Source of the DNA: a virus
Lineage: Duplodnaviria; Heunggongvirae; Uroviricota; Caudoviricetes
Direction: 5' to 3' (one strand)
IMG/VR virus record: IMGVR_UViG_2695420793_000015
Span: 1-13,938 of that record
DNA: 13,938 nucleotides
Shown here: piece after piece, positions 1 through 13,938 of the stretch
How positions within the stretch are numbered: the first letter of the stretch is position 1
How the letters are laid out: each line of letters opens with the position of its first letter
Position numbers and translations under genes: made by a program
The notes under the pieces: model-generated
Told to the model about the DNA's origin: nothing
The model's input: only the letters and a program-made list of their open reading frames with translations
Databases searched by the model: none

Positions 1-270
1 ATGAAAGAGCTTGAGTTAAAGAAACCGATTATCGCTCATGGTGAGACACTCTCCGTACTGGAGTTTGATGAACCCACCGGGAAGGATGTCCGCGAGCTGG
101 GGTATCCCTACCAGATGAATCAGGATGAGTCCGTCAGACTTCTGGCGCATGTGGTGTCGAAATACATTGTGCGGCTGGCGAAAGTGCCGCAAAGCTCTGT
201 CGACCAGATGTCTCCGGCAGACCTGAATGCAGCGGCGTGGCTTGTGGCTGGTTTTTTCCTCCAGGCCTGA
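1..270 (+). CDS. Phage tail assembly chaperone (Mu gp41 / P2 gpE-like); may be 5'-truncated by the window edge
   Basis: Small ORF immediately upstream of the tape measure gene, with a second ORF overlapping its 3' end in the -1 frame. This is the conserved chaperone position in tailed phages. Confidence 0.6.
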   Translation: MKELELKKPIIAHGETLSVLEFDEPTGKDVRELGYPYQMNQDESVRLLAHVVSKYIVRLAKVPQSSVDQMSPADLNAAAWLVAGFFLQA

Positions 271-419
271 CGGCTGAATACCTCACTGATCGCTTCTTTG
301 ACTGCGCCAGCTACTGGCGCATTAATCCCTTCGAATTGCTGAATATGCCGATCAGTGAAATTCCCTTGCTGGTCAGTCAGGCAAACAGGATAGAGCAGGA
401 GAAACGCACACATGGCTGA
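1..419 (+). CDS. Predicted frameshift-extended tail assembly chaperone (G-T-like fusion via -1 shift near 252-258)
   Basis: Joining frame 1 (1..258) to frame 3 (to 419) would give ...VAGFF-PPGLTAEYLTDRFFDCASYWRINPFELLNMPISEIPLLVSQANRIEQEKRTHG. The arrangement is conserved upstream of tape measure genes. Confidence 0.4.
252..258 (+). other. Putative -1 programmed ribosomal frameshift slippery heptamer T_TTT_TTC
   Basis: In the frame of ORF 1..270, codons GGT-TTT-TTC place TTTTTTC in the X_XXY_YYZ register. The -1 frame (ORF 237..419) stays open from here to the TGA at 417-419, which overlaps the tape measure ATG at 412. Confidence 0.5.
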
Positions 420-2244
420 ATTTGAGCTTAAGGCGTTGATCACCGGTGTCGACAGGCTTTCTCCCGCGCTGTCGAAAATGCAAAAGAAAATCCGGGGATT
501 TAAACGCCAGGCGGAAGAGGCGTCACAGGGTGGGCTGGCGCTTGGTGGCGGACTGGCAGCGGGGCTGACGCTTTCCCTGAAATCTTATGCCGATCAGGAA
601 AACGCCGCTACCGGGCTGAAAGTCGCCATGATGGATGCGAACGGCGAGGTTGGAAAGAGCTTTCAGGACATCAATAAACTGGCTATTGGCCTGGGTAACC
701 AGCTACCCGGTACAACGGCTGATTTCCAGAACATGATGCAGATGCTGGTGCGTCAGGGGATCCCGGCAGAAAACATTCTGGGTGGTGTGGGTAAAGCGAC
801 AGCTTATCTTGCGGTACAACTGAAAAAAACACCGGAAGCGGCTGCCGAGTTTGCTGCAAAGATGCAGGATGCTACCGGAACGGCGTCAGAAGACATGATG
901 GGGCTGTTCGACACTATCCAGAAGGCGTTTTATCTGGGCGTTGACGATACCAACATGTTGTCCTTCTTCACTAAAACCAGTTCTGTTCTGAAGATGGTGA
1001 ACAAGGATGGTCTTCAGGCTGCACAGAGCCTTGCCCCCATCAGCGTCATGATGGATCAGATGGGGATGAACGGGGAGTCGGCAGGTAATGCCCTGCGAAA
1101 AGTTATCCAGTCCGGATTAAGCGTTAAGAAAATCAGGGACGTTAATAAAGTTATGGCCCGCCAGAAACTCGGGGTACAGCTCGATTTTACTGACGGCAAA
1201 GGAAGTTTTGGCGGTCTTGATAACATGTTCAGGCAACTGGCAAAGCTGCGAAAACTGACCGACGTTAAGCGAACCGGTGTACTTAAGGCAATATTTGGTG
1301 ATGATGCCGAAACCCTTCAGGTGGTCAATGCACTAATCGATAAAGGAAAGGATGGCTACGATCAGATCCAGCAGAAGATGCATAAACAGGCCAGCCTGAA
1401 TAAACGTGTTCAGGCACAGCTTGGTACGCTGTCCAACCTGTGGGAGGCAATGACAGGGACCGCAACTAACGGCCTTGCGGCTATTGGCGGCGCATTTTCT
1501 GGTGACGCTAAAAATATCACACAATGGCTGGGGGAGTTGGGGGAGAAATTCACGAAGTTTGCGGATGAAAATCCCCGGGTTATTCGCGGCGTCGTCGGGC
1601 TTGCTGCCGGTCTTGCGATTCTGAAACTGGGATTGATGGGCGTGGGCAGTGCCATCAGTATTGTCAGCAGGATTATGTCGATGACGCCGATTGGCATGAT
1701 TGCGACGGCGATTGCTCTGGCTGCGGGATTAATTATCACTAACTGGGATGTTGTCGGACCTTATTTCAAGAAGCTCTGGGAAACCATTGGTCCTTATTTT
1801 GAGGCAGGTTGGGAACTTCTGAAGAAGGTTTTTGCCTGGTCGCCGCTGGGGATGGTGATCAATAACTGGGGACCGGTTGTTAAGTGGTTTCAGGATATGT
1901 GGGACAAGCTGAAGCCAATTATTGAGTGGTTTACCGACAGTTCCGGTGACACGGTCGATGCCATTAACTCTGCGCAGTGGGGCGCGGGTGCTTATGATGC
2001 TTATGGGACGGGAATACCGGCGCGGGGATACACACCTTATCCGGCGGTGGATCCGGCTCAGGCAAACAACGCCTCCGGTGCCACAGGCCCGAATCCCTTC
2101 ATGATTAATAAAGCTACCGCGCCAAAAGTTGATGGTGAGATCAAGGTATCATTTATAAATATGCCATCAGGTATGCGGGTTACGGAAACACGCTCCAGTG
2201 GCATTGATATAAATCACGATGTTGGCTATACCCGATTTTGGTAG
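412..2244 (+). CDS. Phage tail tape measure protein
   Basis: 610-aa ORF with an Ala/Gly/Met/Gln-rich central region, hydrophobic segments and a C-terminal Trp-rich repeat region (GPYFKKLWETIGPYFEAGWELL...). It follows the chaperone/frameshift pair and precedes the baseplate genes. Confidence 0.9.
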   Translation: MAEFELKALITGVDRLSPALSKMQKKIRGFKRQAEEASQGGLALGGGLAAGLTLSLKSYADQENAATGLKVAMMDANGEVGKSFQDINKLAIGLGNQLPGTTADFQNMMQMLVRQGIPAENILGGVGKATAYLAVQLKKTPEAAAEFAAKMQDATGTASEDMMGLFDTIQKAFYLGVDDTNMLSFFTKTSSVLKMVNKDGLQAAQSLAPISVMMDQMGMNGESAGNALRKVIQSGLSVKKIRDVNKVMARQKLGVQLDFTDGKGSFGGLDNMFRQLAKLRKLTDVKRTGVLKAIFGDDAETLQVVNALIDKGKDGYDQIQQKMHKQASLNKRVQAQLGTLSNLWEAMTGTATNGLAAIGGAFSGDAKNITQWLGELGEKFTKFADENPRVIRGVVGLAAGLAILKLGLMGVGSAISIVSRIMSMTPIGMIATAIALAAGLIITNWDVVGPYFKKLWETIGPYFEAGWELLKKVFAWSPLGMVINNWGPVVKWFQDMWDKLKPIIEWFTDSSGDTVDAINSAQWGAGAYDAYGTGIPARGYTPYPAVDPAQANNASGATGPNPFMINKATAPKVDGEIKVSFINMPSGMRVTETRSSGIDINHDVGYTRFW

Positions 2245-2272
2245 CCAGGATTCCCCTCACAGGTATTGCTGG

Positions 2273-2300
2273 TTGTAAGTCATAAATAGAGTGATAGAAT
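2273..2300 (+). promoter_or_regulatory. Putative sigma70 promoter for the moron gene (-35 TTGTAA, 16-bp spacer, -10 TAGAAT)
   Basis: TTGTAA at 2273-2278 and TAGAAT at 2295-2300, in the AT-rich gap between the tape measure stop and the 2336 ATG. Identified by eye only. Confidence 0.25.
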
Positions 2301-2335
2301 TAATGCACATTTAGAAAAATGTTAATAGGCGAAAA

Positions 2336-2866
2336 ATGAAAGGCTATATCACAGCAAGTGTAATTCTTGGAGCAGCGGCTATTTTTTCATCTCTCATAAT
2401 CTCTGGCAACATCTCCTTTAAAGATGAACATATTATTCAGTTATCTGGAGGAGCCATAAAACTTGGTGATGTTTATAAAGAAAATAAATTGATAAGTGCA
2501 AAGATTATTTTTCCAGATAATCAGGGTGAACAGATTCTTGTTGTCGACGGCAATCCTGAAAACTTTAAGGAGGATTTTCAGGAGAAATTAAATAAAGTAA
2601 TAAAAACTTTAAATGCGTCAAAGAAAAAAGATGAAGAGAAAGTTAGCCTGGATAATTTAAGTGTTATTGAAGAGTCTAAACTAGAGCTCGTTTCTGCGGT
2701 GCGTTACTCTGCTCAGTATGTTCCTATGTTTACTCTGACGCTGGACAAAAAAGAAATTACCATGCCTAAAAATACGGTAATATTTCCATTTGCCAGCGAT
2801 GAAACAGCTAAGTATTTAAATGAACAACAGCAAAAGTATAAAGATTCGTTGTTTCTGACTCGCTAA
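2336..2866 (+). CDS. Hypothetical membrane-anchored or secreted protein encoded by a low-GC moron; function unknown
   Basis: 176-aa ORF with an N-terminal hydrophobic segment (ITASVILGAAAIFSSLIISG) and a Lys/Glu/Asn-rich remainder. Its AT-rich composition contrasts sharply with the GC-rich tail genes on both sides, and it is bracketed by a promoter-like sequence and a strong intrinsic terminator. Confidence 0.7.
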   Translation: MKGYITASVILGAAAIFSSLIISGNISFKDEHIIQLSGGAIKLGDVYKENKLISAKIIFPDNQGEQILVVDGNPENFKEDFQEKLNKVIKTLNASKKKDEEKVSLDNLSVIEESKLELVSAVRYSAQYVPMFTLTLDKKEITMPKNTVIFPFASDETAKYLNEQQQKYKDSLFLTR

Positions 2867-2886
2867 TTAATAAAATTCATTACAAG

Positions 2887-2912
2887 GCCACCTTCTAATA
2901 GGTGGCTTTTTT
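2887..2912 (+). terminator. Rho-independent terminator downstream of the moron gene
   Basis: Stem GCCACCT (2887-2893), loop TCTAAT, stem AGGTGGC (2900-2906), then TTTTTT (2907-2912). Confidence 0.7.
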
Positions 2913-2921
2913 ATTTTCGGA

Positions 2922-4256
2922 GTGTATATGACGTGGAAAGACAGGCTTCAGGATGCGTCATTTCGAGGTGTGCCGTTTAAGGTTGAAGAAGAAAGTGCGG
3001 GAACCGGTCGCCGTGTGGAAACACATGAATACCCGAACCGCGACAAGCCCTATACCGAAGATCTGGGAAAAGTCACTTTCCGCCCGTCCATCACAGCTTA
3101 TGTGGTGGGAGATGACTGCTTTGACCAGCGCGATCGCCTGATTGAAGCGCTGAATAAACCCGGTCCCGGCACGCTTGTCCACCCGACATATGGTGAGCTG
3201 AAAGTCTGTGTTGACGGGGAAGTTCGGGTCAGCACATCGAAAAGTGAAGGGCGTATTGTCCGCTTTGACCTGAAGTTTGTCGAAGCAGGAGAACTCTCTT
3301 ACCCCACATCAGGTGCGGCGACGGCGCAGACGCTGATGTCATCCTGTTCTGCACTGGATGACAGCATCAGTGACAGCTTCAGTGGTTTCAGTATCGATGG
3401 TGTGGCGGATTTCGTGCAGAACGACGTTATCGGTAATGCCAGCATAATGCTGGGGTATGTTTCTGATGCGATGAAAGTGGTGGATTCTGCCGTATCGGAT
3501 GCCGCCAGGCTGTTGCAGGGGGATATCTCGGTACTTCTGCCGCCGCCATCGTCAGGCAAAAATTTCGTTGAGCAGGTGCAGAAAATGTGGCGTACCGGGA
3601 AACGCCTTTATGGTAACGCCAGCGACCTGGTCACCATGATCAAAACGCTTTCCGGTGTCAGCCTCGGCAGCGATCTGCAACCGCGCGGCGTCTGGAAAAC
3701 GGACAGTAAAACCACCGCCACGGCTACGCAGCAGCGTAATGTGGTTGCCAGCACCCTTCGTACGACCGCAATCAGCGAAGCGGCGTATGCCATCACCCGA
3801 TTGCCTGCGCCAACAACTTCCGCGGTGATGCAGAATTCCGCAGTGGGGCAGGCAACAACACCTGCGCAGAGCACTGGCTGGCCTTCCGTTACGCATCCGG
3901 CACTGAACAATGCACCGGCGGTGAAAAACACGGTTGACCTGCCGACGTGGGAAGAACTGACTGACATTCGCGACACACTGAATACGGCAATTGATAAGGA
4001 GTTGTCCCGTACAACCAGTGATGCGCTGTTTCTGGCGCTGCGCCGGGTGAAAGCAGATCTGAATGCGGATATCAACACGCGCCTTGAACAGTCTGCACGG
4101 ATCATTCAGCGCACACCGGATGAGGTTTTACCCGCGCTGGTGCTGGCGGCGACCTGGTTTGATAACGCGGCGCGTGACGCGGACATTATCCGGCGTAATG
4201 CCATTACGCATCCCGGCTTTGTGCCGGTGATCCCTCTGAAGGTGCCAGTGCAATGA
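2922..4256 (+). CDS. Phage DNA circulation protein (Mu gpN-like); true start probably ATG at 2928
   Basis: 444-aa ORF in the position between tape measure and baseplate hub, as in Mu-type tail modules. The N-terminal region resembles the DNA-circulation family. GGAG lies 5 nt before the 2928 ATG, and the 3' end overlaps the next gene (ATGA). Confidence 0.75.
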   Translation: MYMTWKDRLQDASFRGVPFKVEEESAGTGRRVETHEYPNRDKPYTEDLGKVTFRPSITAYVVGDDCFDQRDRLIEALNKPGPGTLVHPTYGELKVCVDGEVRVSTSKSEGRIVRFDLKFVEAGELSYPTSGAATAQTLMSSCSALDDSISDSFSGFSIDGVADFVQNDVIGNASIMLGYVSDAMKVVDSAVSDAARLLQGDISVLLPPPSSGKNFVEQVQKMWRTGKRLYGNASDLVTMIKTLSGVSLGSDLQPRGVWKTDSKTTATATQQRNVVASTLRTTAISEAAYAITRLPAPTTSAVMQNSAVGQATTPAQSTGWPSVTHPALNNAPAVKNTVDLPTWEELTDIRDTLNTAIDKELSRTTSDALFLALRRVKADLNADINTRLEQSARIIQRTPDEVLPALVLAATWFDNAARDADIIRRNAITHPGFVPVIPLKVPVQ

Positions 4257-5332
4257 ACGACAATGTCACGCTACGGGTAAATGGCCGGGAGTGGAATGGC
4301 TGGACATCGGTACGCATCGGTGCCGGTATTGAACGGCTGGCGCGGGATTTCAGTGTGGAGATCACCCGACAGTGGCCGGGAGATGAGGGTATCACCACGC
4401 TTCAGCCGCGCATTAAAAACGGTTCAAAAGTGGAGGTGCTGATTGGTGATGAGCTGGTGATCACCGGCTGGGTGGAGGCGACGCCCGTTCGTTACGATGC
4501 CCGTTCGGTCAGCACCGGTATTGCCGGACGCAGTCTGACCGCTGACCTGATTGACTGTGCAGCCGAACCGACACAGTTTAACGGACGATCGCTGGTACAG
4601 ATTGCGCAGGCGCTTGCTGCGCCTTTCGGCATTGAGGTGGTGAACAACAGTGCGCCGTCGGGTGTTATTCCTGATGTCCAGCCTGATCACGGCGAAACGG
4701 TGATTGAGGTGATCAACAAAATACTCGGTCAGCAGCAGGCACTGGCTTACGACGACCCGCACGGCAGGCTGGTGATTGGCGGTATTGGCTCAACGCGGGC
4801 ACATACCGCGCTGGTACTTGGGGAAAATATCCTTTCCTGTGATACGGAGAAGAGTATCCGGGAGCGGTTTTCTGTTTACCAGGTGGCGGGGCAGCGTGCC
4901 GGAAACGACGATGATTTCGGTGAGGCCACCACCACCGCGCTGCGGGCCCGCACAGAGGACGCATTTATTGCCCGTTACCGTCCGATGTATATCAGGCAGA
5001 CAGGGCAGGCTACGGGGGCAGGCTGTATTGCCCGTGCGGACTTTGAAGCCCGACAACGGGCGGCGCGGACGGATGAAACCACCTATGTGGTTCAGGGCTG
5101 GCGACAGGGTAACGGTACGCTGTGGCAGCCCAACCAGCGGGTGATTGTCTTCGATCCGGTCTGTGGTTTCGACAATACCGAACTGCTTGTCTCGGAAGTC
5201 ACGTTTACTCAGGACCAGAACGGCACCCTGACGGAAATCCGTGTCGGCCCGCCTGATGCTTATCTGCCTGAACCTGAAGCCCCCGGCGCGCGGAAAAAGA
5301 AAAAAGCCAGAGTACAGGAGGACCCGTTCTGA
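4253..5332 (+). CDS. Baseplate hub protein (Mu gpP/gp44-like, P2 gpD-like)
   Basis: 359-aa ORF, translationally coupled on both sides, in the conserved position after the DNA circulation gene. Confidence 0.75.
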   Translation: MNDNVTLRVNGREWNGWTSVRIGAGIERLARDFSVEITRQWPGDEGITTLQPRIKNGSKVEVLIGDELVITGWVEATPVRYDARSVSTGIAGRSLTADLIDCAAEPTQFNGRSLVQIAQALAAPFGIEVVNNSAPSGVIPDVQPDHGETVIEVINKILGQQQALAYDDPHGRLVIGGIGSTRAHTALVLGENILSCDTEKSIRERFSVYQVAGQRAGNDDDFGEATTTALRARTEDAFIARYRPMYIRQTGQATGAGCIARADFEARQRAARTDETTYVVQGWRQGNGTLWQPNQRVIVFDPVCGFDNTELLVSEVTFTQDQNGTLTEIRVGPPDAYLPEPEAPGARKKKKARVQEDPF

Positions 5333-5880
5333 TGAGGACGATTGAAGCCATGCAGCGACAACTCCTCGGCCTGATTGGGCGGGCGGTGGTGAAAAGCATC
5401 AGTGCCGCCACGAAATGTCAGACCGTGGATGTGTCCCTGATTGCCGGTGAACCCAAAGCCGGGGTTGAACATCTTGAACCCTACGGTTTTACCGCAAGGG
5501 CAAACAGCGGTGCGGAAGCGGTGGTGTTGTTTCCGGATGGCGACCGTTCTCATGCGGTGGTTGTTACGGTGTCGGACCGTCGCTACCGCCTGAAAGGGCT
5601 GCAAACGGGGGAGGTGGCTGTCTATGACGATCAGGGGCAGTCCGTGACGCTGACCCGGGAGGGGATCGTGGTGGACGGTGCAGGTAAAACGATCACGTTT
5701 CGCAATGCGCCCAGAGCACGTTTTGAAATGGACCTGGAAGTGACCGGACAGGTGAAAGACCTGTGCGACTCCGGCGGCACCACCATGTCAGCGATGCGGC
5801 TTGCCTATAACGGGCATCGTCACAGAGAGAACGGTCAGGGCAGTAACACCGACAAACCTGATAAAGCGATGGAGGCATGA
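5332..5880 (+). CDS. Baseplate assembly / spike protein V (Mu gp45-like)
   Basis: 182-aa ORF whose sequence (…VVLFPDGDRSHAVVV…GEVAVYDDQGQSVTLTREGIVVDGAGKTITF…) fits the gpV spike family. Stop and start overlap (TGATG). Confidence 0.8.
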   Translation: MRTIEAMQRQLLGLIGRAVVKSISAATKCQTVDVSLIAGEPKAGVEHLEPYGFTARANSGAEAVVLFPDGDRSHAVVVTVSDRRYRLKGLQTGEVAVYDDQGQSVTLTREGIVVDGAGKTITFRNAPRARFEMDLEVTGQVKDLCDSGGTTMSAMRLAYNGHRHRENGQGSNTDKPDKAMEA

Positions 5881-6305
5881 TGGAACTGTGGCTGACGGTG
5901 AACGGTAAACGCACCTGCGCCAGCGCACCGCTGGATCCGCTGACCCGCGCCGTGGTGATTTCCCTGTTTACCTGGCGGCGGGCGGAGCCTGATGACAACG
6001 CCGACGTCCCGATGGGATGGTGGGGGGATACCTGGCCTGCGGTACCGAATGACCGTTACGGCTCCCGACTGTGGCTGCTTCAGCGCAGCAAACTGACCAA
6101 TCAGCTGGTGCAGACGGTAAGGGGGTATATCCGCGAATGCCTGCAATGGATGATTGATGACGGCGTGGTGTCCCGTATTGATCTGGATATCCGCCGCACC
6201 GGGATTAATGAACTGGGTAACAGTATCACTCTCTGGCGTCGTGACGGACCGGTAATGATTTCTTTTGATGATCTGTGGAGTGCGATAACGCATGGCGGAC
6301 AGTGA
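5877..6305 (+). CDS. Baseplate protein (Mu gp46-like, P2 gpW-like)
   Basis: 142-aa ORF coupled to its neighbours (ATGATG overlap), in the conserved position between the spike and J-like genes. Confidence 0.7.
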   Translation: MMELWLTVNGKRTCASAPLDPLTRAVVISLFTWRRAEPDDNADVPMGWWGDTWPAVPNDRYGSRLWLLQRSKLTNQLVQTVRGYIRECLQWMIDDGVVSRIDLDIRRTGINELGNSITLWRRDGPVMISFDDLWSAITHGGQ

Positions 6306-7350
6306 ATTTCAGCGCCCGACGCTGGCAGAAAATATCAGTATGCTCCGTAACGATTTATTCGCCAGGCTGGACGTCAGCGACACGCTCCGGCGCATGGATG
6401 AAGACGTGCGGGCAAAGGTGTATGCGGCGGCGCTGCATACGGTTTACGGGTACATCGATTATCTGGCAATGAACATGCTGCCTGACCTGTGCGATGAGTC
6501 CTGGCTGGCGCGACATGCTGCGATGAAACGGTGTCCGCGCAAGGGGGCCACGGCTGCCAGCGGGTATATGCGCTGGGAAGGTGTCAGCGATGGCCTGAAG
6601 GTGACTGCCGGGAGCGTGATTCAGCGCGATGACCTGGTTCAGTACACGGCAACTGCCGATGCAACCAGCTCCGGTGGTGTCCTGCGTGTGCCGATCACTT
6701 GCTCAACTACAGGCGCGGTCGGTAACGCTGACGACGGTACGGCATTAATCCTGGTCACGCCGGTGAATGGTCTGCCGTCTTCCGGTGTGGCTGACACCCT
6801 TACAGGCGGATTTGATACTGAAGAGCTGGAAACGTGGCGCGCCCGCGTCATTGAGCGGTATTACTGGACGCCTCAGGGCGGGGCTGACGGGGACTATGTC
6901 GTCTGGGCTAAAGAAGTGCCCGGCATTACCCGCGCATGGACATACCGACACTGGATGGGAACGGGGACTGTCGGTGTGATGATTGCCAGCAGTGACCTGA
7001 TTAATCCCATTCCGGAAGAATCAACGGAAACGGCGGCAAGACAACATATCGAGCCACTGGCCCCGGTGGCAGGCTCTGATTTGTATGTGTTCAGGCCGGT
7101 GGCACATACGGTGGATTTTCATATCCGTGTGACGCCGGACACACCGGAAATACGGGCTGCAATCACCGCGGAGTTGCGTTCGTTCCTGCTGCGTGATGGT
7201 TATCCGCAGGGAGAACTGAAGGTGTCACGTATCAGTGAAGCGATTTCCGGTGCGAACGGGGAATACAGCCATCAGTTGCTTGCACCGGCGGACAATATCT
7301 CCATTGCAAAAAATGAACTGGCGGTTCTGGGGACGATTTCATGGACGTGA
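6292..7350 (+). CDS. Baseplate J-like protein (Mu gp47-like)
   Basis: 352-aa ORF of typical baseplate-J size, in the conserved position, overlapping both neighbours. Confidence 0.8.
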
Positions 7351-7925
7351 CAAACGATGATTACATCCGTCTGTTGTCGGCACTGCTGCCGCCCGGTCCG
7401 GCGTGGTCAGCCAGCGATCCGGCGATTGCAGGTGCGGCACCGTCATTAACCCGTGTTCATCAGCGTGCGGATGCCCTGATGCGGGAGCTGGATCCGCGCA
7501 CCACCACTGAACTGATAAACCGCTGGGAGCGTCTGTGCGGTCTGCCGGATGAATGTATTCCCGCAGGGACACAGACCCTTCGCCAGCGTCAGCAACGGCT
7601 GGATGCGAAGGTTAATCTGGCGGGCGGCATCAATGAGGATTTTTACCTTGCACAGCTTGCTGCCCTGGGCAGACCAGATGCCGCCATCACGCGATACGAC
7701 AAAAGCACGTTCACCTGCTCATCGGCCTGTACTGACGCTGTGAATGCGCCGGAATGGCGGTATTACTGGCAGGTCAACATGCCAGCCGCCACCAACACCA
7801 CCTGGATGACATGTGGCGATCCCTGTGATTCCGCACTGCGTATCTGGGGCGACACCGTTGTCGAGTGCGTGCTTAACAAACTCTGCCCTTCGCATACCTA
7901 CGTAATTTTTAAATATCCGGAGTAA
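7341..7925 (+). CDS. Tail protein, Mu gp48-like / P2 gpI-like (DUF2313-type)
   Basis: 194-aa ORF directly upstream of the tail fibre gene, translationally coupled to the J-like gene. Confidence 0.7.
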
Positions 7926-7928
7926 TCC

Positions 7929-8738
7929 ATGCATCGTATAGACACGAAAACCGCGCAGAAGGATAAGTTCGGCGCGGGTAAGAACGGTTTTACCCGTGGT
8001 AACCCCCAGACCGGCACACCTGCCACCGATCTGGATGATGACTACTTTGACATGTTGCAGGAAGAACTTTGTAGCGTGGTGGAGGCCTCCGGTGCCAGCC
8101 TGGAGAAAGGGCGGCATGACCAGCTGCTTACCGCACTTCGTGCGCTGCTGTTAAGCCGCAAGAATCCGTTTGGCGATATCAAATCGGATGGCACTGTGCA
8201 AACGGCTCTCGAAAACCTTCGTTTGGGGGCAGGCGCTCCAGCTATCGGAATTCCGTTCTTCTGGCCGTCCACAGCGATGCCAAATACAGTGATAGATGAG
8301 TGGTCAGATATGGTGTTTCTGAAATTCAACGGTGCGACATTTTCGGCAACAACTTATCCGAAGCTGGCGAAGGTGATCCCCAGCTTGACGCTAACCGAAG
8401 CTCGTGGTGAGTTTCCGCGTATTTGGGATGATGGGCGAGGTGTAGATGTCGGGCGCGCACTAATGAGCGCACAGGGTGATGCTATGAGAAATATCTCTGG
8501 AACAGTTCGGCTAGCATCCAACTCATATAATCAAAATACAGCAAGGCAAATGACGGGGGCATTTGGATGGAGTGACTCATCGGCTGGAGATGTTACTAAT
8601 TTTTCACTTACAGCTGCATCAAACACATCTAACTATAAAAATGGGGGGTTTACATTTGATTCTTCAACACAGGTTCCAACGGCCTTGGAGAATCGACCGA
8701 GAAACATTGCTTTTAACTTTCTTGTAAGGGCTAAATAA
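7929..8738 (+). CDS. Tail fibre protein (Mu S-like): constant N-terminal part plus the currently expressed variable C-terminal cassette
   Basis: 269-aa ORF with a conserved tail-fibre N-terminus (…[38 protein letters not shown]…) and a Ser/Thr/Asn/Gly-rich C-terminus. GGAG precedes the ATG. A recombination site lies inside the gene at 8206-8231. Confidence 0.85.
8206..8231. repeat. Putative left crossover site of the invertible segment (hix/gix-like 12-2-12: CTCTCGAAAACC-TT-CGTTTGGGGGCA)
   Basis: The half-site TCTCGAAAACC closely resembles Hin/Gin half-sites (TTCTTGAAAACC / TTCCTGTAAACC). The central TT occupies codon positions 2-3 of the stf frame, the same register as in the partner site. 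Confidence 0.55.
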
Positions 8739-9331
8739 TGAAACCTGTTTTTGACGAAAATGGACTGGCTACTGAACCTGGGGAAACTCGTTGTTTCTAT
8801 TACGACGCTGTGACGTCTGAATATATGGGATGGTCAGACGAATATATTAATCTGGGTGTCAGTATGCCAGGGCATTCAACAGATATTGATCCTGGTGATG
8901 AGGTGGCTGGAAAGATTCCAGTATTTACTGGGATTGGATGGGAGCAGCAGGAAGATCATCGCGGGGAAACAGTTTACTCAACTGAAAGTGGTGATGCATC
9001 AATGGTCGATTATATTGGTCCCATCAAGGATGGATTTACAAGCACTGCACCTTCAACGCCATATGATAAATGGGACGGTGAAAAATGGGTGACAGATACT
9101 GAGGCACAGAATATCGCCGTAGTAGAGGCGGCAGAAGCACAGCGGCAGTTTCTGATTGATACTGCAATGGCTTCCATTGGTCTGATCCAACTGAAATTAC
9201 AGGCAGGTCGGAAGCTGACTGAGGCAGAAACAACCCGACTTAACGCTGTGCTTGATTACATTGACGCGGTGACGGCAACAGATACCAGCACCGCACCGGA
9301 TGTCATCTGGCCTGAACTGCCGGAGGCGTAG
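8738..9331 (+). CDS. tfa: Tail fibre assembly protein (Mu U-like)
   Basis: 197-aa ORF whose ATG overlaps the stf stop (TAATG). The C-terminal region (…LDYIDAVTATDTSTAPDVIWPELPEA) is typical of tail-fibre assembly chaperones. Confidence 0.8.
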   Translation: MKPVFDENGLATEPGETRCFYYDAVTSEYMGWSDEYINLGVSMPGHSTDIDPGDEVAGKIPVFTGIGWEQQEDHRGETVYSTESGDASMVDYIGPIKDGFTSTAPSTPYDKWDGEKWVTDTEAQNIAVVEAAEAQRQFLIDTAMASIGLIQLKLQAGRKLTEAETTRLNAVLDYIDAVTATDTSTAPDVIWPELPEA

Positions 9332-9746
9332 GCCATTCAATATCTGGAGCACTGGAGGAATCAACCAGTTCCAGTGCGTCCAGATAATCCAGCCACAAAT
9401 TATATTGCGCCAGTTCCTCACCTTTCAGGCGACCAATCGCTGCTTTACCAGGCCATTGCTTACTGTATATGTATTCGTTGACCTGATTAATCAATTGCTG
9501 CTTTTCCAGTTCGGCTGCGGCAATTTGTTCCTCATGAGTTGGCGGTGGAATTTCCCCCCAGGTGGGAAGGCCATCATCACCCGCGATGCGTACTTTCCCT
9601 TGCAACGTTCTGTCTTCAATAAATTCCAGGTAAGTGTCATATGTCACTTCGACAATATCAGCAAGTTCCCATCCGGCCTGTTCATATTTCGCCACATCAT
9701 TTTTAGCGAAAAAACTGTTATTTGAGGCGCTATAAACTATTTCCAT
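9303..9746 (-). CDS. Alternative tail fibre assembly protein (Mu U'-like), convergent with tfa
   Basis: 147-aa minus-strand ORF with a Tfa-like C-terminus (…LWLDYLDALELVDSSSAPDIEWPTPPAVQAR). It overlaps the 3' end of the plus-strand tfa by 29 bp and sits directly downstream of the minus-strand fibre cassette. Confidence 0.8.
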   Translation of the reverse strand: MEIVYSASNNSFFAKNDVAKYEQAGWELADIVEVTYDTYLEFIEDRTLQGKVRIAGDDGLPTWGEIPPPTHEEQIAAAELEKQQLINQVNEYIYSKQWPGKAAIGRLKGEELAQYNLWLDYLDALELVDSSSAPDIEWPTPPAVQAR

Positions 9747-9747
9747 A

Positions 9748-10323
9748 TTAATACCCTACTGCAAGATAAAAAACAGATTCACCAGCATCCTGGGATGCTG
9801 TCCCTGGAACGCCAGACCATACCTTATTTATAAAAGCAAAACCTGTTTTACTGAGGTCTGACGCTCTGTACATTGGGCTGAATATCCAATAGTTGGATGC
9901 ATATGTTTGTCCGAAAACAATTCCATAGCACTGGTTTGTAAATGGCGTAGAAAATAATTTTCCACCATTACCAGCGATAGCACCGAATCGCATCTGGAAT
10001 CCATTCGGGAAATTAATTCCGCCTGCCGGTGAAGACCAGTAAGACATATCAGGTATTTGCCCAGCACTATTTCCCACGTTTTTTGTTGCAACGGTTCCTA
10101 ACCCAAGATTAGCTCTTGCGTCAGATTTATTTGTTAACTCATAAAGATTATTTGCCTTTTGAAGTGCTCCTGTTATGCGTAAATCATCACCAGCGGCAAC
10201 GGTTCCGACTGTCGTGCCCACATCCCTTTTCGCCGCTTCTCCTAAACCAACCTTTGAAATATTTTTCTGAATCAGGTGATATTTCGCCTCTTCTCCTGTT
10301 TTTACAACAGGAGAAGCACTCAT
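9748..10323 (-). CDS. Alternative tail fibre C-terminal cassette (Mu S'-like), silent in this orientation
   Basis: Gly/Asn/Ser-rich fibre-tip-like sequence on the minus strand. The part from about 10249 downward would fuse in frame to the constant stf N-terminus after inversion. The N-terminal 24 codons and the ATG at 10323 lie outside the segment and are probably not a real start. Confidence 0.7.
   Translation of the reverse strand: MSASPVVKTGEEAKYHLIQKNISKVGLGEAAKRDVGTTVGTVAAGDDLRITGALQKANNLYELTNKSDARANLGLGTVATKNVGNSAGQIPDMSYWSSPAGGINFPNGFQMRFGAIAGNGGKLFSTPFTNQCYGIVFGQTYASNYWIFSPMYRASDLSKTGFAFINKVWSGVPGTASQDAGESVFYLAVGY
10237..10262. repeat. Putative right crossover site of the invertible segment (TTCTCCTAAACC-AA-CCTTTGAAATAT)
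   Basis: The half-site TTCTCCTAAACC matches the left site's half-site at 9 of 11 positions and resembles gix. The central AA on + (TT on -) is in inverted orientation to the left site and in the same codon register in the minus-strand cassette frame. Confidence 0.5.
10290..10316. repeat. Perfect 27-bp palindrome (CTTCTCCTGTT-TTTAC-AACAGGAGAAG) overlapping the invertase ribosome-binding site
   Basis: Two 11-bp arms are exact reverse complements around a 5-bp centre. The right arm contains AGGAG, 9 nt upstream of the pin ATG. The arms share the CTTCTCCT motif with the right crossover half-site. Confidence 0.6.
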
Positions 10324-10885
10324 GATTTACGGGTATGTTCGTGTATCAACAAATCATCAGGATACAGAGTTGCAACGTCTTGCACTTGAGTCAGCTGGCT
10401 GTGAGCGAATTTATGAAGAATATGCCAGTGGCAGAACAGCTAATCGCCCTGTGTTAAAGGAATTAATTACGGTGATGAAAAGTGGAGATGAGTTGATTGT
10501 CTGGAAGTTAGATCGGATAGGGAGAAATGTGCTGCATGCGCTATTGATGTTTCAAAATCTGCACGAAAAAGGTGTTAATTTTCGGAGTATTACAGATGGC
10601 GTAGACCTGAAAACAGCAAGTGGTCGCTATAATTTCCGTAATATTCTTTCTGCTGCGCAGTATGAATCTGATTTGAATAGCGAGCGAACTTTAGCTGGTT
10701 TGGCTATTGCCAGATCCAAAGGCCGGATTGGTGGGCGTAGACCGAAGTTTAGCGACGAGCAGTGGCAACAGATGGGAGCGCTCATAGCGGCAGGGAAATC
10801 ACGGCGTTATGTTGCACGTATCTATAACGTTGGGCTATCAACCCTATATAAACGATTTCCTGTTACTGGCATTCAAACGAAATAA
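10322..10885 (+). CDS. pin: Serine-recombinase DNA invertase (Pin/Gin/Hin family)
   Basis: 187-aa ORF with the resolvase/invertase N-terminus (YVRVSTNHQ, catalytic Ser) and the characteristic C-terminal DNA-binding region (…GRIGGRRPKF…VGLSTLYKRF…). It lies beside the invertible tail-fibre segment. Confidence 0.9.
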   Translation: MIYGYVRVSTNHQDTELQRLALESAGCERIYEEYASGRTANRPVLKELITVMKSGDELIVWKLDRIGRNVLHALLMFQNLHEKGVNFRSITDGVDLKTASGRYNFRNILSAAQYESDLNSERTLAGLAIARSKGRIGGRRPKFSDEQWQQMGALIAAGKSRRYVARIYNVGLSTLYKRFPVTGIQTK

Positions 10886-10925
10886 TTTAAAAGCAATTTA
10901 AAGAGTTATTTGTCTAATGTTGGAA

Positions 10926-10961
10926 GCCGCAGCCACGTCGTATGCAAGAACGTGCTGCGGC
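10926..10961. other. Imperfect hairpin between convergent pin and dinI-like genes; possible bidirectional terminator
   Basis: GCCGCAGCCACGT …loop… ACGTGCTGCGGC (one bulge). There is no clear U-tract on either strand, so terminator function is uncertain. Confidence 0.25.
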
Positions 10962-11028
10962 TGGCTGGCGAACTTTCGATAGTGCGAGTATTGAATGATT
11001 TCCAGCCGTTACCGATTTTACGTGTTAA

Positions 11029-11277
11029 TTAGTGAACAAACCACTCGTCAGCAGATTCCCAGGTATCTTTCAGAGTCTCCTGAACAAAAGTTTTTGCAGA
11101 ATCCTTATCTGCGGTGCGTGTAACAGAAAGGCCATCGTTGCTGGTGGCTTTTACGATCACCTCTACATCGTCATAACGTTTACTGATGCGTCGGGTTAAT
11201 TCTTCCTTTAACGCATCCACAGCACCGGTTGGCATTTTAGTCATTTTTTCTTTGGCTATACAGATTTCAATACGCAT
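11029..11277 (-). CDS. dinI: DinI-family DNA-damage-inducible protein (prophage-encoded)
   Basis: 82-aa ORF ([31 protein letters not shown]…LSV…[17 protein letters not shown]) that aligns along its whole length with E. coli DinI as recalled from memory (MRIEVTIAK…GAIDAL…ELSRRI…QETWESADDWFV). Two LexA boxes lie upstream. Confidence 0.85.
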
Positions 11278-11290
11278 AAAAGTCCCTCTA

Positions 11291-11310
11291 TACTGTGTTT
11301 GTATACAGTA
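11291..11310. promoter_or_regulatory. LexA box 1 (TACTGT-GTTTGTAT-ACAGTA)
   Basis: Exact CTGT-N8-ACAG SOS-box architecture with the flanking TA/TA, upstream of the dinI-like gene and overlapping its predicted transcription start. Confidence 0.75.
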
Positions 11311-11313
11311 TCA

Positions 11314-11342
11314 TTTTTAACTGTATGGATAAACAGTGTCAA
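11314..11342 (-). promoter_or_regulatory. Putative SOS-regulated sigma70 promoter of the dinI-like gene (-35 TTGACA, 17-bp spacer, -10 TAAAAA)
   Basis: On the minus strand a perfect TTGACA (11342..11337), a 17-nt spacer coinciding with LexA box 2, then TAAAAA (11319..11314). The -35 overlaps the integrase stop codon. Confidence 0.4.
11319..11338. promoter_or_regulatory. LexA box 2 (AACTGT-ATGGATAA-ACAGTG)
   Basis: Second CTGT-N8-ACAG motif, 8 bp from box 1, lying in the spacer between the predicted -35 and -10 of the dinI promoter. Confidence 0.65.
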
Positions 11343-12436
11343 GAGGTCTTATTTCTGCTCCTTTGGAGCTCTTCAAAACGATTATGTAAAGATTTCGGAT
11401 ACAGTTCGGTATATACCTGCCATAGCACGTTTAATGAACGATGCCCTGTAACCTGGGCGACTTCCTCAATACTAAAACCAGCCTCAAATAAGCGACTTGC
11501 CCCTTCTCTACGCAAATCATGGTATCGCAGATCTTTAATACCTAATTTGCTTCTTACCCTCTGGAATCCCGCAGTAACAGAAGTGCTGTTATATGGAAAA
11601 ATGAATTCTGATTTTTTGGGTTGTCGTTGGACGATATCCCAGGCTTCCCCAAGCAAGGCTACTTTCATATGGTTGCCTTCCTTTTTACGTGGATCTTTCC
11701 TGTCTCTTACGAGTATGGATTTTTGTTCCTGATCGAGATCCTCCCATCGTAATCGGCATACTTCACCGATTCGCATACATGACCACACAGAAAATTTGAG
11801 GATATCAACGAACGGAATTTTTGAGCATTTATGTGTAGATCGTTGTTGAAGACCTTCAATGAGCATGTCCAGTTCATCAGATGCTGGTCTACGATTACGA
11901 CGATTTGATTTACCAATTAAACCAAGTTTAAGTAGATATGGACGAGCGGCTTTTGCTGGGTTTGATGTGTAATTAATTCCATATACAGGTTTGGCAGCAT
12001 CCAGAACACTGCCAAGATAACTAACATCGTGGCTAACTGTAGCTGGACCTGCACCAGCGTTGTTTCTTAGCCTGCAATGTTCAATTACGTCATTTTCTGT
12101 CAGTTCAGATAGTTTGATCGCGGAGATGTCACTATCCATAAGCAGTTCCAGCACATATCTTTTAGTACGGCCTGCTTTACCTCCGGCATTTGGGTCATTT
12201 AAATATTTGTGTAGTAAGTCACGGACTGTAAGTCCGTCAACTGCATTTGATGATGGAATGCCATATAGATCTAATTCCATCACTTTCTGTGTGCCCCATG
12301 TTTTGGCATGAGCATGTTTAGGGAATGTTTTGCTTTCCCTGTAAGTGATAACACCTTTTTCTTTGATAATCACATTACAGCGATAGCGTGGTGTGCCATC
12401 GGATTTTAGTCGTTTCTCTATGTTATAGTACGCCAT
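11339..12436 (-). CDS. int: Tyrosine site-specific integrase (dusA-associated type)
   Basis: 365-aa ORF with a tyrosine-recombinase catalytic region (…LRYHDLRREGASRLFEAG…VTGHRSLNVLWQVYTE…). It is the last prophage gene and is divergently oriented from dusA. A GAGG ribosome-binding site lies upstream. Confidence 0.9.
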   Translation of the reverse strand: MAYYNIEKRLKSDGTPRYRCNVIIKEKGVITYRESKTFPKHAHAKTWGTQKVMELDLYGIPSSNAVDGLTVRDLLHKYLNDPNAGGKAGRTKRYVLELLMDSDISAIKLSELTENDVIEHCRLRNNAGAGPATVSHDVSYLGSVLDAAKPVYGINYTSNPAKAARPYLLKLGLIGKSNRRNRRPASDELDMLIEGLQQRSTHKCSKIPFVDILKFSVWSCMRIGEVCRLRWEDLDQEQKSILVRDRKDPRKKEGNHMKVALLGEAWDIVQRQPKKSEFIFPYNSTSVTAGFQRVRSKLGIKDLRYHDLRREGASRLFEAGFSIEEVAQVTGHRSLNVLWQVYTELYPKSLHNRFEELQRSRNKTS

Positions 12437-12456
12437 TACACGACCTCGTTATTTCG

Positions 12457-12491
12457 GGTTCCCATAAAACGTGGGAACCTGTTCGGGAACC
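12457..12491. repeat. Inverted repeat GGTTCCCA-N7-TGGGAACC plus a third GGGAACC copy in the int-dusA intergenic region; candidate integrase/att regulatory element
   Basis: 8-bp perfect inverted repeat at 12457-12464 and 12472-12479, with a further GGGAACC at 12485-12491, between the divergent int and dusA starts. Confidence 0.35.
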
Positions 12492-12524
12492 TAACGCGAG
12501 AAAAATAGCCTGAAATGTTCAAAA

Positions 12525-13562
12525 ATGCACGATAATCATGAAACACAAAAAATTAATCAAACCAGCGTGATGCCTGAAAAAACTGGTGTTTACTGGAATT
12601 CTCGGTTTAGCATTGCTCCTATGCTCGACTGGACGGACAGACATTGCCGCTATTTCTTGCGTCTGCTTTCCCGCAATACGTTGCTGTATACCGAAATGGT
12701 GACCACAGGGGCGATTATTCACGGTAAAGGTGATTACCTGGCGTACAGTGAAGAAGAACATCCGGTAGCGTTGCAACTCGGCGGTAGCGATCCGGCGGCG
12801 CTGGCACAGTGTGCGAAGCTGGCAGAAGCGCGTGGATATGATGAGATCAACCTGAATGTCGGCTGCCCGTCTGACCGGGTGCAGAACGGCATGTTTGGTG
12901 CGTGTCTGATGGGTAATGCGCAGCTGGTTGCCGACTGTGTGAAAGCGATGCGCGATGTGGTGTCGATTCCAGTGACGGTGAAAACGCGTATTGGCATCGA
13001 TGACCAGGACAGCTATGAATTTCTCTGCGATTTCATCAACACTGTTTCCGGCAAAGGCGAGTGTGAGATGTTTATCATCCACGCACGTAAAGCCTGGCTT
13101 TCGGGGTTAAGCCCGAAAGAAAACCGTGAAATCCCGCCGCTCGATTATCCGCGTGTGTATCAACTGAAGCGTGACTTTCCGCATCTGACAATGTCGATTA
13201 ACGGTGGTATCAAGTCGCTGGAAGAGGCCAAAGCACACCTGCAACATATGGATGGCGTGATGGTCGGGCGCGAGGCGTATCAGAATCCGGGTATTCTGGC
13301 GGCAGTAGACCGGGAGATCTTTGGTTCCTCGGATACCGATGCCGATCCGGTGGCGGTAGTGCGCGCCATGTATCCGTACATTGAGCGTGAACTCAGCCAG
13401 GGGACGTATCTCGGCCATATTACCCGGCATATGTTGGGCTTGTTCCAGGGTATTCCTGGCGCGCGGCAGTGGCGGCGTTATTTAAGTGAAAATGCCCATA
13501 AAGCGGGTGCAGACATTAATGTGCTGGAACACGCGCTCAAACTGGTGGCGGATAAGCGTTAA
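12525..13562 (+). CDS. dusA: tRNA-dihydrouridine synthase A
   Basis: 345-aa ORF with Dus-family motifs (…[14 protein letters not shown]…NLNVGCPS…) and full-length resemblance to enterobacterial DusA; pspG follows immediately, as in the E. coli chromosome. A shorter start at the in-frame ATG at 12570 is possible. Confidence 0.9.
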
Positions 13563-13592
13563 CTTTTCACCAAAAAGTAGTCAAATTCACCA

Positions 13593-13620
13593 CGCCCTGC
13601 GCACCGTCGCGGGGCGTTTT
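13593..13620 (+). terminator. Possible intrinsic terminator after dusA
   Basis: GC-rich imperfect hairpin (CGCCCTGCG…CGCGGGGCG) followed by TTTT, about 30 bp after the dusA stop. Confidence 0.3.
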
Positions 13621-13644
13621 GCTGTTAAATCAATAGATTATTTT

Positions 13645-13660
13645 TGGCATGATTCTTGTA
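13645..13660 (+). promoter_or_regulatory. Putative sigma54 promoter of pspG (TGGCAT-N5-TTGTA)
   Basis: The GG (13646-13647) and the -12 element are at the consensus spacing for TGGCAC-N5-TTGCA, about 36 bp upstream of the pspG ATG. The -12 element is TTGTA rather than TTGCA. Confidence 0.4.
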
Positions 13661-13695
13661 ATGCCAGCAAGAGATTTCATATTTGGGAGAGCATC

Positions 13696-13938
13696 ATGCT
13701 GGAACTACTTTTTGTGATTGGCTTTTTTGTCATGCTGATGGTCACCGGCGTTTCGTTGCTGGGCATTATCGCCGCGCTGGTTGTGGCGACGGCCATTATG
13801 TTCCTCGGCGGTATGCTGGCATTGATGATTAAGTTGCTGCCGTGGTTACTACTGGCGATTGCGGTGGTGTGGGTTATTAAGGCGATTAAAGCACCAAAAG
13901 TGCCGAAATATCAGCGTTATGACCGCTGGCGTTACTAA
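13696..13938 (+). CDS. pspG: Phage shock protein G
   Basis: 80-aa highly hydrophobic protein (MLELLFVIGFFVMLMVTGVSLLGIIAALVVATAIMF…KYQRYDRWRY) matching PspG, with GGGAGA 6 nt upstream and the conserved dusA-pspG adjacency. Confidence 0.85.
   Translation: MLELLFVIGFFVMLMVTGVSLLGIIAALVVATAIMFLGGMLALMIKLLPWLLLAIAVVWVIKAIKAPKVPKYQRYDRWRY

What the first reader, a model, noticed from the sequence alone, without database searches (positions are those of the whole stretch)
2245..2920. Low-GC moron encoding a membrane-anchored protein of unknown function, inserted between the tape measure and DNA circulation genes
An AT-rich 176-aa ORF (2336..2866) with an N-terminal hydrophobic anchor or signal sequence and a charged Lys/Glu-rich body sits inside an otherwise GC-rich, tightly coupled tail operon. 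It has its own promoter-like sequence and a strong intrinsic terminator, which is the classic moron architecture. Morons inside tail modules often give the lysogen a fitness trait such as superinfection exclusion, which can act on incoming tape-measure-mediated DNA injection, or envelope modification. Nothing in the protein lets me assign a family, so it is a strong candidate for an uncharacterised prophage-encoded exclusion or defence function.
Basis: partly seen in the sequence, partly recalled or inferred. Interest (0 to 1): 0.75.

Follow-up and report, generated by a model that had tools for sequence, protein, structure and literature searches.

The report
Mobile prophage moron encoding exported membrane protein
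A small, foreign-looking gene cassette sits between two tail genes of an E. coli prophage and encodes a membrane-anchored protein of an uncharacterised family that faces the periplasm; it is a good but unproven candidate for a factor that blocks infection by other phages.

Summary
ORF 2336..2866 (176 aa) has 34% GC against 52-56% in its flanks. It lies between the tape-measure and DNA-circulation genes of an SfV-like E. coli prophage and is followed by a strong hairpin terminator.

It is not a tail part. Phages SfV, SfI, SfII and SfIV have an empty slot. Other relatives carry at least five unrelated cargo genes there, four of them also with export signals.

The cassette occurs in 179 of 5,426 complete E. 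coli genomes. It is 10-20 times less diverse than the tail genes around it, so one young allele has spread across diverged backbones.

Function is inferred only. The most likely role is envelope-level superinfection exclusion, analogous to HK97 gp15 but unrelated in sequence. The promoter is unproven, and a terminator hairpin sits at this junction even in empty slots.

The parts
412..2244 (+). Left flank: tail tape measure protein gene (610 aa). Roughly its last 70 nt share the low diversity of the cassette.
   Evidence: PF10145 PhageMin_Tail, E 9.8e-27; RefSeq annotation; diversity profile
2245..2911 (+). The mobile cassette as a unit: upstream spacer, ORF and terminator. It is low in GC and low in diversity.
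   Evidence: GC 0.31-0.35. Over 55 haplotypes, pi is 0.0026 in the ORF against 0.023-0.054 in flanking tail genes, and common polymorphism resumes at 2912. The cassette is absent from SfV/SfI/SfII/SfIV.
2273..2300 (+). Sigma-70 promoter-like site: TTGTAA, 16 nt, TAGAAT, with an extended -10 TG
   Evidence: Consensus scan, 9 of 12 matches, not above chance for the region. Comparable sites lie upstream of the homologue in 2 of the 3 other loci scanned.
2327..2329 (+). Weak Shine-Dalgarno-like AGG, 6 nt before the ATG
   Evidence: Read directly from the sequence
2336..2866 (+). ORF of 176 aa, a member of PHROG 5485, an uncharacterised family
   Evidence: Family of about 77 clusters at 50% identity. 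dN/dS about 0.08.
2339..2404 (+). Codons 2-23: N-terminal transmembrane helix (signal anchor, or possibly a cleavable signal peptide)
   Evidence: AlphaFold helix 2-23, pLDDT 88-92. Hydropathy and flank charges are N-in/C-out in 57 of 58 family members. There is a conserved small-residue face at S8, G12, S18/S19 and S23.
2429..2482 (+). Codons 32-49: the most conserved motif of the family, [NH]-[VI]-[IL]-x-[TL]-x-x-G-x-V-x-L-G-x-V-Y-x-E. It forms a beta-hairpin just outside the membrane.
   Evidence: Column conservation in A2: G44 is invariant; G39, L43 and E49 are present in 57 of 58. Strands 32-36 and 39-44 in the model.
2884..2917 (+). Intrinsic terminator: 10-bp stem, 6-nt loop, then a T-run
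2919..4256 (+). Right flank: RBS GGAG (2919-2922) and the DNA circulation (Mu gp43/N-like) gene, ATG at 2928
   Evidence: PF07157, E 3.8e-34; RefSeq start

Best explanation
SHOWN.
- Region 2245-2911 is a horizontally mobile single-gene moron cassette: a promoter-like spacer, a 176-aa ORF and an intrinsic terminator.
- It occupies a recombination hot spot between the tape-measure and DNA-circulation genes of SfV-like prophages, which combine a lambdoid genome with a Mu-like contractile tail.
- The gene is dispensable for the virion.
- It is one young allele that has spread across diverged tail backbones in E. coli.
- It belongs to a conserved Gammaproteobacterial family under purifying selection. 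Diverse phages and small integrative islands carry family members as accessory cargo.

INFERRED FROM SEQUENCE AND MODEL.
- The product is a bitopic inner-membrane protein. It has a short positive N-terminus in the cytoplasm, one TM helix with a conserved small-residue face, and a periplasmic alpha/beta domain of about 150 aa.
- The domain has no solved structural relative. Its most conserved element is a beta-hairpin lying next to the membrane surface.

INFERRED BY ANALOGY.
- In the lysogen the gene is transcribed from its own weak promoter and stopped by its terminator. In lytic growth it is presumably also read through by Q-antiterminated late transcription.
- At the inner-membrane/periplasm interface the protein interferes with incoming phages at the DNA-delivery step. 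The likely means is binding a tail-tip, tape-measure or ejection component, or the host membrane factor that component uses.
- This would be superinfection exclusion of the HK97 gp15, P22 SieA or TP-J34 Ltp type, with an unrelated protein.
For: Moron status.
- The slot is empty in phages SfV, SfI, SfII and SfIV and in most of the 1,096 E. coli genomes that carry the backbone.
- Cassette GC is 0.34 against 0.52-0.56 in the flanks.
- The terminator is strong.

Hot spot.
- At least five other unrelated cargos use the same slot.
- Four of them carry export signals: two signal-peptide proteins, one lipoprotein with a lipobox, and one TM-anchored OB-fold protein. The OB-fold protein matches PHROG 8545 'superinfection exclusion Sie-like' at E 7e-33.
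- The fifth is a PH-domain protein.
- Carrier genomes among 5,426: this cassette 179, the others 101, 85, 55 and 28.

Recent spread.
- pi is 0.0026 in the ORF against 0.023-0.054 in the flanks.

Real gene.
- About 77 clusters at E<=1e-3, all roughly 170-200 aa.
- Homologues in the same slot in Leclercia, Lelliottia and Edwardsiella at 41-58% identity.
- dN/dS 0.08.

Autonomy.
- Family members lie between antiterminator Q and the holin in a Citrobacter lambdoid prophage.
- Others lie among inserts in an E217-like baseplate module, and in Pseudomonas integrative islands.

Topology.
- 57 of 58 members have a 19-aa hydrophobic N-segment with a positive N-flank and a net-negative C-flank.
- The AlphaFold model has pLDDT 92.1 and a helix at 2-23.

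Precedent.
- HK97 gp15 is a moron next to the TMP gene. [quoted passage not shown]
- P22 SieA and TP-J34 Ltp act likewise (PMC10883804).
- A Q-family antiterminator is present in the same prophage type.
Against: - No experiment or expression data bears on function.
- The protein shows no similarity to any known exclusion or defence protein: PADLOC 0 hits, Pfam and NCBIfam 0, BLASTP against HK97 gp15 E = 17.
- The promoter-like site is not above chance, and no site meeting the scan's criteria lies upstream of the homologue in locus L002.
- Genomes carrying the cassette hold a second SfV-like TMP/DNA-circ module about as often as the whole set: 6 of 60 records against roughly 12%. There is thus no genomic sign of exclusion of like phages.
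- Known tape-measure-directed exclusion proteins act on siphoviruses. None is established for Mu-like contractile tails.
- Signal-peptide cleavage cannot be excluded, so the protein may be soluble in the periplasm rather than anchored.
Confidence: 0.4

Rival explanations
1. Lysogenic-conversion factor unrelated to phage exclusion. An exported envelope protein changes host fitness, for example serum or bile resistance, adhesion, envelope-stress tolerance, or immunity to a periplasm-acting bacteriocin or T6SS effector. This would be in the manner of lambda Bor or Lom.
For: It shares the moron anatomy and export signal of the best explanation. Carriers come from many hosts and sources, including human urine, pig, poultry, cattle and water. 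There is no depletion of co-resident SfV-like modules. Morons are known to encode such functions (PMC3594210).
Against: No similarity to Bor, Lom or any known immunity or virulence family. No lipobox and no cysteine. Distant family members live in marine Pseudomonas islands, where animal-host traits are unlikely. One alternative cargo of the same slot is Sie-like.
Confidence: 0.25
2. Late-expressed helper of the phage's own lytic cycle. It would be made with the tail operon and protect progeny from abortive adsorption or injection into lysing cells and debris (T5 Llp-like logic), or modulate the envelope before lysis.
For: It is embedded on the same strand in the late tail operon. A Q-type antiterminator in this prophage type would read through the hairpin. 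A hairpin is tolerated at this junction even in functional phages. Induced or isolated phages carry cargo in this slot: SKA5, vB_EcoM-720R4 and EPP-1.
Against: Many functional relatives lack any cargo. Family members also sit outside late operons, in integrative islands without virion genes. This rival overlaps mechanistically with the best explanation rather than excluding it.
Confidence: 0.12
3. Membrane-acting abortive-infection effector, or a toxin-like or anti-defence protein. It would disturb the inner membrane when triggered rather than block entry.
For: It has a single TM helix with a conserved small-residue face suited to helix-helix packing or oligomerisation. Many defence effectors are small TM proteins (general knowledge).
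Against: It is a single gene with no sensor partner in any context examined. No PADLOC match. The large conserved part is the periplasmic domain, not the TM segment.
Confidence: 0.08
4. Structural or assembly component of the Mu-like tail, or a spurious ORF in AT-rich filler DNA.
For: Its position is inside the tail module, and the same slot is occupied by homologues in several genera.
Against: It is absent from the infectious phages SfV, SfI, SfII and SfIV. It is replaced by unrelated genes in others. It is found at non-tail positions. It carries an export signal. Purifying selection with dN/dS 0.08 and a 77-cluster family rule out a spurious ORF.
Confidence: 0.02

Closest known systems
HK97 gp15 moron (Cumby et al. 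2012; reviewed in PMC3594210)
   Same: Both are single-gene, low-GC morons with their own terminator placed directly before the next tail gene's RBS. Both lie inside the tail operon next to the tape measure gene. Both products have one N-terminal TM helix. gp15 is expressed from the prophage and blocks DNA entry in a manner dependent on the tail tube or TMP (PMC3594210).
   Different: gp15 is 62 aa and YebO-like. It lies upstream of the TMP gene of a siphovirus. The protein here is 176 aa with a folded periplasmic domain of about 150 aa, lies downstream of the TMP gene of a Mu-like contractile tail, and has no sequence similarity to gp15 (E = 17). Its function is untested.
Membrane or surface-anchored injection blockers: P22 SieA, lactococcal Sie2009-type proteins, S. 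thermophilus TP-J34 Ltp
   Same: All are prophage-encoded, about 160-aa envelope proteins that block DNA delivery after adsorption. Escape mutations map to ejection proteins or the TMP (PMC10883804).
   Different: SieA has three TM segments. Ltp is a lipoprotein with helix-turn-helix-like domains. No Pfam, PHROG or PDB similarity to any of them was found. The protein here has no cysteine and so no lipobox.
PHROG 5485 (unknown function)
   Same: Full-length match, E 3.8e-108, residues 1-176 of 176. The gene is a member of this catalogued but uncharacterised phage protein family.
   Different: Nothing is known about the family. This work adds its range, topology, contexts and a confident fold model.
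Other variable accessory-gene slots in temperate phage genomes (moron or defence hot spots, for example the Q-lysis region of lambdoid phages)
   Same: Both are fixed junctions between conserved genes at which unrelated low-GC cargos alternate among close relatives. A family member occupies the Q-holin slot in Citrobacter.
   Different: This slot lies inside the tail/baseplate module. Its cargos are small single genes that mostly encode exported proteins, not recognised multi-gene defence systems.

Membership tests
Phage moron (Juhala/Hendrix definition) | Inserted between two genes that are adjacent in closely related phages | tested here: met
   In SfV, SfI, SfII and SfIV, TMP and DNA-circ are separated by only about 25-50 nt. 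The flanks are 95% identical to the window.
Phage moron (Juhala/Hendrix definition) | Base composition differs from the surrounding genes | tested here: met
   GC 0.343 against 0.515 and 0.556; GC3 0.30 against 0.56 and 0.59. The same holds for homologues in Leclercia-type loci.
Phage moron (Juhala/Hendrix definition) | Own promoter | tested here: inconclusive
   TTGTAA-16-TAGAAT with TG at 2273-2300, but the count of such sites equals the shuffle expectation. The homologue loci give mixed results.
Phage moron (Juhala/Hendrix definition) | Own terminator | tested here: met
   Hairpin at 2884-2909 plus T-run, -15.6 kcal/mol, z -3.5. It co-segregates with the cassette. Caveat: a hairpin is present at this junction in all variants, including empty slots.
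Phage moron (Juhala/Hendrix definition) | Expressed from the repressed prophage | not testable with these tools
   No transcript data available.
HK97 gp15 / YebO-type exclusion protein | Sequence homology to gp15/YebO | tested here: not met
   BLASTP E = 17.
HK97 gp15 / YebO-type exclusion protein | Single N-terminal TM helix; gene next to the TMP gene in the tail operon | tested here: met
HK97 gp15 / YebO-type exclusion protein | Blocks DNA entry of superinfecting phage | not testable with these tools
   Needs plating and injection assays.
Known anti-phage defence systems (PADLOC-DB 2.0) | Match to any defence protein model | tested here: not met
   0 families at E<=1.
Lipoprotein exclusion factors (Cor, Llp, Ltp) | Lipobox with an invariant Cys after the signal sequence | tested here: not met
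   No cysteine in the protein or in its close homologues.
Sie-like OB-fold proteins (PHROG 8545 / PF12869) | Profile match | tested here: not met
   Only PHROG 5485 and 34391 match. There is no Pfam hit. An alternative cargo of the same slot does match PHROG 8545.
Mu-like tail structural module | Conserved presence and position in all functional relatives | tested here: not met
   Absent from SfV, SfI, SfII and SfIV. Family members also occur outside tail modules.
PHROG 5485 | Full-length profile match | tested here: met
   E 3.8e-108, residues 1-176 of 176.

The most novel reading that the evidence does not exclude
The protein would found a new, structurally novel class of periplasm-facing exclusion proteins that act on Mu-like contractile-tail phages. 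The TMP/DNA-circulation junction would be a dedicated exchange site for alternative envelope-level exclusion cassettes, co-inherited with the tail-tip and tape-measure alleles they must spare. This would make the poorly understood periplasmic and inner-membrane step of myovirus DNA delivery genetically tractable.
Probability: 0.25. Interest if true: 0.65.

Novelty: new member of a known kind. Interest (0 to 1): 0.45.

Why it matters
If the protein is an exclusion factor, it would be a new structural class acting at the inner membrane or periplasm. It would also give a handle on how Mu-like contractile-tail phages deliver DNA across the periplasm. Known tape-measure-directed exclusion proteins act on siphoviruses.

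Independently of function, the work defines a hot spot inside a tail module. At least six alternative single-gene cargos, mostly exported proteins, alternate there among prophages. These prophages occur in about a fifth of complete E. coli genomes. That makes a compact, testable set of candidates for lysogenic-conversion or exclusion screens. The 10-20-fold diversity dip shows that the cassette has spread recently among diverged prophages.

Tried and rejected
- Family assignment by sequence gave nothing. This covered Pfam on the protein and on all 58 aligned members, NCBIfam, PADLOC, and PDB by phmmer and by profile.
- A weak PHROG hit to an 'endonuclease' family (phrog_15137, E 0.014) has no support elsewhere and was discarded.
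- The fold searches gave no usable match.
  - AFDB Foldseek was unavailable.
- tblastn against 50,697 phage records found no copy in any deposited phage genome.
- The polylysogeny test showed no depletion of second SfV-like modules in carriers. It is a weak test.
- The 180-aa neighbour of the Pseudomonas homologue and the 162-aa cargo of phage 720R4 are not family members.
- Rfam found no RNA family anywhere in the window.
- No inverted repeats of at least 18 nt were found around the pin invertase region.
- Literature searches for the accession and for the peptide found nothing.
- The search for related loci with the deep alignment failed for lack of conserved stretches.

Full report
**Context**

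The window is part of an E. coli prophage with a Mu-like contractile tail module. On the + strand it holds, in order:
- a tail assembly chaperone (1..270);
- the tape measure protein (TMP; 412..2244, PF10145);
- the ORF in question (2336..2866);
- the DNA circulation protein (2928..4256, PF07157);
- the gpP/gp44-like hub (4253..5332), followed by gp45-48-type baseplate genes (5332..7925; annotated in the EC1515 copy), tail fibre and chaperone genes, and a Pin-type invertase.

An identical copy of the region in E. coli EC1515 lies in a complete lambdoid prophage. That prophage has a Q antiterminator, a lambda-type holin, a P27-type terminase and an HK97-type head. The flanks are about 95% identical to the Shigella serotype-converting phages SfV, SfI and SfII. 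This is therefore an SfV-like prophage.

**Observation check**

The ORF exists as described: ATG at 2336, stop ending at 2866, 176 aa. RefSeq annotates it as hypothetical protein WP_000679479.1.

- GC is 0.343 (GC3 0.30), against 0.515 and 0.556 (GC3 0.56 and 0.59) for the TMP and DNA-circulation genes.
- The N-terminus (residues 5-23) is strongly hydrophobic.
- A 10-bp hairpin at 2884-2909 followed by a T-run is a good intrinsic terminator: -15.6 kcal/mol, z -3.5, and no shuffle of 200 folds as well.
- A promoter-like site with an extended -10 lies at 2273-2300. Such sites are no more common here than in shuffled sequence, so I treat the promoter as plausible, not shown.

**It is an insertion, and the site is a hot spot**

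Of 5,426 complete E. coli genomes, 1,096 carry the flanking sequence but only 179 carry this cassette, at >=99% identity in 180 of 181 records.

In phages SfV, SfI, SfII and SfIV the two tail genes are separated by only about 25-50 nt. The gene is therefore dispensable for an infectious virion.

Other relatives carry unrelated genes in the same place:

| Cargo | Size | Export signal | Family match | Example | E. coli genomes |
|---|---|---|---|---|---|
| Signal-peptide protein | 170 aa | signal peptide | PHROG 8976 | phage SKA5 | 85 |
| Signal-peptide protein | 162 aa | signal peptide | PHROG 5586 | phage vB_EcoM-720R4 | 101 |
| Lipoprotein | 225 aa | LLLGGC lipobox | PHROG 1353 | SW071618 | 55 |
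| PH-domain protein | 125 aa | none | bPH_1 | intact in Edwardsiella phage EPP-1; split by IS1 in E. coli EC_J_9 | 28 |
| OB-fold protein | 110 aa | TM anchor | PHROG 8545 'superinfection exclusion Sie-like', E 7e-33 | a degraded prophage (EJN001) | not counted |

All these cargos are low in GC, 0.31-0.42. Five of the six cargo types, including this one, carry an N-terminal export signal.

**The terminator**

Every version of the junction ends with a GC-rich hairpin and T-run immediately before the conserved (C)GGAG-N-ATG of the DNA-circulation gene. This includes the empty one. The hairpin of the empty SfV slot (CCCACTCCGGTGGG) resembles that of the PH-domain cassette (CCCACTTCGGTGGG).

A terminator at this position is therefore a property of the junction, not of this cassette alone. 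Late transcription must read through it, presumably by Q antitermination (Q gene; inference). The particular stem in the window nevertheless belongs to this cassette, as the next section shows.

**Recent spread**

I aligned 55 distinct haplotypes that carry the cassette. These were IMG/VR loci plus the window, spanning the TMP gene to the hub gene.

| Segment | Nucleotide diversity (pi) |
|---|---|
| ORF 2336-2866 | 0.0026 |
| Upstream spacer 2245-2335 | 0.009 |
| TMP gene | 0.023 |
| DNA-circulation gene | 0.048 |
| Hub gene | 0.054 |

Common polymorphism stops about 70 nt before the TMP stop codon and resumes at 2912, directly after the terminator.

One young allele of the cassette, including its spacer and terminator, thus sits in tail backbones that are 10-20 times more diverged. 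That pattern is expected if the cassette has recently moved between prophages by homologous recombination in the flanks.

The same module also occurs in prophages at different chromosomal sites. It lies next to dusA in the window (integrase 11339..12436, Dus 12525..13562) and next to ssrA in EC1515.

**The protein family**

- Close homologues at 41-58% identity occupy the same slot in prophages of Leclercia, Lelliottia and Edwardsiella. They are again low in GC and are followed by a hairpin.
- They are more diverged than the neighbouring tail proteins: 53-55% identity against 72-82% for most tail proteins in the closest backbone.
- They are under purifying selection. dN/dS is 0.08 for the least saturated pair, similar to 0.05-0.07 for the hub gene.
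- A profile search of 1.84 billion representatives found 77 clusters at E<=1e-3, nearly all 170-200 aa.
- Named members come from Edwardsiella, Mangrovibacter, Citrobacter, Pantoea, Pseudomonas and Alkanindiges. All are annotated 'hypothetical'.

Distant members lie elsewhere:
- between antiterminator Q and the holin of a Citrobacter lambdoid prophage;
- among other inserts in the baseplate region of an E217-like myovirus prophage;
- in a Pantoea prophage remnant;
- in small Pseudomonas integrative islands with serine or tyrosine recombinases, and in one island a DUF5906 gene, but no virion genes.

The family is therefore autonomous single-gene cargo of mobile elements, not a tail part.

**Architecture**

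In 57 of 58 aligned members the N-terminus is a hydrophobic segment of about 19 residues. It has a short, purely positive N-flank and a net-negative C-flank, which predicts N-in/C-out.

The segment is at least as conserved as much of the soluble domain. It shows a recurring small-residue face at S8, G12, S18/S19 and S23. I read this as a retained signal anchor that packs against another helix. This is inference. Cleavage after I-I-S or I-S-G cannot be excluded. Either way, the C-terminal 150 residues are periplasmic.

There is no cysteine, so the protein is not a lipoprotein.

With the 58-sequence alignment, AlphaFold2 gives a confident model: pLDDT 92.1, pTM 0.76, with all five models between 90.9 and 92.1. 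Its elements are:
- helix 2-23;
- a membrane-proximal beta-hairpin (32-36 and 39-44);
- strands 46-58 and 65-72;
- helix 74-93;
- strands 114-126 and 132-143;
- helix 149-171.

The family's most conserved residues are G39, L43, G44, Y47 and E49 in the hairpin, and Y124 and L134 in the later sheet.

**Mechanism**

The following is shown:
- the region is a mobile, dispensable, selected, single-gene cassette;
- it encodes an exported or membrane-anchored protein;
- it sits in a slot that mostly holds exported proteins.

What I infer is this. The lysogen makes the protein and places its domain at the periplasmic face of the inner membrane. There it interferes with DNA delivery by incoming phages.

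The closest precedent is the original moron, HK97 gene 15. It is a 62-aa single-TM protein encoded next to the TMP gene, with its own terminator directly before the next gene. It is expressed from the prophage and blocks DNA entry in a manner dependent on the tail tube or TMP (PMC3594210). [quoted passage not shown] TP-J34 Ltp has the TMP as its target. Both show the same logic (PMC10883804).

There is no sequence relationship to gp15 (E = 17). No tape-measure-directed exclusion is established for Mu-like tails, and nothing here tests function.

One crude test was neutral. Six of the 60 best carrier records hold a second SfV-like TMP/DNA-circ module, against about 12% overall.

I put about 0.4 on envelope-level exclusion and 0.25 on a phage-unrelated conversion function. 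A late-cycle helper or an abortive-infection-type membrane effector each get less. A structural role or a spurious ORF gets essentially nothing.

**Verdict**

Its functional proposal is reasonable but untested.

The thing is a new member of a known kind: a tail-operon moron encoding an envelope protein. The protein family is uncharacterised and appears structurally novel. Interest is moderate at 0.45. The value lies in a well-defined candidate, a six-way cargo hot spot inside a tail module, and clear experiments.

Noticed in passing
window 2245-2927 and the same junction in L010, L011, L012, L014, L015, L106, L113: The TMP/DNA-circulation junction is a cargo hot spot with at least six alternative single-gene inserts plus an empty state. 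Five of the six inserts have export signals. One (EJN001, minus strand) matches PHROG 8545 'superinfection exclusion Sie-like'.
   Followed up: yes
L011 2262-2290 (SfV); L012 3470-3500; L106 2700-2725; L014 2270-2295: A GC-rich hairpin plus T-run sits just before the DNA-circulation RBS in every variant, including the empty slot of functional phages. The hairpin of the empty SfV slot resembles that of the PH-domain cassette, so the 'empty' state may derive from a deleted PH cassette.
   Followed up: partly
window 11029-13938: The right end of the window holds a DinI-like gene (11029..11277, minus strand), a tyrosine integrase (11339..12436, minus strand), then dusA (12525..13562) and pspG. This prophage therefore abuts dusA, a known integration target, with the integrase on the tail-fibre side. 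The same tail module with the cassette sits next to ssrA in E. coli EC1515 (L001).
   Followed up: partly
window 8738-10885: A Pin-type serine invertase (10322..10885) lies next to oppositely oriented tail-fibre-assembly genes (8738..9331 on +, 9303..9746 on -) and a 191-aa ORF (9748..10323 on -). This looks like an invertible host-range segment, but no inverted repeats of at least 18 nt were detected.
   Followed up: partly
L002 10013-11808; L009 10012-11819; L004 9355-11201: In the Leclercia-type prophages a second variable slot lies between the DNA-circulation and hub (gpP) genes. It holds two extra genes of 503-520 aa and 94 aa with no Pfam match. These are absent from the window and from L006.
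   Followed up: no
alignment of IMG/VR loci at window position 2911; NZ_CP101274.1 (H111); NZ_CM168021.1 (H150); L012; L015: Insertion sequences (IS1, IS5) recur in or beside cargo at this junction. One cassette-bearing haplotype has a large insertion exactly at 2911, after the terminator.
   Followed up: no
NZ_CP146678.1 (64,057 bp) and NZ_CP146675.1, E. coli MS 69-1 (H107, H108): The cassette-bearing tail module is present both on the chromosome and on a separate 64-kb record of the same strain. The second record may be an excised or episomal prophage copy, or an assembly duplicate.
   Followed up: no
L017 6634-8534; L021 6935-8531: In the Pseudomonas-type integrative islands the family member lies just downstream of a divergently oriented small serine recombinase (resolvase/invertase, 188-189 aa). 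In L017 it also follows a 180-aa signal-peptide protein that is unrelated to the family.
   Followed up: partly
window 2172-2244 versus L010, L011, L012 around 2200-2248: The last few codons of the TMP differ with cargo type: ...TRFW* here, ...TRFGR* in SfV, ...TRFR* in SKA5, ...THIGR* in EC_J_9. The low-diversity tract of the cassette extends about 70 nt into the TMP gene, so recombination breakpoints lie inside the TMP 3' end.
   Followed up: partly

Follow-up and report, generated by a model that had tools for sequence, protein, structure and literature searches.

A tail-fibre inversion switch of the Pin/Gin type, very probably active, in an e14-like Escherichia coli prophage

The closest described counterpart of the locus considered here is the P segment of prophage e14 (ymfQ-stfP-tfaP-tfaE-stfE-pinE in E. 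coli K-12), for which whole-genome sequencing, PCR and qPCR have demonstrated inversion (PMC4272514, PMC12529663). In the G segment of phage Mu, inverted by Gin, a constant fibre part, Sc, is combined with one of two alternatives, Sv or Sv', each with its own chaperone (U or U'), the invertase gene lies just beyond the right site, the arms of the 26-bp sites read AAACC..GGTTT, and the switch comes after the Mu-type baseplate genes gp44-48; all of these features recur in the present locus. Mu differs in that its sites lie within 34-bp perfect repeats and have a GA/TC core, in that its fibres, at 504 aa, are much longer, and in its invertase (Gin being 50% identical to the one described below). 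[quoted passage not shown] The Min system of p15B has six sites and many states, whereas here only two sites stand above the matrix background. The H segment of Salmonella is inverted by Hin, a member of the same recombinase family acting on sites of the same 26-bp design, though it is a promoter and not coding cassettes that Hin flips, and the likeness is one of family and design.

The window (the whole 13,938-nt stretch of DNA that was analysed) comes from a complete prophage integrated at dusA, which has a Mu-like tail and shares about 98% identity with phage SKA5. Its arrangement is the long-known one of the e14 P segment, a point on which the preliminary description was silent: gene order and orientation pattern are identical, as is the left outer half-site, the TT core occupies codon positions 2-3, and the invertase gene is immediately past the right site (Table 1). 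A 2,029-bp segment (8220-10248) consists of two opposed cassettes for the fibre C-terminus, both paired with a Caudo_TAP chaperone of their own, the constant 5' part of the fibre gene lying outside it, as in the Mu G, P1 C and e14 P type of switch, and it is adjoined by an intact gene for a small serine invertase. Together with the two inverted 26-bp sites and exchange at their central dinucleotide, these are the traits of the Hin/Gin/Cin/Pin group. Taken as a whole, the sequence evidence makes it very probable that this e14-like E. coli prophage has an active two-state switch of that group which chooses its tail-fibre tip. The invertible tail-fibre switch noticed earlier is thus confirmed as real and its interpretation is supported; a Pin/Gin-type switch in this setting is an ordinary, well-understood feature. 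Departures from e14 (which is decayed and icd-integrated) are a weak right outer half-site, non-conservation of the second Fis-site position, a distinct invertase lineage and sequence divergence, with 26-37% identity for the cassettes, 55-60% for the chaperones and 54-56% for the invertase. In addition, the cassette in expressed position is of collar type, while the collar-type cassette of the K-12 reference e14 is the silent one.

Table 1. Coordinates of the features of the switch (positions in the window).
Feature	Position	Strand	Description
Constant 5' fibre part	7929-8219	+	Codons 1-97, ends ...TALENL; outside the segment
Left crossover site	8206-8231		CTCTCGAAAACC TT CGTTTGGGGGCA; core TT 8218-8219; top matrix score in the window, 23.0 bits
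Cassette A (expressed position at present)	8220-8738	+	Variable fibre C-terminus, 172 aa, tail-collar type
Chaperone for cassette A	8738-9331	+	TfaE-type, 197 aa; PF02413 1e-27; phrog_105 8e-80
Chaperone for cassette B	9303-9746	-	TfaP-type, 147 aa; PF02413 3e-29; phrog_188 5e-56
Cassette B (presumably silent at present)	9748-10248	-	Variable fibre C-terminus, 166 aa; phrog_1396 tail fibre 5e-27
Right crossover site	10237-10262		TTCTCCTAAACC AA CCTTTGAAATAT; core AA 10249-10250; second matrix score, 19.4 bits
Leader of cassette B	10249-10323	-	25 codons; ATG at 10323 overlaps the pin start codon; frame open in the window
Hairpin	10290-10316	+	11-bp stem, encloses the pin Shine-Dalgarno AGGAG; RNA fold -24.8 kcal/mol, z = -4.15
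pin, small serine DNA invertase	10322-10885	+	187 aa, catalytic Ser9; PF00239 3e-36, PF02796 7e-12
Candidate recombinational enhancer	10344-10406		Site I equivalent 10344-10358, site II equivalent 10392-10406; by positional homology to P1 cin

Both crossover sites, as first proposed, can be read directly as 26-bp hix/gix/pix-type sequences in inverted orientation, and with the right one taken as its reverse complement (ATATTTCAAAGG TT GGTTTAGGAGAA) they have an identical TT core in the same sense. They share at most 6 consecutive identical bases and are absent from the 25 longest pairs returned by a generic inverted-repeat finder, which missed them because only 15 of their 26 positions agree. 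Detection needed a family-specific position matrix derived from half-sites of e14, Mu and P1, one of the e14 half-sites in it being identical by homology to that of the window. When the 13.9-kb window was scanned with this matrix the two sites ranked first and second, the next best score being 10.2 bits. Markov simulation of 300 windows gave a single site scoring 19.4 bits or more in 0.3% of them, and a pair in none. The contribution of the two halves of the right site is very unequal, the inner half being consensus-like (17.7 bits) and the outer half, where e14 has TTTTCATAAACG, weak (1.7 bits); hixR likewise has a weak half-site with GG beside the core. The homologous left site of e14 is CTCTCGAAAACCTTGGTTTGGGAGAA. 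Breakpoints in alignments with PT62, SKA5, CH468 and L031 (see below) all fall at the left site, and those on the right side at 10236-10250. A promoter-like TTGAAA-18-GATATT overlapping the right site was set aside, matches of this kind being at chance level (7 found against 6.2 expected).

The cassettes match different fibre families. Pfam and NCBIfam hold no family for either form of the fibre, but sequence searches of PHROGs and PDB did give matches. For cassette A these are the tail-collar fibre families PHROG 523/3100, the short tail fibre PDB 9cuy (1e-13) and T4 gp37 (2xgf, 2e-6); it is 37% identical to e14 StfE, and its first 301 nt are present with 100% identity in E. coli CH468 on another fibre N-terminus, the identity starting from 8213. 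Homologues of cassette B carry the annotation 'gp53-like domain', and PT62, L031 and non-invertible relatives (L026-L030) have this cassette fused to the constant fibre part. That the two lack obvious similarity, as had been stated, is borne out by BLASTP (E = 0.027 over 42 aa, not significant), and from the unrelated tip sequences, with the analogy of Mu and P1, the tips would be expected to have two different receptor specificities and so to differ in host range. Each is accompanied by an assembly chaperone of its own, again as claimed, with both neighbours belonging to PF02413; they are 60% (cassette A) and 55% (cassette B) identical to e14 TfaE and TfaP respectively, and their genes converge with a 29-nt overlap, the same as for e14 tfaP and tfaE.

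The constant part, whose residues 1-97 match the N-terminus of e14 StfP in a by-eye comparison (window DNA up to 8236 being 96% identical to e14, and PHROG tail-fibre families matching residues 1-100), provides the cassette turned towards it with a promoter context, a start codon and the baseplate-proximal domain. In the plus-strand fibre ORF (7929-8738) the core TT forms codon positions 2-3 of Leu97, and in the minus-strand ORF (10323-9748) the core, at 10250-10249, forms codon positions 2-3 of Val25. The frame preservation that the preliminary description had read from the cores therefore stands: inversion in silico gives an uninterrupted 263-aa fibre with the junction ...TALENL-GLGEAAKRDVG....

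None of the complete E. coli genomes in the collection spans at least 80% of 7900-10900, so orientation was tested by junction queries and exact-protein look-up. When the window is inverted in silico, a public E. coli contig, L031 (Logan SRR25748344), aligns to it colinearly and gap-free along 7,028 bp (99.46% identity); against the actual window, 8218-10250 is inverted and 99.95% identical (1 mismatch in 2,033 bp). Both orientations of the same allele thus exist in nature. Both L031 junctions equal, base for base, those predicted from exchange at the central dinucleotide, and as positions 8217 and 8220 differ between the sites, this comparison places the exchange inside the TT core that they flank, and at the equivalent point of the right site, this being the crossover originally proposed. 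Sixteen contigs of public assemblies encode precisely the 263-aa fibre that inversion predicts, and PT62 has the predicted inverted junction (98.8%). SKA5 and GPEC1240 share the backbone of the window (97.7-98.9%) and have an invertase of the same lineage (the GPEC1240 pin region is 98.9% identical in DNA and the SKA5 invertase 100% in protein), but with a collar-type cassette/Tfa594 chaperone module in the opposite, presumably silent, orientation and with breakpoints at both sites. That opposite orientations in databases are errors of assembly, or products of RecA-dependent recombination at short inverted repeats, is hardly credible: L031 does come from a short-read assembly, but the identity shared by the sites, at 6 consecutive bases or fewer, is much too short for an assembler k-mer or for RecA, the junctions coincide exactly with the 2-bp core of sites of invertase consensus type, and complete genomes display the same kind of inversion.

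Inversion by the site-specific recombinase would, by analogy with the chemistry of its family, begin with binding of Pin dimers to both 26-bp sites and their synapsis. Through Ser9 it would then make staggered cuts, offset by 2 nt, in the two strands at the central TT. Once one half of the complex had turned through 180 degrees, religation would leave the segment flipped. With the core at codon positions 2-3 both ways, the head (codons 1-97) would be joined in frame to either cassette, to give a fibre of 269 aa with the collar-type cassette A, as at present, or of 263 aa with the gp53-like cassette B. As the chaperone gene turns with its cassette, the matching chaperone would be co-transcribed from the late operon, while the other cassette and its chaperone would face away from the promoter and be silent. 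A population of lysogens would hence be expected to yield two kinds of virion with different adsorption specificities.

The pin gene beside the segment is intact, being full length (187 aa, against about 185-195 aa for the group) with Resolvase and HTH_7 domains and with catalytic residues in place: R7, S9, D64, R65, R68, the GRxGGR arm and STLYK are invariant in comparison with PinE, Cin and Gin. The protein matches the Gin structure 3UJ3 (1e-56 over residues 1-181) and the DNA invertases of phrog_125 (1e-72), and is 54-56% identical to PinE in two alignments, 53% to Cin and 50% to Gin. Judged by its sequence, it is an invertase lineage distinct from that of e14 PinE, and its clade, marked by NHQDTELQ and the invariant E-helix YNFRNILSAAQYESDLNSERT, is widespread in Enterobacterales. 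Identity to the 'DNA invertase' of SKA5 is 100%, and the exact sequence is on at least 1,000 contigs. The hairpin that precedes the gene is kept in CH468 and in Kluyvera, Trabulsiella, Pseudocitrobacter, Shimwellia and Apirhabdus loci, its outermost pair showing a compensatory C-G to T-A change among them, and it is likely to act as a brake on translation of the invertase.

Whether it is mostly this Pin that works the switch is a separate matter. Other Pin/Gin-type invertases of the host, from P2-like or other cryptic prophages, could perform most of the inversion in trans, for which there is precedent in K-12, where PinQ, from prophage Qin, outdoes PinE in inverting the e14 segment (PMC12529663). 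GPEC1209 and GPEC1210 have the same e14-type prophage (identical protein accessions) with the segment oppositely oriented, though pinE is a truncated pseudogene in both; several such modules are typical of E. coli genomes (median 2, up to 10 matching places per genome), and the right outer half-site is weak. This is unlikely all the same, since Pin has its full length here, lacks none of the catalytic residues, has a conserved DNA-binding helix and recurs unchanged on so many contigs. Moreover, the unusual right-site core AAACC AA CCTTTT is directly 5' of most invertase genes of the lineage, across Enterobacterales genera, which suggests that site and enzyme are a cognate pair.

With inversion by the resident Pin as the favored reading, the one further point of some interest is its dependence on the Fis enhancer. 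Systems of the group depend on host Fis and on negative supercoiling, and their cis-acting enhancer, with a pair of Fis sites spaced 48 bp apart, usually falls within the beginning of the invertase gene. The P1 enhancer is annotated at cin +19 to +90, and P1, e14 and Mu have Fis-like pairs centred at +30 and +78, to which the window corresponds at 13 of 15 positions for site I and at 10-11 of 15 for site II, though a scan with the degenerate Fis consensus yields many chance matches. The site I equivalent falls in the sole stretch of suppressed synonymous variation (codons 2-13), in an analysis of 14 members of the lineage that is low-powered and uncorrected for phylogeny. At the site II equivalent, where P1, e14 and Mu retain GCAGGATG, the lineage has lost G(-7) and synonymous positions vary freely (their normalised entropy is 0.80, the gene mean 0.76), for which reason efficiency and Fis dependence are uncertain. 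The lineage's E-helix is invariant yet unlike that of the classical enzymes, including R at 106 and Y at 114 (Gin numbering). Position 106 is presumably that of Hin H107Y, if Hin numbering runs one ahead of that of Gin. Hin H107Y (PMC4817059) and Gin M114V (PMC3575834) are known activated mutants. A Pin that operates with no canonical Fis-bound enhancer, or with a different one, as a relative of the classical Gin, Cin and Pin whose regulation was naturally lost or altered, is nevertheless quite unlikely, in view of the well-preserved site I equivalent and of the degeneracy of Fis sites, through which a functional site may escape recognition from sequence. There is a similarly slender chance that the separate Pin clade, with its asymmetric right site, may have dropped or moved the two-site Fis enhancer; if so, it would provide a coding-sequence invertase that is naturally Fis-independent or under different control.

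Another departure from the two-state scheme concerns the short leader that keeps the minus-strand ORF open from the ATG at 10323 in both orientations (191 aa now, 197 aa when inverted). Its product could be made as a free fibre tip, perhaps one that blocks receptors in the manner of the chimeric StfE2 of e14, reported to block adsorption of phage T2 (PMC12529663), and the 191-aa version is called as a gene in public records. Such a role is highly improbable: a single base difference at 10256 creates a TGA that ends the leader frame in SKA5 and CM2010, the closest relatives, no Shine-Dalgarno precedes its ATG in the window sequence, the start is embedded in that of pin, no promoter-like site above chance faces the ORF, and the 197-aa version is absent from the protein collection searched. 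The leader is probably fortuitous, and with a stop codon in the nearest relatives its making the silent cassette an independent gene was rejected as the main reading.

The known mechanism is left unchanged by these findings; their value is for annotation. A short 'fibre' gene, often 'integrase' or 'hypothetical protein' in PGAP, can be recognized as the head of a probable two-state host-range switch, and the neighboring minus-strand 'hypothetical protein' as its presumably silent alternative tip. The comparisons show, too, that phages with unrelated tails (e14-like/Mu-like, P2-like and a third type) exchange the entire module of cassette and chaperone, with the crossover site as the exact boundary.

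The tail-fibre region of the window contains an invertible segment whose two orientations both occur naturally. The window forms the right end of a dusA-integrated prophage: its flanks match E. coli chromosomes at 98-99%, the whole prophage backbone is ~98% identical to that of Escherichia phage SKA5, and its serine invertase, Pin, has 100% protein identity to the SKA5 'DNA invertase'.

Features of the window, with the basis of assignment where one applies
Feature	Position	Strand	Remark
176-aa ORF	2336-2866		between tape-measure and DNA-circulation genes
Mu-type tail and baseplate protein ORFs	2922-7925
Of these, the ORFs upstream of Baseplate_J (DNA-circulation protein, gp44, gp45/V, gp46)			annotation of ~98% identical relatives
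Baseplate_J	6292-7350		confirmed on the window by Pfam
Mu Gp48/YmfQ	7341-7925		confirmed on the window by Pfam
Fibre gene, 269 aa	7929-8738
Left site	8206-8231		CTCTCGAAAACC TT CGTTTGGGGGCA
Tail-fibre assembly gene	8738-9331	+	PF02413; convergent with the next
Tail-fibre assembly gene	9303-9746	-	PF02413
Minus-strand ORF, 191 aa	9748-10323	-
Right site	10237-10262		TTCTCCTAAACC AA CCTTTGAAATAT
Hairpin	10290-10316		11-bp stem; z = -4.15
Resolvase/HTH_7 protein (Pin), 187 aa	10322-10885
DinI-like gene	11029-11277	-
LexA-box-like palindrome	11291-11310		TACTGTGTTTGTATACAGTA (CTG-N10-CAG)
Tyrosine integrase	11339-12436	-	dusA also lies beyond Pin

The preliminary description had proposed two inverted 26-bp hix/gix-like sites, a core dinucleotide placed so that inversion preserves frame, and an assembly chaperone for each of two dissimilar fibre C-termini, and it is right in all of these details. 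Compared as plain inverted repeats, the sites agree in only 15 of their 26 bases, and both were missing from the longest pairs of a generic repeat search. Scored with a position matrix from e14, Mu and P1 half-sites, one e14 half-site being identical by homology to the window's, left and right sites rank first and second in the window (23.0 and 19.4 bits; runner-up 10.2), and in 300 Markov-simulated windows 19.4 bits was attained once in 0.3% and twice in none. In both the fibre gene (at Leu97) and the minus-strand ORF (at Val25) the core TT fills codon positions 2-3, and in-silico inversion of 8220-10248 yields an unbroken 263-aa fibre (...TALENL-GLGEAAKRDVG...). The outer half of the right site is weak (1.7 bits). 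Since its core, AAACC AA CCTTTT, recurs directly upstream of most invertase genes of Pin's lineage, the right site is probably the cognate form for that lineage.

In a collection of 15 billion proteins the predicted 263-aa product was found exactly, on 16 contigs. One of these, L031 (a Logan assembly from SRR25748344), has the order fibre (263 aa), Tfa147 (+), Tfa197 (-), silent cassette and Resolvase187, and aligns gap-free with the in-silico inverted window at 99.46% over 7,028 bp. Against the actual window its flanks are colinear (99.1% and 99.7%), with 8218-10250 reverse-complemented at 99.95% (1 mismatch in 2,033 bp). Its junctions, CTCTCGAAAACC TT GGTTTAGGAGAA and TGCCCCCAAACG AA CCTTTGAAATAT, match prediction at each base and, because the parental sites differ at the core-adjacent bases 8217 and 8220, they map the exchange to the 2-bp core that had been proposed, a precision that is the hallmark of serine invertases. 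RecA-mediated recombination or misassembly as the source of the opposite orientations is excluded: the sites have at most 6 identical bases in a run, which by itself rules out assembly error, and the junctions are precise to the core.

Other strains add to this. In E. coli PT62 the segment is flipped, the junction matches the predicted one at 98.8%, and the recombinase is truncated. SKA5 and GPEC1240, with the window's backbone and invertase lineage, carry the collar-type cassette with its own 594-nt chaperone gene in silent orientation, their identity to the window ending at 8227 and 10236. GPEC1209 and GPEC1210, isolates from one study, share one e14-type prophage in which every protein accession is the same, but their segments are oppositely oriented, with the exchange falling inside TTGGTTTGGGAGAAG. 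Both have only a truncated pinE pseudogene, which implies that the inversion was performed by an invertase from another locus in the genome. Trans-acting invertases may likewise contribute to inversion in the window, e14 also being acted on by PinQ (PMC12529663).

The reading as an invertible switch is thus supported, and the switch is of the very well-known e14 P, Mu G and P1 C kind. In E. coli K-12, the P segment of e14 has the same arrangement, ymfQ-stfP-tfaP-tfaE(-)-stfE(-)-pinE, and its sites read CTCTCGAAAACCTTGGTTTGGGAGAA and TTCTCCCAAACCAACGTTTATGAAAA. The same logic underlies Mu G/Gin and P1 C/Cin. For e14, inversion was demonstrated by whole-genome sequencing and PCR (PMC4272514) and, when PinE or PinQ was supplied, by qPCR, the 1,797-bp segment being described together with its repeats (PMC12529663). 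By analogy, Pin dimers on both sites of the window would synapse, cleave at the TT core via Ser9, rotate and religate, flipping 8220-10248. Translation from the late tail operon would read the cassette then facing the constant head in frame, along with the neighbouring chaperone, and the other cassette and its chaperone, directed away from the promoter, would be silent; a change of host range would be the expected outcome, and the same analogy would make the switch depend on Fis.

Between the two cassettes BLASTP gives no significant similarity (E = 0.027), and likeness between the chaperones is confined to the C-terminal 68 residues. Cassette A, joined to the head in the window, is a tail-collar-type tip matching PHROG 523/3100, PDB 9cuy and T4 gp37, with 37% identity to e14 StfE. 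Homologues of cassette B, which itself matches PHROG 1396, bear the annotation 'gp53-like domain'. At 10256 the window has G where SKA5 and CM2010 have C, so that a minus-strand TGA becomes TCA, opening a 25-codon leader and giving the silent cassette an ATG that overlaps the pin start codon (tCATGa). Independent expression of the minus-strand ORF through this leader is, however, unlikely, because the TGA shuts it in SKA5 and CM2010 and it has no ribosome-binding site.

Pin has Gin as its nearest PDB entry (3UJ3, 1e-56) and retains R7, S9, D64, R65, R68, the GRxGGR arm and the STLYK recognition helix. Its identity to PinE (54-56% in two alignments), Cin (53%) and Gin (50%) points to a lineage separate from the textbook invertases, with 14 relatives (65-82% identical) in Kluyvera, Trabulsiella, Pseudocitrobacter, Morganella, Erwinia, Citrobacter, Shimwellia and Apirhabdus. 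The E-helix YNFRNILSAAQYESDLNSERT, classically FFFHVMGALAEMERELIVERT, is invariant in CH468 and the twelve full-length relatives examined, and residues 101-123 (GRYNFRNILSAAQYESDLNSERT) show no variation among 14 sequences whose overall identity to Pin is only 64-82%. This helix differs from those of Gin, Cin and PinE at many positions, including 106 (Hin 107, if Hin numbering runs one ahead of Gin), here R, and 114, here Y. In Gin, the mutation M114V confers Fis independence (PMC3575834), and Hin H107Y is an activated mutant (PMC4817059). The P1 enhancer is annotated at +19..+90 of cin, and P1, e14 and Mu all have Fis-like 15-mers with their centres at +30 and +78. The window keeps 13/15 at the first and 10-11/15 at the second, with G(-7) lost; within the lineage, synonymous sites at the second vary freely while the peptide SAGCE is kept. 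Pin might accordingly work without the Fis-bound enhancer or under different control; this reading, the sole route to novelty in the switch, is unlikely. The hairpin enclosing the pin Shine-Dalgarno sequence is kept upstream of lineage invertases in several genera, its outermost pair compensatory (C-G here, T-A elsewhere), and probably limits invertase translation.

Modules of this type are exchanged among phage types at crossover sites. The same invertible modules lie within unrelated prophage tails in E. coli CH468 (L004, near tonB, 4244-6569) and E. coli MB22 (L008, 2428-5005). In CH468, cassette A, identical over its first 301 nt, follows a different fibre N-terminus; identity to the window begins precisely at the crossover site and amounts to 96.6% for the module as far as the first chaperone. 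MB22 has the CM2010 segment at 99.7% in a P2-like tail cluster. In five related prophages with the same baseplate (L026-L030, 4001-8792), the constant head and cassette B form a fixed gene for the 263-aa fibre, accompanied by one chaperone but no invertase. Downstream come genes for O-antigen modification (gtrA, glycosyltransferase, GT_STM0557, or acyltransferase) and then a different integrase.

The SKA5 counterpart of the 176-aa ORF is annotated as a hypothetical protein. The LexA-box-like palindrome precedes the DinI-like gene by 14-33 nt, with a promoter-like TTGACA-18-AAAAAT match directly upstream of the palindrome. In many E. coli genomes the NCBI pipeline labels the collar-tip fibre 'integrase', a systematic misannotation that extends to the fibre genes of the window, L001 (3030-3776) and GPEC1210 (3011-3757), and to the window's exact 269-aa protein (ELL2787359.1, KSY14385.1).

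Follow-up and report, generated by a model that had tools for sequence, protein, structure and literature searches.

A conserved palindrome over the ribosome-binding site of a PinL-type DNA invertase gene as a candidate RNA hairpin limiting invertase translation

The invertase gene and its surroundings

The window, i.e. the whole stretch of 13,938 nucleotides analysed here, represents that end of a prophage which carries the tail and tail-fibre genes. The prophage is a very close relative of the Escherichia phage SKA5, with 99.5% identity from the right crossover site onwards. The open reading frame (ORF) at 10322–10885 on the plus strand encodes a PinL-type serine DNA invertase of 187 amino acids, which begins with MIYGYVRVST and contains the Pfam domains Resolvase (PF00239, E 3e-36) and HTH_7 (PF02796, E 7e-12). 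The protein is 100% identical to the invertase of SKA5 and approximately 80% identical to PinL of phi80. On the 5' side, the tail-fibre gene (7929–8738) is followed by its assembly gene, and a second, inverted assembly gene (9303–9746, minus strand) is paired with a fibre C-terminus, the silent tail-fibre copy that appears in the ORF list at 9748–10323 (minus strand). From there on, the order is inverted fibre pair, right crossover site, 27-nt spacer, palindrome, and invertase gene. On the 3' side of the invertase, the window has a DinI-like gene and a gene for a tyrosine integrase, at 11029–11277 and 11339–12436 (minus strand), suggesting that Mu-like tail genes have been joined to an integrase-type prophage end, as in SKA5.

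The right crossover site is the 26-bp sequence TTCTCCTAAACC-AA-CCTTTGAAATAT at 10237–10262 (plus strand), recognised from the sequence and from comparison with relatives; homology to relatives that carry other tail-fibre alleles begins at this site. The candidate left crossover site, CTCTCGAAAACC-TT-CGTTTGGGGGCA, is located at 8206–8231 (plus strand) within the tail-fibre gene. Compared with the inverted right site, it has the same TT core and a poor overall match (15 of 26 positions). In one relative (L005), the fibre tail that is active in the window is present as the silent copy.

The silent fibre ORF crosses the crossover site, and its start, CAT on the plus strand, overlaps the ATG of the invertase. 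In the RefSeq records of related loci, the fibre genes are annotated as either overlapping this region or starting past the crossover site. Minus-strand coding through the palindrome was considered and rejected: the ATG of the ORF is not preceded by a ribosome-binding site, and in most relatives a stop or a frameshift disrupts the frame, so that the silent-fibre start near the invertase ATG is not a conserved gene start. This should be a warning to annotators who meet an ORF extending from a silent tail-fibre copy up to the start codon of the invertase. Translational coupling through the ATGA overlap with a plus-strand ORF (10116–10325) was also rejected, as in most PinL variants this frame is limited to 5–14 codons and lacks a start. 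In addition, we observed a minus-strand promoter-like site at 10322–10349 (-35 TTGATA, -10 AATCAT) that covers the start codon of the invertase; it is a consensus match only, and a promoter at this position would begin a leftward RNA at the palindrome.

The palindrome and its relation to the crossover sites

Immediately upstream of the invertase gene, at 10290–10316, there is a perfect palindrome of 27 bases. The left arm CTTCTCCTGTT (10290–10300) and the right arm AACAGGAGAAG (10306–10316), both read on the plus strand, are complementary at 11 of 11 positions and enclose the 5-nt loop TTTAC (10301–10305), which is replaced by TTCAT, TTCAC or TTTAT in relatives. The original prediction had described 11-bp complementary arms around a 5-bp centre, and both its coordinates and its sequence proved exact. 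The same is true of the Shine-Dalgarno sequence AGGAG, which had been placed in the right arm and occupies 10309–10313, with a gap of 8 nt to the invertase ATG at 10322. The left arm is complementary to it, and the stem ends 5 nt before the ATG. In the 13.9-kb window, the palindrome is the sole perfect inverted repeat with arms of at least 9 bp and a loop of 3–10 nt, and arms of at least 11 bp occurred in 2.7% of 300 dinucleotide-preserving shuffles.

Two other classifications of the element were tried and rejected. For an intrinsic terminator, a G+C-rich stem and a run of T would be expected, and here CACTCATG comes after the stem on the plus strand and AGGCGAAA on the minus strand. When known RNA families were searched in Rfam 15, sau-53 was returned alone, at chance level (E 0.77), with 16 bits where the gathering score is 100.

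The best sigma-70-like promoter in front of the gene spans 10254–10283 (plus strand) and consists of a -35 hexamer TTGAAA (10254–10259), an 18-nt spacer, and a -10 hexamer GATATT (10278–10283). It was identified by consensus only, the match is weak (9/12), and three promoter-like sites were found in the region against 2.9 expected from shuffles. The same -35/-10 geometry was present in 9 of 11 divergent spacer variants. The -35 hexamer lies inside the outer crossover half-site and the -10 hexamer ends 6 nt before the palindrome; the predicted +1 is at approximately 10290, the first base of the palindrome.

The arms of the palindrome had been reported to have a motif in common with the crossover half-site, and this was confirmed. 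The window contains exactly three copies of CTTCTCCT, one in the crossover half-site (10236–10243) and one in each arm, all within 80 bp; 0.23 copies are expected by chance, and none of 200 shuffles contained three. Moreover, the 16-nt sequence TTTCGCCNCTTCTCCT is present as a direct repeat with 15 of 16 positions identical, the copies at 10228–10243 and 10282–10297 being 54 bp apart (two copies in 0 of 200 shuffles). The first copy is inside the invertible segment, where it covers the inner half of the crossover site and tail-fibre coding sequence, and the second forms the left arm of the palindrome and the sequence flanking it on the 5' side. The inner copy is confined to one class of tail-fibre allele and is missing in others. 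The repeat may stem from an old duplication or from short-patch conversion.

Among 32 distinct PinL-type crossover sites, the TTCTCC positions carried 0.4–0.9 bits, as compared with 1.0–1.7 bits for the AAA(C/G)(C/G) core. The palindrome has the outer TTCTCC(T) and the dyad symmetry in common with hix/gix/cix/pix sites. Unlike these sites, which are 26 bp long with a 2-bp core and the sequence AAACC..GGTTT, it has an odd 5-bp centre and an inner part of GTTTT/AACA-, and its TTCTC motifs are 25 bp apart instead of 26. The palindrome was rejected as a crossover site of this type on the grounds of its centre, its span (25/27 bp and not 26) and the missing core, which bears out the earlier argument that an odd centre speaks against such a role.

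Conservation of the palindrome in PinL-type loci and beyond

The element can already be found in a public database. In the GenBank entry of phi80 (JX871397 / NC_021190), it is annotated as "IR3", a repeat region upstream of pinL, and no label beyond repeat region is given; the function discussed below is a proposal. Like the element of the window, to which it is 100% identical, phi80 IR3 has 11-bp arms and a 5-bp centre and ends 5 nt before the ATG of pinL. The phage has lost the invertible segment, whereas the window has retained it. When the window and phi80 (L001) were compared over 10236–10885, identity was 100% in 10266–10325 and 10626–10685, 97% in 10596–10625, and approximately 47–83% elsewhere, with most of the coding region at approximately 70%. 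The patchiness suggests recombination inside the invertase gene, and the contrast between a leader of 100% identity and a coding region of approximately 70% suggests that the leader has been swapped as a mosaic module.

In 80 IMG/VR loci encoding invertases 78–100% identical to that of the window, the palindrome was present in every locus that was read at the invertase start. It is also carried by the Citrobacter phage Omnitron, and it is found in lambdoid and Mu-like phages alike. Among 5426 complete E. coli genomes, approximately 1000 contain a region related to this one, and at least seven close relatives were among the matches listed in a scan of genome contigs. A metagenome scan for the pattern TTCGCC N28-36 ATGATTTAYGG gave almost exclusively chance matches, together with one true variant that was already known.

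When 46 unique PinL-type loci were aligned, the arm cores of 10 bp were invariant save for two singleton substitutions, in line with the conservation in related invertase loci that the original prediction had named as a point to check. By comparison, codon third positions were invariant in 2.7% only. The loop length was fixed at 5, with two of the five loop positions variable, and the spacer that separates the palindrome from the crossover site was largely rewritten, existing in about ten versions, while the arms were kept intact. Covariation in the PinL clade is scarce, as eight of the 11 pairs never vary. One of the 11, the outermost, is compensated: the C-G of the window type corresponds to U-A in every other type, so that both sides have changed, which may reflect a single event. 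The two singleton variants (L056 and L027) give C·A and A·C mismatches rather than G·U pairs, and leaders of the PinL2 type have an extra terminal G·U pair that extends the stem to 12 bp. The strict invariance of both arms exceeds what base pairing alone would require, as judged from this alignment.

These data bear on the idea that the palindrome is a functionless by-product of the way in which the leader arose, for example from duplicated tail-fibre DNA, and that it is uniform as a result of recent recombination of the leader module. The 16-nt direct repeat in common with the neighbouring tail-fibre sequence and the identity of the window and phi80 leaders next to far more diverged coding sequence would both fit such an origin. 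Still, the arms have stayed intact in all of the approximately ten leader types, although the spacers have diverged strongly, the outermost pair shows compensation, and most relatives have a broken minus-strand reading frame. A relic of tail-fibre coding DNA was also sought directly: when the minus-strand peptide was compared by tblastn with 50,697 phage records, it matched pinL leaders only, and no tail-fibre gene in that collection contained it internally. We consider a by-product very improbable.

Outside the PinL clade, a weaker homologous dyad is present at the same place in e14-type pin genes (pinE, Shigella-type and P2-like prophages, and a P1-like plasmid). These dyads read TTCCTG-CTTTTGT-CAGGGA and CATC(C/T)CC-...-GGGG(G)ATG, and they have a TTTT-rich centre as in the window. 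Their core has changed from CUCC/GGAG to CCCC/GGGG; the intermediate CUCC/GGGG, with a U·G pair, is common, and a C·A combination was seen once. The MFE z-scores of the e14-type leaders ranged from -1.4 to -2.9. In these loci, the arms change (TCCCC/GGGGA, TTCCTG/CAGGGA) and the crossover half-site stays TTCTCCCAAACC. For members of the Pin/Gin family other than the PinL clade, the probability that the Shine-Dalgarno sequence is paired was no higher than in composition-matched shuffles, and this measure was rejected as family-wide evidence. As the leaders are pyrimidine-rich and their shuffles pair the ribosome-binding site almost as often, we make no claim of a family-wide hairpin.

Folding z-scores gave no significant structure in the gin leaders of Mu and D108, and P1 differs in gene order, cin being located upstream of the crossover site. 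The nearest outgroup is a sister clade of invertases that start with MIIGYAR, represented by Morganella and Kluyvera proteins of 68–72% identity. The Morganella leaders have no hairpin over the ribosome-binding site, and the Kluyvera leader has a short hairpin only, upstream of the ribosome-binding site. In two other members of this sister clade (L457 and L458, IMG/VR contigs, 270–300), a hairpin of 11–12 bp with unrelated sequence covers GAGG and the start region, with z-scores down to -3.05. Its stem contains three G·U pairs and is fully paired as RNA, as opposed to 8 of 11 positions as DNA. Some genes of the sister clade have no hairpin over the ribosome-binding site. Since such a hairpin is absent from Mu and D108 gin, from Morganella and from some sister-clade genes, it is not needed for invertase function. 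Its recurrence with a different sequence in the sister clade is the best argument for selection acting on the RNA.

The original prediction had taken the shared motif to suggest that Pin or a host factor may bind the palindrome as an operator, and this part was not supported. According to such a model, a dimeric protein (the invertase on a pseudo-site, or a host factor) would bind the dyad from approximately +1 to +27 and repress transcription, resulting in autoregulation. The perfect dyad, with both arms invariant beyond the needs of pairing, would suit this role, and so would the fixed loop length of 5, the TTCTCC(T) in common with the inner crossover half-site, the co-occurrence of the element with the PinL clade, and its placement relative to the predicted promoter. 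There is also a precedent in the Tn3/gamma-delta resolvase, which represses its own gene from res subsites with non-canonical spacing.

On the other hand, TTCTCC is the least informative part of the crossover sites, the conserved AAACC/GGTTT core is missing from the palindrome, and the half-site spacing is 1 bp short (25 vs 26 bp). Hin-family proteins read the A/T minor groove, and the palindrome has a G:C pair at that position. In the Pin clade the arms change but the crossover half-site does not, and the sister-clade hairpin is not a palindrome at the DNA level. A phage-specific repressor cannot explain an element that occurs in both lambdoid and Mu-like phages. As for host factors, a LexA box was rejected: the consensus is CTG-N10-CAG, and the CTG (10296–10298) and CAG (10308–10310) of the palindrome have a gap of 9 nt, 1 bp short. 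Taken together, an operator at the palindrome appears unlikely. An invertase bound at the right crossover site would cover the predicted -35 hexamer and could repress its own promoter in that way; if the invertase autoregulates, the crossover site would thus be a better candidate than the palindrome.

A predicted RNA hairpin over the ribosome-binding site

When folded as RNA, the palindrome forms a hairpin of -15.4 kcal/mol, with an 11-bp stem and a 5-nt loop, and the structure is the same in the MFE and centroid predictions. The folding z-score was -3.1 on 62 nt and -4.8 to -5.2 on the 41-nt leader, and none of 500 shuffles was equally stable. All five bases of AGGAG are paired in both the MFE and centroid structures; the probability that the Shine-Dalgarno sequence is paired was 1.00, a value that was reached in 0 of 200 shuffles of the upstream sequence. 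The view that the transcript sequesters its own ribosome-binding site, which had been put forward in the original prediction, thus gains support from the modelled stability, the position of the Shine-Dalgarno sequence in the stem, the conservation, the one compensated pair, and the sister-clade hairpin.

We consider it probable that the RNA hairpin occludes the ribosome-binding site and throttles the translation of the invertase. In the leader of the invertase mRNA, the arms would pair into the 11-bp stem with its 5-nt loop and bury the Shine-Dalgarno sequence, so that 30S subunits would rarely load and only trace amounts of invertase would be made. This, in turn, would keep inversion of the tail-fibre segment infrequent. 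If the predicted promoter is real, the hairpin would be at the extreme 5' end of the mRNA and could also shield the message from 5'-end-dependent decay. A stem of such stability would be expected, after the established work of de Smit and van Duin on ribosome-binding-site structure, to cut initiation by orders of magnitude, and a strong drop in initiation would fit an enzyme that is needed in trace amounts. The hairpin, its computed stability, its position over the ribosome-binding site and its conservation are observed, and we infer that the left arm is part of the transcript, that translation is reduced, and that the frequency of inversion is linked to it.

The presence of the left arm in the transcript depends on where transcription starts. 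The -10-like hexamer lies 6 nt before the palindrome in 9 of the 11 spacer variants, and a start directed by it would cause the whole stem to be transcribed. No terminator-like sites were found on either strand in 9700–11100; since the tail genes and the invertase are not separated by a terminator, transcripts that read through into the gene would also contain the hairpin and be silenced likewise. A small dyad, GGTGA-TATT-TCGCC at 10275–10288 (plus strand), could form a helix (P1) upstream of the palindrome. One of its pairs varies across relatives, being C-G in nine, U·G in five and U-A in one, which is weak evidence but hints at a second RNA helix. If P1 forms in RNA, it would conflict with the predicted transcription start.

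The same features could be read to mean that the hairpin serves in read-through insulation only, with a native start inside or after the left arm. Native mRNA would then be translated, and transcripts from outside (from the tail-fibre operon or the invertible segment) that contain both arms would be silenced, much as IS10 and IS50 transposase genes are protected. The late tail genes and the invertase have no terminator between them, the base-pair series in P1 suggests that upstream RNA exists, and in e14-type pin loci an extended -10 sequence, TGGCATCAT, judged by eye, abuts the left arm and would place the start in or after that arm. In the PinL clade, however, the -10-like hexamer 6 nt before the palindrome means that the predicted native mRNA would fold as well, and we regard insulation alone as unlikely.

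The palindrome could also be a regulated gate instead of a fixed brake, if a protein (the PinL invertase or a host factor) recognises it, as DNA or as the stem-loop in RNA, and thereby opens or closes invertase synthesis. Strict invariance beyond the needs of pairing could mean recognition by a protein, and we would give this variant a small chance. If it were true, tail-fibre switching would proceed at a rate that depends on the state of the cell or prophage, similar to the control of mom by Com in Mu.

Cells must keep the amounts of DNA invertases tiny, since with an excess the host-range switch is scrambled and the chromosome can be rearranged, and there is little documentation of what sets the dosage of Pin-family enzymes. 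For one widespread clade, which includes pinL of phi80 and many E. coli prophages, the hairpin is a simple and testable explanation. The gain in knowledge would be modest, as the mechanism is of a familiar type. Our literature searches on invertase autoregulation or leader hairpins found nothing relevant, and the paper on PinQ/e14 makes no mention of this region (PMC12529663).

Three known systems may be compared with the present one. The Tn3/gamma-delta resolvase at res is likewise a small serine recombinase that controls its own gene through sites beside the crossover site. That control is exerted on DNA through bona fide recombinase binding sites, whereas the palindrome is devoid of the conserved core of invertase-family sites. 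In the mom gene of Mu, a translation-initiation hairpin is opened by Com. As in the predicted invertase leader, a stem-loop hides the translation start signals, and mom occupies the corresponding part of Mu-type genomes, com and mom being located after gin in D108. For mom, a dedicated activator protein is required, whereas in the window the invertase is followed by the DinI-like and integrase genes and not by a com-like gene. In IS10, where the effect is known as 'fold-back inhibition', and in IS50, hairpins hide the ribosome-binding site of the transposase genes. The similarity is that an upstream pyrimidine stretch is paired with the ribosome-binding site, and that the gene encodes an enzyme which rearranges DNA and whose dosage has to be kept very low. 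The difference is that in IS10 and IS50 the native start is located downstream of the pairing partner, so that only transcripts from outside are silenced, whereas the start predicted for the PinL-type invertase would include the whole stem.

Follow-up and report, generated by a model that had tools for sequence, protein, structure and literature searches.

At its right end, an E. coli prophage inserted in dusA carries a gene of the DinI family which, with its own promoter, two LexA-type operators and a downstream hairpin, appears to make up a self-contained moron cassette of a temperate phage. The promoter is probably repressed by LexA, and the 82-residue product probably acts on the RecA filament; we put the probability of this explanation as a whole at about 0.7. 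LexA control of phage dinI homologues is already established, having been tested for the Gifsy prophages and annotated for phiKO2. What is added here is a clean example of a recognised class and one small point, namely that a second operator is conserved within the promoter spacer.

A DinI paralogue beside the integrase

[quoted passage not shown] The latter (12525..13562, plus strand; Pfam Dus, E 7.8e-105) is the host gene at the junction of prophage and chromosome and is annotated as dusA in ETEC H10407. A tyrosine integrase of 365 residues (11339..12436, minus strand; Phage_integrase, E 1.1e-20) adjoins dusA both in the window and in H10407. The dinI-like gene follows 61 bp downstream of the integrase gene on the same strand, and converges with a serine DNA invertase (10322..10885, plus strand; Resolvase, E 3.3e-36; HTH_7, E 7.3e-12). 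An earlier note on this DNA had described a prophage-borne DinI-family gene between invertase and integrase, and both parts of that description hold: the Pfam matches identify the gene and its flanks, and the closest relatives are a phage and a prophage. The nearest phage is SKA5, with 99.2% identity over the region and a record that lists an APEC strain as host; the prophage in dusA of ETEC H10407 is a close match as well (99.7% identity across the 601-bp query). At the other end of the H10407 prophage, some 40 kb off, there is a partial dusA fragment (6174-6278 of the H10407 extract L163). That prophage has a lambdoid control region and encodes the small subunit of a P27-family terminase and the sheath, tube and baseplate of a contractile tail. 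The gene for its repressor, which lies in a part of the prophage outside the window, is annotated as a ‘LexA family protein’, and by that annotation the repressor is of the LexA-family, self-cleaving type.

Integration is at the 5′ end of dusA, with the integrase gene 88 bp from the intact host gene, and this placement agrees with the published family of dusA-associated integrases (PMC4482086). The H10407 prophage is flanked by host SOS loci, lexA-dinF about 4 kb past its far end (L163 1568-1608) and uvrA/ssb about 10 kb past dusA (L002 27932-27951), an arrangement that probably reflects no more than where dusA normally maps.

To the left of the convergent pair lies an invertible tail-fibre region (7929-10885). 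It consists of a tail-fibre gene with an assembly gene (7929-9331, plus strand), a second assembly gene in the opposed orientation (9303-9746, minus strand), a 191-residue ORF that is putatively a tail-fibre end (9748-10323, minus strand; no Pfam match, but the corresponding spot in H10407 is annotated as gp53-like) and the invertase, which is of the Pin/Gin type. A repeat search around the invertible segment found no inverted repeats of at least 18 bp, and the crossover sites would therefore be shorter or imperfect.

The dinI-like gene itself (11029..11277, minus strand, with the stop codon at 11029-11031) encodes 82 residues from an ATG start, and its coding sequence is intact and conserved. 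The product matches the Pfam DinI profile PF06183 over positions 1-63 of 63 (E 1.1e-19; 70.9 bits against a cut-off of 24.2) and PHROG 189, ‘RecA filament binding protein DinI’, with E 5.7e-31, covering positions 71-149 only of a 151-position profile. A phmmer search of the PDB aligned residues 1-81 with residues 1-79 of E. coli DinI (1GHH/7YWA; E 3.7e-13), and the full-length alignment of the two proteins has 49% identity. At about 80 residues the protein fits solved DinI along its full length, including the C-terminal acidic helix, WESADxWF. It differs from E. coli DinI in a two-residue insertion near the N terminus (KEKMTKMP) and in being phage-borne. The NCBIfam equivalog model for DinI, NF007893, gives 73 bits, under its cut-off of 111, and RefSeq names the protein ‘DinI-like family protein’. 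It is thus a paralogue of DinI and not an orthologue of the chromosomal dinI product; given that score and the 49% identity, RecA binding is a prediction from homology.

The structure of the RecA-DinI complex gives this prediction some substance. In the cryo-EM model L13, L21, W71, W77 and F78 of DinI grip the L2 loop of RecA, and an acidic patch of E24, E69 and D76 faces K232, R243 and K245 (PMC9926225). In the alignment with E. coli DinI the loop contacts correspond to M15, L23, W73, W79 and F80 of the window protein and the acidic patch to E26, D71 and E78, so that all eight contact residues are retained or conservatively swapped. The same columns are kept in nine phage-type homologues, except that the position of E69 is N in three of them. 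The protein therefore belongs to the DinI family, and its predicted RecA-groove contact residues are intact.

Two oddities among the homologues deserve mention. Some E. coli DinI-like copies (P0001-P0003, 108-112 residues) have an internal tandem duplication of about 30 residues, which would break or lengthen the fold. DinI-like genes of enterobacterial type were also found in assemblies labelled Chryseobacterium, Saccharibacteria, Wohlfahrtiimonas and Vagococcus (L087, L091, L092 and L124), where contamination or mis-binning is the likely source.

Two LexA-type boxes in one predicted promoter

On the minus strand the 61-bp leader ahead of the start codon reads cTTGACACTGTTTATCCATACAGTTAAAAATGATACTGTATACAAACACAGTATAGAGGGACTTTT-ATG. 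A Shine-Dalgarno element, GAGG (11285..11288), stands 7 nt ahead of the ATG, and homologues have an aGGAG-type element in the same place. Two LexA boxes were recognised upstream by pattern matching, both on the minus strand. Box 2, TACTGTATACAAACACAGTA (11291..11310, core 11293-11308), lies 13 nt from the ATG and covers the predicted transcription start. Box 1, CACTGTTTATCCATACAGTT (11319..11338, core 11321-11336), occupies the spacer between the -35 and the -10 of the predicted promoter. The -35 is a perfect TTGACA (11342..11337, minus strand), which contains the integrase stop codon TGA (11341..11339) and forms the upstream edge of the cassette. The promoter scan (10 of 12 matches) offered a mediocre -10, either TAAAAA with a 17-nt spacer or AAAAAT with an 18-nt spacer (11313..11319, minus strand), and box 2 begins 5–6 nt past it. 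The GenBank record of mEp460 marks a promoter at this -10 site and calls the gene DinI-like. The earlier note had proposed exactly this arrangement, with two boxes of the form CTGT-N8-ACAG upstream of the gene, one in the promoter spacer and one at the predicted start, and a -35 overlapping the integrase stop; the positions given here confirm each of these points.

The pattern CTGT-N8-ACAG has only these two matches in the 13,938-bp window, 12 bp apart and directly upstream of the dinI-like ORF. In shuffled windows 0.17 matches were expected, and two were reached in 2 of 200 shuffles. We also scored 20-mers by the Berg-von Hippel heterology index, with an approximate matrix made from 22 E. coli LexA sites, three of which were confirmed exactly in H10407 DNA. 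On this scale, where the reference sites run from 0.5 to 9.6, box 2 scores 2.5 and box 1 scores 5.4, the best and second-best values in the window; everything else in it scores at least 13.5. Across about 60 kb of ETEC H10407, covering the prophage and its flanks, exactly five sites have an index below 10: the two dinI-like boxes, the two known lexA operators and the uvrA/ssb operator, the last three serving as positive controls that were recovered. No further site with an index below 10, of the kind that a wider LexA circuit would need, was found in the H10407 prophage, where the dinI-like promoter is thus the one LexA-like target. A chance origin of the boxes is rejected by the shuffles, the heterology index, the H10407 scan and the test on variants described below.

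A search of viral contigs with the protein gave only near-identical copies, which served the test on variants; diversity came from a scan of genome contigs. When 19 close variants of the 68-nt control region are compared, the 16 core bases of CTGT/ACAG are invariant, whereas 17 of the remaining 52 differ (Fisher p 0.005, uncorrected for ancestry shared among the variants). The genome scan, which took one genome per species, yielded 62 DinI-family loci that could be parsed and scored; the start codon could not be placed in 18–20 of 80 genome loci, and the comparative counts accordingly rest on about 60. A LexA-like box stands 13–60 nt before the ATG, typically 13–23 nt, in 61 of the 62. The chromosomal type of dinI has a single box, whereas the phage-type subfamily (MR[IV]EI[SC]IAKEK...) often has two. 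In the shared layout of the latter, TTGACACTGT-N8-CAG precedes an AT-rich -10 region, which is followed by CTGT-N8-CAG and, about 14 nt further on, by the ATG. This two-box layout is found again in homologues from E. coli, Trabulsiella, Mixta and Erwinia at 58–65% protein identity, and the sequence upstream of the -35 is unrelated among the Trabulsiella, Mixta and Erwinia homologues that share it. TTGAC is retained in 12 of 13 aligned homologues, and all of those aligned have the AT-rich stretch between the boxes. Box 1 is lost or weak in Raoultella, in one MAG, in Entomohabitans and in one E. coli copy, and on this comparison box 2 is the operator that stays constant, with box 1 often present as an extra. 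The centre-to-centre spacing of the boxes varies from 24 to 28 bp among homologues, and there is therefore no sign of phased, cooperative binding by two LexA dimers.

Taken together, the scores, the overlap with the promoter and the conservation make this look like a promoter of the E. coli-type LexA (SOS) regulon, and both boxes resemble real LexA operators and are predicted to be binding sites. The LexA-type identity that the earlier note gave them stands: their indices fall in the range of proven sites, their cores are invariant and their layout is conserved across genera. It had also proposed tight repression, which the operator scores alone would suggest. Indirect literature on induction comes from one array study, in which a probe for a dinI-like prophage gene, c0943, moved along with sulA, umuD and recN (PMC2817434). 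A conserved operator in the promoter spacer is undescribed in the literature examined and would be a small variation on an established kind of control region.

Edges and spread of the cassette

Between the convergent dinI-like and invertase genes lies a GC-rich hairpin of 14 pairs with one bulge (10925..10962; RNA fold). The dinI-like 3′ region folds with -35.5 kcal/mol (z -2.6); a T/U tract is absent from the hairpin on both strands, and a terminator scan of the region returned no canonical site. We take the hairpin to be, in all likelihood, a bidirectional terminator, with termination presumed, and the downstream edge of the cassette. On the plus strand, 10922-10959 resembles the 3′ end of CssrB, an sRNA of Shigella, in an Rfam match that stays below threshold (23.5 bits, where the gathering score is 76), a resemblance that probably reflects just a common terminator-like hairpin.

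Comparison with other phages places the edges of the shared DNA at the same two points. Homology to mEp460, cdtI, 2H10, CP-1639 and many Stx1 and Stx2 phages begins at about 10921-10934, the base of the hairpin. In phages without this integrase it ends at about 11345, just upstream of the -35, and in IMG/VR contigs unrelated upstream sequence joins exactly at CTTGA. The unit thus has a promoter and a hairpin of its own, its homology boundaries coincide with them, and it is found in otherwise unrelated phages, as expected of a moron. Stx, cdtI and mEp460 phages carry it, and hundreds of genomes have the gene annotated. Of 5426 complete E. coli genomes, 1801 contain the cassette; a single genome has as many as seven copies, a maximum reached in EHEC genomes across their lambdoid prophages. 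In other genera it is the outermost prophage gene at quite different integration sites: in Mixta and Erwinia the tmRNA gene is about 270 bp away (L095 1368-1731; L098 1351-1731), in another Erwinia a tRNA-Pro gene is about 410 bp away (L102 1511-1587), and in Trabulsiella the cassette adjoins rcsD (L090 17-1660).

Where this integrase is not the upstream neighbour, two or three copies of ATGCCCCA occur within about 35 bp, just before the -35 (L086 ~1900-1960, L089 ~700-750, L046, L060 and others). These repeats may be arm-type sites of an integrase or part of an att site.

Such a distribution bears on who profits from the cassette. The same gene under the same LexA control could pay off through the fitness of the lysogen and not through the phage's own induction: after damage the additional DinI would keep RecA filaments stable for repair and hold mutagenesis and the cleavage of UmuD in check, and the phage would gain only indirectly. 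Its position at the prophage edge, at tmRNA, tRNA-Pro, rcsD and dusA junctions across genera, is that of other cargo, and its presence in a third of complete E. coli genomes in up to seven copies fits such a role. A DinI-like prophage gene is among the gene groups tied to the evolution of quinolone resistance (PMC10575684), and one is listed as a ‘fitness’ cargo gene in prophages of Citrobacter rodentium (PMC6456863); the Gifsy deletions discussed below, which lack an induction phenotype, point the same way. However, the host already owns a dinI gene, the association studies are correlative, and data on survival or mutagenesis for phage DinI-like genes are absent from the literature examined. 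The two roles are inseparable by sequence. A fitness role for the gene is quite possible; that fitness is the payoff in place of induction control we consider rather improbable.

The high copy number in EHEC raises a second alternative, that the cassette is aimed at other elements, holding back co-resident CI-type prophages or altering RecA-dependent anti-phage defences and so giving an edge in polylysogens. Expression of E. coli DinI altered the activity of the Zorya II defence in a preprint (PMC13192584), but that work used the host DinI as a tool and not a phage protein. Specificity for rival repressors is not indicated by the present data, and the case is entirely indirect; we would be surprised if this were the explanation. 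Our preferred reading remains that of a LexA-repressed, DinI-like moron.

A possible role in the late SOS response

If that reading is right, host LexA dimers would sit on both operators in an undamaged lysogen, and with box 1 between the -35 and the -10 and box 2 over the start, the promoter would be shut, as the sequence and its conservation suggest. On DNA damage, RecA filaments would trigger the self-cleavage of LexA, and because box 2 is near-consensus the promoter would presumably open late or under heavy damage, once LexA had fallen far. The product would most likely bind the groove of RecA that is used by LexA, UmuD and CI-type repressors. By homology, a DinI-like protein in that groove would stabilise the filaments and compete with these substrates, and the prophage's own LexA-family repressor could be among them. 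A plausible net effect would be a damping of late SOS outputs, prophage induction included. This is the weakest step of the scheme, and it gains its plausibility from the repressor of the H10407 prophage being of the LexA-family, self-cleaving type.

Several relatives allow the scheme to be judged. E. coli DinI (1GHH; RecA-DinI cryo-EM, 7YWA) belongs to the same Pfam family and has a LexA box just before its start codon, but a single strong operator is typical of the chromosomal gene where the window has two. The dinI homologues of the Salmonella prophages Gifsy-1, -2 and -3 stand behind LexA boxes and accumulate after mitomycin C (PMC3121763), and they are among the LexA-box genes of Salmonella induced by nalidixic acid (PMC8072944). 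They resemble the present gene in being prophage-borne members of the DinI family; LexA control and damage induction are experimental there, whereas LexA binding, the start site and damage induction are predicted for the window. The Gifsy proteins have only 42.5% identity to the window protein, and each gene has one LexA box, 19 bp from the ATG, in place of two. They also lie inside the prophage, past the replication genes, and head an operon with irsA and an antirepressor, gfoA or gftA, that drives induction (PMC3121763), while the window gene stands alone at the int/att end of a prophage whose repressor, judging by the H10407 annotation, is of the self-cleaving type. In the only genetic test that came to light, non-polar deletions of the Gifsy dinI homologues had no significant effect on the levels or rates of induction (PMC3121763), which argues against a strong role in setting the induction threshold. 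The tuning of the host SOS response and of the prophage's own threshold, which the earlier note put forward, is thus hypothetical.

These operons suggest another origin for the gene, as the relic of an antirepressor module under LexA control, such as Gifsy dinI-gfoA or 186 Tum, with the DinI part a near-functionless passenger. DinI homologues are indeed linked or fused to LexA-controlled antirepressors in Gifsy, 186, PSP3 and Fels-2 (PMC3121763), and the fit of the window protein to positions 71-149 of the 151 in PHROG 189 is what would be expected if the longer members were Tum-like. The tum gene of coliphage 186, like the split genes of PSP3 and Fels-2, is under LexA control and includes a DinI-like portion (PMC3121763); at 146 residues Tum joins an antirepressor half to a DinI-like half and drives induction, whereas the window protein is DinI only, lacks an N-terminal extension and has no partner. 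In the 143 bp between the dinI-like stop codon and the invertase gene there is no same-strand ORF of at least 20 residues, and with the protein unextended an antirepressor partner is rejected. The repressor of the H10407 prophage belongs to the LexA family by annotation, so an antirepressor is not needed; moreover, the coding sequence is intact and conserved, and a single-gene unit with its own hairpin is conserved in many phages. A remnant of this kind is unlikely, and we give it very little weight beside the moron explanation.

A further parallel, with the same layout, is gp22 of the Klebsiella phage phiKO2, a single gene convergent with tail genes that has a TTGACA -35, with an annotated ‘putative bidirectional’ terminator in the place of the window hairpin. 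In its GenBank record the gene is given -35 and -10 signals and also a LexA site, which sits some 13 nt ahead of the ATG, after the promoter and before the Shine-Dalgarno sequence. It differs in that the proteins have only 25% identity, there is one intact box, with only a half-site retained in the spacer, the prophage is a linear plasmid, and the control region is common to a divergent UmuD-like gene. The LexA site between the DinI-like and UmuD-like genes of phiKO2 (L165 11708-12411) overlaps both annotated -10 signals. Elsewhere gp22 is cited as LexA-regulated (Casjens 2004, as cited in PMC7556043), and a Serratia phage DinI-like gene is described with a LexA box 14 bp upstream and an orientation opposite to the tail genes (PMC7556043).

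[quoted passage not shown] Unlike DinR, the window hairpin is without a U tract and without an Rfam match above threshold. A crude RNAduplex pairing of 181 nt with the start region of ftsZ gave -37.3 against a shuffle mean of -41.2, with no excess, and a DinR-like sRNA from the 3′ UTR is not supported.

A bolder version of the scheme would treat the cassette as a mobile ‘SOS timer’, swapped among phages, that sets when RecA filaments stop serving the cleavage of repressors. With box 2 so close to consensus, expression would wait until deep in the SOS response, and the protein would then block the cleavage of CI-type repressors, either the phage's own or those of rivals in polylysogens with up to seven copies. 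We think this doubtful, and distinctly improbable on present evidence. If it were true, the cassette would shape which prophage is induced, Stx prophages included, and how strongly.

The broader question is what a copy of DinI does for the many temperate enterobacterial phages that have one, here as a cassette present in about one third of complete E. coli genomes. If the cassette does alter the co-protease activity of RecA late in the SOS response, this would bear on the induction of toxin-carrying phages by antibiotics and on SOS mutagenesis.

Follow-up and report, generated by a model that had tools for sequence, protein, structure and literature searches.

The right-hand end of the window, by which we mean the whole 13,938-nucleotide stretch of DNA analysed here, is where a phage integration module gives way to host genes. 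The genes and sites that make up this end are as follows, with the Pfam match given where a gene was assigned by it.

11029-11277, minus strand: dinI-like gene (PF06183, E=1e-19)
11291-11310: LexA-box-like site TACTGTGTTTGTATACAGTA upstream of dinI, sequence fits CTG-N10-CAG
11319-11338: second LexA-box-like site AACTGTATGGATAAACAGTG upstream of dinI, fitting the same pattern
11339-12436, minus strand: tyrosine integrase (int) ORF of 365 aa, dusA-specific (PF00589, E=1e-20)
12525-13562, plus strand: tRNA-modification gene dusA, 345 aa (PF01207, E=8e-105)
13696-13938, plus strand: host pspG, so named in the annotation of matching genomes

The integrase and dusA are divergent, and 88 bp separate the ATG of int (12436) from the ATG of dusA (12525), which bears out the first-pass annotation, where the gap between the two genes had been put at about 90 bp. 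The tail genes of SfII, SfV and SfI are matched at 97% identity by positions 1-8227, while homology of mEp460 and Lys8385Vzw to the window starts at 10924-10927. Since the dinI-int-attP module (approximately 10924-12628) is common to the lambdoid phages mEp460, Lys8385Vzw and 1720a-02 and the tail is SfII/SfV/SfI-like, the integration module has evidently moved between phage types. The best match amongst complete E. coli genomes accounts for 89% of the window at 96.7% identity. Inverted-repeat searches for the crossover sites of a tail-fibre inversion segment yielded nothing convincing.

The phage-host boundary and the att core

The dusA locus of K-12 BW2952 was used as the empty-site reference, with all identities calculated without gaps. 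Similarity between the window and K-12 is absent to the left of approximately 12517, and on the right of this position the agreement rises in steps, as the following segments show.

12437-12516: 18 of 80 positions identical to K-12
12525-12620, plus strand: phage-supplied dusA codons 1-32, 78 of 96 positions identical to K-12, with 9 amino-acid changes
12621-12628: crossover segment ATGCTCGA, 8 of 8 positions identical to K-12; identical in attB, attP and both junctions; dusA codons M33, L34 and part of D35
12629-13562, plus strand: host part of dusA, 922 of 934 positions identical to K-12
13563-13938: 376 of 376 positions identical to K-12
12617-12633: hybrid att core region, with putative phage half-site TCCTAT, centre GCTCG and putative host half-site ACTGGA

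Mismatches to K-12 number 18 in the 96 nucleotides before 12621 against 12 in the 934 nucleotides after 12628, and from 12629 onward the identity is 98.7-100%. T12620 is the last phage-specific base and C12629 the first host-specific one. Alignment to a prophage-free dusA, proposed in the first-pass annotation as a check, therefore gives a sharp identity break, and the unbroken identity up to int that would have spoken against a junction was not seen. The dusA-pspG part is matched by all 5,426 complete E. coli genomes, the integrase as well in only 734 of them. This break from K-12, together with the repeat at the far prophage end in the lysogen NZ_CP042969.1 described below, locates the crossover inside ATGCTCGA, at 12621-12628. 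The att core and the exact boundary had earlier been expected within 12437-12620; a boundary does exist, but it lies 1-8 bp past that range.

In the alignment of attP with attB, the right half of the attP core reads ATAGGA, giving a perfect 6-bp inverted repeat, TCCTAT-GCTCG-ATAGGA. From this arrangement we infer that TCCTAT, ATAGGA and the host-derived ACTGGA may be core-type half-sites of the integrase. As to nomenclature, the junction is an attR when read in the direction of dusA, and corresponds to what is called attL in the Phi-stx2dact paper (PMC6328086).

The far prophage end and the free phage genomes

The window covers the integrase-side end of the prophage only, and the repeat at the far end is known from close relatives. 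The lysogen NZ_CP042969.1 is 99.8% identical to the window over the region from int to pspG, and the distance to its other prophage end is 38,791 bp. There, a displaced K-12-type dusA 5' fragment is found that is identical to K-12 through ATGCTCGA and then continues as TAGGATGTACC..., and the stub is labelled in RefSeq as a truncated dihydrouridine synthase pseudogene. The matching repeat predicted for the other end of the prophage was thus recovered, albeit in a near-identical prophage and not in this one.

Free phage genomes give the complementary view. The match of mEp460, SKA5 and Lys8385Vzw to the window stops exactly at 12628, beyond which their sequence is that seen at the far end of the lysogen, and a five-way alignment shows attP to consist of the left part of the window and the right part of the lysogen's far end. 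Its order is int, GGGAACC copies, phage-borne dusA start, ATGCTCGA and P' arm, and an attP circle would read across the core as ...GCTCCTATGCTCGATAGGATG.... mEp460 (NC_019716.1) and SKA5 (OR670062.1) share the dinI-int-attP module with the window (97-98% identity) and, being free phage genomes and not junctions, provide attP directly; SKA5 additionally shares tail genes with the window. In the related lysogen (L003), a gene of the PrtN family is located at 21276-21557, approximately 1.5 kb inward from the far end; in mEp460 such a gene is found across attP.

The integrase and its family

Residues 1-364 of the 365 residues of the integrase are identical to the integrase of phage 1720a-02 (Phi-stx2dact), and R222, H306, R309/R310, H332 and Y342 are invariant or nearly so in 43 homologues. 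In the structural model, a three-stranded sheet (residues 2-10, 16-26 and 29-38) and a helix at 41-58, with a pLDDT of ~85-90, are followed by core-binding and catalytic domains. On fold search, full-length lambda Int chains aligned over 359-365 columns and lambda Int 75-356 over 296, with low TM-scores (0.34-0.39), and a Pfam search of the N-terminus of the integrase did not detect an arm-binding family. The likeness to the Int proteins of lambda, HK022 and Tn916/Tn1549 would consist in three predicted domains and in putative arm motifs that flank a short core with inverted half-sites. Differences from the lambda Int type are that attP lies upstream of int here, so that int and the directionality factor come to be at opposite prophage ends, and that the arm-binding domain families have no sequence-level match in this integrase.

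The integrase belongs to the published family of dusA-associated or dusA-specific integrases (DAI), as seen from its catalytic residues, its divergence from dusA, the insertion at the 5' end with matching repeats and the in-frame replacement of that end. Farrugia et al. 2015 defined these integrases and their elements in the dusA 5' end, and described semi-conserved flanking repeats as well as a replacement 5' end in which the first strand (beta-1) of the TIM barrel is included (PMC4482086). The elements of that study and the window are alike in the divergent integrase, the conserved dusA 5' site and the direct repeats at both ends, whereas the att repeats given there are 21-bp and semi-conserved, as against the 8-bp identity block and the proposed 3+2 arm layout here.

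For 1720a-02/Phi-stx2dact (KF030445.1), integration approximately 100 bp into dusA of Citrobacter rodentium has been shown experimentally, with a 7-base core and an in-frame phage dusA' ORF; attL, attR and attP were sequenced and attP circles were found in vivo (PMC6328086). This phage and the window have the same integrase (364/365), target, core sequence and dusA' next to int, and the published 7-base core falls within the ATGCTCGA sequence. However, Phi-stx2dact is a lambdoid Stx2 phage residing in Citrobacter rodentium, whereas here the module is carried by an SfV/SfII-like phage with Mu-type tail genes and the host attB is a K-12-type E. coli locus. dusA is among the listed insertion sites of Stx phages.

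Durand et al. 2021 reported that IMEVchUSA3, when in E. coli K-12, provides a new promoter and an N-terminus of identical length, and that its excision needs a PrtN-like protein, RdfN, encoded across attP from int (PMC8409611). The SGI1-like Vibrio elements are mobilizable islands under AcaCD of IncC plasmids, in contrast to the tailed prophage here, and expression of the rebuilt dusA was measured for IMEVchUSA3 (PMC8409611). The statement in the first-pass annotation that dusA-specific integrases insert at the dusA 5' end and bring a replacement for it agrees with all three studies (PMC4482086, PMC8409611, PMC6328086). The mechanism of the junction is already known and published, and beyond the literature consulted only the architecture of the arm sites and a possible fossil origin of the K-12 dusA start, both discussed below, are added by this analysis.

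A model of the junction

We consider it very probable that the window ends in the integrase-proximal junction of a prophage in dusA, with a phage-supplied 5' end and putative arm sites. According to this model, the prophage would integrate by site-specific recombination, catalysed by its tyrosine recombinase, into the conserved stretch of dusA coding for APMLDWTD. Strand exchange would take place inside ATGCTCGA, leaving phage sequence to the left of 12621 and host sequence from 12629. attP would bring in the dusA leader, codons 1-32 and most likely a promoter, by which an in-frame DusA of 345 aa would be rebuilt, an enzyme that is presumably active, and at the far end of the prophage the original dusA 5' fragment would be left behind as a stub. 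The N-terminal domain of the integrase is predicted to bind the three GGGAACC copies at 12457-12492 and two further copies in P', forming a lambda-like intasome, and excision would require the PrtN-family directionality factor encoded across attP.

It may be argued that the junction is a dead scar, the prophage being defective and its int-att module inactive, as the directionality factor and the far end fall outside the window and related lysogens have some decayed genes (stfP, DUF2570 and yfdR pseudogenes). We regard this as unlikely, because the int ORF is intact and shares 364 identical residues with an integrase proven to integrate and excise, and SKA5 and mEp460, both isolated as phages, have the same core and putative arm sites with little or no difference.

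The GGGAACC repeats

The 88 bp between int and dusA contain a cluster of short repeats, of which the individual sites are given below.

12457-12464, minus strand: inverted copy GGTTCCCA, putative arm-type site
12472-12480, plus strand: direct copy 1, TGGGAACCT, putative arm-type site
12484-12492, plus strand: direct copy 2, CGGGAACCT, putative arm-type site, 12 bp after copy 1
12499-12507: A-rich block AGAAAAATA, conserved after the second direct copy in enterobacterial elements (23 elements and the window aligned)

Across a 7-nt spacer, the 8 bp of GGTTCCCA (12457-12464) are repeated in perfect inverted form as TGGGAACC (12472-12479); GGGAACC is present for a third time at 12485-12491, and GGGAACCT occurs as a direct repeat with 12-bp spacing (12473 and 12485). 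The inverted repeat and the additional copy noted earlier from the sequence are thus all found, at 12457-12491. The number of GGGAACC motifs in the window is unremarkable, with four against 1.56 expected and 12 of 200 shuffles reaching four; what is remarkable is the clustering, with three copies inside 35 bp. In the 38.8-kb near-identical prophage, four of the eleven exact GGGAACC copies and one copy with a single mismatch are at most 170 bp from the att core. In attP, the P' arm GGGAGCCTATTGGGAACC holds two copies, at +51 and +62 when counted from the first base of the core. The other three copies precede the core by 136-164 bp, which gives attP as a whole a 3+2 layout. mEp460 and SKA5 are alike through the last P' copy and diverge completely just beyond it, and this position marks the edge of the shared integration module. 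The A-rich block AGAAAAATA might serve as a bend, as a site for a host factor or as an element of a promoter.

The same arrangement was looked for in relatives by scanning one genome per species with an alignment of the integrase, which gave 80 relatives at 52-99% identity. In 55 of these 80, the dusA core is located 164-197 nt from the start of int in the same divergent arrangement. An exact direct repeat of at least 7 nt, with a spacing of 11-12 bp and within 80 nt of int, was detected in 32 of the 55 loci as compared to 1% of control windows, the loci being phylogenetically related so that the counts overstate their independence. An inverted copy with at most one mismatch is present upstream in 20 of the 37 loci having a repeat of at least 6 nt. 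The motif itself differs between lineages (GGGAACC, GGGGTGC, GGTGTAC, GGTGTCC, GGGGCAC, GGGGTAC and TGTTTCC), and its inverted and direct copies co-vary. Pairs on both arms were also observed in distant members: the 14-kb Vibrio element PE001 (integrase 55% identical) has CGTACT pairs, that in P' at +52/+63 as compared to +51/+62 in the family of this phage, and the Klebsiella phage Kp4887-1 (integrase 52% identical, apparently with another target) has GGGGTGC and GGGGTyC pairs.

From their positions and their recurrence on both arms, the GGGAACC copies are probably arm-type integrase sites in a 3+2 layout, and the dusA-specific family would then have a conserved layout of three arm sites in P and two in P', with a specificity that co-evolves with the integrase. 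The copies might instead be operators, bound by a transcription factor or by a directionality factor of the PrtN type and controlling the divergent int and dusA promoters. They do sit in the 88 bp between the divergent start codons, from 20 bp off the ATG of int, and an inverted repeat with a 7-nt spacer is typical of a dimer operator. This explanation is, however, quite improbable in our judgement, as the motif appears again as a direct pair across the core in attP, where a divergent promoter pair is absent. Moreover, the motif changes with the lineage of the integrase while its spacing and position stay constant on both arms, despite the unrelated cargo of the elements sharing the layout, which range over a myovirus, lambdoid siphoviruses and the 14-kb tectivirus-like Vibrio element. 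Sites of directionality factors are usually on one arm only, as for lambda Xis.

The phage-supplied dusA 5' end

A replacement dusA 5' sequence lies next to int in the free phages mEp460 and SKA5, and in SKA5 this segment is annotated as a 'tRNA-dihydrouridine' stub ORF. As free phages carry the replacement segment and the homology of the window to them ends at 12628, the dusA 5' end is phage-borne, and what the first-pass annotation had offered as a possibility is supported by the presence of the segment in the two phage genomes. The element supplies an in-frame replacement, in which codons 1-32 are phage-derived and the 345-aa ORF is left intact. One might suppose that this prophage did not bring in the divergent 96 nt at the start of dusA, that they represent allelic variation of the host or an older relic, and that the true phage end is nearer int. 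This is very hard to sustain: empty E. coli sites do have at least two unrelated dusA 5' ends and the K-12-type end is 81% identical to that of the window, but the genomes of the isolated phages mEp460 and SKA5 themselves contain exactly this segment, placed between int and the core, and the same N-terminus occurs beside the same dinI-int module in Salmonella and Cronobacter, whose native DusA N-termini differ.

Two further features of the phage-supplied start are referred to in what follows.

12421-12429, plus strand: TGTTATAGT, extended -10-like motif toward dusA, antisense within int codons 3-6
12570-12585, plus strand: ATGCCTGAAAAAACTG, 16-nt block identical in the phage and K-12-type copies, holding a chimeric switch

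A scan of 12300-12750 for sigma-70 promoters and terminators found nothing, the scan requiring a -35 match, which makes extended -10 promoters invisible to it. Of the 56 tabulated dusA-linked sequences, 23 retain the motif TGnTATA(G/A)T, all 23 being enterobacterial with integrases 62-100% identical, and motifs of this kind are also present upstream of dusA at empty loci, as TGGTATAGT in the K-12-type and TGCTATAGT in the B2-type. TGTTATAGT is therefore put forward, tentatively and at somewhat less than even odds, as a candidate for the phage-supplied dusA promoter. Alternatively, TGnTATA(G/A)T may be conserved because the integrase has to start with MAYY, which constrains the coding sequence.

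Two dusA starts in E. coli and a possible fossil

Empty E. coli loci have two forms of dusA. A short form occurs in 1,043 of the 5,426 genomes, for example in strain 4/0, where DusA has 331 aa and zur lies 155 bp upstream, and all other genomes carry the K-12 form, whose 345-aa DusA begins MHGNSEMQKINQTS.... The N-termini of DusA in Enterobacterales are likewise bimodal. The short class has 13-18 residues before PMLDWTD, is variable between genera, and is found in Salmonella (MQPETQSSALPAYRFS), Citrobacter, Leclercia, Cronobacter and Klebsiella; in the long class, PML is preceded by exactly 31 residues and the start is usually MH[EDGQ]N. At all loci examined the long class adjoins an integrase, except for K-12-type E. 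coli and one Serratia genome, and the short-class Klebsiella locus examined is without one. The 96 nt of K-12 are identical at 78-81 of 96 positions to the copies on elements (this phage, Kosakonia, Pluralibacter and Phytobacter), and at 32 of 96 to the short E. coli form.

These observations incline us, with some reserve, to the view that a dusA-specific element, having lost its integrase, left the K-12-type dusA start as its fossil. The fossil segment would span from just after the promoter-like motif TGGTATAGT to the att core, and would be present in approximately four-fifths of E. coli genomes. A relic of int upstream of K-12 dusA was searched for by tblastn with seven integrases, which gave no significant match, the best one (E ~0.03) falling inside a DUF2713 gene, and by an nhmmer profile of the int start and intergenic region, which gave only a weak match at TATGGTATAGTAC (E=0.26). 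This 13-mer was considered as a relic of the int start and rejected, because strain HH45, which has the K-12 form without the DUF2713 genes, shows the 13-mer to be homologous to the B2-type upstream region. In HH45 it can be seen that the zur-proximal region and the TGnTATAGT motif are common to both forms, which then diverge until approximately 10 nt before the core, and the preferred interpretation of TATGGTATAGTAC is as the native promoter region of dusA, carried by elements too. Amongst titles and abstract openings, publications evidently on an element origin of the K-12 dusA start were not found.

Exchange between phage and resident copies is indicated by a Salmonella lysogen with the same module. 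Its dusA is phage-type at nine informative sites (12532-12569) and K-12-type at the next nine (12586-12620), with the switch in the block ATGCCTGAAAAAACTG at 12570-12585, and this chimeric gene shows that the phage and resident copies exchange sequence. Such a start is the product expected of homologous, not integrase-mediated, excision from a K-12-type E. coli lysogen.

Implications

For the strain from which the window derives, the 345-aa DusA is a phage-host hybrid and the end of the prophage for annotation purposes is 12621-12628. The stub in NZ_CP042969.1 is the displaced original dusA start, and the same is expected in similar lysogens. If the fossil origin of the K-12-type start is true, the site at which new phages of the dusA-specific family integrate is a relic junction, the 81% similarity of the phage and resident sequences reflects common element ancestry and not mimicry of a host gene, and resident and phage dusA copies exchange segments by homologous recombination. 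An element-derived K-12 start would matter for annotation of the DusA N-terminus in its 331-aa and 345-aa forms, as well as for experiments in which K-12 dusA is taken as an untouched attB.

Mosaic composition of the phage

Tail genes in positions 1-8227 of the window share 97 % identity with Shigella phages SfII, SfV and SfI, and the dinI-int-attP module (10924-12628) shows 97 % identity to lambdoid mEp460, Lys8385Vzw and Stx phage 1720a-02. The phage is a mosaic of Shigella-phage-like tail genes and a lambdoid/Stx-phage-like dinI-int-attP module. Features identified between and within these parts are as follows.

7929-10885: region with tail-fibre genes and tail-fibre-assembly genes arranged in two opposed sets, plus the invertase gene
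8738-9331, plus strand: Caudo_TAP
9303-9746, minus strand: Caudo_TAP
10322-10885: serine DNA invertase, adjoining the opposed tail-fibre gene sets
11291-11310 and 11319-11338: two LexA-box-like sequences (CTG-N10-CAG), upstream of the DinI-like gene

The gene layout of 7929-10885 resembles the invertible host-range segment of Mu G type; crossover inverted repeats were sought for this segment and not found. The LexA-box-like pair lies between the DinI-like gene and the 3' end of int, and these putative boxes suggest that the DinI-like accessory gene is under SOS control.

Phage-supplied and K-12-type dusA starts

The phage-supplied dusA start codon is spanned by AAAATGCAC(G/C)A.AAT, at 12517-12539 of the window and at the equivalent positions of related enterobacterial elements (L011-L036), amongst which it is nearly invariant, the codons after it being unrelated. 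A Shine-Dalgarno sequence is absent. The conserved sequence may represent a DNA or RNA signal and not a protein constraint.

The dusA starts compared with that of the window (12525-12620) were:

L001 1421-1599: K-12-type dusA start (K-12 BW2952, empty locus)
L006 3920-4006: short-form dusA start (strain 4/0, empty locus)
L095 3001-3104: chimeric phage-supplied dusA start (Salmonella lysogen), corresponding to window 12525-12628

Up to 12569 in window numbering, the Salmonella start is of the window type at 9 informative sites; from 12586 onward it is of the K-12 type at 9 sites, and the switch point lies inside a 16-nt identical block. Such a chimera is compatible with a prophage that was excised by homologous recombination in a K-12-type E. 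coli host and then integrated in Salmonella.

The short DusA form (331 aa), carried by 1,043 of 5,426 E. coli genomes (about 19 %), is also the form found in Salmonella, Citrobacter and Klebsiella. K-12-type DusA (345 aa, MHGNSEMQ...) has exactly 31 residues ahead of PMLDWTD and an MHxN start, a class of N-termini that, apart from the K-12 type, is supplied by dusA-specific elements; element copies match the K-12 start at 78-81 of 96 nt. Serratia sp. L9 also encodes a long-class DusA (349 aa, MNQNQEKVIP...; L092 4001-5050), with no integrase near the gene in that locus. The K-12 dusA start may be a fossil left by an old element, and the Serratia gene may mark a further fossil junction, beyond E. 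coli.
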